Shown here: positions 1 to 64,000 of the stretch, in pieces
Layout: each line of letters opens with the position of its first letter
How positions within the stretch are numbered: the first letter of the stretch is position 1
Assembly (NCBI GenBank): GCA_016936215.1
Contig: JAFGPL010000111.1
Coordinates: 12,459-76,458 of the forward strand
DNA length: 64,000 bases
Origin: Bacteroidales bacterium
Lineage (GTDB): Bacteria; Bacteroidota; Bacteroidia; Bacteroidales; UBA10428
Reading direction: 5' to 3'
Notes under the pieces: generated by a model
What the model was told of the DNA's origin: nothing
Databases searched by the model: none
Seen by the model: the letters and a program-made list of their open reading frames with translations, nothing else
Made by a program: the position numbers and the translations under genes

Positions 1-258
1 GAGGGATTCTCAGTAAAAAAACAGGAGTATCCATCTGCTGAAAACAAAGATTTTAAGGCATTTATTGTCAGCCATAACGATATGGAACACGATATTACTT
101 TTTACAAAAGTATAAAAACAGAAAGGTGGTGGATGGAGGTACCTGTAGTAAATACAGGGAGAAAGGTTATGGCCGCATGTTCTTTTGATGACTATAAACA
201 GGCCTGCGACCACGATATTCCGGATGTATGGTGGAAAACTTTCAGAAAAATAAACTGA
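1..258 (+). CDS. 3' end of an unidentified protein-coding gene (runs off the left edge)
   Basis: Frame +1 is open from base 1 to TGA at 256-258 (85 codons, ...KAFIVSHNDMEHDITFYKSIKTERWWMEVPVVNTGRKVMAACSFDDYKQACDHDIPDVWWKTFRKIN*). It is missing from the ORF track only because it has no start codon inside the window. No family recognised. Confidence 0.5.
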   Translation, partial: EGFSVKKQEYPSAENKDFKAFIVSHNDMEHDITFYKSIKTERWWMEVPVVNTGRKVMAACSFDDYKQACDHDIPDVWWKTFRKIN

Positions 259-571
259 TTCAAAAACAAAATCCGGCAATAGAAGGTTATACTTGTTTTA
301 TATATACTTAAGGAGTTCAACTTTTAACCATTACCAGCCATCAGATTGATGAAAATCAATTTTTTTCGGGCGAAAAGAAAAAAAATAATGACCAAAGGGC
401 AACTTTCTTTGATCAATTCAGTATAAAACATTGGTTATTCATTATTTTTTTATTAACACTAACTTGTTAATTTTATTTGTGCGGATACAATATTTTTACT
501 TATTTTACTTTTTATATATGGTACAGAGTTTTTAGAAATGCCCGTAGTAAAAAATGTAGGGAAGTAAAAAT

Positions 572-1546
572 ATGCAAAAGGCAGTAACATTATTATTTAT
601 TTTTTTTATTTCGGTAATTAAGTTAAACGCTCAACAGGAATACCAGGTGAGTCAGTTTATGTACGACCATATATCAATTAACCCCGGGGCATCGGGCAGC
701 CAGGACATGGCCTGTGTAAACGGGATTTTAAGACAGCAGTGGACCGGTATTGAAGGTGCACCCCAGAACATCATCATTCATGCTACCGCACCTTTCAGGT
801 TATTTAAAAAAGACCACGGATTCGGAGTTACTTTTGTAAACGATAAACTGGCCATCAACCAGGATAATAACCTGGGACTGTCTTATGCATACCGGGCAGA
901 TGTTGGCGACGGGAAATTAGGCATTGGTGCAGGGTTACATATAAATTTCCGCCAGTTTGACAATACCAACTGGTATATTCCAACAGGCAACGATTACCAT
1001 ACCCCTCCCGACCAGGACGATGCAATTCCAAAAAGTCTTGAACAGGCAAATGCATTCGACTTCAGCTTCGGGCTGTTTTACAGGACCGATGACCTGTACT
1101 TTGGTATCTCGGCAACCCATATAAATCAAAATAGTTATAAGTTTGTAAATGAAAATTCAACCGGTGATGCCGAATTACAAAACCAGATATTCAGACATTA
1201 TTATATTACATCAGGATATACCATGCAGTTGGCAAACCCGTCTTTTGAATTAACACCTTCGCTTTTAATACAATCCGATGGTAAAATTCATAAAATAGAT
1301 ATTAATGCCATACTCTCATACAATAAAAAATTCTGGGGCGGCGTTTCTTTCAGACCGGGAGGGGCACTAATCGGAATGATTGGTTTTGAAATACTGAACG
1401 GTGCAAAAATAGGGTTTGCTTATGATTTTCCTGTAACAGATATAACAAATTACTACGATACCTCGTATGAAGTGTTATTGAATTATTGTTTTAAGATCGG
1501 GGTTGATAAAACCCCACAAAAATATAAGAGTATTAGGTTTTTGTAA
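572..1546 (+). CDS. porP: PorP/SprF-family type IX secretion system membrane protein
   Basis: Signal peptide ending LNAQQ. N-terminal motif Q..Y.....INPGASG is typical of PorP/SprF. Barrel-like alternating sequence ending in ...KSIRFL. Sits directly upstream of gldKLMN, as in the porPKLMN arrangement. Confidence 0.85.
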   Translation: MQKAVTLLFIFFISVIKLNAQQEYQVSQFMYDHISINPGASGSQDMACVNGILRQQWTGIEGAPQNIIIHATAPFRLFKKDHGFGVTFVNDKLAINQDNNLGLSYAYRADVGDGKLGIGAGLHINFRQFDNTNWYIPTGNDYHTPPDQDDAIPKSLEQANAFDFSFGLFYRTDDLYFGISATHINQNSYKFVNENSTGDAELQNQIFRHYYITSGYTMQLANPSFELTPSLLIQSDGKIHKIDINAILSYNKKFWGGVSFRPGGALIGMIGFEILNGAKIGFAYDFPVTDITNYYDTSYEVLLNYCFKIGVDKTPQKYKSIRFL

Positions 1547-1617
1547 AAATTTAATTAATTTTATAATATTATAAATTGCACAAAAAAACTTTTAGTATCA
1601 GATAAAAACCTTTGGCT

Positions 1618-2949
1618 ATGAAAAAGATTATTTCTTTCGGTTTCGTTTTGGCAGTATTAATAATAAGTAGTTGTTCCAACTACAAAAGCGGCGAATTAAC
1701 CGGAGTTCCCGGAAGGACCAAGTTCTTCGAACCCGATCCGTTCGGAATGGTTTTTATTCCGCAAGGCAGTTACACACAAGGTAATAACGATCAGGATGTT
1801 GCCTGGGCACAATCCACTTTTTCAAAGACTGTTACGGTTGATCCGTTCTGGATGGACGAAACAGAAATAACCAATAATGAATATCGTCAGTTTGTTTTCT
1901 GGGTGCGCGACTCAATAATGAGAAGGATGCTCGGTGAACAACTCGATGATTTTGTTATATCAGAAGATGCCCTCGGCAATCCTATTGAACCCCCTGCAAT
2001 TAACTGGGATGTAAGAATTGACACCAGGGATGAAGAGATCAATGAAATACTCAGTGACCTTTACCTGGCAGATAATGAAAGATTTTACAACCAGAAAGAA
2101 ATTGACACCAGGAAGCTTATGTATGAATATTTCTGGATTGACCTGAAACAGGCAGCATCGAAATCAAACAGGTACAATTTTGAAACCAAGCAGTACGAAG
2201 GTTTTATTATCAATAACCAGGGTGAAAAAATTGAAATCAAAGACCGTTCAACTTTTGTAATCAGGGACGTGATAAATGTTTATCCTGATACCCTTTGCTG
2301 GATTGCCGATTTCACTTATTCATTCAATGAGCCTTATACTACCATGTATTTCTGGCACCCATCCTACGACAACTATCCTGTAGTTGGTGTAAACTGGAAC
2401 CAGGCAAGGGCATTCTCTATCTGGCGTACGCAAATGCTGAATTCAATACTCCGTACCAGCGGCCAACCGGGTGTTCACGATTACCGCCTGCCAATAGAAA
2501 CCGAATGGGAATATGCTGCCAGGGGTGGACTTGAACATTCAATGTACCCATGGGGCGGTTATTACACAAGAAACAAAGAAGGTTGCTTCCTCGCCAACTT
2601 TAAGCCTTTACGCGGTAACTATGCCGACGATGGTGGTGTTGTCACCATTGCTGTCGGCCAGTATCAGCCAAACGAATACGGGCTTTATGACATGGCAGGG
2701 AACGTAGCAGAATGGACATCAAGCGCATTTGATGAATCAGCATATATCTTTTCCCACGACTTAAATCCGGATTATCGTTACAATGCAAGACCCGATGACC
2801 AGCCTGTAATGAAAAGAAAAGTCATCAGGGGTGGATCATGGAAAGATATTGGATATTACATGCAAAACGGAACCAGAAGCTATGAATATCAGGATACATC
2901 AAAATCTTATATAGGTTTCAGGTGTGTAAGGTCATACCTGGGAACATAA
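1618..2949 (+). CDS. gldK: Gliding motility / T9SS lipoprotein GldK (PorK), SUMF1/FGE-fold
   Basis: Lipoprotein signal MKKIISFGFVLAVLIISSC. Sulfatase-modifying-factor-like motifs (YRLPIETEWEYAARGG, GLYDMAGNVAEW, RGGSW, GFRCV). The track start at 1612 is TTG; the ATG at 1618 gives the cleaner signal peptide. Confidence 0.9.
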   Translation: MKKIISFGFVLAVLIISSCSNYKSGELTGVPGRTKFFEPDPFGMVFIPQGSYTQGNNDQDVAWAQSTFSKTVTVDPFWMDETEITNNEYRQFVFWVRDSIMRRMLGEQLDDFVISEDALGNPIEPPAINWDVRIDTRDEEINEILSDLYLADNERFYNQKEIDTRKLMYEYFWIDLKQAASKSNRYNFETKQYEGFIINNQGEKIEIKDRSTFVIRDVINVYPDTLCWIADFTYSFNEPYTTMYFWHPSYDNYPVVGVNWNQARAFSIWRTQMLNSILRTSGQPGVHDYRLPIETEWEYAARGGLEHSMYPWGGYYTRNKEGCFLANFKPLRGNYADDGGVVTIAVGQYQPNEYGLYDMAGNVAEWTSSAFDESAYIFSHDLNPDYRYNARPDDQPVMKRKVIRGGSWKDIGYYMQNGTRSYEYQDTSKSYIGFRCVRSYLGT

Positions 2950-3002
2950 TAAAAATATTATACTATACTTTAAAACGTTAAATATCAAATAATCTAAACT
3001 CT

Positions 3003-3935
3003 ATGGCAAGTATAACGGATATTGTTCAAAGTTCAGGCTGGAAAAATTTTATGGCCAAATTATATGGTTTGGGAGCTTCAGTGGTTATTATTGGTGCGTT
3101 GTTTAAAATTCAGCACTGGGCAGGCGCAGGAATAATGCTTACAATTGGTCTTTTAACCGAAGCGATCATCTTCTTCTTCTCTGCTTTTGAACCTTTGCAT
3201 GAAGAACTTGACTGGACACTTGTATATCCCGAACTGGCCGGAATGAGTGATCCTGACGATATTGAGCATTTTAAGGATAATAAATTAAGCGAAGGCCGGC
3301 CGCTTGAAAAGATTGAAACGCTGCTGGGAGATGTCGAGATAAGTGAAGAATCAATCTCAAAACTTGGCGTGGGCCTCACTAAATTAAGCAAAGCCGCCGG
3401 TGATATTGCCGACCTGGCAATGGCTACTGCTGCCACACAGGAATTTATCGGCAACATGCAGGGGGCTACCAGTTCAATTGCCAACCTCAACCAGGTTTAT
3501 ACTTCTTCTACCGACTCTATTAAACAATCTGCTGGTGCACTGGCAAATTCTTATCTCCAATCTGCAGATATCATTTCAAAATCTGGCAATGATGTAGCAT
3601 CTACCTATGCACAGATTGCTGAGACCATAAAAAATGAACAGAACAATATTGCAAAAGGCGGTAAGACATACGAAGAGCAGGTTACCTCACTTAATAAAAG
3701 CCTTACAGAGCTTAATTCAATTTACGAATTACAGGTAAAAGACGGCAAAAATCACCTTGAAGGATCACAGCAGGTATATAGCGGACTGGGTGATATGATT
3801 AAAAAACTGAAAGAATCTGTTGATGAAACCAATAAATATAAAGAAGAGATTGTGAAACTTAGGGATAGTTTATCGTCTCTGAATAATATTTACGGTAATA
3901 TGCTTTCAGCAATGAATGTTATGACCGGTAAATAA
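3003..3935 (+). CDS. gldL: Gliding motility / T9SS motor protein GldL (PorL)
   Basis: Two N-terminal TM helices (GASVVIIGALFKIQHW..., IMLTIGLLTEAIIFFFSAFEP) followed by a long coiled-coil-like cytoplasmic tail. Lies between gldK and gldM. Confidence 0.85.
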   Translation: MASITDIVQSSGWKNFMAKLYGLGASVVIIGALFKIQHWAGAGIMLTIGLLTEAIIFFFSAFEPLHEELDWTLVYPELAGMSDPDDIEHFKDNKLSEGRPLEKIETLLGDVEISEESISKLGVGLTKLSKAAGDIADLAMATAATQEFIGNMQGATSSIANLNQVYTSSTDSIKQSAGALANSYLQSADIISKSGNDVASTYAQIAETIKNEQNNIAKGGKTYEEQVTSLNKSLTELNSIYELQVKDGKNHLEGSQQVYSGLGDMIKKLKESVDETNKYKEEIVKLRDSLSSLNNIYGNMLSAMNVMTGK

Positions 3936-3963
3936 TTATTAACGTTAACCCCGCAAAATAAAG

Positions 3964-5613
3964 ATGGCCCACGGTAAGGAAACCCCGAGACAAAAAATGA
4001 TTGGCATGATGTATTTGGTGCTCACAGCCTTGCTGGCACTAAATGTATCTACCAGTGTCCTCGATGCTTTTAAGATTATTGATGAAGGATTAAGTAAAAC
4101 CAATAATACACTTGAAGCAAAAATTTTCAAAGTATACGAAGATTTTGAAATGCAGGAGCAGATTAATCCAAGTAAGGCAGGCGCATGGAAAGAAAAAGCC
4201 TTTGGTGTAAGACAACGGGCAGACTCTCTGGTGAAAAAAATCCGGGATTTAAAGCTGCTGGTTGTACAAGAGGCAGAAGCTGGTAATAAAGAAGCCATTC
4301 AAGATGGTGAGATAGTGCGTGAAAATATTAAAGCCGTTACCGATTACGATACCCCAAACAGGATTCTTATCGGCGCCGAACTGACTTCTGAAAGCAAAGC
4401 CCGTAAACTGAAAGAACAGATAGAAGAATATAAAAACTACTTGATGGAATTCATTCCCGAAGAGAATGTCAAGCTCAGGGAATCAATCATGGGCAGTCTT
4501 GATACCGAAGACGAAAAAGACGCCAAAAAATCCCCTAAGGAAAACTCCTGGGAATACCACAAATTCGGACATTCACCATTGATGGGTTTTCTGGCAATAA
4601 TGTCTAACCTTCAGATAAATGTTAGGAATGCCGAAATTGAGCTTGTCAACTATCTGTATTCAAGAATAGATGAAGGGTCTGTTAAATTTAATAAACTTGA
4701 GGCAACAGTTATCCCGAATACAAATTATGTGATCAGGGGAAACAAGTACCGTTCGGAAGTTTTCATTGCAGCTTTTGATACTACCAATCCTCCTGAAGTA
4801 TTCGTGACAGAAGGATCAAGGCCATACGAAGAGGTAAAAGACGCTGAAGGTAGGATAATTGATTACAAGATAAGGGATGATTTGAAATATGAACTACTCC
4901 CGATTGAAAAGGGTAAAGCTGTTTATGAAAGACCAGGCGGTTCTCCCGGATTTCGTGAGTGGGGAGGTATTATCGAAGTGCAGGGGCCAGGGGAAGAAAA
5001 AATCAGAAGGCCATTCAAACAGAGCTACCAGGTGGCTGAAAGCAACGTGGTTGTTTCCCCTACCAAAATGAACGTGTTTTATTATGGTGTTGACAACCCG
5101 GTTGATATTTCGGTTGCCGGGATTCCTGCAAACCAGATATCTGCCGTAAATACGAATGGCTCCATAACTCCTCGCGGCGGATCATGGATTGTCAATCCTA
5201 GAAGACCGGGATTTAGTACCATAAGGGTATTTGCCGATTTCGACGGCCAGAAAAGGGAAGTTGGCTTCAAGGAGTTTCGTGTTAAAACTGTTCCGGACCC
5301 GGTAGCTAAGGTAGCAGGGAAAAAAGGAGGAGGAATTGAGAAAAACCTGCTTCTTGCTGCAACCGGTGTGCAAGCCGACATGGAAGGTTTCGATTTTGAC
5401 CTTACATTTAGGGTAACTGAATTTACTGTGCTTGCTGTAATCCAGGGATTTGTAAGCGACAATACCTCAAAAAGCAATGCATTTACCCAAAAACAAAAAG
5501 ATATTATAAAATCCCTGAGCAGGGGTAGTAACTTGTATATCCAGGATATTAAAGCAGTAGGGCCGGATGGCACAGTACGTATCCTTGGAACTATTTATTT
5601 TAAGATCAATTAA
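3964..5613 (+). CDS. gldM: Gliding motility / T9SS protein GldM (PorM)
   Basis: N-terminus MAHGKETPRQKMIGMMYLVLTALLALNVS matches the conserved GldM start with a single TM helix, followed by a long periplasmic region. Lies between gldL and gldN. Confidence 0.88.
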   Translation: MAHGKETPRQKMIGMMYLVLTALLALNVSTSVLDAFKIIDEGLSKTNNTLEAKIFKVYEDFEMQEQINPSKAGAWKEKAFGVRQRADSLVKKIRDLKLLVVQEAEAGNKEAIQDGEIVRENIKAVTDYDTPNRILIGAELTSESKARKLKEQIEEYKNYLMEFIPEENVKLRESIMGSLDTEDEKDAKKSPKENSWEYHKFGHSPLMGFLAIMSNLQINVRNAEIELVNYLYSRIDEGSVKFNKLEATVIPNTNYVIRGNKYRSEVFIAAFDTTNPPEVFVTEGSRPYEEVKDAEGRIIDYKIRDDLKYELLPIEKGKAVYERPGGSPGFREWGGIIEVQGPGEEKIRRPFKQSYQVAESNVVVSPTKMNVFYYGVDNPVDISVAGIPANQISAVNTNGSITPRGGSWIVNPRRPGFSTIRVFADFDGQKREVGFKEFRVKTVPDPVAKVAGKKGGGIEKNLLLAATGVQADMEGFDFDLTFRVTEFTVLAVIQGFVSDNTSKSNAFTQKQKDIIKSLSRGSNLYIQDIKAVGPDGTVRILGTIYFKIN

Positions 5614-5632
5614 TTATTAAAATTATATTGCA

Positions 5633-6496
5633 ATGAAACGAGTTGTTTTATTTCTAATCAGTGCATTCGTGGTGTTGGGTTCTTTTACAGTAAATGCCCA
5701 GCAGGATTTCCTAACCGAAGTATATACACGTGAGCATATCCGGAACAAACAACCGGTGCCATACGCTTATGTTCGTGAAGCCGATGTGGTCTGGGCAAAG
5801 GATATTTACCGGATTGTTGACCTCCGGCAGAAACAAAACCTGCCTCTGTATTACCCGCTACGTCCTATCGGAGACAGGATGAGCCTGATTAGCCTGTTGC
5901 TTCATGGAATTGACAACGAGGGCGTAAGGGCATTCTCAACGACAGATGTCCGCAACGAGTTTATTGTCCAGATGACAAAAGACGATATTGACGAAGCCTT
6001 TGATGCCGGTGTTGATACGCTTAAAGTTCCCGATGTAAATACCGGTCAGATGATTGAAAGCATCATTGAATCTGAACGCAAGGTAGAAGAAGTGCAGCAG
6101 ATCATGGTGAAAGAAAAATGGTTTTTTGATAGGAACCATTCAGTAATGAAAGTCCAGATAGTTGGCTTATGCCCTATTCGTGTATATGCACAGCGCGACG
6201 ATCAGAATATGCCAACCGATGTAATATTGAAGAAGAAGACGTTTTGGGTTTATTTCCCCGAAATAAGGCCGATACTTGCCAATCATGAAATATTTAACCG
6301 TAATAACGATGCCCAGAGGATTTCTTTCGACGACTACTTCTGGCAAAGAAGATTTGACAGTTACATTGTAGCTGAATCGAACGTGTATGACAACAGGACC
6401 ATTAATTCCTACACTCTTGGTATTGATTCACAACTCGAAGCAGAAAGAATCAAACAAAATCTGTTTGAAACCGAACACGACCTCTGGGAATATTAA
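5633..6496 (+). CDS. gldN: Gliding motility / T9SS periplasmic ring protein GldN (PorN)
   Basis: Signal peptide ending VNAQQ. Last gene of the K-L-M-N series, with a 19-nt gap after gldM. GldN-like N-terminal motif (VWAKDIYRIVDLRQKQN). Confidence 0.85.
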   Translation: MKRVVLFLISAFVVLGSFTVNAQQDFLTEVYTREHIRNKQPVPYAYVREADVVWAKDIYRIVDLRQKQNLPLYYPLRPIGDRMSLISLLLHGIDNEGVRAFSTTDVRNEFIVQMTKDDIDEAFDAGVDTLKVPDVNTGQMIESIIESERKVEEVQQIMVKEKWFFDRNHSVMKVQIVGLCPIRVYAQRDDQNMPTDVILKKKTFWVYFPEIRPILANHEIFNRNNDAQRISFDDYFWQRRFDSYIVAESNVYDNRTINSYTLGIDSQLEAERIKQNLFETEHDLWEY

Positions 6497-6522
6497 AAAT
6501 TAAAAGCTGTAAGAAATAAAAC

Positions 6523-6553
6523 AAAAAAAACCCTCGATTTGAGGGTTTTTTTT
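6523..6553. terminator. Bidirectional rho-independent terminator between convergent gldN and the manC-like gene
   Basis: A8-CCCTC-gattt-GAGGG-T8. A perfect hairpin flanked by an A-tract and a T-tract, so it can terminate on both strands. Confidence 0.8.
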
Positions 6554-6570
6554 ATCGAAAATTTTTTCAT

Positions 6571-7668
6571 TTAAATATATTCATCACCCTTTTCCAGCTT
6601 CACATCATTCACAAACTGTTTAATCTTCTGTTCATCCTGCTTCTTACATATCAGCAGGATATTATCCGATTCAACAACAATATAGTCGTTCAAGCCCTGT
6701 ATTACAGCAAGCTTTTCATCAGGAAGGTTTATCAGGCAGTTGGTGGTATCGTAAGCAAAAACATTTTTACCAATAACCGAGTTATTTTCCCTGTTCTTTT
6801 CAAGCTTATCATATAATGAGCCCCAGGTACCGAGGTCTGACCAGCCGAAGTCGGAGCACAACACGTAAACATTATCCGCTTTTTCCATTATCCCGTAGTC
6901 TATTGAAATATTGCGGCAGTTTGGGTAAGCCTGGGCAATAAACCTGCTTTCTTCATCGGTATTATAAACTCCTGCCCCCGATTTGAAAAGATTATCTACC
7001 TCTGGCAGGAATTTTTCATATTCCTGCATGATGGTTTTCAGCGACCAGAAGAACATACCTGAATTCCAAAAGAAATCACCGCTTTCGAGAAACAGTTCTG
7101 CCATTTTCAAATCTGGTTTCTCGGTAAATGTTTTTACTTTTCTGAAACTGCTGTTCAACTCGATCGCGCTCTTATCACCGTTTATCTGTATATAACCATA
7201 TCCGGTTTCCGGCCTGCTGGGCTGAATGCCAAGTGTTAACAAACAGTCGCTCTGACTTACAAACTCCAATCCTTTTTTAACTACCTCTACAAAGTCATTC
7301 TCTTTAAGGATAAGATGATCTGAGGGCGCGACCATGATTTTTGCGTCAGGGTTAAGCTCTTTAATTTTGTAGTTGGCATATGCAATACATGGTGCAGTGT
7401 TTCTCCTAAGCGGCTCTAAAAGCACCTGTTCGGGTTTTAACATCGGAAGCTGTTTCAAAACAAGGTCGCCATAATCTTCACTGGTTACCACCAGTACATT
7501 TTCATAGGGGATAATGTCTTTTATACGTTCATACGTTTGTTGCAGAAGCGTTTTTCCTGTACCAAGAATATCAAGAAATTGCTTTGGTTTTTTCGTTTTG
7601 CTGAGCGGCCAGAAACGACTTCCAATACCTCCGGCCATAATTACACAAAAATTGTTTTTATTATCCAT
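6571..7668 (-). CDS. Mannose-1-phosphate guanylyltransferase (nucleotidyltransferase only, no isomerase domain)
   Basis: N-terminal MAGGIGSRFWPLS..KPKQF nucleotidyl-transferase signature. Length 365 aa. Confidence 0.85.
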   Translation of the reverse strand: MDNKNNFCVIMAGGIGSRFWPLSKTKKPKQFLDILGTGKTLLQQTYERIKDIIPYENVLVVTSEDYGDLVLKQLPMLKPEQVLLEPLRRNTAPCIAYANYKIKELNPDAKIMVAPSDHLILKENDFVEVVKKGLEFVSQSDCLLTLGIQPSRPETGYGYIQINGDKSAIELNSSFRKVKTFTEKPDLKMAELFLESGDFFWNSGMFFWSLKTIMQEYEKFLPEVDNLFKSGAGVYNTDEESRFIAQAYPNCRNISIDYGIMEKADNVYVLCSDFGWSDLGTWGSLYDKLEKNRENNSVIGKNVFAYDTTNCLINLPDEKLAVIQGLNDYIVVESDNILLICKKQDEQKIKQFVNDVKLEKGDEYI

Positions 7669-7881
7669 TACATATCTGTTTATTATTAAACATAAGTGGC
7701 AAAAATGCCGAAATTAAGGACTAAAATATAAATTTAGACTTTTTCACTTACAAAAATTTGATGTAACCAATAAAGATATACACAAATGCCTCTTTACGCA
7801 AGACGATATGAATTAACAGAATTTTAATAAGGTATTTTTTAAAATATTAAATATCTTAGAAGCGTAAAAACAACGTTTTCT

Positions 7882-8616
7882 ATGTTATCAAATTTTGGCC
7901 GTTATTTAATTCTCATGTACAGGGTTTTTTCAAGACCTGAACGATTCAGGGTCTATTTCAGGGAAACGGTCAGGGAGATTGAAAACCTTGGATTAAATTC
8001 AATCGGGATTGTTATTATTATTTCAATATTTATTGGTGCGGTAATTACACTGCAAACCCGTTATAACCTTGAGAGTTCATGGATTCCCTTGTATCTGATC
8101 GGGTTAACGGCCAGGGACACCATTCTACTTGAATTTTCATCAACCATGGTTGGGCTGATACTTGCCGGTAAAGTAGGGTCAAATATTGCATCCGAGATTG
8201 GCCATATGCGCATCACCGAGCAGATTGATGCCCTCGAAATGATGGGGATTAATTCAGCCAGTTATCTTATTTTGCCCAAAATTATTGCCGCCATTTTTTT
8301 CAATCCTTTTCTTACCATTATCAGCATGGTTGTTGGTATTTTCGGGGGATGGGTGGCAGCGGTAGTTACCGGCGCCCTTTCGTCTGCCGACTATATTTAT
8401 GGAATACAATACTGGTTTGTACCCTTTTACATTACATATGCCCTTGTAAAAACAGTTTTTTATGCATTTATCATCACTTCTGTTTCAGCATATTATGGTT
8501 ACCATGTGCAGGGCGGGGCACTTGAAGTTGGCCGTGCAAGTACCAAAGGGGTGGTTTACAGCAGTATTCTTATCCTGCTCTGCGATGTTATTCTTACTCA
8601 ACTGATGCTTGCCTGA
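7882..8616 (+). CDS. mlaE: MlaE-family ABC transporter permease
   Basis: Polytopic membrane protein with the MlaE-like motif EQIDALEMMGI. Its stop overlaps the start of the following ATPase (TGATG). Confidence 0.8.
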   Translation: MLSNFGRYLILMYRVFSRPERFRVYFRETVREIENLGLNSIGIVIIISIFIGAVITLQTRYNLESSWIPLYLIGLTARDTILLEFSSTMVGLILAGKVGSNIASEIGHMRITEQIDALEMMGINSASYLILPKIIAAIFFNPFLTIISMVVGIFGGWVAAVVTGALSSADYIYGIQYWFVPFYITYALVKTVFYAFIITSVSAYYGYHVQGGALEVGRASTKGVVYSSILILLCDVILTQLMLA

Positions 8617-9383
8617 TGATTGTAGTTGAAGACATATCAAAATCATTTGGCAGTGAAACCGTGCTGAAAAACATATCGGTGACTTTCGAGAAAGGAAAAA
8701 CTAACCTGATAATCGGACGAAGCGGCTCAGGAAAAACAGTATTGATGAAATCGGTTGTAGGCCTGCACGAAGTTGACTCAGGGGCTATCTATTTCGATGG
8801 CAGGGATTTTGTTAAAATGGGGACCAGGCAACGCCAGGAATTGCGTAAGGAGATGGGCATGCTTTTTCAGGGTTCAGCACTCTTCGACTCTTTAACTGTT
8901 GAGGAGAATGTTATTTTTCCGCTTCAAATGTTCTCTGATATGACTGAAGATGAGAAAATTGAGCGGGTAAACTTTTGCCTCGAAAGGGTACATCTTGAGA
9001 ACGCGAACAAACTCTACCCCGGTGAATTAAGCGGTGGCATGAAGAAAAGAGTGGCCATTGCACGGGCAATTGTACAAAACCCCAAATATCTTTTCTGCGA
9101 TGAGCCCAATTCCGGACTTGACCCTAAAACAGCAATCGTAATTGATAACTTAATTAGCGAAATTACACACGAATTTGATATTACTACCATTGTTAATACC
9201 CACGATATGAACTCGGTAATGGAAATTGGCGAAAAAGTAGTGTTTATTTACGAAGGGATTAAATGCTGGGAAGGTACCAAGGATGAAATTTTAACCTCAG
9301 ACAACAATTATCTGAATGATTTTGTGTTTGCATCTAACTTAGCAAAAAGGATAAGGGATATCCAGGCTGGCAGCCAGCAGTAA
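8616..9383 (+). CDS. mlaF: MlaF-like ABC transporter ATP-binding protein
   Basis: Walker A GRSGSGKT, ABC signature LSGGMKKR, Walker B LFCDEP. Confidence 0.88.
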   Translation: MIVVEDISKSFGSETVLKNISVTFEKGKTNLIIGRSGSGKTVLMKSVVGLHEVDSGAIYFDGRDFVKMGTRQRQELRKEMGMLFQGSALFDSLTVEENVIFPLQMFSDMTEDEKIERVNFCLERVHLENANKLYPGELSGGMKKRVAIARAIVQNPKYLFCDEPNSGLDPKTAIVIDNLISEITHEFDITTIVNTHDMNSVMEIGEKVVFIYEGIKCWEGTKDEILTSDNNYLNDFVFASNLAKRIRDIQAGSQQ

Positions 9384-9387
9384 CAGT

Positions 9388-9630
9388 TTAATCTTTGATT
9401 TCTTCAAAATCTACATACTCTCCCCTGTCTTTCGAAATAAACTTTTTTTGGGGTGAATTGGCAGTAATATGAGTGTCTCCCTCTTTTCTGGTTTGATATT
9501 GCTTTTTACGGCTGCCCGATGCCGCATTGCCAAAATAACCCTGCAAAAGGGGAACAAGTATAAACCGTGAAACAAGAGTCCACAGATAATACACGATAAC
9601 AATAATTAACAGAATTCTTATAAATCCCAT
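9388..9630 (-). CDS. Small membrane protein (DUF4834-like)
   Basis: 80 aa. Single N-terminal TM helix (ILLIIVIVYYLW), basic linker, acidic C-terminus GEYVDFEEIKD. The family name is from memory and was not searched. Confidence 0.5.
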   Translation of the reverse strand: MGFIRILLIIVIVYYLWTLVSRFILVPLLQGYFGNAASGSRKKQYQTRKEGDTHITANSPQKKFISKDRGEYVDFEEIKD

Positions 9631-9667
9631 GTTCTGCTTTTATGGGACAAAAATAGTGAAAAAAAAC

Positions 9668-11158
9668 CTAATATATCAAAGGCAGGTCTTTGTTGAGCTT
9701 TTTGTCTTTTCTGCAAGCAAATACCAGGTTAAATCCCATCCTGAAATTCACTGACCTTGCCTTATGGGGTACAATAATGCCCGATTCCACATCTCTTGCA
9801 TATACTAGCGGTATATTGTCGCTAATGATATACCAGTTAAACGGACCGGCCTTCAAGGCAAGGCCTGCGCCAAAATTGTTATAAGTACGGTTCATGATGG
9901 TATAATTGAACGACGCTGAAATCATTTTAATCGGGTAGAAATTGGCAGATAAGCTGAGTTGCTGCCTGATTCTTCCTTTATAAATTTCGCTTCTCGAAAG
10001 CAAGCCTACACTTATCTCGTCAATTAACTGATACCTTACACCCAGGTATACTTTTGCAGGCAGATAGGTTGTATAGGCTGTTTCGGTTTCTGAATTGTTG
10101 TTAATAAATGAATTCTCAAGAGAATCAAGCAGGCCCTGTCCGAAATCTTCGTTGCCATATACTTGTATGATTACTCCACTATCTGTCTGATTAAAGGTTA
10201 CTTCCGGGTCAAAAACAAATCTCGTGTCCTGTTCGAGATTATACGTATAGTTTTTCCACCTTATAAACCCAAGGTCCAGTATACTGGCAGAAAGGGTAAG
10301 CTGTTCTATCGGCTTTACATGTATTCCAAGGTCGAGCCCCAGCCCGAAATTACCTGTTAGGGCGCTGATGTAATCATGTACTTCCATATCTTCGTCGAAA
10401 GTAACATCATCAAGGTTAAACCTGTTTTCTTCATCCCGGGGGATAATAAGACCGGGAACTGAAACATTAAGGTTGTATTTGGAATCAACAGTCCAGTTGT
10501 CAAATGAAGTATTGAGGGTGATGTCTGACTTTTTGGTGGCAATATTTGCCTGACCAAGGATAAATTTACCCCTGTAGCCAAAGGTAACCATATCGCTTAG
10601 TTTATGAGATACCCCCATCGAAAACTCGGTATAACTCATTGCATTTACGCCCAGGCTGCTAAGGTCGAACTCATCTTCTTCTTCGTTACCGTTTATTGCC
10701 AGCCTGATGATATCTCCCGGGTAGGTGAAACGGGCAAATACTTTTTGGGTAATATCAAAAGAGTAATACAATTCACCCGATCTGAACCCCCATGAAGCAA
10801 TACTTGTGCTCACATCAGCCGAAACATGGTTTGCCGCAGCAAAATTATCAAGAAATTCCTGCGGATCGGCATCGGGGTGCAAAAAGGTTATGGTTGAATC
10901 GCCATTATACCATAATACATCATTCAGGCTGAAGGCACTGTTCTCAGCCGTAGCCTGCACAGGGGCTGCACCAGGTAATCCTAAATAAAATCCGCATCGC
11001 GGCTGGGTTGCCGGATTGAGCAGGTGAGACTGTGGCACACCTTGCATATAATACAGGATATTGCTTTGCTGTGCAGCAGCATGATGCCCTTTCAGAAAAA
11101 ACAATACAACAACCAAAAAAAGGGTATTGGTAAATTTTCCAGGTTTATAAAGTATCAT
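9668..11158 (-). CDS. Predicted outer-membrane beta-barrel protein of unknown function (PorP/FadL-like N-terminal motif)
   Basis: Signal peptide MILYKPGKFTNTLFLVVVLFFLKGHHAAAQQ. The YYMQGVPQSHLLNPA motif resembles the ...NPA.. box of PorP/SprF proteins. Alternating beta-strand-like sequence, ending in an aromatic residue (..LPLIY). The track start (TTG at 11185) would overlap the upstream gene by 8 nt; the ATG is at 11158. Confidence 0.6.
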   Translation of the reverse strand: MILYKPGKFTNTLFLVVVLFFLKGHHAAAQQSNILYYMQGVPQSHLLNPATQPRCGFYLGLPGAAPVQATAENSAFSLNDVLWYNGDSTITFLHPDADPQEFLDNFAAANHVSADVSTSIASWGFRSGELYYSFDITQKVFARFTYPGDIIRLAINGNEEEDEFDLSSLGVNAMSYTEFSMGVSHKLSDMVTFGYRGKFILGQANIATKKSDITLNTSFDNWTVDSKYNLNVSVPGLIIPRDEENRFNLDDVTFDEDMEVHDYISALTGNFGLGLDLGIHVKPIEQLTLSASILDLGFIRWKNYTYNLEQDTRFVFDPEVTFNQTDSGVIIQVYGNEDFGQGLLDSLENSFINNNSETETAYTTYLPAKVYLGVRYQLIDEISVGLLSRSEIYKGRIRQQLSLSANFYPIKMISASFNYTIMNRTYNNFGAGLALKAGPFNWYIISDNIPLVYARDVESGIIVPHKARSVNFRMGFNLVFACRKDKKLNKDLPLIY

Positions 11159-11177
11159 GGTTTTATTTTTTCTTAGT

Positions 11178-12830
11178 TTATTCAATATTGCCCGTATAAT
11201 GAATTTTTGTTTCTATATTAAACTTAAAACCAAGCGAATAGGTGCTGAGGATTTTAACAGAACTTACGGTTTCAGGGTTATAGGAAGACAATTCACCAAT
11301 AATGATAACTTTGTTTGCCCTGTTAAAGAAATTTTCAATCTCTTTGCTGCTTAGTTCCATAACACCTGGAACTTCTGCAACCTGTTCTGTTAAAGAGATT
11401 CCGCTTTCATCAACTGCGGCAGCTTTAAGCAGTAACTTGTCACCACGGTTGTTCACAACAATGGTATCTACATTTACATTGCTGATTGAATCATGCAAAA
11501 TTAGGGTAACGCCAACATTTAGAGGAAATTCGTTTCTGAACCTATAGTGCAGGTTGGCATATTCGATATATTGTACATCTTCACTGTCTTCAATGTCAAG
11601 TTTCGTCGTATCACGAAACTGCAGGTCAGCCCTGAATTCAAGGGGCACTTCTATTTCCAGTCCAAGGAGTAATTGACTGTTTCCGAGGATATAGTTTTGC
11701 GCACCGGTATTCCCATCGGGATTAGCCTGCACATTCACAGCAAAACCAATCTGCTCGGGAGGCGGAAACACCAGGAACTGGTCTATGTTGGATATATTGT
11801 TCCTGTTGAAAGAAAGCATAGAAGAAACTTCAGGGTTGGTGTAATCCTCTGAAATGGTAATCCTTTGCATTCCCGGTTCAAGCACTACACTGTCACCATC
11901 TTCAAAATAACCTTTTACCTTCAGGTTAAATCCTATTGGCAGTCCGAAAGAGTGGGTATATAAAAAATTAATCTTTGGGTTGGTAATTGCAAACGTACCC
12001 GATAATCCTTCTATTTCACCAAGATCAACATCAATAATGGTATCTTCTGCAAAGGCAGTGTCACCGGCATACCCAAAAGCTCTTTCAAAATCATTAAGGT
12101 CTTGTATGCTGAAATCAATTTCTGCAGTACTATTGGCCTTTATGGTTTCACCAGCCTGCATTGCAACAACAACAATAAAATTCACTTCCATTTTGGAATA
12201 GTCTGGATTATCGTTGTTTACTACCAATTTTGCATTCTGCAATGGCACTGAGTGTGTTTGCTGGTAATCTCCCGATGCCCGTGAAAACTGAATAATTGTA
12301 TCGTATGGTTCACCATTCATGTAAAGCGATGGACTGGTAATCCTTAATGCCCCTACAGCACTGAAAGTTGAATGGATATCCATAACAAGGGTACCGGAAT
12401 TGGTAAGGATACTATCAAGACGCATACCGTTTTCAAGTGTTATCTGAAAGCTGTCAGTCTGCACAAGAGTATATACCTGGGGTGTAGCAAACACAAGATC
12501 ATAAGGCGGAGAAGTAATATCGTAATGCTGCGACCCCTGGTCGGGGATTTCGATAAAATCGGCCACATTGAAATTATATACAGAGTCTTGTCTGATATAA
12601 ACATAAATTGAATCCCCTCGCAGCACAATAACCGAGTCTTCATCCTGGGCATCGTATATATCGGCAATGGTAAAGGAGCCACGAATAACAGGGGCATGTA
12701 ACTCAGGATTGTATTCAATCATCCCTGATATGTTTTCAAAATCAATTTCATCTTTGATGCAGGCCTGCCAAAATAAAACTGAAACACCTGTAAGTGCTAA
12801 AAGGCTGCTAAAGAGTTTTTTTGTTTTCAT
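11178..12830 (-). CDS. Lipoprotein of unknown function
   Basis: Lipobox ...VLFWQAC. 550 aa, acidic and beta-rich. No recognised catalytic motif. Confidence 0.6.
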   Translation of the reverse strand: MKTKKLFSSLLALTGVSVLFWQACIKDEIDFENISGMIEYNPELHAPVIRGSFTIADIYDAQDEDSVIVLRGDSIYVYIRQDSVYNFNVADFIEIPDQGSQHYDITSPPYDLVFATPQVYTLVQTDSFQITLENGMRLDSILTNSGTLVMDIHSTFSAVGALRITSPSLYMNGEPYDTIIQFSRASGDYQQTHSVPLQNAKLVVNNDNPDYSKMEVNFIVVVAMQAGETIKANSTAEIDFSIQDLNDFERAFGYAGDTAFAEDTIIDVDLGEIEGLSGTFAITNPKINFLYTHSFGLPIGFNLKVKGYFEDGDSVVLEPGMQRITISEDYTNPEVSSMLSFNRNNISNIDQFLVFPPPEQIGFAVNVQANPDGNTGAQNYILGNSQLLLGLEIEVPLEFRADLQFRDTTKLDIEDSEDVQYIEYANLHYRFRNEFPLNVGVTLILHDSISNVNVDTIVVNNRGDKLLLKAAAVDESGISLTEQVAEVPGVMELSSKEIENFFNRANKVIIIGELSSYNPETVSSVKILSTYSLGFKFNIETKIHYTGNIE

Positions 12831-12850
12831 GGTTCTTACTTTAATCTGAC

Positions 12851-15637
12851 CTATTGTACGGCATAATTATATAAAAAGTTGTTGTCCCCCCCTGTTATCA
12901 GGTTAAAATGAGATATGGTGCTGCCAAGATACCCGATACTGAACTGGGTGCAACCCCTGAGAGGAAAACCTTTATACATTGAGCCATCACTATTTATTAG
13001 AAAAATTAAGCATTTTTTCTTAGAAACTAAACCAATTTTCCTGTCATTTGCTGAAAAATGATAATAAACGGGTGAAATATCAACCGGCACCCCGGGATCA
13101 TAAGTGAATAATTTTGTCTTATCGTGTCTGAAAACAGTAAGTTTGTTTTCATCAAGAAAAATAAAATCTTTATGGCCGTCGCCGTCTACATCTTTCAGAT
13201 CGAAAAAATGATAAGGGGTACAAGCTAACAGGTTTGTTTTTTCAATTCTTTCATCGGGAAAAATCTTATACACAGTACCGGCTGTATCGGTAAATGCGAT
13301 GAACGAGTTTTGAAGCTCACCGGTAGGTTCAAGATAATAATTGTTGTTCAATGACCTGGGTATAAGTTCTTTCACTTCGATACGGGTATTGCCTTTCCTG
13401 TCGAGAATATAAGTATTGAGGTTATCGCCGAATACGATGTAGTCGCGGTCTTTCACCCTGAAATGGTTCAAGGGTTGTGTTACTTCGCTTTCTGTCTTTT
13501 CGGGCGACCATCCTTTTACAATGTTGCCTTCCTTATCATAGGCATAAACCTGCCTGTCCTCACAGGCGATAAATATCCTGTAATTTTTATTATCGTCATA
13601 GTCAAAAAGGGCCATGCCGTTGGTGGCAGGAGATCGTAATTTAACGGGATATCTTTCTACATAATTGCCGTTTCTGTCAATCAGGTGAAGATAATTTTCT
13701 GTGCTGAACAGCAATTGCAGTTTGCCGTTCATGTAATAATCAACCTGGAAGATTCCGCTTTTGATTTTTTCAGGTATACTCTGCTTCCAAAGTATTCTAC
13801 CCACCTGATTTATAAGATATATGTTGTTTTTTTCATCCTGCACAAAAATCTCGGTTTGCCTGGTGTTATGGTTAATAACAAATTGCGGCTTAAAGCTGAC
13901 TGTTGTATCTAAAAGGCTTTCCCATACAGTTCTGGGTTTATCGTTGTACTCCGTTACGCCTTTCATGAAAATGCTTGTATATAAATACTTTCTCTGCGAA
14001 CTTAACTGAAAACCAATTACTTTGGCTTTCTGAAAAATATGAATATTTTCCTCCCAGGTTTTAACTACTTCGGGTAAAAGATATTCTGAATAGTTAAGGA
14101 CAGACCTGCTTAAATCACAATAAAAAGTAACGGTGTTGCGTGGTGATAAATAGTCTTTAAATTCACGGTAAGAAGGATCTGTTAACAGGGTTCGGTTTAA
14201 AACATTCGCATGTATGAATTTTGACAATGATTCAACCGATTCTCCAAAAACAAGGTAGTTGTCAATAAAAGTAAAATAGTCTGTGTTACCCTGGTTAAAG
14301 AAACCTCCCAAGAATGTTTCAATAAAGCCCTGGTAGGGCATTTTATAAACAGCAAAAGAAAGTTCGTTATCAATTCTATAATTAAAGTGAAAACCCGATT
14401 TGTCTTTTCTGTCTGCAGCAGCAACCCTGTCAATGAAATCAGTGAGTATTTTTTCAGAATGCCCCTTGCTTTTGGTATTGACCACAACATATGCATTGGT
14501 ATTGCGCTTATTCGAATCAAAAGCCTCAAAAGCCAGTGCAATTTCATTGTCTACAAGACCATAAAAAACATCTTGAATATCTGAACTGTATTTGCTTTTA
14601 AGAAGTGTCACCTGTTTATTGTAGTCGTTTAACCGGCCAGTGGTTGTTAGCTGTTTTTTATAATTTTCAAGATAAAGATTTACATCGGACAGGTTAAAAG
14701 AAATATATGATGTAATGGTGGCCGGAAGAAAATTATCAATCGTAATTTTGGAGGGTGACTGATTTAAAAATAAGCTGCCGGTCTGCTGTACCGAATCACC
14801 CAGCACAGTAAAACCGTTTAATAAAATGGCCTCGTCCGGCAAATTCAGGTCAAGTGCTGCCCATTCTGCAAAATCATTGCCTGACAGAAGACGCGAACGG
14901 TAGTCACTTTTTAGATAGAGGCCGGCACTTTTCGGCAGATGATGATAATTCAGAAAAATATTGGCATCTACATTTTTGCCAACAGTTTTCAGCAATTCCA
15001 CAAATTTCTCATCATCTGCAATAGATTCTGTAACGGTAAGCTGCCTCAATGCATCCTCGACGAGCAAAGGTGAGAAACTTAGTATTAATAAACCTTTGGT
15101 AACAGTATATGAAAAATTATCAACGATGTCCTTGTCAAGCAGTCTTATATCGAAAATTTCAGCATTTTCATATTTTCTTGATGTTATGGTACCGGAATTC
15201 TCTACCAGGTTTTCAATAGTCTGATTAATGCTCTTTTCATGAATTCCCTTAGGCATTTTTAGTACAAAAGCAAAACTTAACTTACCTTTTCCCGTAACAT
15301 GCATGCTGATATAAAATGGATTGTAATTTAATATCTCCCTGATATTTTTGTCTGCCCTTGAAACTGAGTCTAAAAAATATATCTGTTGTTCTATTCTTTT
15401 AAGGCTTTGTATACCTGTTGTTATTTCCCAAACACTGTTTTTTCTGAGATTTTGCACCAAACGTCCATAATCGTTCACCTGGATGATCAAAGCGGCATCA
15501 ACGGGAATAGCTTTTAGTGGCTCGTCGGTTTTTTTCATCCTCCCTTTTTGAAACAAAAAAAAGAAAACAACTATGACTGCTACAACCACTAAACCAATTA
15601 GAATAATATGTTTTCTTCCAACCATTTTTCTACACAT
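12851..15637 (-). CDS. Membrane-anchored protein of unknown function with a C-terminal beta-propeller-like repeat region
   Basis: One N-terminal TM helix (IILIGLVVVAVIVVFFFLF). The C-terminal third has repeated ~45-aa units (IYLINQVGRILW, LHLIDRNGNYV, VYAYDKEGNIV, TYILDRKGNTR, DVDGDGHKDFIF, LINSDGSMYKGFP) resembling PQQ/FG-GAP propeller blades. Possible starts are TTG 15640, ATG 15637 and ATG 15625. Confidence 0.6.
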   Translation of the reverse strand: MCRKMVGRKHIILIGLVVVAVIVVFFFLFQKGRMKKTDEPLKAIPVDAALIIQVNDYGRLVQNLRKNSVWEITTGIQSLKRIEQQIYFLDSVSRADKNIREILNYNPFYISMHVTGKGKLSFAFVLKMPKGIHEKSINQTIENLVENSGTITSRKYENAEIFDIRLLDKDIVDNFSYTVTKGLLILSFSPLLVEDALRQLTVTESIADDEKFVELLKTVGKNVDANIFLNYHHLPKSAGLYLKSDYRSRLLSGNDFAEWAALDLNLPDEAILLNGFTVLGDSVQQTGSLFLNQSPSKITIDNFLPATITSYISFNLSDVNLYLENYKKQLTTTGRLNDYNKQVTLLKSKYSSDIQDVFYGLVDNEIALAFEAFDSNKRNTNAYVVVNTKSKGHSEKILTDFIDRVAAADRKDKSGFHFNYRIDNELSFAVYKMPYQGFIETFLGGFFNQGNTDYFTFIDNYLVFGESVESLSKFIHANVLNRTLLTDPSYREFKDYLSPRNTVTFYCDLSRSVLNYSEYLLPEVVKTWEENIHIFQKAKVIGFQLSSQRKYLYTSIFMKGVTEYNDKPRTVWESLLDTTVSFKPQFVINHNTRQTEIFVQDEKNNIYLINQVGRILWKQSIPEKIKSGIFQVDYYMNGKLQLLFSTENYLHLIDRNGNYVERYPVKLRSPATNGMALFDYDDNKNYRIFIACEDRQVYAYDKEGNIVKGWSPEKTESEVTQPLNHFRVKDRDYIVFGDNLNTYILDRKGNTRIEVKELIPRSLNNNYYLEPTGELQNSFIAFTDTAGTVYKIFPDERIEKTNLLACTPYHFFDLKDVDGDGHKDFIFLDENKLTVFRHDKTKLFTYDPGVPVDISPVYYHFSANDRKIGLVSKKKCLIFLINSDGSMYKGFPLRGCTQFSIGYLGSTISHFNLITGGDNNFLYNYAVQ

Positions 15638-15642
15638 CAAAT

Positions 15643-15650
15643 CAAATATA
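15643..15650 (-). promoter_or_regulatory. Candidate Bacteroidota -7 promoter box (TATATTTG on the minus strand)
   Basis: Plus strand reads CAAATATA, which is TAnnTTTG on the minus strand. It lies immediately upstream of the 929-aa ORF start codons. Confidence 0.3.
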
Positions 15651-15862
15651 AATAATATAATGCATGGGTAAAACCAGAGTTACTAACAACCAGAAGTTAT
15701 TATGGATTAAAATCGGTTTATTTTTCATTCCCGGAAGGACAATACCCCCCGTTCACTTATGTTGAAAAACGGATAAATAATGAAAAAAAAAACGTGGTTT
15801 TTATATCTGTTTCATCAACAATTGGTATTTTAACCGATTCAAATCTGTTGTAAAAAGAGAAT

Positions 15863-16855
15863 ATGAAACAACTTGTAAGACAGGCAAAAATCATTGGAAC
15901 CGGTTCATATCTTCCTGAAAAGATCGTTACAAATAAATACCTGGAAACACTTGTTGAAACAAATGATACCTGGATTTATGAAAACCTTGGCATTAGGGAA
16001 CGTCGCGTTGCAGCAAAAGAAGAAGCTTCGAGCGATCTTGGGGCAAAAGCCGGCAGAAACGCCATTGAAAATGCAGGTTTGACCCCGGAAGAAATTGACC
16101 TGATCATTGTTGCCACATCCACCCCTGACAGGCTTGCACCTTCAACAGCCTGTATCGTGCAGGATAAGATTAAAGCATACAATGCAGTTTGCTTCGACCT
16201 TGCAGCCGTTTGTTCGGGTTTTCTTTACGGTATGTCGGTAGCATGCCAGTATGTTGCCAGCGGGGTATACGACAATGTGCTGGTAATCGGGGCCGATACT
16301 TTTTCGCGCATTACCGACTGGGAAAGAAGAGATTGTGTGTTTTTTGGCGATGGTGCAGGGGCGGCTGTTATTTCGCATGCAGAGGATTCAGAGGGGTTTC
16401 TGGCTTTCAGATTATATTCAGACGGCAGGGGTAAATATAACTTCACAGTTCCGGCAGGTGGATCGGAGATGCCCGCATCGAAGGAAACAATAGATAAAAA
16501 ACTTCATTACTACCAGATGAACGGAAAAGCAGTGTATGAAACTGCAACCAAAGTATTGCCCACAGTTATCAAAGAGGTTCTTGCAGACTCAAAAATAACT
16601 GTAGAACAAATAAAATTCCTGATACCACATCAACCCGGGATAAGAATCCTGAAAGACACAGCCAGGATTATCGGGCTGCCTTTTTCAAAGGTCATGACCA
16701 ATATGGAACACTATGCAAACACCTCGGCAGGTACCATACCCATTCTTCTTGATGAGGTAAACCGTAAAGGTCTTCTAAACAAAGGTGACATAATTCTTTT
16801 TGCTGCAATAGGCAGTGGTTGGACTTATGGGGCTTCTGTAATAAAATGGGCATAA
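15863..16855 (+). CDS. fabH: Beta-ketoacyl-ACP synthase III
   Basis: KAS III length and motifs: active-site context AAVCSGF, HQPG.. (His), ANTSAG (Asn). Confidence 0.88.
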   Translation: MKQLVRQAKIIGTGSYLPEKIVTNKYLETLVETNDTWIYENLGIRERRVAAKEEASSDLGAKAGRNAIENAGLTPEEIDLIIVATSTPDRLAPSTACIVQDKIKAYNAVCFDLAAVCSGFLYGMSVACQYVASGVYDNVLVIGADTFSRITDWERRDCVFFGDGAGAAVISHAEDSEGFLAFRLYSDGRGKYNFTVPAGGSEMPASKETIDKKLHYYQMNGKAVYETATKVLPTVIKEVLADSKITVEQIKFLIPHQPGIRILKDTARIIGLPFSKVMTNMEHYANTSAGTIPILLDEVNRKGLLNKGDIILFAAIGSGWTYGASVIKWA

Positions 16856-16976
16856 ACAGAAACCGCATTATAATTATGAAGTGTGTTACTTCCCTGTTTT
16901 TGAACATTTAAATAAATGAGTGTTGCATATTTATTAAAAATAGCGTAATTTTTCAATCCGCTAAATATCAACCAAA

Positions 16977-17657
16977 ATGATCATAATTACAGGATCTTCG
17001 AGGGGTATCGGACAGTTCCTGACAGATAAATTCAGGGCAGATAACCTTACAGTATACGGCACCTACCTTAATACCAAACCGGAAGAAGACAGCGAATATT
17101 GTTCAAAAGTCAATATTTCAGACTTTAACGAAATCATCGAATGGTTTTACCGCATAAAGCCCAAGCTTAAAAATGTAGTCTTGTTAAACTGTGCGGCAAT
17201 AAATTACAATTGTTCGGCACATAAATCAGACCTTGGCAAATGGCATGAGGTAATACAGGTGAACCTTCTGGGTACTTTTAACATGATAAGGGCCATACTG
17301 CCTTTCATGCGCGAACAGAATTACGGAAGGATCATTAATTTTTCCTCAATACTTGCACAAAGGGGAGTGGCTGGAACAAGCGCCTATGCAGCATCAAAGG
17401 CAGCCCTGTGGGGGATGTCCAAAAGTATTGCTGCCGAAAATGCAGGTAAAAATATCACCATTAATAACCTTAACCTCGGATATTTCAATATCGGGATGAT
17501 TGAACAGGTTCCCGAAGAGCTTCAAATGCAGCTTAAAAAAGAGATTCCAACGGGTGAATTCGGAAATCCTGAAGAAATATACAAAGCAGTTAAATTTTTA
17601 ATTGACTCACCCTATATCAACGGTACCTCTATAGACATTAACGGCGGGCTGTTTTAA
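16977..17657 (+). CDS. Short-chain dehydrogenase/reductase (short, 226 aa)
   Basis: TGSSRGIG cofactor motif at the very N-terminus. Catalytic YAASKAAL (YxxxK). NNLNLG. Confidence 0.75.
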   Translation: MIIITGSSRGIGQFLTDKFRADNLTVYGTYLNTKPEEDSEYCSKVNISDFNEIIEWFYRIKPKLKNVVLLNCAAINYNCSAHKSDLGKWHEVIQVNLLGTFNMIRAILPFMREQNYGRIINFSSILAQRGVAGTSAYAASKAALWGMSKSIAAENAGKNITINNLNLGYFNIGMIEQVPEELQMQLKKEIPTGEFGNPEEIYKAVKFLIDSPYINGTSIDINGGLF

Positions 17658-17681
17658 CCTGCCCGGGAAGACACTCTTTTC

Positions 17682-18650
17682 TTATTCCTGTATGTGGTTT
17701 GCAATCTTTGCTTCCTGATTAGAACCAAAATTGATGCGGGCATTTTTTATGCTGGCATTCAGTTCAAAGCCGATAAGCAACGTGAGGGCATTAAAGTTCA
17801 TCCACAGCATTAGCGCGACCAGTGCCCCTATTGATCCGAAAAACCTGTTGAATTGTGCAAAATGGTTAACAAAATACGAAAAACCTACCGAGGCAAGAAT
17901 GGTAAGCAATGTTGCCAGGATAGAGCCAGCCGTGAAAAATCTCCAGTGTGTTTTGCGTGATGGCCCGAGATAGTAGAAAAACGAAATGGATATAAAAGTG
18001 AGTATGGTTATAATAAACCACCTGCCTGTTAAAAATAAAAAATAGGTGAAATCTGCTTTAATAACTTCATTCTCAACCAATTTATTTATAAAAACTTTGT
18101 TGAAAAATAAAAGTGACAGTGCAACGGTAACCAGTATAAAAAGGATAAATACCAAAAGTATGGCTATAACCCTGCGTTGTATCCAGGGACGGGTTTCGAT
18201 GGTATGGTAGGTTACATTGAATGCCTCAATCATGCCATTGATACCTTTTTGAGCAAAGAAGAAAGCCACAAGGAACCCAAAAACCTGCATTCCGCCGCTC
18301 TTAATAAATAGCTGGTCTATAAGGGCTTCCAGGGCAATATATGAATTGGTAGGAATGATTTCGTTTAAAATCTCGAGCAACTCGTTCCTGAAATCTTTAA
18401 TAGGGAGATAGGGAATGGTAGACAGCAAAAAAATCAATGCCGGGCCAAGGGCAAGCATGAAATTAAATGCAATGGCCGATGCCCTGATGTTTAAAGACCC
18501 TTTTGACAATCCCCTGAAAAAAAATGTAATTACATCTGAAACAGGCACACCGCCAGACCCCGGGAATGAAATATCTTCAAAATAACAGGTTAATTTTTCT
18601 ATTTTACCCTTAAAAAACCGGTATTTTGGTTGTTCCCCTTCCTGTGGCAT
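17682..18650 (-). CDS. YihY/BrkB-family membrane protein
   Basis: About 6 TM helices and a YihY-like N-terminal region (FFRGLSKGSLNIRASAIAFNFMLALGPALIFL). Confidence 0.7.
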   Translation of the reverse strand: MPQEGEQPKYRFFKGKIEKLTCYFEDISFPGSGGVPVSDVITFFFRGLSKGSLNIRASAIAFNFMLALGPALIFLLSTIPYLPIKDFRNELLEILNEIIPTNSYIALEALIDQLFIKSGGMQVFGFLVAFFFAQKGINGMIEAFNVTYHTIETRPWIQRRVIAILLVFILFILVTVALSLLFFNKVFINKLVENEVIKADFTYFLFLTGRWFIITILTFISISFFYYLGPSRKTHWRFFTAGSILATLLTILASVGFSYFVNHFAQFNRFFGSIGALVALMLWMNFNALTLLIGFELNASIKNARINFGSNQEAKIANHIQE

Positions 18651-18652
18651 AA

Positions 18653-19501
18653 TTAAAAATCACATGCTTTAAGGCTCATATCAAGGCTTTTTATCTGGTG
18701 GGTGAGCGCCCCGACAGAAATGTAATCTACACCGCATTCGGCATAATCCCTTATATTATCTATGGTTATTCTTCCCGAAGACTCGGTTTCGTATCTGCCA
18801 TTGATCATCTCTAATGCAAGGCGTGTATCACCAATACTGAAATTATCGAGCATAATACGGTGAACATTCCCTGTTTCCAGAATTTCCTTTATATCGTCAA
18901 GTGTTCTCGCTTCAATTTCAATTTTCAGGTTGAGCGTGTTCCTGGCCAGGTAATCCTGCACTGCTGCAATGGCTTTGCCAATACCTCCTGCAAAATCTAT
19001 ATGGTTGTCCTTGATCAATATCATATCAAAAAGGCCGGTTCTGTGATTGCAGCCACCACCTGTCCTTACGGCAAGCTTCTCTATGAGCCGCAGGCCGGGT
19101 GTTGTTTTCCGGGTGTCGAGAATTTTTGTTTTCAAACCTTCAAGTTTCGAAGCATAGAGGTGGGTAACTGAGGCTATCCCGCTCATTCGCTGCATAAAGT
19201 TTAATACCAGCCTTTCTGACCTCAGGATGGAACGAACCGGTCCGTTCACGGTGAATGCCTCGTCACCGGGAAAAATAGCAGCCCCGTCTTTAAGAAAAAC
19301 CTCCACGGCAAGCGAAGGGTCAATTTTTCCGAAAACTTTCAGTGCAATATCAACACCTGACAAGATTCCCTCGTCTTTAATAATAAGTTTGGCGCCTCCT
19401 GTTGCAGTGGCGGGTATACATGCAAGAGATGTATGGTCGCCGTCCCCAATATCTTCGGTAATTGCAAGGTCAATGAGCTGGTCAATGAGTTTACTGTGCA
19501 T
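18653..19501 (-). CDS. nadC: Nicotinate-nucleotide pyrophosphorylase (carboxylating)
   Basis: QPRTase motifs (LDTRKTTPGLR, GGGCNHRTGLFD, IMLDN). 282 aa. Confidence 0.88.
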   Translation of the reverse strand: MHSKLIDQLIDLAITEDIGDGDHTSLACIPATATGGAKLIIKDEGILSGVDIALKVFGKIDPSLAVEVFLKDGAAIFPGDEAFTVNGPVRSILRSERLVLNFMQRMSGIASVTHLYASKLEGLKTKILDTRKTTPGLRLIEKLAVRTGGGCNHRTGLFDMILIKDNHIDFAGGIGKAIAAVQDYLARNTLNLKIEIEARTLDDIKEILETGNVHRIMLDNFSIGDTRLALEMINGRYETESSGRITIDNIRDYAECGVDYISVGALTHQIKSLDMSLKACDF

Positions 19502-19901
19502 TCTCTTTCTCTATTCTGAGTTGGTGGATGTAAGGCATGTTATCTTTAATCTTTACAAGAAGGGTAAGCCGGTAATCACCTTTTACGGTATTAAGGTTGC
19601 CGATAGCATATCTCGAATCTTCCTTACCACCTTTATGAATGATTGAAAAGCTGTTTACAGGGTTCTTTATGAAAAAATCCTTCAGGATAAGTTCTGCCTG
19701 CTCTTTGCTGTATATCTGCTCATTTCCGTCTATCGTAAGTTCAACATTTACATTGATATATTTTGCAAGATCAGATGCACTTCCTTTCTTAAGGGCAAGA
19801 ATAATTCCATCGGGAATATCCGGTGGCAAAAAACCGGTTGTATTGCCCGACATAAGAAGCAACCCTATAAAAACAGCCAGGTATAGTTTGATCTGTTTCA
19901 T
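19491..19901 (-). CDS. Small secreted protein (DUF4783-like)
   Basis: Signal peptide, 136 aa. Overlaps the nadC start by 11 nt, so it is probably co-transcribed. The family name is from memory only. Confidence 0.5.
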   Translation of the reverse strand: MKQIKLYLAVFIGLLLMSGNTTGFLPPDIPDGIILALKKGSASDLAKYINVNVELTIDGNEQIYSKEQAELILKDFFIKNPVNSFSIIHKGGKEDSRYAIGNLNTVKGDYRLTLLVKIKDNMPYIHQLRIEKENAQ

Positions 19902-20157
19902 TTCAATTTTTTTAATATTTTCAGTTTAGTGAACAAAAATCAAACCAATTATTATTATTTGCAAGTTAAAAATATTATTTTAACTACCGAAAATTATTAA
20001 CCCGAATTATTCTATGCATAATTCCAATCTTCGATTGCGATTTTTTGGCCTGTAATTTGCTGCAAGATACAAGCCTGAAAAAAAATTTACCTATTGTATT
20101 ATATAGTTAAATACGATAAAGAACTGAATTTCTAATTATTATAAAAATATTGTTTTC

Positions 20158-20631
20158 GTGAAAATTCAATTGATTAACACCGGAAAAACAACCGAAAAGC
20201 ATGTAAAAGAAGGAGTGGGATTATATGCAGAACGGTTGAAAAACTATGTTTTATTCGAGTATATTGACCTTCCTGAAATAAAGCATGCAAAAAGCCTTAC
20301 CTTCGATAAGCAAAAAGAACTGGAAGGTGAAATTATCCTTAAAAAAGTTTTAAAGACCGACTACGTTGTAGTGCTTGATGAAAAAGGACTTGAATACGGT
20401 TCAACCGAGTTTGCCGCTCATTTACAGAAAATCATGAACCGTGGAATAAAAAATATGGCATTTGTAACGGGCGGCCCGTTTGGATTTTCAAGGCCTGTTT
20501 ATGACCGTGCCGATGAACGGATTTCTTTATCAAGAATGACTTTCCCGCACCAGTTGGTACGCCTTATTTTTATTGAACAGCTATACAGGGCCTTTACAAT
20601 ACTCAATAATGAACCCTATCATCACATTTAA
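20158..20631 (+). CDS. rlmH: 23S rRNA (pseudouridine1915-N3)-methyltransferase
   Basis: SPOUT-type RlmH length (157 aa) and C-terminal motif (SLSRMTFPHQLVRLIFIEQLYRA...EPYH). GTG start. Confidence 0.85.
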   Translation: MKIQLINTGKTTEKHVKEGVGLYAERLKNYVLFEYIDLPEIKHAKSLTFDKQKELEGEIILKKVLKTDYVVVLDEKGLEYGSTEFAAHLQKIMNRGIKNMAFVTGGPFGFSRPVYDRADERISLSRMTFPHQLVRLIFIEQLYRAFTILNNEPYHHI

Positions 20632-20664
20632 CCTGTTGGGGAAACAATATAAACCAGGCATAAT

Positions 20665-23600
20665 ATGAATACCCCCCTGAAGTTATTTATAGCCTTTATA
20701 TCCTTTATTCTCCTGGCTTTTTTCTCAGGTTATATTTTTTCGGGGATAACCTATGGAAAAAAAGATGTTGAAAAATTTCAGGAAACGCTTGATGAAAAAT
20801 TTCTATTGCTTGACAATACCATTGAAACTCTTTTTATTACAGGAAAAATTGGGCCAATTGAAGATTTTGACAAGAAAGGTATCATAATACTGATTTATAA
20901 AAATAACCGGCTGACCAATTTTACAAGCAACACTATTCTGTTTCCGAATTATTTTGATTCGTTATTTTACAAATCTAAGCTTATCTTCAATAACCATGCT
21001 TGGTATGCATTAAAAACCTATAATCTTGGACAATACCAGGCAGTTGGGTTGATATTGATAAAAAAAGAATTTTCCTACAAAAACAAATTTCTTGAAAATG
21101 AATTTCAGTCATCGTTTAAAATGCCCCCATCAGTCTCTATTATTGAAAATAAAACAGAAAATTCTTACGAGATCAGGGGAAACGATGGTGGTTATCTTTT
21201 TTCGCTTTTGATAAACAACGAGTTAAAATATCCCTGGTACAAAAAAAACCTGGCTTTCTTTTTTTACTTAACCGGGATCATTGTATTTCTGTTATTCATA
21301 AATGCGCTGCTGAAAAGAATTGACAACCCTGTGAAAAAAAATTATGCCATTGCCGGGTTTACAGTTTTTTTAGCCGGGTTCAGGCTGATCCAGACCGTTT
21401 TCAGGTTCCCGGAAGGTCTTTACAGTAACGACCTTTTCAGCCCGGTGATTTTCGCAAATTCAGATTTGTTGCCCTCGCTGGGCGATTTATTGTTGAACAC
21501 TGTCTGTATTTTTTACATCATTATAAAACTCAACCGTGATTTTTTTATACACGAAAGGTTTTACCAAACAAAAGAACAGGGCAGATATTCGCTTAATAAC
21601 TTGTTCATTATTGCCCTGGTATTTTACTTTTTTTACATAAGACATATTTTTTCAAGCCTTATTATTAATTCAAATATTTCGTTTGAAGTTTATAAAATCA
21701 CAAGTTTAAACATATATAGTTTTGTTGGCCTGATTGTTATCGGAATGCATTTTGCAGCCCTGGTAATGCTGATTGATAAAATATCCGAAATTGGTAAAAA
21801 AACCATACGGATGGAACGGATAATCCTCAGCTTTTCCCTGATACTTATCGCTTCGGTACTTTTATTGTATCTTACAGGTGAGATGGTTGATTCATACTCT
21901 GTATTGTTTTTCTTTCTGCTTTTTTCTGCACTGGTAATAATCAGGTTCAAGACAAATTATTTTTACAGGTACGGCATACTGGTTCTAATTGTCTTTATTT
22001 CTTCGGTTTATATTGTATACTATATTGCTGATACCACCATTCGTAAAGACAGGCAAAATATGAAAATTCTTGTTGAAAACCTGGCAAACGAGCACGACCC
22101 GATTGCTGAGCTTCTGCTTGAAGAAATGTCCGGGGAACTTAACAGCGACAGCACTCTGGCCGATATGTTGTTCGATATGGATGTAAGTTATGCAGATTTA
22201 CGCAGCTATTTAAAAAACAACTATTTCAAAGGGTTCTGGGGAAAATACGATTTCAGGTTTTATGATTGCAGGCCTTCGGATAGCGTGGTCTTTACAATTC
22301 CTGATGAATACAGGTATCACTGCTATAAATATTTCGACCAGTATATAGGCGACAGGGGCATGTTATTGCCTAATTCAAAGTTTTATTTCATTGACAATAC
22401 AAACGGCCGCATCAATTACCTGGGAAAAATCACTTACCTGAACAAAGCACGGGAGTTTCCGGAGATATCATTATTTATTGAACTTGAGTCTACGCTTGTT
22501 TCGGAAGAGTTTGGCTACCCCGAATTGCTTCTTGACAGCAGGCTGGATGTTGATTCATACCTTGGGGAATATTCTTATGCAAAATATTATCAAAACAACC
22601 TCATTACCCAGTCGGGAGAATTTCATTACAGCCTGGCACGTGATATTTACGGTGAACAGGAGAAAGAATATAGCTTTGTAAGGTTTGATGATTTTGACCA
22701 TTTAATTTATAATGTAAACTCTGAAAATGCCATCATTCTGAGCAAACCTACCATTAATGTCTATAACAGCCTGATATCTTTTTCTTACATTTTTGTTTTC
22801 TATTATGTATGCCTGCTCATAACATTTGCACTTACAAAAGTAACATCCCGAAGCAGAAAGATCGAATTTAACTTTAAAAACAAGATACAGTTTGCCGTAT
22901 TCTCAATACTATTGTTGTCGCTGTTGCTTATCGGGGGCGGCACCATTTATTTCAGCCTGCAACAGTACCAGAAGAAAAACTTTGACAACATTACCGAAAA
23001 GATTCAGTCGGTATATACCGAACTCGATCACAAACTGGCTTACGAAGAGGTTCTTTCGGCCAACTGGGCGTCGGATAGTTATGACAACCTTGACCAGCTT
23101 TTACAGAAGTTTGCCGATGTCTTTTATACCGACATTAACCTCTTTGACCCTTCAGGGGACCTGATAGCAACCTCGAGGCCCGAGATTTTTGACCGCGGTC
23201 TTACAGGAACCAAAATGAACCCTTTGGCATTAAATAACCTCATGATAGAAAAGAAAGCCGAATATGTTCACAGGGAAAATATCGGGAAACTGCATTACCT
23301 GTCGGCCTATGTTCCTTTTATCAATGCCAATAATAAACTGCTTGCGTACCTCAACCTGCCTTATTTCACCCGCGAAGAAGAACTTCGGCAGGAAATCACA
23401 AACCTGGCTGTTGCCATCGTAAATATATATTCGTTGTTAATACTTTTAACCATCGCGGTTGCAATTTTTATTTCAGATACCATTACAAAGCCACTTAGGT
23501 TGTTGCAGGAGAAATTCAGCCAGGTAAAACTGTTAAAAAACCACGAACTTATTGATTATTCGGGGAGCGACGAGGTAGCAAGCCTCGTTCAGGAATATAA

Positions 23601-24333
23601 CCGCATGGTACAGGAACTTCAGAAAAGCGCAGAACTACTGGCAAAGTCTGAACGTGAAAGTGCCTGGCGCGAAATGGCCAGACAAATTGCCCATGAGATA
23701 AAAAATCCGCTTACGCCAATGCGGCTTACCATTCAACACCTGCAGCGTGCCTGGAAAGATAAAAAAGAAAACTATGCCGAAATACATGATAAGGTTACCC
23801 AAACCTTGATCGAACAGATAGACAATCTTTCAAAGATTGCTTCGGAGTTTTCAAATTTTGCCCAAATGCCAAAGGCCAAAAACCAGAAGCTTGATATAGA
23901 AATTGTTATTAGAAATAACATCAGCCTGTTTTCAAATGCACCTGAAGTTACTATTGAATATCAACCTTTAATTGATGGCCCCGTGTATGTTTTTGCTGAT
24001 AAAGAACAACTTGCCAGGGTTTTTATTAATCTGTTTAAAAATGCCGTTCAGTCAGTTCCTGAGGACCGGGCATGTAAAATCCTGGTCACGCTGAACAAAG
24101 TCAATGGTAAAGTGCTTGCTAAAGTTGAAGACAATGGCAAGGGAATTCATGATGATGTAAAAGCCAAACTATTCACCCCCAATTTTACAACCAAATCAAG
24201 TGGTATGGGTTTAGGTCTTGCCATAACAAAGGATATTATAGAAAGTATCGGCGGCCGGATATACTTTGAAACATCCTGGGGAAAGGGGACTGTTTTCTAT
24301 ATTGAATTACCTGCATTTACGGGGGATAAATGA
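20665..24333 (+). CDS. Large polytopic sensor histidine kinase (HAMP-HisKA-HATPase output)
   Basis: C-terminal third: TM + HAMP (TKPLRLLQEKF...), H-box ARQIAHEIKNPLTPM, N-box FINLFKNAVQS, G-boxes DNGKGI / GMGLGL. The N-terminal ~900 aa has many TM helices and two apparent extracytoplasmic regions. No receiver domain and no adjacent response regulator. Confidence 0.85.
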   Translation: MNTPLKLFIAFISFILLAFFSGYIFSGITYGKKDVEKFQETLDEKFLLLDNTIETLFITGKIGPIEDFDKKGIIILIYKNNRLTNFTSNTILFPNYFDSLFYKSKLIFNNHAWYALKTYNLGQYQAVGLILIKKEFSYKNKFLENEFQSSFKMPPSVSIIENKTENSYEIRGNDGGYLFSLLINNELKYPWYKKNLAFFFYLTGIIVFLLFINALLKRIDNPVKKNYAIAGFTVFLAGFRLIQTVFRFPEGLYSNDLFSPVIFANSDLLPSLGDLLLNTVCIFYIIIKLNRDFFIHERFYQTKEQGRYSLNNLFIIALVFYFFYIRHIFSSLIINSNISFEVYKITSLNIYSFVGLIVIGMHFAALVMLIDKISEIGKKTIRMERIILSFSLILIASVLLLYLTGEMVDSYSVLFFFLLFSALVIIRFKTNYFYRYGILVLIVFISSVYIVYYIADTTIRKDRQNMKILVENLANEHDPIAELLLEEMSGELNSDSTLADMLFDMDVSYADLRSYLKNNYFKGFWGKYDFRFYDCRPSDSVVFTIPDEYRYHCYKYFDQYIGDRGMLLPNSKFYFIDNTNGRINYLGKITYLNKAREFPEISLFIELESTLVSEEFGYPELLLDSRLDVDSYLGEYSYAKYYQNNLITQSGEFHYSLARDIYGEQEKEYSFVRFDDFDHLIYNVNSENAIILSKPTINVYNSLISFSYIFVFYYVCLLITFALTKVTSRSRKIEFNFKNKIQFAVFSILLLSLLLIGGGTIYFSLQQYQKKNFDNITEKIQSVYTELDHKLAYEEVLSANWASDSYDNLDQLLQKFADVFYTDINLFDPSGDLIATSRPEIFDRGLTGTKMNPLALNNLMIEKKAEYVHRENIGKLHYLSAYVPFINANNKLLAYLNLPYFTREEELRQEITNLAVAIVNIYSLLILLTIAVAIFISDTITKPLRLLQEKFSQVKLLKNHELIDYSGSDEVASLVQEYNRMVQELQKSAELLAKSERESAWREMARQIAHEIKNPLTPMRLTIQHLQRAWKDKKENYAEIHDKVTQTLIEQIDNLSKIASEFSNFAQMPKAKNQKLDIEIVIRNNISLFSNAPEVTIEYQPLIDGPVYVFADKEQLARVFINLFKNAVQSVPEDRACKILVTLNKVNGKVLAKVEDNGKGIHDDVKAKLFTPNFTTKSSGMGLGLAITKDIIESIGGRIYFETSWGKGTVFYIELPAFTGDK

Positions 24334-24334
24334 C

Positions 24335-24362
24335 AAAAAACCGGCCATTGAAGCCGGTTTTT
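24335..24362. terminator. Bidirectional rho-independent terminator between the convergent kinase and RCC1 genes
   Basis: A6-CCGGC-cattgaa-GCCGG-T5, starting 2 nt after the kinase stop codon. Confidence 0.75.
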
Positions 24363-24397
24363 CTATCTGTTATAAACAAAAATCTATGCTGAAAAAG

Positions 24398-26434
24398 TTA
24401 TCTAACGATAACCATTTTTTTCTCATCTACCTTTTTGTCATTCACAATTAAAAAATACGAATATATTCCTGCCGGCATATCCTGCAAATATAACTGGATA
24501 GACGAACTGCCTGAACCAACGATGCGGAATTCCCTGGTTTGGCCGTCAAACATGTTATAAACTGCAATGCTGGCATTTTCAGGTTCTTCTGCTAAATGGT
24601 AAAATACCGTGGTGATTCCATCTGAGGGATTGGGGCTGTTATACAAAAGATATGAGCTTTCCTGATCATCTGTTTGTAACCCTTCTCCAAAAGTATTACT
24701 GCTGTTAGCTGCATTGCTGCTTTTCAATACGGGGTCTGCTGGAAAACAGTCAAAAGTATTTTTAATATTGTAAGTTCCGTCACCCAGTTGTCCATAAATG
24801 TTCAAACCAGACCCGCAATACTTGTTATTGTAATCAAGAATTATGGTATGAGACCAACCAGCAGCCGCCATGGCACATTCCGGAATATTGGATATTTTTA
24901 CCGGGCTATATTGATCGGAGTTTGTACCATCACCTAATTGACCATATGTATTTGAGCCCCATCCCCAGAGCGTATTGTCAACCGCCGTAGCCATTGAAAA
25001 TTCATATCCTGCATCAATACTTTGCCAGGAATTATCTGAGCCTACTTCTACCGGCACATACGAAGGAGTAGTTGTTCCGTCACCCAGTTGGCCATAAGTA
25101 TTGTTCCCCCATACCCACAGGGTACCATCGGTTTTGAGTGCCATAGTATGGTAACCGCCACTTGAAGTCTGTTTCCAGTTATTGTCACCGGTTATTTTTA
25201 CAGGGGCTACCCTGCGTGATGTTGTACCGTCACCTAACTGACCATACCTGTTATCACCCCATGTCCAGAGTGTCCCATCGGTTTTTATGGCCAATGAATA
25301 AAGAAAACCGGCTTCAATTTCTTTCCAGTCTTTAGCATAACCGATCTTAACCGGTTGCAACTTGTTGAACATTGTACCATCGCCCAATTCGCCATACTTG
25401 TTATTACCCCATGCCCAAAGCGAACCATCGGTTTTTATGGCCAGGTTATGTGCAAAACCGGCAGATACTTTAGCCCAGTTTGTTGAACTGTCAACCAGTT
25501 CGGGTACAATTCTTTGTGTCGGGTCTCCCAATTCGCCCATACCTTGTGTACCCCATACCCATAAAGTACCGTCATTTTTTATCCCTGCTGCATGTGTATA
25601 ACCGGCAGAAACCTGTTTCCAGTCTGACTGGTCGCCTACCTGGACTGGTAAGTTTTTACCAATGATCGTTCCGTCGCCCAGTTGGCCATAAGAATTATCG
25701 CCCCATGCCCATAATGTACCATCTCCTTTTAAAAGCAAATTATAATCATTGCTGGTTGATAACCTGTCAAGATAACGAAGGGTCAAACGGGGATGCCTTG
25801 TTGAATCCAGGTGATCGCCAGAGCACAAAGCCATTCTGGTGTACCGCGATTCGCTCACCAGCCGTAACATAAATCCAAAACTGGACGCGGGATTTGCGAG
25901 CATATCCCTGACAAGGGAAGTTACATCAACATTTAAATAATCTTCGGTAAAGGTCTGGGATATTGGCAGTATTACCCGGTTTGTTGTGATAGAGGCCGGT
26001 TGAGTGTTATAAGTAACTGTTTTTTCATCCCAGTTCTCCGTTATACGTTCAAGGTAGCATGCATTTGACTTGTAACCGGTATTCTGCATCGTGATATAGT
26101 TCATATGCCGGTAATTGTCATTGGGTTGGGGCTGCATGGCATAAAAAGATAACCTGGCTTCCGCTATGTGGGCACCGGAAGGTATACCTGTCAGGTCAAA
26201 ATCTATAATGCTTCTGACATTGGTGCGGTATCCGCCGGCAGTCCATTCATCGGCAGAAAAAAGTGTATAACTGCCATAATTGGAGTTTGCCATATATTCC
26301 GAACCCGGTCTGAGGCTCAACAAAAGATAGGCATCTTTGCTGGGGCTCAGGGTTATTGATTGAGAAAAAATCAGCGGGTGCCATGATACGCAGAACATGA
26401 ACAATGCTATACTTAATATTATCTTGTTTTTCAT
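24398..26434 (-). CDS. Secreted RCC1-repeat beta-propeller protein with a DNRLRE-like N-terminal domain and a T9SS type-A C-terminal sorting domain
   Basis: Signal peptide MKNKIILSIALFMFCVSWHPLIFSQS (ATG at 26434; the track start at 26503 adds an implausible 23-aa extension). Seven W.WG.N.YGQLGDGT repeats. C-terminus ...YNSPNPSDGITTVFYHL...IYSYFLIVNDKKV..KMVIVR fits the type-A CTD pattern. Confidence 0.85.
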   Translation of the reverse strand: MKNKIILSIALFMFCVSWHPLIFSQSITLSPSKDAYLLLSLRPGSEYMANSNYGSYTLFSADEWTAGGYRTNVRSIIDFDLTGIPSGAHIAEARLSFYAMQPQPNDNYRHMNYITMQNTGYKSNACYLERITENWDEKTVTYNTQPASITTNRVILPISQTFTEDYLNVDVTSLVRDMLANPASSFGFMLRLVSESRYTRMALCSGDHLDSTRHPRLTLRYLDRLSTSNDYNLLLKGDGTLWAWGDNSYGQLGDGTIIGKNLPVQVGDQSDWKQVSAGYTHAAGIKNDGTLWVWGTQGMGELGDPTQRIVPELVDSSTNWAKVSAGFAHNLAIKTDGSLWAWGNNKYGELGDGTMFNKLQPVKIGYAKDWKEIEAGFLYSLAIKTDGTLWTWGDNRYGQLGDGTTSRRVAPVKITGDNNWKQTSSGGYHTMALKTDGTLWVWGNNTYGQLGDGTTTPSYVPVEVGSDNSWQSIDAGYEFSMATAVDNTLWGWGSNTYGQLGDGTNSDQYSPVKISNIPECAMAAAGWSHTIILDYNNKYCGSGLNIYGQLGDGTYNIKNTFDCFPADPVLKSSNAANSSNTFGEGLQTDDQESSYLLYNSPNPSDGITTVFYHLAEEPENASIAVYNMFDGQTREFRIVGSGSSSIQLYLQDMPAGIYSYFLIVNDKKVDEKKMVIVR
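24733..25741 (-). repeat. Seven tandem RCC1-like blades (protein-level repeat)
   Basis: GDNSYGQLGDGT / GTQGMGELGDPT / GNNKYGELGDGT / GDNRYGQLGDGT / GNNTYGQLGDGT / GSNTYGQLGDGT / GLNIYGQLGDGT, spaced about 50 aa apart. Coordinates approximate. Confidence 0.8.
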
Positions 26435-26503
26435 AAGTCTGAAATTTAGTTTTATGTTTTTATGTTCATGTTGGTTTAATCGGTAGCTAAAAAAATCTGT
26501 CAA

Positions 26504-27088
26504 TTAGTTATGTCTGTTTCCGTAGCCCTTTCTGTATGCCTGCCAGTCAATCATATGGACTTTTCCGTTTCTATCCCTGTGCCTGGGCTTACCATCCTTG
26601 CCAATAAATACATTGTCAAAGCTCCTGACATATTCTATTGAATCAAGACGGTTCATTGCCTTTACCCACTTTTCTCTTTCTGCAGCCGGGTCTATTAACT
26701 CACCCCTGTCGTTATGCTCGTATATTTTGTATTTCTGTCCCTTATAATCCTCACCGGTCATGATTACAAATGGCTCACTCAGCGACCTGTTTATCCTGAA
26801 ATACACCATATTGTCTTCAATTTTACAATCTGCAACTGTGTCCTTCAGAATATTTTTTGTAGAATATTTTTTAACCTTATCATTATATGTTATATATATA
26901 TGGTGGTATTTGCGTAACTCTTCAAGATTCAGCAGGCAGAACAATGATGGAATAGTATCCTCTTTTGATTTATGGGAGATTTTGTATTTATAGTAAGAAT
27001 TCTTCCATGGCAGTTTTTCCTGGGCATTCAATCCCGTTATAGAAGAAAGAAACCCTGATAAAAACAGTACGTATAAGATTTGTTTCAT
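26504..27088 (-). CDS. Secreted protein of unknown function
   Basis: Signal peptide MKQILYVLFLSGFLSSITGLNAQ. 194 aa, Lys/Tyr-rich. Same strand as the RCC1 gene and directly upstream of it. Confidence 0.55.
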   Translation of the reverse strand: MKQILYVLFLSGFLSSITGLNAQEKLPWKNSYYKYKISHKSKEDTIPSLFCLLNLEELRKYHHIYITYNDKVKKYSTKNILKDTVADCKIEDNMVYFRINRSLSEPFVIMTGEDYKGQKYKIYEHNDRGELIDPAAEREKWVKAMNRLDSIEYVRSFDNVFIGKDGKPRHRDRNGKVHMIDWQAYRKGYGNRHN

Positions 27089-27403
27089 AAGTTTAAGTTT
27101 TAATTAAGGTTGAAACCTGATATTTATGGTGCCTGTATTCAAAAACACAATAATGCAAGGGTTACAGGCAAATCGCATTATATCATCTTTTCATACTTTA
27201 ATTATTACAGATTGGTTGTTTATTTTTTATGAAATACTGAATTTTTAGGGTCAATGGATTCAATAATTACACTAAAAAAACTGGCCATTATGAAAAAAAC
27301 GTTTTGCACGCATACACAGATTTCAAAAAATTAAGCCCTCCTGTTACTAAAAATTATTGCTTCAATGTTGAAAATTTGTTAATTTTTAAATCTTTTAAAT
27401 AGT

Positions 27404-27411
27404 TATATTTG
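27404..27411 (+). promoter_or_regulatory. Candidate Bacteroidota -7 promoter box (TATATTTG)
   Basis: Exact TAnnTTTG 28 nt upstream of the ATG at 27439. A TTTG at 27375-27378 could be the -33 element, although the spacing is long. Confidence 0.35.
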
Positions 27412-27438
27412 GTTTTTACAAACAGTTAACCTTTGCAA

Positions 27439-30400
27439 ATGCTAAAAAGAGTTATTGCAATATCAGTTGTAGTATACATATTTTGTAATTCTTTTTCCCA
27501 GGATACAATTACCGGAATTGTAAACCATTATTTGAAGGTTTTGGCTGTAGGTACCGATGAAGCCACCTATGAAGACAACGCGGAAATTTCTTTTTTTCAG
27601 GATGGTGATAAAGTTCTATTGATACAAATGACAGGTGTGGAACTCGACACTACCGATGGGACAGGAAACCGTGGTGAACCTGCCCGTGGGACAAAGATTT
27701 CGGATAAAAATACAGGCCGTTATGAAATTCTGCAGGTTGAAGAGGTAGATCTTTTTAATAAAAAGATCATTTTTACCTCAGACCTAATGAATACTTATGA
27801 CAACGGTGAAAAAATCCAACTTGTAAGCGTGCGCGAGTGTGAAAACAACGCCCTTATAAGCGGGACGGCTACTGCCAAAGACTGGGATGGAAATACCGGG
27901 GGGATTCTGATCATGGTTGTTTACGATACCCTTCGTTTCGAAGGCAATATTGATGTCTCTGACAAAGGTTTCAGAGGGGCAACCCCAGAGACGAATTACA
28001 CAGGAGGGTGCCGGCCGGCAAATGACACCGTGAATTTTCTTACAATTGAAACCAACAGGGCTGGTGATAAGGGAGAAGGCAATGTGAGCATAACTTTTCC
28101 ATACGCCAAAGGTTGTTTCTTTGCTTCATCAGGAGGAGGCGGCGGAAACGGCTTGTTTTCGGGAGGTGGAGGTGGCAGTAATTTTGGCGATGGCGGAAAT
28201 GGCGGAAGACAGGATACTTCATGTAGTTTCGTCCCCCCGATTGCCATGGGGGGCCTGAATGCAAACGACCTCTACAGTAATAATTGCATTACCATGGGCG
28301 GAGGGGGCGGCGCAGGGGTACAAAGTACCGTAACCACTGCTTCTCAAGGTGGAGACGGCGGTGGAATTGTGATCATTGCAGCCGGAGTAATTACCGGAAA
28401 TAACTATAACATAATTGCAGACGGAGAAAACATAGAAGGAACTTACAATGCCAGTGGTGGTGGCGGCGGCGGCGGCGGGACAGTGTTGCTCGATGCCACA
28501 ACATTCGCTGGCGCCCTCAATATCTCGGTCAAAGGAGGCAGGGGCGGAAGCACAGGGTCAAGTTGCACCGGCTCAGGTGGAGGCGGTGGAGGCGGTGTAT
28601 TCTGGTTTTCAGGCCAAAACAAGGAATACTTTGTTTGCGATACTTCCCGTGGCGCCCCGGGAGGCGTTTCTGGTTGCAGCACGTCAGGCACATACGGTCT
28701 TCACGGTAAAACATTTCCCTCCCTGATATTACCATTAAACGGTTTTCTTTTCAATGTAATCAGGGGAAAAGATACACTCTGTGCAGGGCAGCAACCCAAA
28801 ATAATTACAGGAAGCAACCCCAAGGGCGGGGATGGCAATTATACCTTTAAATGGGAACAGAGCACCGATCAGCTATCATGGACCAATGCCACAGGCACCG
28901 GGGCAAACCAGCGGGATTTTACACCTGCACCGCTATACAATACTACTTATTTCAGAAGAATTGTAAGTGCTGGCGGTACCACACCACAGGCAGATACAGT
29001 GAGCAAGGTGGTTGAAATATATATCTATCCTGCTATATCCAATAATGAAATTTTTGGTACCGATACCATTTGCTATAACCATACTGCATTGCCGGTAACA
29101 GGTGGCCAACCAGCCGGCGGCGATGGCTCCAATTATACCTATCAATGGCAGACAAGCCTTAACCTCACCGACTGGAACGATGCGGGCAGCCTGCTTACGG
29201 CCAATCAGCCTTACCTTCCGGGACAGCTAACTGCCACCAGGTATTTCAGAAGATTTATTACTTCAACAAAATACTGCGCTGATTTCAGCGACACCGTAAC
29301 CGTAACCGTGTTGCCTTCAATTTCAAATAATTTTTTTAAACCCATAACAGACACCATTATCTGCCAGGGTCTGACGCCGGGGCTTTTACGTGCTGAACAA
29401 CCCATAAACGGCGATGGTTATTATACATACCTGTGGCAGAAAAAAGATAATTCAGGATGGGAAGATATTACTTCAAGCAATATCATGGAATATACCGCAG
29501 GCCCCCTTGCAAACAATACCCAATACAGGAGGATTGTTTTCTCAGGCAATGATAAAGCCTGTATTGATACATCAGATATAAAAAATATTACTGTATTGGA
29601 AGCCATTGCCAATAATTCCATATCAACCGATTCTTCAAGATACTGTCACGGAGATGTACCCCGTATGTTCAACGGCTCAGTCCCTTCGGGGGGAGACGGA
29701 CCGGGATCATACACATATAAATGGATCATAAACGAAGGAGCAGGCTGGAATGAAATTTCAGATGCCACAGATATAAGTCATTCGCATACAGCTCTTTTGC
29801 AGAACTCCGAATTTAAACGTATTGTTATTTCCGGTGTGTATGGTGCATGCAAAGATACTACCCCCCCACTCCAAATAACTGTAATTCCAGCTATTGTAAA
29901 TGATTTAGGACTTGATGCCCAGTCTATCTGCGAAAATAATGCCCCGTTGCCTTTCTCACCTCCAGCAGCGACAGGTGGCAATGGCTCATATACTTATCAA
30001 TGGCTGATCAGGCCGGAAAGCCAGGTTTCATGGTCGGATGCACCCGGTGTGAACAACCTGCATGATTATAATTCTCCTGCGCTTATTGACTCTGCAATTT
30101 TCGCCAGAAGAGTGGTTTCGGATATCTGTGCCGATACCAGCGAACCTGTTGAAGTGTATGTTTTTAAAAAAATTAAAAACAACTTCATTGCCGAAAATGC
30201 TTTAAAATATGCATGTTACAATACGCCGGAACTGCTTACCGGTTCCGTGCCCGTTGACGGCAAACACAATGACTACAAATATCTCTGGCAGATGGCCAAT
30301 ACTGCAGATACCTGGACAGATGCCACGGGAAATACTTCAAATAACTTACAGAATTTTGAAACTGAAAACCTTACTACCCCAAAATATTTCCGCAGAATTG

Positions 30401-31524
30401 TAATTTCATCAGCACAGGGCGCAGAATGCATTGATACCAGCAATTATGTACAGGTACTTATAAACCAGTTACCGGCCGGTTCTATCATTCCCTCGCAGGA
30501 TACAACATGCGAAGGCGGAACTGTTACTTTAAAATATACTGTTTCAGGCAATCATGGGCCCTGGAATATAACCTTTGGTGACGAAGCTGTAATCGGATCA
30601 GATATAACAACTTCAGAAGGAACAGACTCGGCAATATTTGTTTTTAACACTTCTCAAAATGTCCGTATACTGTCTGTTGAAGATGACAGCGGATGTTTTG
30701 CCGACCTCACGGCAGCTTCAGAAATGGTAAATGTAAAGGTTTATGATTTTCCCGAAGCCAATGCCGGCGACGATGCTGAAATATGCAACACCCAATATAC
30801 CCTTAATGCAACGAAAAGCTTACCCGGCACCCGGGGGGTATGGCAATCTTCATTGGGTGAATTTAATGATCCCTCGCTTGAAAATGCTACATTAACCATA
30901 AATCCTTTTATTTCAGGTAAGTTGAACGGATGGGTAAAATGGACCGAAACGAACTGGAGGTGCGCCGATTCAGACAGTGCTTACCTCATATTCTATGAAC
31001 AACCAACCGAAGCTGAAGCGGGTGAAAACAAAATACTCGATTATGTATTTCAAACAACGCTGGAGGCAGGACCGCTTATGTTTGGAAGCGGAAAATGGAG
31101 CCTTTCATCAGGAAATGCGGTATTTGAAAACGATACTATCCACAATACTTTCATCAGCGGGCTCGACTGGGATAATGTTCTTAAATGGACAGTTACAAAC
31201 GGAAACTGTCCTTCGGTTTCAGACAGCGTAAATATTTTTGTAAACAACCTGAAACTTCCCAATGGGTTTGCCCCTGACAATGGCTCGATGAATGTATTTA
31301 AGGTGGAAATTGAAAATGCCGAGAAGATTGAACTGATAGTTTTCAACCGTTTAGGCCAGATAGTGTTTGAAGAACCCAATTACACCGAAGGGAATTTTTG
31401 GGACGGCACCAATCAGAATAAAACAGAACTGCCCGAAGGCACCTATTTCTATATTTTAAAGGTCAAAATAGCCGGAAAAGGTGAAATGCCCCCATATAAA
31501 AGTTACATTGAACTGCTGAGATAA
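27439..31524 (+). CDS. Giant cell-surface protein with a T9SS type-B (gliding motility-associated) C-terminal domain
   Basis: Signal peptide MLKRVIAISVVVYIFCNSFSQ. Poly-glycine module, then six ~96-aa repeats. C-terminus LPNGFAPDNGSMNVFKV...LIVFNRLGQIVFE...WDGTNQ...PEGTYFYILKV...YIELLR matches the type-B CTD pattern (PN.F.P..D..N..F...I.NRWG..VF...W.G...G...P.GTY.Y). The track start at 27433 is TTG. Confidence 0.85.
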   Translation: MLKRVIAISVVVYIFCNSFSQDTITGIVNHYLKVLAVGTDEATYEDNAEISFFQDGDKVLLIQMTGVELDTTDGTGNRGEPARGTKISDKNTGRYEILQVEEVDLFNKKIIFTSDLMNTYDNGEKIQLVSVRECENNALISGTATAKDWDGNTGGILIMVVYDTLRFEGNIDVSDKGFRGATPETNYTGGCRPANDTVNFLTIETNRAGDKGEGNVSITFPYAKGCFFASSGGGGGNGLFSGGGGGSNFGDGGNGGRQDTSCSFVPPIAMGGLNANDLYSNNCITMGGGGGAGVQSTVTTASQGGDGGGIVIIAAGVITGNNYNIIADGENIEGTYNASGGGGGGGGTVLLDATTFAGALNISVKGGRGGSTGSSCTGSGGGGGGGVFWFSGQNKEYFVCDTSRGAPGGVSGCSTSGTYGLHGKTFPSLILPLNGFLFNVIRGKDTLCAGQQPKIITGSNPKGGDGNYTFKWEQSTDQLSWTNATGTGANQRDFTPAPLYNTTYFRRIVSAGGTTPQADTVSKVVEIYIYPAISNNEIFGTDTICYNHTALPVTGGQPAGGDGSNYTYQWQTSLNLTDWNDAGSLLTANQPYLPGQLTATRYFRRFITSTKYCADFSDTVTVTVLPSISNNFFKPITDTIICQGLTPGLLRAEQPINGDGYYTYLWQKKDNSGWEDITSSNIMEYTAGPLANNTQYRRIVFSGNDKACIDTSDIKNITVLEAIANNSISTDSSRYCHGDVPRMFNGSVPSGGDGPGSYTYKWIINEGAGWNEISDATDISHSHTALLQNSEFKRIVISGVYGACKDTTPPLQITVIPAIVNDLGLDAQSICENNAPLPFSPPAATGGNGSYTYQWLIRPESQVSWSDAPGVNNLHDYNSPALIDSAIFARRVVSDICADTSEPVEVYVFKKIKNNFIAENALKYACYNTPELLTGSVPVDGKHNDYKYLWQMANTADTWTDATGNTSNNLQNFETENLTTPKYFRRIVISSAQGAECIDTSNYVQVLINQLPAGSIIPSQDTTCEGGTVTLKYTVSGNHGPWNITFGDEAVIGSDITTSEGTDSAIFVFNTSQNVRILSVEDDSGCFADLTAASEMVNVKVYDFPEANAGDDAEICNTQYTLNATKSLPGTRGVWQSSLGEFNDPSLENATLTINPFISGKLNGWVKWTETNWRCADSDSAYLIFYEQPTEAEAGENKILDYVFQTTLEAGPLMFGSGKWSLSSGNAVFENDTIHNTFISGLDWDNVLKWTVTNGNCPSVSDSVNIFVNNLKLPNGFAPDNGSMNVFKVEIENAEKIELIVFNRLGQIVFEEPNYTEGNFWDGTNQNKTELPEGTYFYILKVKIAGKGEMPPYKSYIELLR
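28127..28600 (+). other. Poly-glycine module within the type-B cargo protein
   Basis: SSGGGGGNGLFSGGGGGSNFGDGGNGG, MGGGGGAG, QGGDGGGIVIIAAG, SGGGGGGGGTVLLDA, KGGRGGSTG, GSGGGGGGGVFWF: Gly runs alternating with short hydrophobic strands. Includes (GGT)2(GGC)5GGG at 28456-28479. Confidence 0.7.
28780..30507 (+). repeat. Six tandem ~96-aa Cys-bracketed repeats (protein-level, diverged at DNA level)
   Basis: Each unit reads C....P..(L/I)....P.GGDG.Y.Y.WQ.....W.D......(Y/F).P..L...T.(Y/F)RR.V.S...C.D.S..V.(V/I).V. Units start at Cys codons about 288 nt apart. Confidence 0.75.
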
Positions 31525-31525
31525 G

Positions 31526-32443
31526 ATGCGTTATAAAACATACATATTCACGGTACTTTTCCTCATCTTCACGATAAACGGCAGATGCCAGGACCGCGCT
31601 ATACTTAACAGCCAGTACCAATTCAACGGGTTGGTGATCAATCCGGCGTATGCCGGTCGCAACGAGGTTTTTACCTTTTTATTTTCGCACCGTAACCAAT
31701 GGATGGGCTTTGAAGGCGCCCCTAAAGCATATACCCTTAGCCTGCACTGGCCGATGAAAAACATTAAAACTGCCCTGGGCATCCTGGGCTACCAGGAAGA
31801 GATCGGATCAAGAAAATATTCGAGTGTATACTTTAATTATGCCCACAGGATAACACTCGGAAACGGAAGATTATCTATGGGGCTCAGGGGAGGAATAGCG
31901 TCGGGCAGATTTGATATGATTGACCTGGGAAATGGAGAATTTGTATTTGATGATAAACTGCAGAATTTCCTGCTCCCGAATTTTGGCTTAGGTGTTTTTT
32001 ACTACACCCAAAACCTTTTTGCAGGAATTTCAATACCCCTGCTCCTGGGTTATAAAGTTACGGATGAACCGGCCGGGTTACAAGTCTACCATGACTTTAG
32101 CAATTACGGCTATTGTCTCACAGCCGGATATTCTTTTCCGATAAACAATACTTTAAGACTACAGCCTTCTACCTTAATCAGGTATCAAAAAAGCTATTCT
32201 TTCACCCCGGATTTAAACATCAATCTTATTTATAAAGATAATTTTATGGGGGGATTGTCTTACAGGCCGAACGAAGCTTTTATCTTTTTATTTAACTGGA
32301 AGTTTAATTACCAGTCAAGGCTTGGGGTATCTTACGACTTCGGATTGGGTGATTTAAGCAATTATCATAACGGTTCGCTTGAATTTACTTTTCAATATGA
32401 ATTTGGATATAAAATCAGGGTGTCAGATCCGGGAAACTTTTAA
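31526..32443 (+). CDS. PorP/SprF-family T9SS membrane protein (second paralog, cognate to the type-B cargo)
   Basis: SQYQFNGLVINPAYAG motif and barrel-like sequence. The start is 1 nt after the cargo gene stop. Type-B CTD genes are typically followed by a PorP/SprF-like gene. Confidence 0.85.
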   Translation: MRYKTYIFTVLFLIFTINGRCQDRAILNSQYQFNGLVINPAYAGRNEVFTFLFSHRNQWMGFEGAPKAYTLSLHWPMKNIKTALGILGYQEEIGSRKYSSVYFNYAHRITLGNGRLSMGLRGGIASGRFDMIDLGNGEFVFDDKLQNFLLPNFGLGVFYYTQNLFAGISIPLLLGYKVTDEPAGLQVYHDFSNYGYCLTAGYSFPINNTLRLQPSTLIRYQKSYSFTPDLNINLIYKDNFMGGLSYRPNEAFIFLFNWKFNYQSRLGVSYDFGLGDLSNYHNGSLEFTFQYEFGYKIRVSDPGNF

Positions 32444-32446
32444 TAG

Positions 32447-33880
32447 ATGGGGAAATTAATTTGTCATATAATCACATTTATAATTTTTTATGCTGTTTCG
32501 GTGCAATCCATTGCGCAAAAACATTTTTCTGCCCAGAAACTTTCGTTCAACAACCCAATGAGCGATGAGTATGCCCCCATGTTTTTCCAAAATGACATTG
32601 TTTTTGTTTCGAACCGGAAAAATGATGTTTTAATTACCCATACCGATATGAGCGACAGACCGTTGAACAATATTTATCTTGTAAAGCAAAGAAAACCGGG
32701 CCGGTTCGGCCCTGCACAACTTTTTTCAAGAGATATTTCAACACGTTACAACGAAGGCCCTGTTTCATTCAGTAACGATGGCAAAACAATGTATTTTTCG
32801 CGAAACATTGATGTTTCAAAAAGTTTCGGAAACAGCCTGAGGGGAGATTCCACCCTGGGTCTTTTCACGGCCGAACTTGTTAATGAAAACTGGGTAAACA
32901 TCAAACCTGTCCAAAGATTTAACAGGCCAAATTACAATCACAGTTTTCCCTTTATTACCGATGATGGAAAACAACTATTTTTCGCGTCAGATGACCCCCG
33001 TGGTTTTGGCGGTTATGATATTTACGTCTCTGAACTGGAAGGTGGTGCATGGGGACCGGCACAAAACCTGGGCAATAAAATCAATACCAAAGAAAATGAA
33101 GTCTTTCCGTTTTGCCATGCTGGTGGCAGATTGTATTTTTCATCACGCGGACATGATAATAATACCGATCTTGATATTTTTTATTCAGAACTGATTGACG
33201 GTGAATGGCAGGAACCTGTAAAAATGCCTGCCCCTTTCAATTCCGATAATGATGATTTCAGTTTTATCATTAATTCAACCATGGATACAGGCTTTTTTGC
33301 GTCAGACCGTTCACAATCGCGCGACATCTTTATGTTTAGTTCAACCCTTCCGGTTTTCACTAATTGTCCCCGGCAGCAGGAAAACGATTACTGTTATATA
33401 TTTTACGAACAGGGAAGCATAGACCTTGACACCACTTCCTTCAGGTACGAATGGGATTTGGGCGACGGTACCAGGATACGCGACCTCGAAGCCAATCACT
33501 GTTATAAAACACCAGGCCTGTACCTTATAAAACTAAATGTAATTGATACGCTCACAGGCGAAGTCTATTTCAGCCAGGCAGAATATGAACATATGGTAGA
33601 AGAGATCGAACAACCATATATTACCATGCCCGACACGGTTTCCGCGACAGAGGTAGTTGCCTTCGGCGCAGGCAAAACCCATCTTTTAAATTTCGAGATT
33701 GATAATTTTTACTGGGATTTTGGTGACGGCACGAGGGCTTCCGGAATTAACGTCAATCATGTCTTCACAAAACCCGGAACCTATATGGTTCAGCTTGGCG
33801 TTTTAAGTACTACAAACAACGAAAACCAGGAACCACAACAAAGATGTGTTACCCGTCCATTGGTTGTAATAAGGGACTAG
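32447..33880 (+). CDS. Secreted PD40 (TolB-like) repeat protein with two C-terminal PKD-like domains
   Basis: Signal peptide ...SVQSIAQ. Repeated PD40-like units (MYFSRNID, LFFASDDPRGFGGYDIYVSE, LYFSSRGH..DLDIFYSE, GFFASDRS..RDIFMF). Two PKD signatures (YEWDLGDGT, FYWDFGDGT...HVFTKPGTYMVQLGV). No OmpA-like C-terminal domain is visible. Confidence 0.75.
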   Translation: MGKLICHIITFIIFYAVSVQSIAQKHFSAQKLSFNNPMSDEYAPMFFQNDIVFVSNRKNDVLITHTDMSDRPLNNIYLVKQRKPGRFGPAQLFSRDISTRYNEGPVSFSNDGKTMYFSRNIDVSKSFGNSLRGDSTLGLFTAELVNENWVNIKPVQRFNRPNYNHSFPFITDDGKQLFFASDDPRGFGGYDIYVSELEGGAWGPAQNLGNKINTKENEVFPFCHAGGRLYFSSRGHDNNTDLDIFYSELIDGEWQEPVKMPAPFNSDNDDFSFIINSTMDTGFFASDRSQSRDIFMFSSTLPVFTNCPRQQENDYCYIFYEQGSIDLDTTSFRYEWDLGDGTRIRDLEANHCYKTPGLYLIKLNVIDTLTGEVYFSQAEYEHMVEEIEQPYITMPDTVSATEVVAFGAGKTHLLNFEIDNFYWDFGDGTRASGINVNHVFTKPGTYMVQLGVLSTTNNENQEPQQRCVTRPLVVIRD

Positions 33881-33970
33881 AATTGTTTTTTTTTAAATAA
33901 ATATGTTTTGGATCGAACTTTGCAGGTATTATTGCGTAAATTGTGTAAATGAAAAAATAATAAATTGTAT

Positions 33971-34939
33971 ATGAAGCAGATTTTATATTGCATCACAGCA
34001 TTGTTCATTCTAATCCCACTCGCATACAGTCAGCCTGTGCCGGCAGGCGATGAAAATATTCCCTACCTGATGACCTTTGGCCCAAAGGCAGAAAAATCAT
34101 GGGGCGATGATGATTTTTCCCAGACATTTTTTTTCAGGATACCCCGGGACTTTAAAGAGCCCTTATATATCAAGGTTTACGACCCGGATGCCGGCGGGGC
34201 CCTTGATGAACTCAACGGTATTTGGGATACAAAAACAACCTATTCTGTTTTTGGCGGAAAAGAGTGTTATACTCACAAAGACGCACAGGAAACACAGCCT
34301 GTAGGCAATTACAAAAGCGGCAACCTTCTGGCGACAAAAACCTTTGGTGAAGATGTCCGGTACGACAAAGGCTGGTATACTTTCGGCCCCTTTAATCCAA
34401 CCGAAGGGGAACTGGTTACCAAATTTGACGGTTATATTTTCAAAATCGTTGCCGACGGGATAACCGGCGACGATGGCAATTTATACAGGTTTTACCTGAG
34501 CACTAGCTATAGCGAAAATAAACCTATTGAAGGGGCTAATGCTTTTACCTACGAATATTCCTTCAGGATGCATGATGACCCTAACGAAGTGTCTCATATT
34601 TATCCTTATGTAGATGATAAAACCATCAGTGTAAAACTATCAAACTTCGACTGGGACAACGACGGTTTCATCAGAACCGTATCTGTAGCCAGACAGGGTC
34701 AGATGAGCAAGGTGTCTAACGAAGACGAGTGGATAGAAGATGAGTTTAAAATCATGGACGAAGAACACAATAAATCTCTTGATATTCAGTTCATTAAAAA
34801 AAGAAATCCGCCTGTCAGAAATAACAATGTCGTGGTAAATGTACGAAACCAATACGGGGAACTGCTTCCATTCTTTGTTATTCCAATTGGAGGGGTCCCG
34901 AAATATAAATATTCCATTGGCACAAAAAAACCCAATTAA
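33971..34939 (+). CDS. Secreted protein of unknown function
   Basis: Signal peptide MKQILYCITALFILIPLAYSQ (ATG at 33971; the track start at 33965 is TTG). 322 aa, acidic. No family recognised. Ends 21 nt before the sensor-phosphatase gene. Confidence 0.6.
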   Translation: MKQILYCITALFILIPLAYSQPVPAGDENIPYLMTFGPKAEKSWGDDDFSQTFFFRIPRDFKEPLYIKVYDPDAGGALDELNGIWDTKTTYSVFGGKECYTHKDAQETQPVGNYKSGNLLATKTFGEDVRYDKGWYTFGPFNPTEGELVTKFDGYIFKIVADGITGDDGNLYRFYLSTSYSENKPIEGANAFTYEYSFRMHDDPNEVSHIYPYVDDKTISVKLSNFDWDNDGFIRTVSVARQGQMSKVSNEDEWIEDEFKIMDEEHNKSLDIQFIKKRNPPVRNNNVVVNVRNQYGELLPFFVIPIGGVPKYKYSIGTKKPN

Positions 34940-34960
34940 TGACAAGCAAATAATTCAAAA

Positions 34961-37900
34961 ATGAACAGATTATTAGCCGCGAAACTACTAACCCTATGCC
35001 TTGCACTTTATTTTTTAAGTCCTTACGATTCGTTTAACCAAAGTTACAAATTTAAAAAATACGGGATACAACAGGGTATATGCCATCCTTTTGTATATAC
35101 CATCAACCAGGATAAAAACGGTTTTATCTGGATAGGGACCGGAGAAGGGTTATGCAGGTTTGATGGCTTCGATTTCAGCACCGAGACGGTTTCAGACATT
35201 GTTGAACGCGATGTGGCCAATATTAGTTTTAAAGACACTAAAGGCAACCTGTGGTTTGGATTTCACAATGGTGCAATAATTATTTACGACGGAAAGAAAT
35301 TTACACCGGCTAAAACAATTGAGCCCATCAAAGGCACCATCACAGGTTTTGCTGAAGATACCGAAGGTAATATCCTGGTTTCGGTTATGACCGGGGGTAT
35401 ACTTGTTATAAAAGACTTTCAGGAAACAAAAAGAATCAGCAGTGAATTGAATAACAATTTGTTAACATTCATTTGTCTGAAAAAAAACCTTTTACTCTCA
35501 GGTTCGCAGGAAGGTTTGAGTATATATTCATACCAGCCTGGTGGTTCAGATTTAAAATTGTTGACAGATATTAAAGAACTTGAATATATTAAAATACAAA
35601 ACATTAAGCCTTCAATTTCAGATGATGGATATTGGATAGGCACAGAAGATGAAGGCTTGTACTTTTTACAGACTGACGATAATGGATCATATTCACTCAG
35701 GAAAAAAGGAGAAGAATTTAATCTCGGCACCCTTAATGTTCAATCAATCTATCAAGACGGGGAAAAGAATTTATGGGTCAGCACGCTTCGGTCGGGGGTA
35801 TATAAATTTCTTTACAACGAGTCTGAAAACAGTTTTTCCGATGTAATTAACTATACCAAAGAAAATGGACTTACAGGAAATTCGATAAAAGAAGTATTTG
35901 AAGACAGGGAAGGCAATATCTGGATAGCCACATATGGCGACGGCCTGGCCATATTTCTGAGCGACGCCCTTACATTCTATGGCTACCAGGTAAATGGATT
36001 TGACAATAATATTACAGCAGTTTGTGCCCAGGACAGCATTGTATGGCTTGGAGGGATGGGAAACCTGTTAAAAACCAATATTACCAAAGAAAACAAACCA
36101 TTAAAATTCAATACAGCACATGGCCTGCCTAATGATCTTATAACTGCATTGTTTTACGATAAAAAGGGTACATTATGGATTGGTACCGAAAAAAACGGCA
36201 TTTACAGGATGAATGTTACAACCGGTAAAATTTCAAAATTTGTTTATCCGGCCAATTCGCTGGGACTTTCAGTTAAATCAATTATCGGGGAAGGAAATTC
36301 GGTATACGCCGCCACCAAAGAAGGTATTTACTACTTTAACCCCGACAACGATGAAAAAGTACACTATAGCACTAACAACGGGCTGCCCCACAATGTTATA
36401 GAACATGTTTTTCTTGATAGCGAAAACAACCTTTTATTTGCAACCCAGGCAAATGGTATTTATGCTATTGATGCCTTCGGCGAAATTCAGGAACGTTTTA
36501 TCACCGGTGACTTTGAGCTCGATTTTAATTCCATTGCACAGGATAAGAACGGAAATATCTGGGCATCCACCTACGGATTCGGTGTTTATTTTTTCGGTAA
36601 AGACACTTTTATAAACATTACTGCCGAAGATGGGCTGAAATCGGATTTTTGTTACAGTATTATAGCTTCAGGCGATGGAAACGTTTGGGTAGGCCACAGG
36701 CTTGGAATTACCAAAATAAATATTAACAGTTTTTCAAAATACATTTACGATGTTGAAAAAGGGATAACCGGCGATTGCAATTACAACAGCGTTTGTAGGG
36801 ACAGAAACGGGAAACTCTTTTTTGGAACCACCGAAGGGCTTATCTGTTATGACCCCTCGAAAGATAAAAGCGCTTCCATTCCGCCAAATACAAATATCCT
36901 GAGGGTGCTGATCAACGATCAGCCTGTTGATTTCAAAAACGACATACTGCTTCCTTACTCAAAATATAAGATCAGGATTGAATTTGCCGGGCTCTATTAC
37001 CGCGATCCCGAAAGGGTAAATTACCGTTATAAGCTCGAAGGGTTTGACCCAGAGTGGTCAGATGTTTCCAACCTAAATTACGTGGTATACCCTCGCATAA
37101 CAGACGGAAAATATACTTTTTACCTGAAATCGTTTATCGAGAGCGAAACTGATATTAACACCCCGGTAATTATTAAATTACGTATCAAACTTCCATTTTA
37201 TAAAACCTGGTGGTTTATATTATTATCACTTTTACTACTGGTAGTAATCGTTCTGCTTATCATAAAATTCAGGGAGAGAAAGCAAAAGCAACTTCAGGAA
37301 TACCTTGAAAAAAGCCTTGCTGAAAGAACCAGGGAAGTTGTTGAACAGAAAGAGGAAATCGAGATCAAGAACAGGGACATTACCGACAGCATAAATTATG
37401 CACAACGGATACAGGCGAGTATTTTGCCCCCAATCAAGCGTTTGCAACAGAATTTTGCCGGTGCTTTTGTTTTCTATCAACCACGGGACATCGTAAGCGG
37501 TGATTTTTACTGGTACGATAAAATTTCAGATTCCAAATTTATAATTGTATGCGCCGATTCAACAGGGCATGGTGTTCCGGGGGCTTTCATGTCAATGATA
37601 GGCACTACGCTTATCAAAGATATCTGTTTCAGGGAAGCCACAGGTTCTCCGTCTGAAATACTCAGAAGCCTGGACCAAGAGCTAAGAAACACCCTCAACC
37701 AGAACCTCGAAGCCGAAAAAGCAAATGACGGTATGGATATTATCGTCTGTGAGATTGACCTTAAGTCTTATTATATAAGATATGCTTCTGCCATGCGCCC
37801 GATGATTGTTTACAAAAACGGGGAAGAAATCTATGTGAAAGGCAGCAGGAGCTCTGTTGGCGGACATTATGACAAATCAGAAAAAAATTTCCAGGACGAA

Positions 37901-38134
37901 GGGATACAATTAAGTCCCGGCGACCTTATTTATATGTTTTCAGATGGTTACCCCGATCAGTTTGGTGGGCCTATGGGTAAAAAGTTTAAAATGGTAAGGC
38001 TTAAAAGCCTGCTTGAAGATATCAACAAAAAACCCATGGAAGAACAGTACAACCATGTTAAAAACACATTTAACCTTTGGAAAGATGCATTTCCGCAGGT
38101 TGACGATGTTTTGTTCATGGGCATTAAACTCTAA
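34961..38134 (+). CDS. Sensor protein: two-component-regulator propeller repeats + Y_Y_Y domain + TM + coiled coil + SpoIIE/PP2C phosphatase
   Basis: N-terminal signal/anchor. Many Reg_prop-like repeats (DKNGFIWIGTGEGL, DTKGNLWFG, DREGNIWIATYGDGL, DKKGTLWIGTEKNGI, DKNGNIWASTYGFGV, GDGNVWVGHRLGI). Y_Y_Y motif NYRYKLEGFDPEWSD. TM WWFILLSLLLLVVIVLLII. PP2C/SpoIIE motifs (SGDFYWY, ADSTGHGVPGAFMSMIG, DGMDIIVCEID, SDGYPDQFGG). Confidence 0.85.
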   Translation: MNRLLAAKLLTLCLALYFLSPYDSFNQSYKFKKYGIQQGICHPFVYTINQDKNGFIWIGTGEGLCRFDGFDFSTETVSDIVERDVANISFKDTKGNLWFGFHNGAIIIYDGKKFTPAKTIEPIKGTITGFAEDTEGNILVSVMTGGILVIKDFQETKRISSELNNNLLTFICLKKNLLLSGSQEGLSIYSYQPGGSDLKLLTDIKELEYIKIQNIKPSISDDGYWIGTEDEGLYFLQTDDNGSYSLRKKGEEFNLGTLNVQSIYQDGEKNLWVSTLRSGVYKFLYNESENSFSDVINYTKENGLTGNSIKEVFEDREGNIWIATYGDGLAIFLSDALTFYGYQVNGFDNNITAVCAQDSIVWLGGMGNLLKTNITKENKPLKFNTAHGLPNDLITALFYDKKGTLWIGTEKNGIYRMNVTTGKISKFVYPANSLGLSVKSIIGEGNSVYAATKEGIYYFNPDNDEKVHYSTNNGLPHNVIEHVFLDSENNLLFATQANGIYAIDAFGEIQERFITGDFELDFNSIAQDKNGNIWASTYGFGVYFFGKDTFINITAEDGLKSDFCYSIIASGDGNVWVGHRLGITKININSFSKYIYDVEKGITGDCNYNSVCRDRNGKLFFGTTEGLICYDPSKDKSASIPPNTNILRVLINDQPVDFKNDILLPYSKYKIRIEFAGLYYRDPERVNYRYKLEGFDPEWSDVSNLNYVVYPRITDGKYTFYLKSFIESETDINTPVIIKLRIKLPFYKTWWFILLSLLLLVVIVLLIIKFRERKQKQLQEYLEKSLAERTREVVEQKEEIEIKNRDITDSINYAQRIQASILPPIKRLQQNFAGAFVFYQPRDIVSGDFYWYDKISDSKFIIVCADSTGHGVPGAFMSMIGTTLIKDICFREATGSPSEILRSLDQELRNTLNQNLEAEKANDGMDIIVCEIDLKSYYIRYASAMRPMIVYKNGEEIYVKGSRSSVGGHYDKSEKNFQDEGIQLSPGDLIYMFSDGYPDQFGGPMGKKFKMVRLKSLLEDINKKPMEEQYNHVKNTFNLWKDAFPQVDDVLFMGIKL

Positions 38135-38199
38135 ACATTGTCGCTGCCTTTTAAACCGGAAATTACTAAAGGTATGTGTATTGGTTTACCAGCTTTTAT

Positions 38200-38345
38200 T
38201 AGTGTCTGTCCTTAAAGTCGTGTGGCTGTTCTTTAAGGTTCGCAGACGAGGCGCGTGAAGCCCGAAAAAAGGGAGTTTACCATGCGTAAATGACCTTTTT
38301 GAGGACGTGTGCAACGAAGTATGCGGACTTTAAAGACAGACACTA
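38200..38345. other. 146-nt element bounded by 20-nt inverted repeats (candidate structured RNA, rluB 3'-UTR structure or MITE-like element)
   Basis: TAGTGTCTGTCCTTAAAGTC (38200-38219) versus GACTTTAAAGACAGACACTA (38326-38345): 19 of 20 positions are complementary. The odd position is C/A on a plus-strand transcript and G-U on a minus-strand transcript. An internal hairpin at about 38252-38286 has an A-rich loop. CCTTAAAG (38210-38217) can alternatively pair with CTTTAAGG (38231-38238). Confidence 0.5.
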
Positions 38346-39212
38346 TTTATATGCGCTCATTTTAAGCACCGAGATTTCCCTGTCTGTAAGAAACCTCCAT
38401 TTACCGCGGGGAAGACCCTTTTTTGTAAGCCCTGCAAAATACACACGGTCAAGTTTTATGACCTTATACCCGAGTTGTTCAAAAATACGCCTTACAATCC
38501 TGTTACGCCCCGAGTGAATTTCAATGCCTATCTGTCTTTTATCTTCCGCATCAACATAGTGTATTGCATCTGCCTTAATAAAACCGTCGTCAAGGGTAAC
38601 TCCCGAAGCAATTTTTTCAAGGTCTGAGCTTTTTACATTTTTATTCAGTGTTACCTGGTATACCTTCATCTTGTTAAATTTCGGGTGTGTTAGTTTTTTG
38701 GTCAGGTCTCCGTCGTTGGTAAGCAACAATACCCCTGTGGTGCTGCGGTCGAGCCGCCCAACAGGATATATTCTTTCCTTACAGGCATTTTTCACAAGGT
38801 CGAGAACGGTTTTGGTCGCATGCGGGTCTTCAACAGTGGTTACATAATCCTTTGGTTTATTCAGCAAAATGTATACTTTTTTTTCCTCTCTTATTTTTTC
38901 TCCATTGTATTTAACCACATCGCCCGGATTGACTTTAACCCCCAGTTCACTCACAATGTTGTCGTTTACAGTAATTAAGCCAGCTTTTATAAAGTCATCG
39001 GCCTGCCGCCTGGAACACAACCCGGTACTTGCAATATACCGGTTCAGCCTTATCTGGTCGTCAACACCGGCCAGATGGTGTTTAGTCTTGGGTTGGGTTT
39101 TTACCAATGTCTTTCGTTTGGTTGGTTTAAGAATACCTTCAGACACATTTTTTGAACCTCTTTTTTTTGAATCTGTAGTAATTCTTTTTCTTTGTCCTCT
39201 GATTGTACTCAT
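38343..39212 (-). CDS. rluB: rRNA pseudouridine synthase (RsuA/RluB family) with an S4 domain and a basic N-terminal extension
   Basis: S4 motif RLNRYIASTGLCSRRQAD. Catalytic motif PVGRLDRSTTGVLLLTNDG. Lys/Arg-rich N-terminus. Confidence 0.85.
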   Translation of the reverse strand: MSTIRGQRKRITTDSKKRGSKNVSEGILKPTKRKTLVKTQPKTKHHLAGVDDQIRLNRYIASTGLCSRRQADDFIKAGLITVNDNIVSELGVKVNPGDVVKYNGEKIREEKKVYILLNKPKDYVTTVEDPHATKTVLDLVKNACKERIYPVGRLDRSTTGVLLLTNDGDLTKKLTHPKFNKMKVYQVTLNKNVKSSDLEKIASGVTLDDGFIKADAIHYVDAEDKRQIGIEIHSGRNRIVRRIFEQLGYKVIKLDRVYFAGLTKKGLPRGKWRFLTDREISVLKMSAYK

Positions 39213-39345
39213 ATTGATTTTATATAATTTACAGTTAAACCGGAAATGATAAGGGGAGGAAGATTTTTTTCACTATTTTTATTCCATAAATTTATGAAAA
39301 TTACAAACAGAAATCAATTAAGAAAAATAAAAAATTGGGGAAATA

Positions 39346-40731
39346 ATGACTTTAATTAAATCAATTTCGGGCATAAGGGGCACCATTGGCGGGGTATCGG
39401 GTGAAAACCTTACTCCGCTTGATATCGTTAAGTTTGTATCAGCTTACGGGCAATGGATAAAACAGAGAACGGGTATTGAAAAACCCGTTGTAACCCTTGG
39501 CAGGGATGCCAGGATAAGCGGGGAAATGTTTGATAAATTGGTGTCGGGGACCTTAACAGGTATAGGCATTGATGTTATTAATCTTGGGCTTGCAACTACC
39601 CCAACCGTTGAAATTGCTGTTACTGAAACCCGTTCACATGGGGGAATTATTCTTACTGCAAGCCATAACCCCCGGCAATGGAATGCCCTGAAACTACTGA
39701 ACGAATCCGGGGAATTCCTTTCTGCTGCCGATGGTGAAAAAATTCTTGAACTGGCAGAAAAAGAAAACTTTGTTTATGCAAACATTGACTCCCTCGGCAA
39801 AATCAGCTACCTTCCAGATTTTGAAGATGTTCATATTAAAAAAATACTGGAATTGCAGCTTGTTGATAAAGAAGCCATTACCAAAGCAGGGTTTAGGGTT
39901 GCCATAGATTGTGTAAACTCGGTTGGCGGGTTAATCATCCCAAAATTACTTAACGCACTGGGAGTAAAAGAAGTAATAAAACTTTATTGCGATGCCAATG
40001 GTGAATTCCCGCACAATCCGGAACCATTGCCAGAGCATCTTGGCGATATATCCGAAGCAATTGTTAAAAACCATGCCGATCTTGGTTTTGTTGTTGACCC
40101 GGATGTTGACCGGTTGGCCATCGTGAACGAAGATGGCACTATGTTTGGGGAAGAATACACCCTCGTATCGGTTGCAGATTATATTCTGCATCACACACCA
40201 GGTAACACGGTTTCAAACCTCTCTTCTACCAAGGCGTTGAAAGAAATTACCGAAGGTTACAAAAAAAGTTATGCTGCAGCAGCAGTAGGTGAAGTAAATG
40301 TTGTCACAAGAATGAAAGAAACCGACGCTGTAATAGGCGGTGAAGGAAACGGCGGGGTGATTTACCCGGAATTGCACTATGGCAGGGACGCCCTTGTGGG
40401 CATTGCCCTCTTTCTCACATATCTTGCCAAAAGCGGTTTAAGTTGCAGTAAGTTGAGGGCTAAGTATCCCCGTTATATTATTTCGAAAAATAAAACCGAA
40501 CTTAAACCTCAAACCAATGTTGATAAGATTCTGGAATTGGTAAAAGAAAAATTCGACCTATACCCCATAAATACCGAAGATGGCGTGAAAATTGAGTTCC
40601 CTGAAGGCTGGGTGCACCTAAGAAAATCGAATACCGAACCAATTATTCGAATTTACTCCGAAGGCAACAATGAAGAAACAGCCGGTAGGCTTGCCGATAA
40701 AATAATTTCGGTAATTAACAGTTTTATTTAA
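39346..40731 (+). CDS. glmM: Phosphoglucosamine mutase (alpha-D-phosphohexomutase family)
   Basis: Active-site loop TASHNP, metal-binding loop DPDVDR, sugar-binding GGEGNGG. 461 aa, as in Bacteroidota GlmM. Confidence 0.8.
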   Translation: MTLIKSISGIRGTIGGVSGENLTPLDIVKFVSAYGQWIKQRTGIEKPVVTLGRDARISGEMFDKLVSGTLTGIGIDVINLGLATTPTVEIAVTETRSHGGIILTASHNPRQWNALKLLNESGEFLSAADGEKILELAEKENFVYANIDSLGKISYLPDFEDVHIKKILELQLVDKEAITKAGFRVAIDCVNSVGGLIIPKLLNALGVKEVIKLYCDANGEFPHNPEPLPEHLGDISEAIVKNHADLGFVVDPDVDRLAIVNEDGTMFGEEYTLVSVADYILHHTPGNTVSNLSSTKALKEITEGYKKSYAAAAVGEVNVVTRMKETDAVIGGEGNGGVIYPELHYGRDALVGIALFLTYLAKSGLSCSKLRAKYPRYIISKNKTELKPQTNVDKILELVKEKFDLYPINTEDGVKIEFPEGWVHLRKSNTEPIIRIYSEGNNEETAGRLADKIISVINSFI

Positions 40732-40768
40732 AACGCAAAACAAACCATATTTTCTAACAGGTAAAGTG

Positions 40769-42148
40769 ATGAAAAAAAAACACATTGTATTTGCAGCAGT
40801 TTTTGCAGCAGTGATATTGCTTATTATATTATTGGGAAATTTCAGACGTACCGAATCTGTTGATATTGAAACAGAAACAAAGAAGGGAATTTTTGAAGTG
40901 AATGTTACTGTTACCGGCGAACTCCAGGCAAGGAATTCGGTAAAAATTGAAGCACCTTTTCAGATTTTACGCGAAGTACAGTTGTGGGAAATATCAATCG
41001 GCGAAATGGTTCCCGAAGGCACTGTGGTTGATTCGGGTGATTTTGTTGCAAGGTTGAATGCATCGGAAGTTGAAAACCGCTTAAAAGATATTGAAGCAGA
41101 AATTGATAACAGCCTTGCAGAAATAGAAAAAGCCAAAATAGACAGCTCGCTCGAACTGCGCTCGCAGCGCGATAACATTATCAACCTGAGATATTCTGTG
41201 CAGGAAGCTGAAATAACCCTTGAACAATCGAAATTTGAGTCCCCGTCGGTTATCAGAAAAGCCCAGATAGACCTGGACAGAATAAAACGTGAATACGATC
41301 AAACACTTGGTAATTATAAGTTAAAGGTACAGCAGGCTGAAGTGAATATCAGGCAGAAAAATTTTATCCTTAACAAAAGGCTGAGACAAAAAGAAAAAAT
41401 TTATGAAGCCATGAAAAGCCTCATAATTAAAGCTCCTGCAGCAGGTATGGTTATTTACAGAAAAGAACGCGATGGCACCAAAGTTGTTACCGGAAGCAGT
41501 ATTCAGATATGGAGAAATGCAATAGTAGCTACCCTTCCCGACTTATCTTCATTTAATTCAATAACCTATGTAAATGAAATAGATATAAGCAAAGTAAAAA
41601 CCGGTCAGCTTGTAAAAATTGGTATTGATGCTTTTCCCGATAAAAAATTCACCGGAGTGGTACATTCGGTGGCCAATATCGGCGAACAATTGCAAAATGC
41701 CGATGCAAAGCTCTTTGAAGTCATTATTAGGATGAATGAAACCGACCCTGTTTTAAGGCCTTCAATGACATCAAGCAACCAGGTAACGACCAACATTATT
41801 GATGATGCCGTTTATGTGCCCCTTGAAGCAGTGCACACTGTGGACAGCCTTACTTTTATTTACAAAAAAAACAAAACAAGACAACTTGTTTTATTGGGTG
41901 AAGCCAACGAAGATCACGTAATTGTGAATGAAGGACTTAAGGAGGGGGATAAAATACTTTTATCCGTTCCTGAGAAAGCTGACGATTATAAGCTTACCGG
42001 CACAGAACTTATACCAAAAATTAAGGCACAATTGCTCGAAAAACAAAAAAACAATATGGTACAGCCTAACCATGAAAGAAAAGAAAGGAAAAACGGCAAC
42101 AGACCTGATAATGGAAGGCCCCAAAACAACAATAACCGGCAGGATTAG
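40769..42148 (+). CDS. HlyD/MacA-like periplasmic adaptor (membrane fusion protein) with a basic Asn/Arg-rich tail
   Basis: N-terminal anchor, long coiled-coil hairpin region, barrel-sandwich motifs. C-terminus ...ERKERKNGNRPDNGRPQNNNNRQD. The track start at 40766 is GTG, immediately followed by ATG. Confidence 0.8.
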   Translation: MKKKHIVFAAVFAAVILLIILLGNFRRTESVDIETETKKGIFEVNVTVTGELQARNSVKIEAPFQILREVQLWEISIGEMVPEGTVVDSGDFVARLNASEVENRLKDIEAEIDNSLAEIEKAKIDSSLELRSQRDNIINLRYSVQEAEITLEQSKFESPSVIRKAQIDLDRIKREYDQTLGNYKLKVQQAEVNIRQKNFILNKRLRQKEKIYEAMKSLIIKAPAAGMVIYRKERDGTKVVTGSSIQIWRNAIVATLPDLSSFNSITYVNEIDISKVKTGQLVKIGIDAFPDKKFTGVVHSVANIGEQLQNADAKLFEVIIRMNETDPVLRPSMTSSNQVTTNIIDDAVYVPLEAVHTVDSLTFIYKKNKTRQLVLLGEANEDHVIVNEGLKEGDKILLSVPEKADDYKLTGTELIPKIKAQLLEKQKNNMVQPNHERKERKNGNRPDNGRPQNNNNRQD

Positions 42149-42181
42149 TATTTCAGACCTGACCAATTAAGCAATCCAGAG

Positions 42182-43528
42182 ATGAAAAGATACCTTCACG
42201 ACTTTAATATCGCGGTAGATTCGCTGCTTGATAACAAGCTTAAGTCAATTCTTACAGCTTTGGGAATAATCTTCGGGGTGGCGGCTGTAATTAGCATGCT
42301 GGCAATAGGCCGCGGGGCCAAAGAAGAAATTCTCGAACAGATAAAACTGGTTGGGGTCAATAATATTGTTATTTCACCCATAGTTGAAGCAGTTGACAAT
42401 GAAGAAAATGGCAATGGTAATACCAACGATCTTGAAAAGAATAAATTTTCCCCTGGTCTTACCATGTCTGATGTGGAATCTGTGATCGAACTGCTGCCTG
42501 CAGTTAAAAATATCAGCCCCGAAATTGCCATGAGTTCTTTTGTTGTGCAAAACGGGGTGAGGGAATCTGCCAAGGTAATAGGTGTATCAAAAATGTATTT
42601 TGAAATTTATAACCTCAACCTGGCAAGTGGTGAAATATTTAACAATTACCAGGAAGAAAACGGCCTGCCTGTATGTGTCATCGGGGATAATATCCGCGCG
42701 AAGTTTTTCAGTAAAATAGACCCCATCAATCAATATTTAAAATTTGGTTCTGTCTGGCTTAAAGTGATTGGGGTGATAGAAAAAAGCAATATCAGCCTTA
42801 CCGGTTTTGAGAATGCCGGTGTTAATGTTTTCAACGATAATATTTATATACCTGTAAAGACCATGCTGCTTCGTTTTCAGAACAGGGCGCTATACAATTC
42901 AGGAAAGCTATTGACGGGTGAAACCCGCAGCCGGCAGGGAAGAAGCATCAACCCCTCAGAAAACCTTGAGTCTAACTATCACCAGCTCGACAATATTATT
43001 GTACAGGTGCACAGCTCTGAATTTATGGCACCTACTTCAGAAATTTTGAGTCGCATGCTGTTTCGAAAACACTATGAGATAAAAGACTATGAGATAAGGC
43101 TGCCTGAACTTGAACTCAAACAGGAACAGCGTACGAAAGATATATTCAATATTGTATTGGGCGCCATTGCCGGAATCGCACTTATTGTGGGAGGTATAGG
43201 CATTATGAACATCATGTTTGCCTCGGTAATGGAGCGGATCAAAGAGATCGGGACAAGGCTTGCCATTGGTGCCAAAAAATCCGACATCGTGGTTCAGTTC
43301 CTGTCGGAAGCTGTGCTGATAAGCATTACAGGCGGGATCATCGGGGTTATTCTCGGCATTGTGCTGGCCAAAGTCATTCAGGAGATTTTCGATATTCTAA
43401 CCATCGTTACACCAGTTTCGGTATTCATTGCATTCGGCGTTTCCGCTACCATCGGAATTGTTTTTGGTTATTCCCCGGCCAAACGGGCCTCGGAGAAAGA
43501 CCCTATCGAATCTTTACGATATGAATAA
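42182..43528 (+). CDS. MacB/FtsX-type ABC transporter permease (no fused ATPase)
   Basis: MacB_PCD-type periplasmic domain between TM1 and TM2. C-terminal FtsX 3-TM bundle (IGGIGIMNIMFASVMERIKEIGTRLAIGAKKSDI). Ends ...PAKRASEKDPIESLRYE. Confidence 0.85.
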   Translation: MKRYLHDFNIAVDSLLDNKLKSILTALGIIFGVAAVISMLAIGRGAKEEILEQIKLVGVNNIVISPIVEAVDNEENGNGNTNDLEKNKFSPGLTMSDVESVIELLPAVKNISPEIAMSSFVVQNGVRESAKVIGVSKMYFEIYNLNLASGEIFNNYQEENGLPVCVIGDNIRAKFFSKIDPINQYLKFGSVWLKVIGVIEKSNISLTGFENAGVNVFNDNIYIPVKTMLLRFQNRALYNSGKLLTGETRSRQGRSINPSENLESNYHQLDNIIVQVHSSEFMAPTSEILSRMLFRKHYEIKDYEIRLPELELKQEQRTKDIFNIVLGAIAGIALIVGGIGIMNIMFASVMERIKEIGTRLAIGAKKSDIVVQFLSEAVLISITGGIIGVILGIVLAKVIQEIFDILTIVTPVSVFIAFGVSATIGIVFGYSPAKRASEKDPIESLRYE

Positions 43529-43565
43529 TGCTGATTTTGTGTTTGTTAAATTCAATAGTTCTGCC

Positions 43566-45053
43566 ATGAGATTTGTAACAACCTTATTTTTTTTATTATT
43601 ATTCTCCTTTAGTATATTAAATGCTCAAAAAACCTCTAAGCAGCTAACGCTTGAAGAGGTAATACAAATAGCCAAAGAGCAATCTTTACAGGCAATTCTG
43701 GCCAAACACAGGTTCAGGGGCAGTTACTGGGAGTACCGTACACACCAGGCCAAATATTTACCTACCCTTACCCTTAATTCAACCATCTTCAATTTCGATA
43801 GGTCAATAAGACAAAGTTATGCATACGAACAGGGTGAATGGAAAGAACGTATCGGGGAAAGCAAATCACTTAACTCTTCAGCAAGGTTAAACCTGCGGCA
43901 AAATATCGGGCTTACCGGGGGTAATATTTTCATGAGTTCGGGACTGAACAGAAACGACCTTCTTCAGGGCGACTCAACAGTAAGATTTATCTCGAATCCT
44001 GTAAGCATTGGTTTTACCCAGCCTATTAACGGCTACAATGAACTACACTGGGAAAAACGCATAGAACCAAAAAAATACGAAGAAGCAAAAAAACAATATA
44101 TTGATGCAATGGAGGCTGTATCGGTAAGGGCAGTTAACTTTTTCTTTGATCTGGCCCTGGCCCAGATGAACCTTGAGATATCGAGAATTAATTTCGAAAA
44201 TACAGATACCCTTTATAAAATAGCCCGGGGAAGGTACAACATGGGCACGATTGCCGAAAATGAACTGTTGCAGCTTGAACTCAGCCATTTAAATGCCGGC
44301 GCCAACTATAACAGCGCATCTATTGACCTTGAGGTCAATAAATTTCAGTTGCGCTCTTTTCTCGGCTTTAACGAAACTGTTGACCTGCAACTGATTATAC
44401 CTACTATCATACCGCAAATGGAAATAGACGTGCTACACGCCCTTGAGGAAGCCAGGAAAAACAACCCTGAAATTATTGCGCTTGATATCCAGTTGCTCGA
44501 AGCAAAACGCGATGTTGCACAGGCACTTTCTCAAAGAGGCATGAATGCCACCCTGTTTGCCTCATTTGGTTTGACCAAAGAAGCTCCTGATATTCCCGGT
44601 GCATATATCAATCCTCAGGACCAACAGCAAGTGGAAGTTGGTATACAGGTACCGATTGTTGACTGGGGACTGGGACGCGGCAGGTACAAAATGGCAAAAT
44701 CGAATGAAGAGGTGGTTATGACTTCGGTACAACAGGAAAAAATTGATTTTGAACAGAACGTGCTGCTTAGCGCCATGCAGTTCAACCTGCAGGACGACCA
44801 GTTGATAATTGCCGCCAAGGCCGATACCGTAGCAGCCTATCGCTATGAAGTCGCGAAAAAAAGGTTTCTCATTGGTAAAATAGACGTGCTTGACCTGAAT
44901 GTGGCGCTCGAAGAGAAAGATATTTCACGACGCAGCTACATTGCCGCCATGCGCAATTTCTGGAGTTACTATTATAATATGCGCAGGCTTACCCTGTTTG
45001 ATTATATCAATAACACCCCGCTTGAAGCCTCGTTTGAAGATCTGTTGGAATAA
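43566..45053 (+). CDS. TolC-family outer-membrane efflux protein
   Basis: Signal peptide MRFVTTLFFLLLFSFSILNAQ, then the typical LTLEEVIQIAKEQSLQ start of TolC-like proteins and a duplicated coiled-coil/barrel architecture. An alternative ATG at 43521 overlaps the permease stop (ATGA). The track start at 43428 lies inside the permease gene. Confidence 0.8.
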   Translation: MRFVTTLFFLLLFSFSILNAQKTSKQLTLEEVIQIAKEQSLQAILAKHRFRGSYWEYRTHQAKYLPTLTLNSTIFNFDRSIRQSYAYEQGEWKERIGESKSLNSSARLNLRQNIGLTGGNIFMSSGLNRNDLLQGDSTVRFISNPVSIGFTQPINGYNELHWEKRIEPKKYEEAKKQYIDAMEAVSVRAVNFFFDLALAQMNLEISRINFENTDTLYKIARGRYNMGTIAENELLQLELSHLNAGANYNSASIDLEVNKFQLRSFLGFNETVDLQLIIPTIIPQMEIDVLHALEEARKNNPEIIALDIQLLEAKRDVAQALSQRGMNATLFASFGLTKEAPDIPGAYINPQDQQQVEVGIQVPIVDWGLGRGRYKMAKSNEEVVMTSVQQEKIDFEQNVLLSAMQFNLQDDQLIIAAKADTVAAYRYEVAKKRFLIGKIDVLDLNVALEEKDISRRSYIAAMRNFWSYYYNMRRLTLFDYINNTPLEASFEDLLE

Positions 45054-45093
45054 GGTCTCAAAATGCCGGAACTGTACCTCAGTTGGAATATTT

Positions 45094-47157
45094 TTATTTC
45101 ACATTGAGCAGCGCTTCATCCACCGCTTTCAATAATGGGTTGTTTGATATCCCCTCCCCTACTGCATGCTTCATCCATAAATCGGGCGTAAGGTTGCCGG
45201 ATGAGAAAATGCGTTTTATTTCGGCAACAAAATCTTTATCTGCAATATATTCTTCAATTTGGTAATCAATAAGATGACCTACCGGGTAAGCAGAAAGGTA
45301 CAACGGGTATGCTATCATGTGTGAATATATGGCAAGTATCACCTGGTCTTTAACACCAAAAATACCGGCATAATATCTATTCCAGATATCTTTTGAAATG
45401 CTTAGCACTGCATCTTTCAGTTCTTTAACAGTTGCCCCGGGGTTCTCGTAAAGCCATTTCCATACCGCCATATCTACCAGCGATACACCCATTATTTCAT
45501 AACACGACCAGAAAATATCAAGCGCCATAAGATGTCTCTCTTCTTCACCGGGACTTCCCAACCCCAGCAGTTCGAGATCGCGTTTCTGAAAAATAAAGGC
45601 AAGGGCTTCGGTAAATGCTGTATTGGGTATCCCTTTAAGTCTATAATAATCTGTTTTATACAGTGTAAGTGTTTGTTCTACATTATGTCCGAATTCATGC
45701 ATGGCAATGTTGTAACCTTTGTAATTCATCCCATTTTTCCCGATACGGGTCCTGAGGTGCGACTTTTCTGTCCTCATTTCAGCGCCAAATGCATGCCCTG
45801 CTCCCCTTGAGGGATCAACGGTAACCCGTGATGCAACAAATTGTGCATCTTCGCGGCTGAACCCAAGTTTTTGAAGTATCACCGGCATATCGGCTTCGAA
45901 AGCGGTGGGTGAAGGATATTTTTTTGCTGTAATTTCATCAAGTACCTTTTCGTCGGTTTTGTTTCCGGTCGGTTTAAAACCGTTATACCATATATCAAAA
46001 GGTTCCAGCGGCCGGTTAAGACGCTTGCTGATAAATTGCGCAACTCTCCGAACTTCTTCAGATGAAAGCAGTTCTGTAAACAGCTTTTCAACTTCGGGCA
46101 GGGGCATCTGCATTGACTGGTCAAAAGCCCTTGCGATAGCAGTATTATAAAAAGGACTGTAACTGTCAATACTGGTATTTGCTTTAAAAAGATCGAGCAG
46201 GTGCTGATAGCGAACATTGTTTTCCGGCCTGGCTTCCACAACTTCATTTTCAAGAAATAACTCATTGGTAAAAGGGTTCCAGCGGTATTCATTATTATTG
46301 ATGACCTGTGCCGGAATTTCCTGGGTGATAATATTTTCCATTACCTTGTATATCATGCACTGTTTAAGTAACCCTTCAGCCAGAAGGTAGTTTGATTTAA
46401 TCTCGTCGCGCAACCCCCAGTGCGAAATAAGTTTCATTTCAGCCGGAAAATAAGATCTCATGGAGCTGTCGGTAAGGTTGCCCATGTAAATATTATATTC
46501 GTCAATATAAGCGCCTGCAAGGGTAATAATGTCCGAATAATTCTGATTTACTGCAGCAGGAATCCTGTCTGATACAGCATCACCAACCCTTGCAAAAGCC
46601 CATTCTTTTCTCGACCATGCTGAACCTTTATCCAACTTGTCCTGGAGTGTATAAAACGGGAAATTCAGCAATATTATAAACGAAACTTTATTTTTAAAGA
46701 AATCGTCTGACAGGTGGCTTGAGGGATCATAACTCCCCATAAGCATGTCAATGGGCGTAATGTCGCCCATATCAAGATCAAGTGGTTCGCGCAACTGAAG
46801 CGACATTTTTGTGAAGTTGCCGGTTAATATTTCAAAATTCCTCTCAAGCTTTTGAAATAAAACATCCAGTGCTTCACCCCGTGGCAGAAAATTTTCCATG
46901 CAAAATAATCTGAACGCTTCTGCCGATCCATCCTGCTCCATCCAGAACCTTGCAACCTGCATCACCCCCTGCTCTATCCTGAACCTGTTTTCTTCGCCAT
47001 ACCTGGTAACCAGTCTGTCTTTAATATCATTTTGTGATTTTTCATCAATATACTTTCCCATATTTTCGGAATTATCTTTTTGAGACAATTTGTTTTGTGG
47101 CCCTGAACAAGAAATAGTTAAGGTCAAAGCAAGAAATAATACCGGATAGGTCTTCAT
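45094..47157 (-). CDS. Lipoprotein zinc metallopeptidase (HEFGH gluzincin, M3-like)
   Basis: Lipoprotein signal MKTYPVLFLALTLTISC (ATG at 47157). HEFGH zinc motif with a downstream Glu (TEALAF). The track start at 47283 would overlap the ald gene by 101 nt and lacks a signal peptide. Confidence 0.7.
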   Translation of the reverse strand: MKTYPVLFLALTLTISCSGPQNKLSQKDNSENMGKYIDEKSQNDIKDRLVTRYGEENRFRIEQGVMQVARFWMEQDGSAEAFRLFCMENFLPRGEALDVLFQKLERNFEILTGNFTKMSLQLREPLDLDMGDITPIDMLMGSYDPSSHLSDDFFKNKVSFIILLNFPFYTLQDKLDKGSAWSRKEWAFARVGDAVSDRIPAAVNQNYSDIITLAGAYIDEYNIYMGNLTDSSMRSYFPAEMKLISHWGLRDEIKSNYLLAEGLLKQCMIYKVMENIITQEIPAQVINNNEYRWNPFTNELFLENEVVEARPENNVRYQHLLDLFKANTSIDSYSPFYNTAIARAFDQSMQMPLPEVEKLFTELLSSEEVRRVAQFISKRLNRPLEPFDIWYNGFKPTGNKTDEKVLDEITAKKYPSPTAFEADMPVILQKLGFSREDAQFVASRVTVDPSRGAGHAFGAEMRTEKSHLRTRIGKNGMNYKGYNIAMHEFGHNVEQTLTLYKTDYYRLKGIPNTAFTEALAFIFQKRDLELLGLGSPGEEERHLMALDIFWSCYEIMGVSLVDMAVWKWLYENPGATVKELKDAVLSISKDIWNRYYAGIFGVKDQVILAIYSHMIAYPLYLSAYPVGHLIDYQIEEYIADKDFVAEIKRIFSSGNLTPDLWMKHAVGEGISNNPLLKAVDEALLNVK

Positions 47158-47182
47158 TTTTTTTTTTTGATGATCTTGGTTA

Positions 47183-48406
47183 TCAGAATGCTGCCATAAG
47201 CAAATCAATATCTTTTGAGGGGATATTAAAATTGCTTCCAAGCAACTCATTGGTAAGTATGCCATTATAAAGATAAACGCCATGCCTTACCCCAAGGTTA
47301 GACTTTAGAAATGGTTTGATGCCGCCGGAATTCCCTATTTCCATCATTATGGGCGAAATGATGTTGCTTAGCGCAATGGAAGCAGTGCGTGCCACCCTGG
47401 ATGGAAGATTGTTAACACTGTAATGCACCACATCGTGCTTGGTATATACCGGATCAAGCAGGGTGCGGCATTCTGATGTTTCGATGCAGCCCCCCTGGTC
47501 AATGCTGATGTCTATAATTACTGAGCCTTTTTTCATCTCTTTAACCATCTCCTCGGTAACAAAATACCGTGGACCCCGGTCGTAGAGATTATATGCGCCT
47601 ACCAGTACATCGGCCGATTTAAGGGTGCGGCGCAGCACGCGGGGATGAAATATTGAAGTATGAAGCCTTGTGCCGAGATTTTTTTGAAGTTGTTCAAGTT
47701 TTTGCGGTGAAGGGTCAAACACCTTTACAAATGCACCCAGCCCAAGCGCTGCCCTGGCGGCATATTCGGCTGCTGTACCTGCACCTATGATTACAACCTC
47801 GGTAGGTGTAATACCTGAAATTCCGCCTAACATCACACCTTTACCACCACTGTTGTTGCTGAGGTATTCTCCGGCAATGATAATTGCAGTGTTACCGGCA
47901 ATAGCATTCATTGACTGCAAAACCGGGAAAAAGTTATACTCATCTTTTACGTATTCATAGGCAATGGCAGTAACTTTTTTGTCCATAAGCTTACGGATGT
48001 ATCCTTCGGTCTGGGTATAAACATGCAACCCTGAAAAGACCACCTGGTTTCCTTTCAGAAGGTCAATTTCTTCCAGGTCGAGGGGGGCAACTTTAAGGAT
48101 AATGTCGGCACCAAGCACCTGGGCTTTATTATCTACGATAAAACCACCAAATTCACTGTAGCTCTGGTCTGAATAATGAGCCCCTTCACCGGCCCTCGAT
48201 TCGATAAGCACATCATGCCCGTTGTCTATCAACACCTCTACTGCCTCGGGGGTTAATGAAACACGCTGTTCAATATGCTGTTTCTCGCGCGGTATTCCGA
48301 TAGTAAGCTTTTTCTGCCGCTTACCAATTTCAAGCATTTCTTCCTGTGGCAACATGCCCCCGTACATTAACGGCATGTTGTGAGATTCGGGTCTTTGTTC
48401 AACCAT
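47183..48406 (-). CDS. ald: Alanine dehydrogenase / PNT-family NAD-dependent dehydrogenase
   Basis: AlaDH/PNT N-terminal domain (IGIPREK..EQRVSLTPE). Rossmann motif VIIGAGTAAEYAARAA. The exact start is uncertain, as there are several in-frame Met codons in the first 25 codons. Confidence 0.75.
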   Translation of the reverse strand: MVEQRPESHNMPLMYGGMLPQEEMLEIGKRQKKLTIGIPREKQHIEQRVSLTPEAVEVLIDNGHDVLIESRAGEGAHYSDQSYSEFGGFIVDNKAQVLGADIILKVAPLDLEEIDLLKGNQVVFSGLHVYTQTEGYIRKLMDKKVTAIAYEYVKDEYNFFPVLQSMNAIAGNTAIIIAGEYLSNNSGGKGVMLGGISGITPTEVVIIGAGTAAEYAARAALGLGAFVKVFDPSPQKLEQLQKNLGTRLHTSIFHPRVLRRTLKSADVLVGAYNLYDRGPRYFVTEEMVKEMKKGSVIIDISIDQGGCIETSECRTLLDPVYTKHDVVHYSVNNLPSRVARTASIALSNIISPIMMEIGNSGGIKPFLKSNLGVRHGVYLYNGILTNELLGSNFNIPSKDIDLLMAAF

Positions 48407-48556
48407 GGTTATTAAGTCTGGCTATTTAGAAAACCAACTAAGATAATACAAATGGTATACTTGTTCAAGTAAAATCTTAAGGAAAAAATTTTTGGAGGGC
48501 ATTATTGGCACCAAACATGCAAAAAATTCTGTGCTACCGCACATAAAACTAAGTGG

Positions 48557-48979
48557 CTATTTTGTATACATTTTTACTTTCCTTACCTTATTATCTGTTT
48601 CTTCAATGATCACCTTACAGGTGTCCTCAGGCAGCAATTCTTCGGCAAGTTCAGGCCATTCAATAAAAAGAATGGCATCACCATAAAAATAGTCTTCGTA
48701 ACCGATGTCAAATAATTCTTCTATTGACTTAATGCGATAAAGGTCAAAATGATATATAATTTCTCCTGTATTTGTACTATACTCATTAATAAGGGCAAAC
48801 GAAGGGCTGTTTAAAATATCTTCCGCCCCCAGTTGCCTGCATATTTCGGTGATAAAGGTTGTTTTGCCCGATCCCATTTTTCCATAAAATGCAAACCTGC
48901 GATAACCCCTGGCAAGTTCATTAAACTGCTTTGCAACAGCGGGCAAATCATGGAGTGATTTAATAAAAAGTGTTTCCAT
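48557..48979 (-). CDS. tsaE: tRNA t6A37 biosynthesis ATPase TsaE
   Basis: 140 aa. P-loop GKMGSGKTT. SPSFALINEY and HFDLYR motifs typical of YjeE/TsaE. Confidence 0.85.
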   Translation of the reverse strand: METLFIKSLHDLPAVAKQFNELARGYRRFAFYGKMGSGKTTFITEICRQLGAEDILNSPSFALINEYSTNTGEIIYHFDLYRIKSIEELFDIGYEDYFYGDAILFIEWPELAEELLPEDTCKVIIEETDNKVRKVKMYTK

Positions 48980-48984
48980 CCGGG

Positions 48985-50547
48985 TTACGACAGGTTTTTA
49001 GGAATCATGGTAATAATGGGCACAAGCATTTCTTCGAGCGAGACACCGCCATGCTGGAAAGTACTTTTATAATAATTAGCGTAATAATTGTAGTTATTCG
49101 GATAAACCAGAAAATCAGACTGCATGGCAAAGATATATTTTGATGAAACATTTGATTTAGGCAGATGTGCCTCGAACGGGTTTTTAACTTCAAATACTTC
49201 TTTTGGATTATAGTTAAGGTTTCTGCCCATTTTGTAGCGCAGGTTCACCGAAGTCTTTTTATCGCCAATTACTTTCACGGGATTATTGACCCTGAGGCTG
49301 CCGTGATCGGTGGTAATGATAACCTTGTAATTCTTTTCCGACAATAATTTCAGAAAGTCGTGCAGGTGTGAATGCTGAAACCATGTATGCGTCAAGGCCC
49401 TGTATGCTGACTCGTTGCCTGCAAGTTCGCGTATCATTTCCATCTCGGTATTGGCATGTGAAAGCATGTCAATAAAATTGTAAACCACAACCACAAAATT
49501 ATAATTCAGCAGGTCTGAAAAATTGTCTACCAGCTTTTTCCCGGCTTTGGAATTCAGGATTTTTTCATACCGAAACCTGTACTTTTTTCCAAGCCTTGCT
49601 ATTTGTTTCAGTAAAAGCTCCTCTTCGTTCATGTTCTTGGCTCCTTCTTCATCATCGTTGAGCCATAGCGAAGGATTAAGGTCCTGGATTTCTTTGGGCA
49701 TTAAACCGGCAAACATTGAGTTTCTGGCATATTGCGTAGCTGTTGGAATAATGCTGCAAAACAACTCATCAGATTCCGTGACAAAATATTCACTTACTAT
49801 CGGGTATATAGTCCTCCACTGGTCATACCGGAGGTTATCAATAAGAATAACCATCGCTTTCCCGCCACTGTCAATAACCGGAAAAACCTTTTCCCTGAAT
49901 ACATTTGGCGACATTAAGGGTTTATTCTGCAGGTTTTTTCCAAACCAAGTAAGGTAATTATTCCTGATGAATTTCGAAAAACCCAGGTTGGCTTCAGATT
50001 TCTGCATCTCCAGAATCTCTGTCATGCCTTGTTCATTCAGCTTCTCAAGTTCCAGCTCCCAAAAAACAATTTTGCGGTAGATTTCTTCCCAGTCTTTATA
50101 AGTCCTGGCAGAGTTTATGAGCAGGCTAATCTTGCTGAATTCCGACTGATACGCCGATGTAGTTTCCTTTGAAACCAGTTTTTTGGTATCAATATTTTTC
50201 TTTATTGCCAGCAAAATCTGGTTGGGGTTTACAGGTTTAATAAGGTAATCGGCTATTTTAGACCCTATGGCGGCATCCATTATATTTTCTTCCTCGCTTT
50301 TCGTAATCATGATCACCGGTACTGTTGAAACCTCGGCCTTGATAAGGTTGAGCGTTTCAAGCCCGCTTAGCCCCGGCATATTCTCATCGAGAAAAATCAG
50401 GTCGAAATGATTATTTTTCACAAGGTCAACGGCATCATATCCGTTGCTCGAGGTAAGTATATCATAGCCTTTCTCCTGTAAAAAAATAACATATGGCTTT
50501 AAAAGGTCTATTTCATCGTCTGTCCAGAGTATTTTTATTTTTCTCAT
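48985..50547 (-). CDS. porX: PorX-type response regulator: CheY receiver fused to a PglZ/alkaline-phosphatase-superfamily domain
   Basis: Receiver motifs (ILWTDDE, LIFLDENMPGLSG, DYLIKP) followed by a ~380-aa PglZ-like domain (IDMLSHA, TTDHGS). 520 aa matches the PorX architecture. Confidence 0.85.
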   Translation of the reverse strand: MRKIKILWTDDEIDLLKPYVIFLQEKGYDILTSSNGYDAVDLVKNNHFDLIFLDENMPGLSGLETLNLIKAEVSTVPVIMITKSEEENIMDAAIGSKIADYLIKPVNPNQILLAIKKNIDTKKLVSKETTSAYQSEFSKISLLINSARTYKDWEEIYRKIVFWELELEKLNEQGMTEILEMQKSEANLGFSKFIRNNYLTWFGKNLQNKPLMSPNVFREKVFPVIDSGGKAMVILIDNLRYDQWRTIYPIVSEYFVTESDELFCSIIPTATQYARNSMFAGLMPKEIQDLNPSLWLNDDEEGAKNMNEEELLLKQIARLGKKYRFRYEKILNSKAGKKLVDNFSDLLNYNFVVVVYNFIDMLSHANTEMEMIRELAGNESAYRALTHTWFQHSHLHDFLKLLSEKNYKVIITTDHGSLRVNNPVKVIGDKKTSVNLRYKMGRNLNYNPKEVFEVKNPFEAHLPKSNVSSKYIFAMQSDFLVYPNNYNYYANYYKSTFQHGGVSLEEMLVPIITMIPKNLS

Positions 50548-50586
50548 AACAATCCTTCTACATAAGCGGTTAAAAATTTCAAAATG

Positions 50587-53247
50587 CTAACGATAGTTTT
50601 CTTTAAAAAACATCAGGTACCTTCCGGCCAGCTTATCAGTTTTCAGTATTTCAAGGTTAGATGCTGAAATGGCAAACATGATAATGCTTTCAGACTCGAT
50701 ATCATTGAAAATAGCCTTATTGGCCATTACCTGGGTGTAATATTCCATTGACTGGCTTTTATCCTTAAATTGCCGGACTGTTAAAAGAGACTGTTCATTA
50801 TTTAATTCGATATTCTCAATTTTTAGGTTGAGGGCATCAAAATAATCGAGATTGAAATTTATAATATTAAAAATAAATTGATTAATGTTCTGACCTTTAG
50901 GCACTACGAATGCAAAATAGTGAACTGTGCTGTCGCTGGCTTCGTATAATTTCAGTGCAATTTCCTTATCCTCTTCAGCCTTCATCTCCGGCTTTTCTTT
51001 ATCAAGATAAGATACAATGTTTTTTGCATTTTCAGATACTTCGGTCCCGGGGAATCTGGCAATAATTTCCAGAAGATTTTCCCTGAATGTTTTAATATCC
51101 TGTGTCCTTCCTGTGCTCAACGCTTTAAGATATGCAAATTGCGGAACCAGGATATCATCGGGAAAACTGGCAAGTGCATGGTCGCAACGTGCAATAACCT
51201 CGTCGAAATTATTTCTCAGATAAAGATCATATGTTTGAGTGTAATAGTTCTTTACCTTGTTTTCCTCCTGCTCCAGTTCTTTGATATAATCAGGATTTGT
51301 AAGCATTTTAGCATAGGTACTGTTTGGATATAGCTCAATGATTTTTGCTTTGTATAACTCTGACAAAGCAGTATTGTTTTGCAGTTTGTACATTGAGTAA
51401 AGGTTGTAATATGCCCGCAACGCGTTTTCAGAAGCGGGATATCTCTTTATTAATTCTTTGAATGATTCAGCGGCTTTTTCTGTATCTTTCAGGTCATTTT
51501 TATAAATCAGCCCCATGTTGTAAAGCGCCTGTTCAATTTTCCGGTGAGATTCGGTGAGCATCGAATCATTTGCCGGAATATCTTTCAGGTAAAATTCCCT
51601 TGTTTTATTGCTTAGCTTTGCATTTTCACTCACCTCGCTGTCGGTTATAAACTCGGAGTCGCCGGTTGGGGAGATAAAATTCGCAGCCGTGGATGCCTTT
51701 TCTCCTCTCCGCCAGTTGTCTTCGAGCCTGCGGTTACCCCATTTTAGCATAAACTCTTTATATCCAAGGCTTTTGGCTGTTTCGTTGTAAAAATACCACT
51801 TACCTCCCGAAGCAGCAGCCCCGGTTGCAGCCTGCCCTGTTGAAGCCATTTCGCGACCGAACTGCGCGTCAAGTTGCCTTTGTTGTTCAAGGCGGCTTTG
51901 CTCCTGTTCCTGTTTTCTAAGGTCGTTAATGATGTTGTCAATAAAGGCCAGTAAATCCTTCTCCTCCAGTTTGGCAAGTTTTTGAACGCTGTCCTGAAGT
52001 TGTACAGTGTTGATTTGTTTAACAAGGTTTGTAAGGTTTTTTGATTTGGCATAAACAAGGTCATAACCCGGATAATCAACATTGAGCTGTAATACGGCAC
52101 TATCGTAAAAAGCCTGGGCATTAACATAATCAGGCATTTCATAATAAATATCGGCAATTGTGAGATATGACCGAGCCTTTTGATCTTTATTGGTGGTATT
52201 GTATGCAACAGAGTATCTGTATTGTTCAAGCGCTTTTGGCGTATTGCCCTCTTTTATCGCGAGGTTGCCAAGAGCATAGTAAATCTGGTCCAGGTAATCA
52301 ATATTTTTATCGTCCCTGAGCATTTTCACCAATTGATTTTCAATATCCTTAACCTGTCCGAAACCTTTTTCATATGCAAGGGCCAGCGATATCTGTGCGT
52401 TGAATGCCATTTCATAAGGAGGGTTCATTTTAATAACCTTCCGGTAATACTCCGAAGCTTTTTTCAGCTTACCGGTACGTTCATTTATCTGGGCAAGAAT
52501 ATAAGTATACCGTACTTTTATTTTTTTAACCTTCTCGTATTGCAGGGCTTTTTCAAGATAAGGCACTGCCGCATCAAGTTCCTTTTGTTTGATATGAAAA
52601 TCGGCAATTGTAGGGTATAATAGTCTTTTAAGGTAATTCGAAAGCTTTTCCTGTGTCTCAAGGGCATGAAGTATTTCTCTGGAATTATTAAACTCGTTCA
52701 AATGGTTGTATATCCTTGCAAGCCATATTCTTGTTTCCAACAGGGTTTTTTCTGATTTATATTCATTAAGTATAAACAAAAAAGTCTCTTTTGCTTTATC
52801 AAATTCGTGTTTGTAAAACTGGGCCTTGCCCATAAGGAGGTAATTATTGTCCACCCATTTGTTATACTCTTTTTTACTGAGAAATTCACGCTGGTCCTCA
52901 GACAAAGGCTTGTTGGTCTTAATTTCAGGTTTCACGGTTATTGAATGCATGCTCACCAGCTTCTCTGCTTTTTTGATTGCACGGTCCATATCAGCACTTA
53001 TGGTTCCTGAAATGCTTTTGTCTTCGTATAAAAAAACAGGGAGCAACTCTGAATAATCATCTTTACCACTTTCAATGATTGTTTTTTCACCTTTTTTAAG
53101 ACTCTCGGTACCATTGAAAAGTACATTGTATTTAGAGGTTATATTATGATAAGTCCTTGTAACAAAAGTGTTTTTCTGGGTTGTACAGCTTACAAGTGTT
53201 ATACCCAGGGCAATAAAAACTATGTATATTTTTTTTCTGACTTTCAA
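50587..53247 (-). CDS. sprE: TPR lipoprotein SprE/PorW (T9SS component)
   Basis: Lipoprotein signal MKVRKKIYIVFIALGITLVSC, followed by ..QKNTFVTRTYHNITSKYNVLFNG, the conserved SprE/PorW N-terminal box. Multiple TPR-like repeats, 886 aa. The start codon is TTG (plus-strand CAA at 53245-53247), and there is no in-frame ATG for another 86 codons. Confidence 0.75.
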   Translation of the reverse strand: MKVRKKIYIVFIALGITLVSCTTQKNTFVTRTYHNITSKYNVLFNGTESLKKGEKTIIESGKDDYSELLPVFLYEDKSISGTISADMDRAIKKAEKLVSMHSITVKPEIKTNKPLSEDQREFLSKKEYNKWVDNNYLLMGKAQFYKHEFDKAKETFLFILNEYKSEKTLLETRIWLARIYNHLNEFNNSREILHALETQEKLSNYLKRLLYPTIADFHIKQKELDAAVPYLEKALQYEKVKKIKVRYTYILAQINERTGKLKKASEYYRKVIKMNPPYEMAFNAQISLALAYEKGFGQVKDIENQLVKMLRDDKNIDYLDQIYYALGNLAIKEGNTPKALEQYRYSVAYNTTNKDQKARSYLTIADIYYEMPDYVNAQAFYDSAVLQLNVDYPGYDLVYAKSKNLTNLVKQINTVQLQDSVQKLAKLEEKDLLAFIDNIINDLRKQEQEQSRLEQQRQLDAQFGREMASTGQAATGAAASGGKWYFYNETAKSLGYKEFMLKWGNRRLEDNWRRGEKASTAANFISPTGDSEFITDSEVSENAKLSNKTREFYLKDIPANDSMLTESHRKIEQALYNMGLIYKNDLKDTEKAAESFKELIKRYPASENALRAYYNLYSMYKLQNNTALSELYKAKIIELYPNSTYAKMLTNPDYIKELEQEENKVKNYYTQTYDLYLRNNFDEVIARCDHALASFPDDILVPQFAYLKALSTGRTQDIKTFRENLLEIIARFPGTEVSENAKNIVSYLDKEKPEMKAEEDKEIALKLYEASDSTVHYFAFVVPKGQNINQFIFNIINFNLDYFDALNLKIENIELNNEQSLLTVRQFKDKSQSMEYYTQVMANKAIFNDIESESIIMFAISASNLEILKTDKLAGRYLMFFKENYR

Positions 53248-53386
53248 TGATTTTGAATATTTCTGTTATAACTGCAAATTTTAAAACATATTTTATGTAA
53301 CGCAAATTTTTTATGGTTTAGCCTGTAAATATTTATCATGGTACTGGTTTATTTTATTGCTATGCACCGGTTAAACACCCCCGTGT

Positions 53387-54007
53387 TCAGCTTATTACCA
53401 TACATCCGATTTTTTCCGGATGATCCTGTACCAGCAGGTTTTTATCAAGTTTTCTAATCAACCACAGCACCATGAAATCACCACTTGCTGCCCAAAGAAA
53501 GAAGACCCCGAAAAGAAACATCATTGTTTTTCCGGTAAAAAGCGACAATATGACAGGAACAAGCCCCAGAATGATTCCGGGCATAATGGTGCCAATTCGG
53601 TAGACACTTATTTTTAATGGTTCGGTGCAATGGATGTAAGGGGAAAAATCTGTTTTACTAAACCCAAACTTAAAGGATTTTATCCCCTTTTTTGTAAAAG
53701 CAACCCAGGAAAGTGCATGAATTAATTCGTGCATTAAAGCCCCGGCTATAATCAGCAATGATGCAAAGAAAATGTCTTTTAGTATATCAATGTAAAAGAA
53801 AACTGAATCCCAGTTATTTTTAAATTTAACAAAGAATAACCCTGCGAAATTCATAACAGATTTTTTCCAGATTAGTATGTAGGGAGTTCCTAAAAAAAGG
53901 ATAATTAGTGTAAGTACCAGCAGAGAAAACGCGTAAACCTGCATGATACCGGAGGTATATTCTTTTTTTAAAGATGATGCGCCCGTCATGTAATCAATCC
54001 ACTGCAA
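53387..54007 (-). CDS. Membrane protein with an HExxH motif (DUF3267-like putative zincin)
   Basis: Several TM helices. HELIHAL motif inside a membrane-proximal segment. Overlaps the upstream NifU-like gene by 14 nt. Confidence 0.6.
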   Translation of the reverse strand: MQWIDYMTGASSLKKEYTSGIMQVYAFSLLVLTLIILFLGTPYILIWKKSVMNFAGLFFVKFKNNWDSVFFYIDILKDIFFASLLIIAGALMHELIHALSWVAFTKKGIKSFKFGFSKTDFSPYIHCTEPLKISVYRIGTIMPGIILGLVPVILSLFTGKTMMFLFGVFFLWAASGDFMVLWLIRKLDKNLLVQDHPEKIGCMVIS

Positions 54008-54242
54008 CCAATTCCTTTAGCTGGGGAAGTTTTTTTCTAACGGCCTGTTCGATCCCGGCTTTTAGCGTCATTACGCTAAACGGGCATCCGTGGCAGGCCC
54101 CTGTAAGTCTTACTTTTACTACCAAATCGCTGGTAATTTCAACAAGCTCAACATCTCCCCCATCGGCTAAAAGGTATGGCCTAACCGTTTCAATGGCAGC
54201 CTTAACAGTATTAAATATCTCTTTTTTTTCAGGAGCATTCAT
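53994..54242 (-). CDS. NifU C-terminal-domain (Nfu-type) Fe-S cluster carrier
   Basis: 82 aa. GACHGCP CxxC motif. VRPYLLADGGDVELV. Confidence 0.85.
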   Translation of the reverse strand: MNAPEKKEIFNTVKAAIETVRPYLLADGGDVELVEITSDLVVKVRLTGACHGCPFSVMTLKAGIEQAVRKKLPQLKELVAVD

Positions 54243-54256
54243 GCTGTTGTTTATTA

Positions 54257-55366
54257 TTAATGTTTTTTCCCATGGGTGATCAAAACTTTTTCGGTTGGGT
54301 TTAATTCGGTGTTACGCTTTGTTACCTGCATCACCAGGTTATCTGCAATTGTTTTAAAAGCCCCGCTTACCAGGTCGTTTTTCAAAACAGATGGTACCCC
54401 TGTATCACCGGCCTCCATAATGCTTTGCACGATGGGTATCTGTCCGAGGAATGGAACGTTGAGTTTTGCAGCAAGATTTTTACATCCGTCACGTCCGAAA
54501 AGGTAGTATTTTTTATCTGGCAGCTCATCGGGCGTAAACCAAGACATATTCTCGATAAGACCCAGCACCGGGACATTGATATTCTCGTTGGCAAACATAT
54601 TGATACCTTTTATGGCATCTGCAAGGGCAACATTTTGCGGGGTACTGACAATCACTGCCCCTGTAACAGGAACTGTCTGGACAAGTGTAAGGTGTATATC
54701 GCTGGTGCCCGGCGGAAGGTCAATAAACATATAGTCAAGCTCGCCCCAATCAGCATCTGTCATCAATTGCTTTAAGGCATTAGAAGCCAGCGGTCCTCTC
54801 CAGATAGTGGCATCTTCAGGATCTACAAAGAAACCTATGGACAAAACCTTTACACCATATTTTTCAACAGGGATAATCATATCGCGGCCATTCACATTGC
54901 GGGCATAAGGCTTGGAATCTTCTGACTGGAGCATTTTGGGTATTGATGGCCCAAAAATATCGGCATCAATTAAACCGGTGCGAAAACCAGCCTTGGCAAA
55001 TGCAACGGCAAGGTTAACGGCAACAGTAGATTTGCCGACACCCCCTTTCCCCGAAGCTACTGCTACAATATTTTTTACCGAAGAAAGTATCTCAGGAGCA
55101 GGGTTTTTGGGTGGGGTTTTCTGATCCTGGTTTAAGTCAACCTCAATTTCGGCCCCCTGGAATTTCTCTTTTAAGATTGTCTCGCATGCCCTTTTAATAG
55201 AGTTTTTTAAAGGATCATTAGGGTTTTCAAATTTTAGTTCAATAACAATTTTGTTGTCTTTAACAATTACATTTTTAACTATACCCGTCTCAACTATGCT
55301 TTTTCCGCTGGCAGGATGGATAACCTGCTGCAGGATATCTCTGACCTGGTTCTCACTGATCGTCAT
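54257..55366 (-). CDS. apbC: Mrp/NBP35/ApbC-family Fe-S cluster carrier ATPase
   Basis: N-terminal DUF59-like domain. Deviant Walker A SGKGGVGKST. DYMFIDLPPGTSD. Confidence 0.88.
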   Translation of the reverse strand: MTISENQVRDILQQVIHPASGKSIVETGIVKNVIVKDNKIVIELKFENPNDPLKNSIKRACETILKEKFQGAEIEVDLNQDQKTPPKNPAPEILSSVKNIVAVASGKGGVGKSTVAVNLAVAFAKAGFRTGLIDADIFGPSIPKMLQSEDSKPYARNVNGRDMIIPVEKYGVKVLSIGFFVDPEDATIWRGPLASNALKQLMTDADWGELDYMFIDLPPGTSDIHLTLVQTVPVTGAVIVSTPQNVALADAIKGINMFANENINVPVLGLIENMSWFTPDELPDKKYYLFGRDGCKNLAAKLNVPFLGQIPIVQSIMEAGDTGVPSVLKNDLVSGAFKTIADNLVMQVTKRNTELNPTEKVLITHGKKH

Positions 55367-55423
55367 ATAACTTATCTTGTTGAATTATTTATTCGCCTGC
55401 AAATATAGCGATTTTATTCTTAT

Positions 55424-55756
55424 TTAGACCAATTCTTTATTAGGGTCCCAGAAGTGTACTTTAAAATTAATTACACAATCATCAATAACTTTTACACCTT
55501 CGTTTTCAAGAAGTTCCTGCATCAGCCCCTCATGCCTGAAATGATGTTTGCCTGTAAGTAAACCATTTCGGTTTACAACACGGTGGGCAGGTACAAATCT
55601 TTCCTGGCTATGAGATGAGTTGAGCGCCCAGCCTACCATACGCGATGACTGGGGTGACCCCAGGTACCGTGCAATTGCACCGTATGATGTAACCCTGCCG
55701 GGGGGGATTTTGCGGGTGACATCGTAAACCATTTCAAAAAAATTATTGTCACTCAT
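55424..55756 (-). CDS. Alkyltransferase-like (ATL) protein: MGMT DNA-binding domain with the active-site Cys replaced by Ala
   Basis: 110 aa. IPPGRVTSYGAIA, and PAHRVV in place of the PCHRV alkyl-acceptor motif. Confidence 0.8.
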   Translation of the reverse strand: MSDNNFFEMVYDVTRKIPPGRVTSYGAIARYLGSPQSSRMVGWALNSSHSQERFVPAHRVVNRNGLLTGKHHFRHEGLMQELLENEGVKVIDDCVINFKVHFWDPNKELV

Positions 55757-56447
55757 CTTCAGGAGGTTCGAGAATTTTGGTGCCGGACGGAAGCAGAAAC
55801 CTCAGATAGTTAATCTTTTTGCCCATTTCAAGATATTGGTTCTCATAGAATGTTTGTATCTGTGCGGCTTCACAACCTGCATTTGCGGCATAAAGGTCAT
55901 CGGTTTCGAATTCCAGCAACAGGTGGTTAAAAACAACAACCTTTCGGGTATAATTATACAAGTCCTCGTTATCGGTTTTGAGATGTACCCTTCCGTTATT
56001 TTTCAGAAAAGACCTGTACAGGTTCAGAAAGAAAGGAGAAGTAAGCCTTTTTCTTTTCTTTTTTGGCTGCGGGTCTGGAAAAGTGATCCATATTTCGCTT
56101 ATTTCGTCACTTTCAAAAAATGAACCCGAAAACTCTATTCTTGTGCGAAGAAAAGCCGCGTTGCCAATGTTTTCTTCAAGTGCGGTCCTGGCGCCACGCC
56201 AGATTCTTGCCCCTTTGATATCCACCCCGATAAAATTCAATTGTGGATACTTCCTGGCGAGGCCAACGGTAAATTCTCCTTTGCCGCAGCCGAGTTCCAG
56301 TGTCAACGGATGGTTATTCCCGAATATTTGCCCGGACCATTTACCCTTTAATGCATGATTTATCCCGAAAATGTCTTTAAATTCAGGCTGGAGAACATTA
56401 CTGAAAGTTTCCATTTCTGCAAAACGCGCAAGTTTCTTCTTGGGCAT
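55749..56447 (-). CDS. trmB: tRNA (guanine46-N7)-methyltransferase
   Basis: LELGCGKGEF SAM motif and FPDPQPKKKRKRL motif. The ATG at 56447 (MPKKKLARFAE...) avoids overlap with gldH. The track start at 56519 lies inside gldH. Confidence 0.85.
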   Translation of the reverse strand: MPKKKLARFAEMETFSNVLQPEFKDIFGINHALKGKWSGQIFGNNHPLTLELGCGKGEFTVGLARKYPQLNFIGVDIKGARIWRGARTALEENIGNAAFLRTRIEFSGSFFESDEISEIWITFPDPQPKKKRKRLTSPFFLNLYRSFLKNNGRVHLKTDNEDLYNYTRKVVVFNHLLLEFETDDLYAANAGCEAAQIQTFYENQYLEMGKKINYLRFLLPSGTKILEPPEDE

Positions 56448-56458
56448 AACGAGGTGAT

Positions 56459-56926
56459 TTATTTCAGAGCTTCTACCCTGATGCCAATATCGGTGACCCC
56501 TTCCAGGTTCTGGTCCCACATACCATGCTGCAGGTTAAAGGTATAAATACCCCTGAACGGGAATTTAATATTCTTTTTATAAGGAACCTGCAGGCTGTAA
56601 ATGCTTCCTGCACCTTTACCGTACCACCTTCCCGATTCATCTGCAAGTTGAATCCCGAAAGTGTCCTTTAACTGGTTTCCGTTAGGGGCGTATGTAGTGA
56701 TAAATAAATAAATATTGCTGTAAGGATATTCTGAAGATGTACGAATATTAAGGTAAATATCATGCGGACGAGTTGTATCGTCAATATTGGCATTAAAAAC
56801 CATAGTGTCGTTGTAGTTCCATGAGAAATCATTAAATGCCACATTTTTTTCAAACACTGCCCTATGTTTGCATGATACCAGGCAAAAAGCAATTGCTGTT
56901 ATCAAAAAAATACCTGTATTTCTCAT
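56459..56926 (-). CDS. gldH: Gliding motility lipoprotein GldH
   Basis: 155 aa. Lipobox FCLVSC. SSEYPYSNIYLF and GRWYGKG motifs. Located downstream of holB and the PSP1-domain gene, as described for Flavobacterium gldH. Confidence 0.8.
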   Translation of the reverse strand: MRNTGIFLITAIAFCLVSCKHRAVFEKNVAFNDFSWNYNDTMVFNANIDDTTRPHDIYLNIRTSSEYPYSNIYLFITTYAPNGNQLKDTFGIQLADESGRWYGKGAGSIYSLQVPYKKNIKFPFRGIYTFNLQHGMWDQNLEGVTDIGIRVEALK

Positions 56927-56939
56927 TAAAGTAAAGGGT

Positions 56940-58088
56940 TTATCTTCTTCTGTTTTTTTTATGTATATGCTTGTTTACTTTTTTCGGGGCATCGGCAATC
57001 TTATCCTCGAACCTGGTAAGGCTCTCCTCAGACCCAACATTCACATATTCAAGCATTGATTTTACATCAACATTTTCAACACTTTCAAGCTTTTTTACCT
57101 TTATGCCCTGTTTGTTGAGCCCGATAATTTCCTTTACTTTTTCAACCGACAGGCATGCAATATCCATCGGGGTATGCTGGTCGTATGAAAACCACATCAA
57201 CCGTCTGAAAACATCTGTTTTTTGATGGTAAGCAGGCCCTGCTTCTGTTTGCAGCGGTATATCGGTATCGGGGAAATCTTCCTGGGCATCAAGGTAGGCA
57301 TCTACCTCGTAGTTGAGACAGCATTTGAGTTTACCGCATTGCCCTGCAAGTTTTTGCGGATTAAGCGATACCCCCTGAAAACGGGCTGAATTTGTGGTTA
57401 CCGAAACAAAGTTCGAGATACAGGTAGAACAGCACAACTCACGGCCACAGGCACCAATACCGCCAATTCTTCCTGCTTCCTGCCTTGCACCGATTTGTTT
57501 CATCTCAATTCTTACATGAAAACACTCTGCAAGCTTTTTAATGAGTTCCCTGAAGTCTACCCTGTCATCGGCTATGTAATAAAAAATAGCTTTGGTGCCA
57601 TCACCCTGGTATTCAACATCGCCAATCTTCATATCAAGGTTAAGGCTTGAAGCAATTTTGCGCGACTCGATCATGGTGTTGTGCTCGGCAGCTATAGCTG
57701 CACGCCATTTATCAATATCGGTAGGTTTGGCCTTCCGGTAGATTTTTTTCATTTCGTTTTCATCCACCTTCAGGTTGGCTTTTTTCATCTGCTCCTTTAC
57801 AAGATGTCCTGTGAGTGATACGATGCCAATATCGTGGCCTGGGGATGATTCAACTGCCACTATGTCGCCCTCTTTCAGCTTTAGCGTGTTGTTGGTTTTA
57901 AAGTATCCTTTACGTGTGTTTTTAAAACGTACTTCAACTATGTCACAATGCTGAAAATCTTCAGGTATATCTTTAAGGTAATTATAAGTGTCAAGCTTGT
58001 AACAACCTGTATTTTCGCAGAATGTTATTTCGTTTGACCCGGTAACAAGGGATGAACACCCTCTTCCGTTTTGTCCGCATGTACTCAT
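56940..58088 (-). CDS. PSP1-domain protein (RicT/YaaT-like)
   Basis: Cys-rich N-terminus. PSP1 core (GDIVAVESSPGHDIGIVS, AIFYYIADDRVDFRELIK, RIEMKQIGARQEAG, CGKLKCCLNYE). Confidence 0.85.
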   Translation of the reverse strand: MSTCGQNGRGCSSLVTGSNEITFCENTGCYKLDTYNYLKDIPEDFQHCDIVEVRFKNTRKGYFKTNNTLKLKEGDIVAVESSPGHDIGIVSLTGHLVKEQMKKANLKVDENEMKKIYRKAKPTDIDKWRAAIAAEHNTMIESRKIASSLNLDMKIGDVEYQGDGTKAIFYYIADDRVDFRELIKKLAECFHVRIEMKQIGARQEAGRIGGIGACGRELCCSTCISNFVSVTTNSARFQGVSLNPQKLAGQCGKLKCCLNYEVDAYLDAQEDFPDTDIPLQTEAGPAYHQKTDVFRRLMWFSYDQHTPMDIACLSVEKVKEIIGLNKQGIKVKKLESVENVDVKSMLEYVNVGSEESLTRFEDKIADAPKKVNKHIHKKNRRR

Positions 58089-58165
58089 TGTATATTATGT
58101 TTATCCGCCGCCTTGAAATACTTTGCAATTACGCCGGTTTGCAAAAATAACCATTTTTTCGATAT

Positions 58166-59302
58166 TCAGTTTTTCAGGCAGGATGAAAGCTTTATCCCGA
58201 GGTCAAGAAAAATGATCTTGTCGTAGCCGTTGGCTTCTATATCGCGATATGCAACATTAAACAGGTTGTAAATTTTTTTAACATTTCGCTGGTTGATAAA
58301 AGGGTGAAACCTTTGTGAAAAGTTCAGCTCTTCATCGGAAATATAAGTAATTTCGGGCTGTTTAAAATTCATTACAAAATTCTGCCTGATCAGGCCCAGG
58401 GCATAATCAAAAAACCGCTTCTGCTGTTCCCTCCCGATTTCGGATAATTCATCTGCCATTTTTAACAGGGGCAACGGCGTGCCTTTATAGGCTGCCCTCA
58501 TAAATTCACCGAAAGTATGAAAAAAATACTTCATTTCGCCGCTCGAATTGATGAGTTCCAGGGCCCTCTGGTAACTTCCGTTGGACAGGTGCAGGAGGTT
58601 TTCTACCCGCGCCTGGGGAAGCTGATGTTTTTCAGTAAGCACCTTTCGAAGGTCGTCGTCATGTATCCTTGGCACTTTGATGATCTGAACCCTTGAAAGA
58701 ATAGTGGGGAGTATCTCATGTATGAAATCGGCCACCAGTAATAAAACTGTATTATCGGGAGGTTCTTCTATCAACTTAAGCAGGGTATTTGCACACGAAG
58801 GGTTCATTTTTTCAGGCAGCCATATAATCATAATTTTATAATCCGATTCAAATGACTTCAGGTTTAATTTCTTCAAAATCTGCCTGCTTTCTTCCCTGCC
58901 AATCAGGCCCTGTTTGTTTTCAATTTCAATAAACTCGTACCATTGGGCTTCGCTCATATAAGGGTTCTGTAACAAACAATTTCTCCATTCGTTGATATAA
59001 TCATCGCTCACCGGATCTTTCACAACCCTTTTACTTGTACTAACGGGGTAAACAAAATGCAGATCGGGATGGATAAGTTTGTTGTATTTATGACAACTGG
59101 TACATGTGCCGCATGAATCATTGCCTGTTCTGTTTAAGCAACTGATATACTGGGCATATGCAACGGCAAGCGGAAGAGCGCCACTGCCTTCGGGCCCGTA
59201 AAACAAAAGTGCATGTGCAATGCGGTTGTCTTTTACCGTCTGCAAAAGATTTTCTTTTATATTTTTCTGGCCGATAATGTCTTTAAACTGCATAATGGGC
59301 AA
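58166..59302 (-). CDS. holB: DNA polymerase III subunit delta'
   Basis: AHALLFYGPEGSG P-loop-like motif. Zinc module C..C..C. SRVQ sensor motif. ANTLLKLIEEPP. Confidence 0.85.
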   Translation of the reverse strand: MPIMQFKDIIGQKNIKENLLQTVKDNRIAHALLFYGPEGSGALPLAVAYAQYISCLNRTGNDSCGTCTSCHKYNKLIHPDLHFVYPVSTSKRVVKDPVSDDYINEWRNCLLQNPYMSEAQWYEFIEIENKQGLIGREESRQILKKLNLKSFESDYKIMIIWLPEKMNPSCANTLLKLIEEPPDNTVLLLVADFIHEILPTILSRVQIIKVPRIHDDDLRKVLTEKHQLPQARVENLLHLSNGSYQRALELINSSGEMKYFFHTFGEFMRAAYKGTPLPLLKMADELSEIGREQQKRFFDYALGLIRQNFVMNFKQPEITYISDEELNFSQRFHPFINQRNVKKIYNLFNVAYRDIEANGYDKIIFLDLGIKLSSCLKN

Positions 59303-59465
59303 AAGTAAACAAATGGGACAGATTTTTTAGCAATGTACCATATTTTTCCGATGAAACTACTTTCTGAAAGAACTCAATACACCCGTATACCTTGAAATTT
59401 ATTATGTGCCGGTAAAAAATGAATCAATCAGAATTGTTTTGTTTATAGTATTTGATCATTTGTAT

Positions 59466-59473
59466 TACCTTTG
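59466..59473 (+). promoter_or_regulatory. Candidate Bacteroidota -7 promoter box (TACCTTTG) for pgk
   Basis: Exact TAnnTTTG 32 nt upstream of the pgk ATG. TTTG motifs lie upstream at 59438-59441 and 59451-59454. Confidence 0.35.
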
Positions 59474-59504
59474 TGATTCTTTAACAAAAATATAATTTAT
59501 TATT

Positions 59505-60767
59505 ATGCAGACTATTGATAAATACAATTTTAAGGGTAAACGCGCCATCATCCGAGTAGACTTTAATGTTCCGCTCAACAAGCAAACCTTTGAGGTTACA
59601 GATGATACCCGCATCAGGGGCGCACTGCCAACCATAAAAAAAGTACTGTCTGACGGTGGTTCGGCAATCTTAATGTCTCACCTGGGGCGACCGGATGGTA
59701 AAGTACAGGAGAAATTTTCTATGAAACATATTGTACCGTCGGTTGAAAAAGTACTGGGGGTAAAGGTAAAATTTGCCGGAGACTGTATGGGCGAAACAGC
59801 AAAAAACATGGCTGCATCGCTTCAGCCGGGAGAGGTAATGCTTCTTGAAAATTTGCGTTTTTACGAGGAAGAAGAAGGCAAACCATATCATCTGGGCGAA
59901 AATCCAACCGATGAAGAAAAAAAAGCCGGTAAAGCAAAAGTAAAGGAAAGCCAGAAAGATTTTGTTAAAAAACTGGCCGGGTATGCCAACTGCTACGTGA
60001 ACGATGCCTTTGGTACTGCTCACCGTGCGCATGCCTCTACCGCTCTGATTGCTTCTTACTTTCCAAATAACAGCATGTTCGGGTTTCTTATCGGGGCAGA
60101 ACTCAAAGCGATGGACAAAGTGCTGAAGGCAGCCGAAAAACCATTTACCGCCATTATGGGTGGTGCTAAAGTTTCTGATAAAATACTGATTATTGAAAAC
60201 CTGCTCGACCGTGTTGATAATCTGATTATTGGCGGGGGAATGACTTATACATTTGTAAAAGCCAAAGGGGGCAAAATAGGAAAATCACTTTGCGAGGAAG
60301 ACAAATTGGACCTTGCACTTAACCTGCTGAAAAAAGCTGAAGAGAAAGGCGTAAAAGTTTATTTACCAGTAGATGCTGTTAACGCCGATGCTTTTGATGC
60401 AAATGCCAATACCGGAAAATCCAAAGTAGATGAAACACCCGACGGGTGGATGGGCCTGGATATTGGAGAGGGTTCAATTAAACTGTTTTCTGATGTGATC
60501 GAAAATTCCAAAACCATTCTATGGAACGGGCCTATGGGTGTATTTGAAATGGAAAAATTCGCACAGGGTACATCGGCTATCGCACAGGCTATTGCCAGGG
60601 CTACTGCAAAAGGCGCCTTCAGCCTTATCGGGGGTGGCGATTCGGTAGCTGCAATCAATAAAAACAAGCTTGCCGATAAAGTAAGTTATGTTTCGACCGG
60701 AGGCGGTGCCATGCTCGAATACATGGAAGGCAAAGAACTTCCCGGCATAAAAGCCATACTGGGATAA
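59505..60767 (+). CDS. pgk: Phosphoglycerate kinase
   Basis: [32 protein letters not shown] motifs. 420 aa, including the Lys/Glu-rich insertion typical of Bacteroidota Pgk. Confidence 0.92.
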
Positions 60768-60795
60768 CAGAATTATTATACCAATTTGTTTTTAG

Positions 60796-60840
60796 GCTCG
60801 TTTTAGCTATTTTTATAGCCTGAAACGAGCTTTATTATTT
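60796..60840 (+). terminator. Rho-independent terminator after pgk
   Basis: GCTCGTTT..GCTAT-tttt-ATAGC..AAACGAGC compound hairpin (60796-60830) followed by TTTATTATTT. Confidence 0.65.
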
Positions 60841-60858
60841 TAAATCCGAGATTATTAT

Positions 60859-61674
60859 ATGAACATAAAAAAAATAACAGTTATCGGCGGCGGAAACCTG
60901 GGGACTGCCATTGCAAAAGGCCTCCTCAAACTAAAGAATTTCGGTGCTGGGGATATTCTTATTACCGAAAAAAGACAACCACGGCTCCGGTTTCTTGAAG
61001 AAAACGGTTTCAATGTCACAGGCGGGCCCAACAATGTTGCTATAAATAATGCAGACATCATAATTGTAGCTGTAAAACCCCAGCAGGTTTATGAAGTGCT
61101 TCACGAAATCAAAGATGATTTTGATAAAAATAAGCAGGTGCTGGTATCCACGGTAACAGGAATTAACCTTGCAGACCTTGGAAAACATATGGGTACTGTA
61201 CCTCTGGTGCGCATTATGCCAAACACTGCTATTGAAATTCTTGAATCAATGACCTGTTTGTCGTTTGCAAATACAAGCAAAAGCCAGGAAGAGGCAATTC
61301 TTCATCTTTTTCAGCAAATGGGCAATGCCATGGTCATACAGGAAGAGCTTATGGCAGCAGTAACCGTTTTGGGGGCATGCGGCATAGCGTTCGCTCTCAG
61401 GTTTATCAGGGCGGCTACACAGGGTGGGATCGAAATTGGTTTCGGGGCCGAAGTTTCACAACTAATTGCTGCCCAAACAGTAAAGGGCGCTGCCCAACTC
61501 CTGCTCGAAAACAACAGCCACCCCGAACGTGAAATTGATAAAGTAACAACCCCCCAGGGAATTACAATCTCAGGTTTAAATGAAATGGAACACCAGGGAT
61601 TCAGTTCTGCACTCATCAAAGGGCTTATTACGTCGTACAACAAGCTTGAAAAAATGCAGGCAAACGGCAATTAA
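60859..61674 (+). CDS. proC: Pyrroline-5-carboxylate reductase
   Basis: N-terminal Rossmann motif VIGGGNLGTAIAKG. C-terminal PGGITI-like motif (TTPQGITISGL). Confidence 0.88.
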   Translation: MNIKKITVIGGGNLGTAIAKGLLKLKNFGAGDILITEKRQPRLRFLEENGFNVTGGPNNVAINNADIIIVAVKPQQVYEVLHEIKDDFDKNKQVLVSTVTGINLADLGKHMGTVPLVRIMPNTAIEILESMTCLSFANTSKSQEEAILHLFQQMGNAMVIQEELMAAVTVLGACGIAFALRFIRAATQGGIEIGFGAEVSQLIAAQTVKGAAQLLLENNSHPEREIDKVTTPQGITISGLNEMEHQGFSSALIKGLITSYNKLEKMQANGN

Positions 61675-61710
61675 TAAAAAAAGAGTTGTATGTCTTAAAT
61701 TATTTTTCAG

Positions 61711-61718
61711 TATCTTTG
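61711..61718 (+). promoter_or_regulatory. Candidate Bacteroidota -7 promoter box (TATCTTTG) for cysE
   Basis: Exact TAnnTTTG 20 nt upstream of the ATG at 61738. Confidence 0.35.
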
Positions 61719-61737
61719 CGTTTTGAGTTTCTTAAAA

Positions 61738-62583
61738 ATGATGAATATAAAAAAATTACCTGAACACCTGTACGATCAGTATAAAAATTTCAGGAAAGAT
61801 ATACCCTCACTTGTTAAAGCCCAGAATTTTGCCGACAATATAATAAACTTTCTGTTTCCTTTCAAAGCCGACAGAAGGTGCTCCCTGCCGCTTATTGAAC
61901 TTAACCTTGCACAACTTCAACTCGATTTTAAAGACCTCATCAATCCTCTGGAAAACACTCTTACGAAAAGTGTTAACGAAGTAACAGATGAGTTTTTTCA
62001 AAAAGTTCCCGCTATCTATGAAAGCCTGATGAAAGATGCCAGGATGTTCTTTGATTTCGATCCGGCAGCCAAATCAATGGAGAGTGTAATTCTTTATTAC
62101 CCCGGATTTTACTGTATCTCCATATATCGCCTGGCAAATGTGCTGTATAATCTTAAAATACCTTTTCTTCCAAGAATGATGTCTGAATATGCACATAGTA
62201 AAACCGGCATTGACATTCATCCCGGTGCAACCATCGGCGATCATTTCTTTATTGACCATGGAACCGGTATCGTGATAGGCGAAACAACCATCATCGGCAA
62301 AAATGTAAAAATATACCAGGGCGTAACCCTGGGTGCTGCCTATGTTAAAAAGAGCATGAAAGGTATCAAGCGCCACCCCACCATCGAAGACAATGTAATT
62401 GTATATTCAGGCAGTTCCATCCTGGGGGGCGACACGGTTATCGGCCATGATACCATAGTTGGGGGCAATGTATGGCTCACCAAAAGTGTTCCCCCGTTTT
62501 CTGTGGTATATCACGAAAGTAAGGTAGTGATCCGCGATAGTAAAAAATTCACCGAGAACCAACCCATAAATTTTATTATATGA
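61738..62583 (+). CDS. cysE: Serine O-acetyltransferase
   Basis: Hexapeptide-repeat core IHPGATIGDHFFIDHGTGIVIGETTIIGKNVKIYQGVTLG. The track start at 61723 is TTG; ATG codons are at 61738 and 61741. Confidence 0.85.
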   Translation: MMNIKKLPEHLYDQYKNFRKDIPSLVKAQNFADNIINFLFPFKADRRCSLPLIELNLAQLQLDFKDLINPLENTLTKSVNEVTDEFFQKVPAIYESLMKDARMFFDFDPAAKSMESVILYYPGFYCISIYRLANVLYNLKIPFLPRMMSEYAHSKTGIDIHPGATIGDHFFIDHGTGIVIGETTIIGKNVKIYQGVTLGAAYVKKSMKGIKRHPTIEDNVIVYSGSSILGGDTVIGHDTIVGGNVWLTKSVPPFSVVYHESKVVIRDSKKFTENQPINFII

Positions 62584-62780
62584 TACCCAGGGCCCTTATA
62601 ATCATACGGTATATGGGTTTTGCTGCTTCCTATTGTCCCTCGCAGGAGGGAAATGCATTATATCAATAATGCCATCATATACACTTTTCAAACTTTTCAA
62701 CCGGTTTTATTGTTTCAGTGCTTGTATATTTTGGCTTTTACTATTACAATTATGAATAATTATACTATAAAAAACACTAT

Positions 62781-63692
62781 ATGAAAGCAGTAAATATTCT
62801 CGATACAATTGGTAACACACCCCATATAAGAATCAATTATTTGTTCCCGAAAGGGTATGAAGTCTGGATAAAACTTGAACGGTCGAATCCCGGGGGAAGC
62901 ATTAAAGACAGGATAGCGCTTGCTATGGTTGAAGACGCCGAAAAAAAAGGGACCCTCAGCGAAGGCAGCATTATCATCGAACCTACATCGGGAAATACCG
63001 GTATTGGCCTTGCCATGGTGGCGGCTGTTAAAAAATACAGGTTAATTCTTGTTATGCCCGAATCAATGTCTGTAGAAAGAAGAAAAATTATGTCGGCTTA
63101 TGGCGCCGAATTTGAACTTACCCCCCGCGAAAAAGGGATGAAAGGGGCAATAGAAAGAGCTTTGCAACTGGCATCAGAAAACCCCGGGGCATGGATACCC
63201 TCCCAGTTCGATAACAAGGCAAATGTGGAAATTCATAAAAGCACCACCGCCGCTGAAATTATAAACGATTTCCCTGACGGGTTCGATTACCTGGTTACAG
63301 GTGTCGGTACCGGCGGTCATATTTCCGGGGTTACCGAAATATTAAAAAAGAAATTCCCGTCGCTCAAAGCTTTTGCAGTAGAACCTGAACTTTCACCCGT
63401 AATCAGCGGCGGACAACCGGGGCCTCATCCCATACAGGGCATCGGGGCAGGCTTTATCCCTGCAAACCTTTATACCAGTTTGCTCGATGGCACTATTCAG
63501 GTATCAAAAGACGAAGCTTTTGAATTTGCCCGCAAGGCTGCAAAAGAGGAAGGCCTTTTCGGGGGAATTTCTTCGGGTGCAACCCTTGCTGCAATTGCAA
63601 AAAAAATCAAGGAGCTGCCAAAAGGCTCCAGAATTCTCGGGTTTAATTACGACAGCGGTGAAAGATACCTCTCTGTGGAAGGACTTTATTAA
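62781..63692 (+). CDS. cysK: Cysteine synthase A (O-acetylserine sulfhydrylase)
   Basis: PLP-lysine motif [29 protein letters not shown]. Confidence 0.92.
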
Positions 63693-63817
63693 ATTGACCT
63701 GGATTATAGTCTGATGAAGCTGTACCTGAAATAAAAGTTTTCATTATACTCGTGATGAAACATTATTTTCGGTATCAGCTTCTTTTTTAATATTTTTGTT
63801 TCTTTTTCACATTCAGA

Positions 63818-64000
63818 ATGAAATTAATTGATACGCATGCCCATCTCTATCTGGACAATTTTGATGCCGACCGTGATACCGTTGTAAAGAATGCTTTAAA
63901 TGCCGGAATAGAAAAAATTGTCCTTCCAAACATTGACTCCGGGTCTGTAAATGATTTGAAAAAGATTTGCCTCAGCCACCCCGGATTTTTTTTGCCTTTA
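63818..64000 (+). CDS. TatD-family metal-dependent hydrolase, 5' part (runs off the right edge)
   Basis: ATG at 63818 opens MKLIDTHAHLYLDNFDADRD..., the TatD DTH.H motif. The frame stays open to the end of the window (61 codons). Confidence 0.75.
   Translation, partial: MKLIDTHAHLYLDNFDADRDTVVKNALNAGIEKIVLPNIDSGSVNDLKKICLSHPGFFLPL

Follow-up and report, generated by a model that had tools for sequence, protein, structure and literature searches.

A type-B T9SS cargo cassette of Bacteroidales with a PorE-like protein lacking the OmpA domain and a conserved association with a putative sensor module

[quoted passage not shown] The set Fjoh_3952/Fjoh_3951/Fjoh_3950 (cargo/SprF-like/PorE-like) is an example, and the same three roles are filled by PG1035/PorP/PorE in P. 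gingivalis. PorE of P. gingivalis is a lipoprotein composed of a TPR domain, a WD40 propeller, a CRD domain and an OmpA_C domain; PorP binding depends on its WD40 domain, and D576 and N584, the peptidoglycan residues of its OmpA domain, are essential (PMC12773672).

In a MAG of an uncultured Bacteroidales bacterium, we analysed a stretch of 64,000 nt (the window) that contains a cassette with the same three roles and the gene order of the F. johnsoniae set. Its genes A, B and C lie on the + strand, are separated by 1 and 3 nt, and match their profiles strongly on long ORFs, which excludes chance. They form a type-B T9SS cassette of cargo, cognate SprF-like protein and PorE-like protein (Table 1). 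Compared to the F. johnsoniae and P. gingivalis sets, whose PorE-like proteins have been described as anchors to peptidoglycan, C has no OmpA_C domain, two further conserved genes (D and E) come after the cassette, and the passenger of A differs. The preliminary description of this DNA had recognised three tightly packed genes for a type-B cargo, a private SprF-like protein and a PD40 protein, and the ORFs and their spacing, the profile searches and the F. johnsoniae literature (PMC9143113, PMC12618676) bear this out. Two of its boundaries needed correction. Position 27404, given as the start, is not a start codon and belongs to a -7 promoter box, the ATG of A being at 27439. The conserved unit is also larger than the three genes described, as D and E come after the short C and their presence goes along with an OmpA module that is lost or decayed.

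Table 1. Features of the cassette and its surroundings, in window coordinates.
Feature	Position	Strand	Basis
Sensor histidine kinase, 1222 aa, a neighbour conserved upstream of A among relatives	20665..24333	+	gene neighbourhoods
Bacteroidetes-type -7 promoter box TATATTTG	27404..27411	+	perfect match to TAnnTTTG; 28 nt before A start codon
Gene A, T9SS type-B cargo, 1361 aa	27439..31524 (ORF 27433/27439..31524)	+	ORF, Pfam, NCBIfam, phmmer, AlphaFold2
AgmC_N-like domain (small beta-barrel, then glycine-rich solenoid), A residues 26-402	27514..28644	+	NF047640, 172.5 bits
Six ~95-aa Cys-containing repeats, GGDGxYxYxW motif, A residues ~445-1010	28771..30468	+	motif scan
Ig-like region akin to GhpA repeats, A residues ~1011-1271	30469..31251	+	phmmer vs PDB 9flp
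Type-B T9SS CTD, A residues 1272-1358	31252..31512	+	PF13585, TIGR04131, GhpA C-terminus alignment
Gene B, PorP/SprF-family outer-membrane protein, 305 aa	31526..32443	+	PF11751, TIGR03519
Gene C, periplasmic PorE-like adaptor, 477 aa	32447..33880	+	Pfam, NCBIfam, relatives
PorE-type PD40 beta-propeller, C residues 25-302	32519..33352	+	NF052230, CHU_0125_OmpA
Tandem PKD domains, C residues 319-461	33401..33829	+	PKD_4, 91.2 bits, 2 stretches
Gene D, secreted protein without known family, 322 aa	33971..34939	+	ORF, homologue search
Gene E, sensor, 1057 aa	34961..38134	+	Pfam Reg_prop 127.9, Y_Y_Y 39.2, SpoIIE 71 bits

Protein A consists of a Sec signal peptide (hydrophobic at residues 1-19, followed by Gln), an N-domain of beta-barrel and Gly-rich solenoid, six repeats, Ig-like domains and a type-B CTD, and its gene is directly adjoined by the cognate PorP/SprF-like gene. 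The score of the N-domain against NCBIfam NF047640 (gliding_AgmC_N) is below the equivalog cut-off of 275 bits; the N-domain is a homologue of AgmC_N, but A itself is no AgmC equivalog. Domains of this type are common among Bacteroidota cargos with either type A or type B CTDs. An AlphaFold2 model of the N-domain (pLDDT 88.9, pTM 0.90) had weak Foldseek matches to beta-helix tailspikes and lyases (TM ~0.15). The repeat motif occurs at residues 463, 560, (~655), 751, 846 and 941, and the repeats match no Pfam family. The Ig-like region and the CTD are related to GhpA, the T9SS-secreted grappling hook of Aureispira (PDB 9flp; phmmer E 5.4e-16 across several stretches). GhpA has Ig-like repeats and a type-B-like CTD in common with A, but is a hook-forming protein of 5898 aa, whereas A is much shorter and has another N-terminal domain, and the match is confined to the repeats and the CTD. 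The C-terminus had been called a textbook type-B CTD. It is of type B, passing Pfam PF13585 (CHU_C, which models the type-B T9SS signal) with 66.5 bits (cut-off 27), and 'textbook' is slightly generous given a real but sub-threshold match to NCBIfam TIGR04131 (27.1 bits, cut-off 35, E 3.3e-6). The passenger had been described as not recognisably related to SprB, RemA or ChiA; the absence of SprB repeats (PF13573), a lectin domain and GH18 in Pfam searches (E <= 0.1) agrees with this, but A can be recognised by its AgmC_N and GhpA relationships. Between loci, the cargo is variable (455-1705 aa, differing passengers), in contrast to the constant B, C, D and E.

Protein B scores 195.6 bits against PF11751 (PorP_SprF, cut-off 22.3) and 206 bits against TIGR03519 (cut-off 90.55). 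It is only 27% identical to the core PorP encoded at 572..1546, which heads a porP-porK-porL-porM-porN operon with GldK/L/M/N equivalogs after PorP in the window, and it is thus a distinct paralog, as had been proposed. B is presumed to be the cognate shuttle and anchor of A.

Protein C begins with a signal peptide, which is followed by a beta-propeller and two PKD domains. Its residues 25-293 match positions 145-409 of the 648 positions of the PorE profile NF052230 (148.8 bits), and the propeller also matches CHU_0125_OmpA at positions 151-415; the whole protein likewise scores 148.8 bits against NF052230, far under the family cut-off of 600. The propeller is homologous to the PorP-binding propeller of P. 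gingivalis PorE (PMC12773672), but C carries the two PKD domains in place of the CRD and is without TPR, OmpA_C and lipobox. No TPR or CarboxypepD_reg (CRD) domain was found in C, while both are present in the canonical relative P0432; because the NF052230 match opens only at profile position 145 and no TPR hit was obtained, C does not have the N-terminal TPR part of PorE. A lipobox-like motif is absent from all 38 C family members, and Gln24, which follows the signal peptide, does not vary; the PorE homologues of F. johnsoniae are likewise not lipoproteins (PMC7192894). The PKD pair matches that of ColH (E 1.8e-22) and contains the motifs YEWDLGDGT and FYWDFGDGT. No OmpA domain was detected in C with Pfam and NCBIfam (E <= 0.1) or with an HMM made from OmpA tails taken from its closest long relatives (E <= 1), and the latter HMM had no match in any of 80 genome loci. 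The propeller (residues 25-302) and PKD pair (residues 319-472) fill the chain, which stops 7 residues past the second PKD domain, and thus leave no room for an OmpA domain. The PD40 repeats, both PKD motifs and the missing OmpA domain had been reported correctly; that C is also without the TPR and CRD domains and without a lipoprotein signal had been overlooked.

Gene D has no Pfam, NCBIfam or PDB match and 4360 homologues, all of them unnamed, and shows the highest conservation within the block (60-90% identity between loci). Its predicted structure is poor (pLDDT 56), so that any role assigned to D is a guess. A hydropathy scan of E indicates a signal/TM segment at residues 4-22 and a TM segment at 744-774, with the Reg_prop/Y_Y_Y domain periplasmic and the SpoIIE/PP2C phosphatase cytoplasmic; the C-terminus is SiaA-like (177.9 bits). 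The periplasmic domain architecture is the one known from sugar-sensing regulators, comparable to Reg_prop/Y_Y_Y of the Bacteroides hybrid two-component systems. In locus L170, the protein at the position of E keeps the same periplasmic sensor with a histidine kinase as output, which points to the periplasmic part of E as the conserved input.

The five genes are collinear in nearly all of 79 genome loci, with median gaps of 0 nt between A and B (68 loci), 3 nt between B and C, about 98 nt between C and D, and 11 nt between D and E. The motif TAnnTTTG, the Bacteroidetes -7 promoter consensus, precedes A at a distance of 15-69 nt in 43 of 55 orthologous loci (5.1 expected from shuffles). In the C-D spacer, a promoter-like box is weak or absent overall (16 of 74 spacers, 7.6 expected) and no terminator-like site was found. 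Joint transcription of A to E from the promoter at 27404 is probable, and the 16 spacers with a promoter-like box mean that D and E may be separately transcribed in some genomes. Housekeeping genes keep their order in this lineage too (rlmH upstream, a pseudouridine synthase gene and a phosphoglucomutase-family (PGM/PMM) gene downstream), and part of the synteny of the block is therefore simple vertical inheritance. The histidine kinase gene immediately precedes A in 56 genome loci as well as in the distant loci L108, L114, L123 and L130, and in the window is parted from A by a two-gene insertion (24398..27088); its membership in the system is uncertain.

The short form of C is a large, length-conserved family. 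The best 120 of its 920 homologues are all 404-490 aa long and have PD40 and PKD but no OmpA domains, and in 78 species-level genome loci C has a median length of 477 aa and a maximum of 520 aa. Column identity is 55-70% in every domain and 36 residues are invariant. The nearest relatives of C are products of the third genes in type-B cassettes and are about 717 aa long, with the order propeller, PKD, PKD, linker and OmpA. These PKD-type long forms (~700-730 aa, e.g. P0376 in locus L081) share 35-40% identity with C over the propeller and both PKD domains and, like C, are encoded after the SprF-like gene and have no lipobox. C differs in stopping right past the second PKD domain and corresponds to the long architecture minus its last ~240 residues; the linker and OmpA domain with the D..N..R peptidoglycan triad are absent in C and all of its 78 orthologues. 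Association with D and E goes with a decayed or absent OmpA domain in C. D adjoins the short C in all 19 metagenome loci and in about 76 of 78 genome loci (L068 and L076 have a short C without D), and it adjoins C of intermediate form in 7 of 7 loci. It is next to a long C with a strong, intact OmpA domain in none of 12 loci, and next to a canonical TPR-type PorE-like gene in none of 29. Among the seven intermediates, the three whose OmpA-like tails were aligned (L105, L116, L106) no longer have the NRR motif or any of the three peptidoglycan-contact positions. The NJ tree behind the argument for repeated loss carries no support values.

Our main reading, to which we assign a probability of roughly 0.5, is that the cassette combines cargo, shuttle and an adaptor C that does not anchor to peptidoglycan and is functionally tied to the sensor module D-E. 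By analogy with the described systems, A would be exported by Sec, pass the T9SS translocon by means of its type-B CTD, and be passed on to B, its private outer-membrane protein of the PorP/SprF type, which would retain it on the cell surface. C would be a periplasmic member of a PKD-bearing PorE-like branch, and its propeller would dock on the periplasmic face of B, as suggested by the binding of PorP by the PorE WD40 domain. Having probably lost the linker and the peptidoglycan-binding OmpA_C module, C would no longer pin the A-B-C complex to the cell wall. The cassette is co-inherited with D and E, the latter predicted to be a sensor of the inner membrane whose Reg_prop/Y_Y_Y domain faces the periplasm and whose PP2C phosphatase faces the cytoplasm. 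By inference, the C/B complex would have found new partners, in physical contact with it, in D and the periplasmic domain of E. The surface protein would thereby be linked to a signalling output and not to peptidoglycan.

It is possible, if clearly less probable, that D and E are an independent regulatory pair (e.g. a periplasmic glycan sensor) that is merely co-located or co-regulated, with C docking on B but touching neither D nor E, and the loss of OmpA being unrelated lineage drift. The presumably sugar-sensing architecture of E would fit such a role, as would the weak likeness of the N-domain of A to polysaccharide-active beta-helices, and the C-D spacer (~90-100 nt) is the longest gap of a block whose housekeeping neighbours are syntenic as well. 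In locus L101, D and E lack their own C and lie directly behind a second cargo-SprF pair, and the OmpA domain of the C nearby is intact, so that D and E do not strictly depend on an anchorless C. Independence is, however, at odds with the way in which adjacency of D tracks the OmpA state of C across short, intermediate and long forms, with the retention of C-D-E as a unit where A and B are absent (L086), and with the abutting or overlapping C and D genes of L086, L107, L111 and L113.

An anchorless C might also let A, B and C travel with the gliding machinery in the manner of SprB-SprF, with no structural role for D and E, which we consider improbable. The mobile type-B cargos of F. johnsoniae have no PorE-like partner and the static ones do (PMC9143113, PMC12618676); SprB and SprF resemble A and B in that a cargo ending in a type-B CTD is paired with its cognate SprF-like protein and is not tethered to peptidoglycan, and gldK/L/M/N homologues are present in the window. 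But where those mobile cargos are without any PorE-like gene, here one is strictly retained and well conserved. The SprB-SprF system also differs in the SprB repeats, which A does not have, and in sprC/sprD-like genes, which are absent here. Gliding in these Bacteroidales is a presumption only, and D and E would be left unexplained.

The preliminary description held that the OmpA C-terminus is replaced by the two PKD domains, which would then serve as a substitute anchor with a new attachment logic of their own. The first PKD domain is the best-conserved part of C (mean column identity 0.70, compared to 0.61 for the propeller) and thus probably binds something specific. The comparison with third genes of other type-B cassettes that the description had suggested contradicts a swap: among the best 150 of 26,704 representative propeller relatives, 31 have the propeller, both PKD domains, a ~140-aa linker and OmpA, and the Pfam-checked P0376, third gene behind a cargo and a SprF-like gene, has this architecture. 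This makes the PKD pair an original feature of the PorE-like subfamily to which C belongs; the tail is missing and not exchanged, and a substitute anchor is very unlikely. That C is a functionless, decaying PorE-like remnant, because it is without the domain that is essential in P. gingivalis PorE (PMC12773672), can hardly be maintained against the conservation of its length, its columns in all domains and its ends in hundreds of homologues.

An extension of our reading of an adaptor tied to D-E would be a trans-envelope relay, in which the state of A (load, ligand or contact) reaches D and the periplasmic Reg_prop/Y_Y_Y domain of E by way of B and C, with the cytoplasmic PP2C phosphatase of E, or the histidine kinase in L170, as output. 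We regard the complete relay as rather unlikely. If true, it would be a surface-sensing pathway made of type IX secretion parts, and PorE-like proteins would gain a role besides cell-wall anchoring.

Three plus-strand open reading frames separated by gaps of 1 and 3 nt lie where the preliminary description had placed them and with near certainty form a type-B T9SS cassette of a cargo protein (A), a PorP/SprF paralog (B) and a third protein with PD40 and PKD domains (C). The cassette start given as 27404 needs correction, as this is not the start codon of A, whose ATG is at 27439. Residues 1272–1358 of A match Pfam CHU_C (PF13585, the type-B T9SS signal) with 66.5 bits at a cut-off of 27, which upholds the type-B CTD assigned earlier; the match to TIGR04131 (NCBIfam) is sub-threshold (27.1 bits vs. 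35). B is a full-length PorP/SprF protein (Pfam 195.6 bits; TIGR03519 206 bits) and, as proposed, distinct from the PorP at 572..1546 (27% identity), which heads the porP-gldK-gldL-gldM-gldN operon. Pfam recognized PD40 repeats and two PKD domains in C, which has both PKD motifs quoted for it previously, and neither Pfam nor NCBIfam detected OmpA in C at E <= 0.1, in line with the initial reading. A dedicated HMM made from the OmpA tails of the nearest long relatives did not match C either, and the propeller (residues 25–302) and the PKD pair (residues 319–472) account for the whole chain. No OmpA-like open reading frame was found elsewhere in the 64-kb window with the E. coli OmpA C-terminal domain as probe; a canonical PorE of this organism, if present, lies outside the 64 kb.

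Coordinates of the cassette, its parts and neighbouring features in the window
Feature	Coordinates	Strand	Description
Core T9SS operon porP-porK/gldK-porL/gldL-porM/gldM-porN/gldN	572..6496		NCBIfam equivalog-level matches, PorP at family level
rlmH and sensor kinase	20158..24333		SPOUT methyltransferase and 1222-aa HAMP/HisKA/HATPase sensor kinase; N-terminal ~900 aa of the kinase uncharacterised
Two-gene insertion between kinase and A	24398..27088	-	Absent from all related loci
Gene A	27433/27439..31524	+	Type-B cargo, 1361 aa counted from the ATG at 27439
Six ~95-aa repeats in A	28771..30468		Residues ~445–1010; two Cys each and GGDGxYxYxW motif
Gene B	31526..32443	+	PorP/SprF paralog, 305 aa
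Gene C	32447..33880	+	PD40/PKD third protein, 477 aa
Gene D	33971..34939	+	322-aa protein with signal peptide
Gene E	34961..38134	+	Sensor with PP2C phosphatase

At position 27404 begins TATATTTG, a perfect match to the Bacteroidetes -7 promoter box, the consensus of which we take to be TAnnTTTG. In 43 of 55 related loci the same box precedes the A orthologue by 15–69 nt, compared to 5.1 expected from shuffles. A scan for sigma-70 promoters and terminators gave no more sites than shuffled sequence. Median gaps are 0 nt (A-B), 3 nt (B-C), about 98 nt (C-D) and 11 nt (D-E). The C-D spacer in the window holds neither a promoter box nor a terminator-like site and, as an Rfam search of the window returned nothing, no known RNA element. 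All five genes from A to E may be transcribed from the one promoter at 27404. The signal peptides of A, B, C and D all have Gln directly after them, as is usual for signal peptidase I sites in Bacteroidetes.

Residues 25–293 of C match the NCBIfam family PorE (NF052230, profile positions 145–409 of 648), and the CHU_0125 OmpA-like family is matched over the equivalent stretch. PorE has the architecture TPR-WD40-CRD-OmpA_C (PMC7192894; PMC12773672). The NF052230 match corresponds exactly to the PorE beta-propeller and places C in a PorE-like superfamily, but most of the features that define PorE, namely the TPR, CRD and OmpA_C domains and the lipobox, are absent from C. None of 38 members of the C family has a lipobox, and Gln invariably follows their signal peptide. 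The absent lipobox is not unusual, because the PorE homologues of F. johnsoniae are likewise not lipoproteins (PMC7192894).

Searching 1.84 billion representative proteins with the C propeller alone yielded 26,704 relatives at E <= 1e-3 (1,875 at E <= 1e-30), the best 150 of which were classed by PKD and OmpA probes, with ten verified by Pfam. Thirty-one of these 150 are long forms consisting of the propeller, two PKD domains, ~140 aa and OmpA (about 700–730 aa; P0376, Pfam OmpA 62.9 bits), about 20 are intermediate forms with a shorter tail (610–680 aa; weak OmpA match in some), and about 45 are short forms that stop directly after the second PKD domain (450–500 aa), as C does. A further 29 have OmpA and no PKD; in a classification limited to proteins with one complete propeller, 26 of them split into canonical TPR-propeller-CRD-OmpA proteins (n = 17) and propeller-OmpA proteins without TPR or PKD (n = 9). 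The gene for P0376 sits directly behind those for a large cargo and a PorP_SprF protein, and the PKD pair is therefore native to a large "third-gene" PorE-like branch. Hence, contrary to what had been suggested, the PKD pair does not replace OmpA, since relatives that keep OmpA also carry both PKD domains; what distinguishes C is the absence of the last ~240 residues (linker and OmpA).

The short form constitutes a family of its own. C has 920 homologues at E <= 1e-5, and the best 120 of these are all 404–490 aa long with PD40 and PKD and without OmpA. A genome scan identified 79 true loci in species-representative genomes, all from uncultured Bacteroidales or Bacteroidota MAGs; no cultured host with D and a short C was among these 79 hits, a scan bounded by its search pattern. 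Across 78 of these loci, the median length of the C open reading frame is 477 aa and the longest reaches 520 aa, and no OmpA-tail match was present in any frame of the 80 loci. Column identity is 0.61 in the propeller, 0.70 in the first and 0.55 in the second PKD domain. This conservation of the short form rules out that C is a pseudogene. Deposited records call the proteins only "PKD domain-containing" or "hypothetical". The window comes from an uncultured Bacteroidales MAG, and the 100%-identical deposited C is named [quoted passage not shown].

Six probes from the window (the N-terminal domain of A, the CTD of A, B, C, D and E) were collinear by tblastn in nearly every one of 80 loci with enough flank. 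D has no Pfam (E <= 10), NCBIfam or PDB sequence or profile relative, and among the best 120 listed of its 4360 homologues none carries a Pfam domain or is informatively named. It is the best conserved gene of the block (60–90% identity where C has 40–55%), with a mean column identity of 77% and about 110 invariant positions, including Asp-rich motifs such as WGDDDFSQ and NFDWDxDG. Its AlphaFold2 model, made from a shallow alignment of 36 sequences that are all >70% identical, reached a pLDDT of 56.3, too poor for a fold search. E has a hydrophobic N-terminus (residues 4–22), a large Reg_prop/Y_Y_Y region predicted to be periplasmic, one transmembrane segment (residues 744–774) and, in the cytoplasm, a SpoIIE/PP2C phosphatase whose C-terminus is SiaA-like; no STAS-type substrate gene was found near E in the window. 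At the position of E in the related locus L170 (5334..8564), the encoded protein matches E residues 27–810 (sensor and transmembrane segment) and ends in HisKA and HATPase_c, not in PP2C. The sensor is thus retained with a kinase output, so that the periplasmic input is the conserved element and the output is swappable.

The presence of D and E follows the state of the OmpA module. When short and long forms were aligned together, no stretch was sufficiently conserved for a metagenome search, and the scan was instead seeded with long forms only, giving 80 loci of all classes. These were classified with HMMs (D, OmpA tail, linker, propeller-PKD region) and with phmmer (B, E, A). D is immediately downstream of a short C (472–497 aa, >=1 kb downstream) in 19 of 19 metagenome loci, with E next wherever room allows; an apparent exception, L109, is a coordinate artefact. 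D adjoins none of the 12 long C genes with strong OmpA and none of the 29 canonical TPR-type loci, and it adjoins intermediate C (631–686 aa) in all four scan loci, or seven of seven when the intermediate representatives P0371, P0412 and P0423, which have D and an E-like gene, are included. In a tail alignment, the canonical P0432 and the long form of L101 retain the peptidoglycan-contact pattern HTDxxGSxxxNxxLSxxRA...NRRxEF, while in the D-E-linked intermediate tails L105, L116 and L106 the contacts are replaced at all three positions (D by T/M/S, N by K/T/T, R by W) and the NRR motif is absent. The equivalent residues Asp576 and Asn584 of P. gingivalis PorE are needed for function (PMC12773672). 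A neighbour-joining tree of the propeller-PKD region, which has no support values and is indicative only, placed the D-negative long forms in a clade of their own. In its D-positive group, short forms are interspersed with intermediate ones and occur in three or more subclades. On the simplest reading, peptidoglycan binding became dispensable in D-E cassettes; decay and deletion of the tail followed, perhaps on more than one occasion. L068 and L076 are the sole genome loci in which a short C is not followed by D; both have an E-like gene upstream on the opposite strand in place of D.

Individual loci indicate which parts belong together. L086 (4872..13596; JGI 3300050571, 324-kb contig) encodes C, D and E with gaps of 1 and 12 nt and no cargo or SprF-like gene upstream; C travels with D-E. 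In divergent orientation to these genes lie those for an ECF sigma factor, a glycine-rich protein of 93 aa and a solitary GldM paralog. In one MAG (GCA_016938235.1; L169 and L055) the cargo-SprF-C-D-E cassette is present as two paralogs, of which one has a short C and the other a 652-aa intermediate C that keeps an OmpA-like tail. Tandem cassettes in L101 (1081..17729) consist of a cargo, an SprF-like gene and a long C with intact OmpA, followed by a second cargo (a 1350-aa LamG/DUF2341 protein), SprF, D and E without a second C. D-E can accordingly follow an SprF-like gene directly, which weakens a strict rule that C needs D-E and strengthens the link of D-E to type-B cassettes. The cargos of D-E-linked cassettes are 455 to 1705 aa long and have unrelated passengers (LamG/DUF2341, Ig_7, AgmC_N-like), all ending in CHU_C; these cassettes vary in their passenger and are constant in B-C-D-E.

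The passenger of A was described as unlike SprB, RemA and ChiA, and indeed no SprB repeat, RemA-type or ChiA-type domain was found in it by Pfam. Residues 26–402 match NCBIfam gliding_AgmC_N below its cut-off (172.5 bits vs. 275), a domain type common in 600–800 aa Bacteroidota cargos with type A or type B CTDs; "AgmC" was absent from the best-ranked papers of our literature search. An AlphaFold2 model of this N-terminal domain (55 sequences; pLDDT 88.9, pTM 0.90) consists of a small beta-barrel and, after it, a glycine-rich solenoid, with only weak likeness in Foldseek against the PDB to right-handed beta-helix tailspikes, capsule depolymerases and pectate lyases (E about 2e-4, TM about 0.15), from which we draw no inference about catalysis. 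The six repeats match no Pfam family and may represent a type of Ig-like repeat not yet described in T9SS cargos. The subsequent Ig-like region and the CTD match those of GhpA (9flp, E 5.4e-16), a T9SS-secreted grappling-hook protein of Aureispira.

Type-B cargos require a cognate PorP/SprF-like shuttle and stay bound to it (PMC9143113, PMC12618676). PorE binds PorP, probably via its WD40 propeller, and peptidoglycan via OmpA_C (PMC12773672, PMC7192894), and in the current model a PorE-like partner pins static type-B cargo to peptidoglycan, while partnerless cargo is mobile (PMC9143113, PMC12618676). Sequence comparison establishes which domains are present, that OmpA is absent, that the family is conserved and that it is associated with D-E. 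We propose that A would be secreted and then held by B, onto which the propeller of C may dock from the periplasmic side. C would be unable to bind peptidoglycan, and D and the periplasmic domain of E would be its functional, possibly physical, partners, such that the cassette would be wired to a phosphatase (or kinase) output rather than to the wall. We give this complete mechanism, an anchorless C cassette tied to D-E, a probability of about 0.5; functional coupling of the cassette to D-E is likely, and physical contact of C with D and E is a possibility.

Alternatively, D-E could be an independent glycan-type sensor that is merely co-located with the cassette, which we consider rather unlikely. 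It is favoured by the flanking genes, housekeeping genes among them, which are syntenic too. In 56 related genome loci, as well as in distant loci from metagenomes, A is directly preceded by rlmH and the histidine kinase, the latter a possible member of the system. Downstream, the lineage has a pseudouridine synthase and a gene of the phosphoglucomutase family (PGM/PMM), so that the order of A to E partly reflects vertical descent. The two genes of the insertion that separates kinase and A in the window code for a 194-aa protein without family and for an RCC1-repeat/CBM96 protein of 701 aa, whose type-A T9SS tail is weak (Por_Secre_tail, 20.1 bits). It is improbable that the complex is simply anchorless and hence mobile. 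That the PKD pair serves as a new anchor is more doubtful still, as the pair already occurs in relatives that retain OmpA. The constant length and column identity of the short form make a decaying remnant scarcely credible.

While this type of cassette is known, we found no description of an OmpA-less PorE-like third gene, its abundance, the graded decay of the peptidoglycan-contact triad or the D-E partners: our literature search yielded no paper on PorE-like proteins without OmpA or on the D family, and no T9SS link for Reg_prop/SpoIIE sensors. A large natural family keeps the PorE-like propeller and PKD with the peptidoglycan-binding module mutated or deleted, and OmpA loss is confined to cassettes followed by D and the E sensor, save L068 and L076. 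The finding bears directly on the role of PorE-like proteins for type-B cargo, with an inferred mechanism and with members that so far all come from uncultured organisms. The unannotated D family gains a first functional context, and PorE-like proteins may be adaptors with interchangeable partners and not wall anchors alone.

Follow-up and report, generated by a model that had tools for sequence, protein, structure and literature searches.

Input phosphatases of the PPM family such as RsbU and SpoIIE are controlled by means of a sensor at the N-terminus and a helical linker (PMC12143880). The Pseudomonas aeruginosa SiaABCD system includes a membrane-anchored sensor phosphatase, SiaA, whose target in partner-switching is a STAS-like protein (PMC8457831). 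The sensor phosphatase studied here belongs to the same catalytic family and likewise has an N-terminal sensor and a helical linker. Its sensor is extracytoplasmic, however, and genes for a STAS protein, a kinase or a sigma factor are absent from its surroundings, both in the 64-kb window (the whole stretch of DNA that we analysed) and in syntenic loci. With SiaA (6K4E) it shares the membrane anchor, the helical linker, the PP2C domain and the DxxGHGVPGA and DGxxDQxGG motifs, and it differs in its periplasmic double propeller and Y_Y_Y domain, in having no adjacent siaB-, siaC- or siaD-like genes, and in being embedded in a T9SS cargo cluster, with the gene for a 322-aa protein, p322, upstream. 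The Bacteroides HTCS sensors (BT4663, 4A2L; 3V9F, 3OTT) likewise have Reg_prop propellers, Y_Y_Y and one TM helix, but here the output is PP2C, with no HisKA, HATPase_c, receiver or AraC domain after the TM helix (SpoIIE is the only Pfam match), and the gene lies outside a polysaccharide utilisation locus and has a dedicated upstream gene for a secreted partner.

Examples of accessory periplasmic co-sensors are LuxP-LuxQ and TorT-TorS. In the PorA-PorY pair of Porphyromonas gingivalis, too, a secreted or periplasmic protein is the input to an inner-membrane sensor, a T9SS cargo element acting as the periplasmic ligand of PorY (PMC12152298), which is a precedent for the p322-sensor interaction that we propose. 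All three pairs belong to families unrelated to ours, and our sensor has a Ser/Thr phosphatase as its output. T9SS type-B CTD cassettes have been described from Flavobacterium johnsoniae and P. gingivalis, and the trio of CHU_C cargo, PorP/SprF-like and PorE-like genes found here follows the published pattern (PMC9143113), although the published cassettes are described with neither a p322 nor a sensor gene and the PorE-like protein here is without OmpA.

In environmental Bacteroidales, p322 and the sensor phosphatase make up the signalling end of a conserved cluster of six genes, in which a sensor histidine kinase, a T9SS type-B cargo, a PorP-like, a PD40/PKD (PorE-like), a p322 and a propeller/Y_Y_Y sensor gene usually follow one another in that order; in the window all six lie on the forward strand. 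The first gene encodes a 1222-aa polytopic sensor histidine kinase (20665..24333; HAMP, HisKA and HATPase_c by Pfam, about 12 hydrophobic segments by hydropathy) and immediately precedes the cargo gene at most loci with enough flank; in the window two reverse-strand genes, present at no other locus, stand between them. The preliminary description had overlooked this conserved kinase at the cluster head, as well as PorX and PorW, which are encoded 11-15 kb away in the same window. The 1363-aa cargo (27433..31524) has a signal peptide and, N-terminally, a region like AgmC_N (NCBIfam, 172 bits, below the model's cut-off). Its Ig-like repeats resemble the GhpA grappling-hook protein 9FLP, its C-terminal sorting domain is a CHU_C domain (Pfam, 66.5 bits with a cut-off of 27), and its gene is the least conserved of the cluster (median 34%). 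The gene for the PorP/SprF-like outer-membrane protein (31526..32443; PF11751, E 1.5e-57, 195.6 bits against 22.3; TIGR03519, 206 bits with a cut-off of 90.55) begins 1 nt past the cargo stop, and its product presumably anchors the type-B cargo. By the definition of a CHU_C or type-B CTD cargo followed by a PorP/SprF-like gene, the window contains a T9SS type-B cassette. The 477-aa secreted protein encoded next (32447..33880; Pfam, NCBIfam and hydropathy) combines a signal peptide, a PD40 beta-propeller and two PKD domains. Its resemblance to PorE lies in the propeller, and the OmpA domain, which is present in the 724-814 aa variants of other loci, is missing here; the protein falls outside the PorE family, scoring 148.8 bits against a cut-off of 600 with NF052230 (TPR, propeller, CRD, OmpA_C) over the propeller part only. 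The type-B cargo cassette reported immediately upstream of the pair is hence present with its CHU_C, PorP/SprF and PD40+PKD genes, and the connection between the two, originally put forward tentatively, proves to be a gene order conserved across relatives. Profile searches and related loci revealed no glycan-utilisation genes in the cluster.

Upon examining the 1057-aa sensor phosphatase (34961..38134, forward strand), we observe Pfam matches to Reg_prop (E 4.5e-39), Y_Y_Y (E 6.8e-10) and SpoIIE (E 1.6e-19). An N-terminal signal or anchor segment (aa 1-25, 34961..35035; hydrophobic at aa 4-22 by hydropathy), 19% conserved among orthologues, is followed by the periplasmic module of tandem Reg_prop beta-propellers (about aa 26-640) and a Y_Y_Y Ig-like domain (about aa 641-745) at 35036..37195. 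By Pfam and its PDB relatives this module is of HTCS type, matching the Bacteroides sensor domains 3V9F, 4A2L and 3OTT at E 1e-43 to 5e-30, and it is collinear, at 26% identity, with p322-linked histidine-kinase sensors. A single TM helix (about aa 749-768, 37205..37264; strong segment aa 744-774, hydropathy peak 3.26) leads into a cytoplasmic helical linker (aa 769-830, 37265..37450), which is the protein's most conserved stretch, with 88% mean identity across 121 orthologues, and aligns with the helix preceding the PP2C domain in SiaA 6K4E. The SpoIIE/PP2C (PPM) phosphatase domain of SiaA/RsbU type (PF07228) occupies 37451..38134, including the stop codon. The protein is thus a bitopic inner-membrane protein in which an HTCS-type periplasmic module is joined through one TM helix and a helical linker to an apparently intact PP2C domain; such a fusion had been proposed at the outset, and the Pfam matches, the PDB relatives, the 6K4E alignment and the invariant motifs bear it out. 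One correction to the earlier view is that the propeller-PP2C fusion is common and already automatically annotated, thousands of database proteins having it, and what is new is its context, namely the unnamed p322 family, the synteny, the output swap and the gene order.

The PF07228 match (aa 857-1055) reaches 71 bits against a cut-off of 25. Residues D848, D866, D995 and D1048/D1049 sit in the SGDFY, DSTGHG, SDGY and VDDV motifs, and SGDFY, DSTGHGVPGA, SDGYPDQFGG and VDDV align to their counterparts in 6K4E, the closest solved relative of the PP2C part (E 5.5e-36). The motifs are invariant in the 121 orthologues, as are the PP2C metal-binding Asp residues, all of them present, and judged by this conservation the domain is catalytically intact. 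The top NCBIfam match is SiaA (NF038263), at 177.9 bits against an equivalog cut-off of 700 and over model positions 381-655 only; SiaA equivalog identity was rejected, the score being far below the cut-off and no SiaB, SiaC or SiaD genes being adjacent. A Pfam and/or NCBIfam scan took in all substantial non-nested ORFs of the window, and none of them encodes a STAS protein, SiaC/DUF1987, an RsbW/SiaB-type kinase or a sigma factor, in line with the initial claim for the window. Partner-switching genes did not recur beside the orthologous cluster in about 100 related loci either (recurrent gene families around 88 loci), and siaB kinase, siaC (DUF1987) and siaD cyclase genes were found in neither the window nor syntenic loci. 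An RsbU/RsbV/RsbW-type arrangement, with a STAS antagonist and an anti-sigma kinase encoded with the phosphatase, is likewise absent from the window and from the recurrent gene families around the 88 related loci.

The p322 gene (33971..34939, forward strand) starts at an ATG, with an in-frame TTG at 33965, and is separated from the phosphatase gene by 21 nt (34940-34960). Both reading frames and their spacing agree with the preliminary description, and both genes are real, chance being no issue because they are long ORFs with thousands of homologues; those of p322 form 4360 clusters at 90% identity and 590 clusters at 50% identity. Since p322 has an N-terminal hydrophobic signal by hydropathy and matches no Pfam, NCBIfam or PDB sequence, and thus no described family or solved fold, it is an exported protein outside every described family, as first suspected. 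Its AF2 model (pLDDT 88.7, pTM 0.86) predicts two beta-sandwich domains and has no convincing counterpart among PDB folds, the weak matches (TM ~0.2) being to tandem carbohydrate-binding, collagen-binding and similar modules. Invariant acidic clusters are numerous (WGDDD, DPDxGG..DE, GDDGN, NFDWDxDG). Elsewhere, the commonest fusion partner of p322-like domains is a PKD array, of 5-15 PKD domains in many proteins, and a p322-like domain forms the C-terminal part of a BlaR1/M56-type transducer (P0246), after its membrane M56 domain.

Across relatives, the sensor gene follows p322 in 68/68 species-level close loci with enough flank, as an intact ORF in 66 of the 68 and starting at a median of 12.5 nt past the p322 stop, and it is kept in 33/36 loci of a divergent metagenome set in which p322 is 42-71% identical. 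Look-ups starting from the sensor retrieve the same cluster; the pairing of the two genes, which the earlier proposal needed to see repeated in relatives, is maintained at both distances. The output is usually PP2C, but sensors with HisKA/HATPase_c follow p322 in three loci (L082, L083, L087) and a PAS-PAS-SpoIIE sensor in another (L089). By median identity p322 (69%, 81 loci) exceeds the sensor (49%) and ranks as the most conserved protein of the cluster. Among the 121 sensor orthologues the linker (88%) and PP2C domain (78%) are far better conserved than the periplasmic part (45-54%), implying a conserved cytoplasmic target. A GerE-type regulator, whose receiver-like N-terminal half is marginal against the Response_reg model, lies convergent and directly after the phosphatase gene in 20 loci; it is clade-specific and has no homologue in the window. 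All carriers seen are uncultured MAGs, and the p322-sensor-cargo cluster is spread over hundreds of uncultured Bacteroidales species, at least about 500.

We propose, with a probability of roughly one in two, that p322 is a periplasmic co-sensor coupling the cargo cassette to a transmembrane phosphatase whose substrate is encoded elsewhere. p322 would remain in the periplasm and bind the propeller/Y_Y_Y module of the sensor as an accessory co-sensor, reporting either on a ligand or on the condition of the envelope complex of cargo, PorP-like and PorE-like proteins; this input would alter the linker and dimer geometry and so switch the phosphatase, which would dephosphorylate a STAS- or SiaC-like phosphoprotein encoded elsewhere and thereby change gene expression or surface and motility functions. 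A co-sensor role had been raised in the preliminary description, and it gains support because p322 keeps a propeller/Y_Y_Y sensor as its neighbour where a histidine kinase replaces PP2C as output, and from the P0246 fusion, while the function itself we still infer. The output swap with p322 retained also agrees with the published proposal that PPM, histidine-kinase and GGDEF domains can replace one another as outputs behind a coiled-coil linker (PMC12143880). Against the co-sensor reading, adjacency and probable co-transcription are no proof of binding; p322 is much more conserved than the periplasmic domain of the sensor, which is unusual for a dedicated binding pair; and in three distant loci p322 has no adjacent sensor.

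One of these three loci (L093) retains the cargo, PorP and PKD/OmpA genes, the trio with its PorE-like member, and so favours a different role, in which p322 belongs as a structural or assembly subunit, together with the PorP-like and PorE-like proteins, to the complex that attaches the type-B cargo, and the sensor, adjacent through co-regulation only, binds its own ligand directly like the Bacteroides HTCS. HTCS propeller domains such as that of BT4663 bind ligand by themselves, and it is their solved relatives that the periplasmic module matches. Before p322, nearly all close loci and 35/44 distant ones encode a PD40 and/or PKD protein, and the frequent fusion of p322-like domains to PKD arrays points equally to the PKD-bearing upstream protein and to the sensor. 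We nevertheless regard an attachment subunit as possible but fairly unlikely, given that two loci (L082, L085) have p322 with a sensor and no cargo or PorP gene, that in the distant set the adjacency of the sensor (33/36) exceeds that of PorP (29/44) or CHU_C (28/44), and that the median gap is 12.5 nt from p322 to the sensor but 92 nt from the PD40/PKD gene to p322.

The two predicted beta-sandwich domains, with their weak resemblance to tandem carbohydrate- and collagen-binding modules, the acidic clusters, which suggest metal or sugar sites, and the very high conservation of p322, which fits a conserved small ligand, would also suit a lectin or enzyme of the periplasm. It would bind or process a molecule that is a glycan or derives from the envelope, and that the cargo may release, and would hand this molecule or its product to the sensor, much as periplasmic binding proteins do for sensor kinases. 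The resemblance to known folds is poor, however, no catalytic motif is recognised, no family is assigned by Pfam, NCBIfam or PDB, and the cluster has no glycan-utilisation genes, making this role quite improbable. Least likely of all is a PP2C domain working outside partner-switching on a cluster-encoded or T9SS/gliding protein, such as the 1222-aa kinase or an atypical Ser/Thr-phosphorylated regulator, for which the lack of STAS, SiaC or RsbW-type genes near the cluster in any locus examined, the conserved kinase at its head, the GerE-type regulator of 20 loci and the presence of PorX and PorW in the window might speak, but SiaA, the closest characterised relative, acts on a STAS-like protein, the GerE-type regulator is confined to one clade and missing from the window, and we know of no PPM phosphatase with a histidine kinase as its target.

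How Bacteroidota sense and regulate their numerous T9SS surface proteins of type B, and what function PorE-like proteins have, is poorly understood, and the cluster brings together a cargo cassette, two membrane sensors and the very conserved, unannotated p322. p322 defines a candidate co-sensor family that merits a family name, and the cluster offers a natural case of one type of sensor module with a PP2C output at some loci and a histidine-kinase output at others. Taken as a pair, p322 and the sensor phosphatase seem to connect the cell surface with intracellular signalling in a manner not described before, and they open a way into the study of Ser/Thr-phosphatase signalling in Bacteroidales, of which we found no description in the literature searched. 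It is conceivable, if doubtful, that the whole cluster forms a trans-envelope relay, in which the type-B surface protein, held by its PorP-like and PorE-like partners, would signal secretion, load or surface contact via p322 to the propeller sensor and on to Ser/Thr dephosphorylation, or to His-kinase signalling in sister clusters. If so, the cluster would be a dedicated T9SS-based surface-sensing pathway in environmental Bacteroidales.

We found that the propeller-bearing phosphatase is encoded at 34961-38134 (+), 21 nt downstream of the gene for a signal-peptide protein of 322 aa (p322; 33971-34939, +), and that both reading frames match the ORF call exactly, as the preliminary description had placed them. 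The proposed architecture was recovered by Pfam profile search of the 1057-aa protein, with Reg_prop repeats at E 4.5e-39, Y_Y_Y at E 6.8e-10 and, at the C-terminus, SpoIIE at 71 bits (cut-off 25). Hydropathy indicates a weakly hydrophobic N-terminal signal/anchor and a single strong TM segment at aa 744-774; therefore aa ~26-745 are extracytoplasmic and aa ~775-1057 cytoplasmic. Among PDB sequences, the outer part matches the solved periplasmic domains 3V9F, 4A2L and 3OTT (E down to 1e-43), which come from sensors of Bacteroides hybrid two-component systems, and the inner part matches the PP2C domain of the Pseudomonas aeruginosa phosphatase SiaA (6K4E, E 5.5e-36). The four Asp-bearing PP2C motifs align to those of 6K4E and are invariant among 121 sensor orthologues, so that the PP2C domain is catalytically intact. 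Across these orthologues, mean identity reaches 88% in the linker and 78% in the PP2C domain, compared to 45-54% in the periplasmic part; together with the invariant motifs, this argues that the phosphatase is in all likelihood active and has a conserved partner in the cytoplasm.

The propeller-PP2C fusion by itself is already known, with 7325 database matches carrying automatic names such as 'SpoIIE family protein phosphatase' and 'ligand-binding sensor domain-containing protein/serine phosphatase RsbU', and the database protein P0121 is identical to the sensor phosphatase of the window. The protein nevertheless differs from the systems to which it was compared: it falls outside the SiaA equivalog, it does not have the output of the Bacteroides hybrid two-component systems, and its locus is not that of a partner-switching system. 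What is new is the unnamed p322 family and its near-obligate pairing with propeller sensors, as well as the fact that this pair belongs to a T9SS type-B cargo cluster whose first gene encodes a second sensor kinase. Our literature searches returned nothing specific on the sensor architecture or the cluster, and no description of these new elements.

p322 carries an N-terminal signal sequence, without a lipobox and without a T9SS C-terminal domain. It matched no family in Pfam-A or NCBIfam and no PDB sequence, profile search included. Its homologues form 4360 clusters at 90% identity and 590 at 50%, and relatives occur in at least 524 species genomes; the 80 loci kept from the genome search all belong to uncultured Bacteroidales or Bacteroidota MAGs. 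A third homologue search, with a profile of distant members, returned mostly the core subfamily again, plus members 49-57% identical. With a diverse alignment, AlphaFold2 modelled p322 at a pLDDT of 88.7 and a pTM of 0.86, whereas a shallow alignment had given an earlier model with a pLDDT of only 65. The strand pattern of the model reads as two predicted beta-sandwich domains, and the only PDB entries that Foldseek matched to them, loosely (TM ~0.2), also consist of tandem beta-sandwiches. The sequence also contains many invariant acidic clusters.

We examined gene order in a close set of 80 species-level loci plus one complete genome, and in a distant set of metagenome loci whose p322 is 42-71% identical. 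Wherever the flank suffices in the close set, the order 1222-aa histidine kinase, CHU_C cargo, PorP-like, PD40/PKD (PorE-like), p322 and sensor is kept. The expectation that the upstream gene would be syntenic with the sensor held in 68 of 68 close loci whose downstream flank reaches 3.3 kb and in 33 of the 36 distant loci with enough flank; in the former, the sensor ORF is intact in 66 and starts a median of 12.5 nt past the p322 stop. Upstream of p322, among 44 distant loci with at least 3 kb, PD40/PKD was found in 35, PorP in 29 and CHU_C in 28, and searches seeded with the sensor instead of p322 recover the same cluster. Median identity to the window protein in the close set is 69% for p322, next to 68% and 64% for the housekeeping neighbours rluF and glmM, thus p322 is conserved like a housekeeping gene; the corresponding values are 49% for the sensor, 45% for the 1222-aa kinase, 43% for PD40/PKD, 38% for PorP-like and 34% for the cargo. 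In this genome only, two reverse-strand genes (24398-27088, -) lie between the kinase and cargo genes, encoding one protein of 701 aa, which combines RCC1 repeats and CBM96 with a weak type-A T9SS tail, and one of 194 aa without a family match. For both, tblastn against the 81 related loci gave no match, which suggests that the two genes were inserted locally into the cluster.

Upon comparing the sensors that follow p322, we observed that the output domain is interchangeable while p322 is retained. In L082, L083/L084 and L087/L088 the sensor ends in HisKA/HATPase_c, not PP2C; in L089 two PAS domains precede SpoIIE, and for L108 we found no output domain. The periplasmic parts of the histidine-kinase and PP2C types remain collinear as far as the TM helix, with only 26% identity, and the p322 proteins paired with histidine-kinase sensors are ~49% identical to that of the window. 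This swap agrees with a proposal in the literature, in which the output behind a dimeric helical linker can be exchanged among PPM, histidine-kinase and GGDEF domains (PMC12143880). Combined with the occurrence of p322 and sensor without cargo or PorP genes (L082, L085), it suggests that p322 is tied to the extracytoplasmic sensor module and not to the output.

The p322-like domain also occurs at the N-terminus of proteins that continue with 5-15 PKD domains in tandem (P0262, P0263, P0277, P0282, P0305, P0304, P0323, P0325, P0337, P0359, P0376, P0287, P0322, P0375), behind TIG domains (P0279), and as the C-terminal portion of a membrane transducer of the BlaR1/M56 type (P0246). The last arrangement would fit a sensing role for p322, and the PKD fusions, along with the PKD-bearing protein encoded upstream, would fit contact between p322 and that protein. 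A p322-sensor fusion was considered as Rosetta-stone evidence and discarded: all 14 long p322-domain proteins scanned (760-1618 aa) are p322 plus PKD arrays, with no sensors.

The reported absence of partner-switching genes from the window was upheld, with no STAS, SiaC/DUF1987, RsbW/SiaB-type kinase or sigma factor found by Pfam and/or NCBIfam over every substantial non-nested ORF. Similarly, all-against-all ORF clustering with Pfam revealed no recurrent small partner-switching gene around 88 loci, where the recurring housekeeping genes are rluF, glmM, era and one for a DUF5686 protein. The phosphatase substrate would therefore be encoded elsewhere or be unconventional. In 20 loci of one clade (L038 14127-14729, -; L016 14728-15465, -; and 18 others), a gene for a 200-aa GerE/LuxR regulator lies in convergent orientation right against the end of the phosphatase gene, followed by one for a hemerythrin-like protein. 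The N-terminal half of the regulator is receiver-like, with a marginal match to Response_reg (E 0.0094; 16.5 bits, cut-off 30.2), and the regulator has no homologue in the window; it could serve as an output specific to that clade, or its position could be coincidental. A 165-aa lipoprotein-like protein without a Pfam match is encoded in 33 loci (L071 7892-8389, -, and 32 others), at a median distance of 1.4 kb past the phosphatase gene, and is absent from the window region examined. A promoter/terminator scan, which does not model Bacteroidetes promoters, gave counts equal to those of shuffled sequence.

The window is dense in core genes of the T9SS and of gliding: a run that leads from a second PorP/SprF gene through gldK-like (FGE-sulfatase), gldL and gldM to gldN (572-6496, +), PorX (48985-50547, -; 792 bits, cut-off 300), PorW/SprE (50587-53247, -; 703 bits, cut-off 250) and GldH (56459-56926, -). 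No kinase adjoins the response regulator PorX in the window, and no response regulator lies beside the 1222-aa histidine kinase (20665-24333, +), which has ~12 hydrophobic segments, HAMP/HisKA/HATPase_c domains and ~900 N-terminal residues ahead of HAMP without a Pfam match. In the cargo (27433-31524), the repeat region at aa 1098-1282 (30724-31278), just before CHU_C, is similar to repeats in GhpA, the grappling-hook protein from Aureispira (9FLP, E 5e-11), and the N-terminal 400 aa resemble, under the cut-off, the N-terminal domain of AgmC, known from myxobacterial gliding. Further reverse-strand genes encode proteins of 729 aa (45094-47283) and 550 aa (11178-12830) without Pfam or NCBIfam matches, 929 aa (12851-15640; DUF3352 above the Pfam cut-off, weak FG-GAP) and 505 aa (9668-11185; DUF5723).

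Beyond the observed anatomy, intact active site, p322 export signal, gene order and output swapping, we propose that p322 would stay periplasmic, bind the propeller/Y_Y_Y module and convey a ligand or, alternatively, the state of the cargo/PorP-like/PorE-like complex. The linker would pass this input on to the PP2C dimer, which, by analogy with SiaA (PMC8457831), may dephosphorylate a STAS- or SiaC-like protein. This co-sensor picture is supported because the CTD of the T9SS cargo PorA is a periplasmic ligand of the sensor PorY (PMC12152298), and because PorP-like proteins anchor type-B cargo, often with PorE-like partners (PMC9143113). With known carriers that are all uncultured, and with a function and substrate that we infer, the p322-sensor cluster constitutes a solid, widespread and testable lead.
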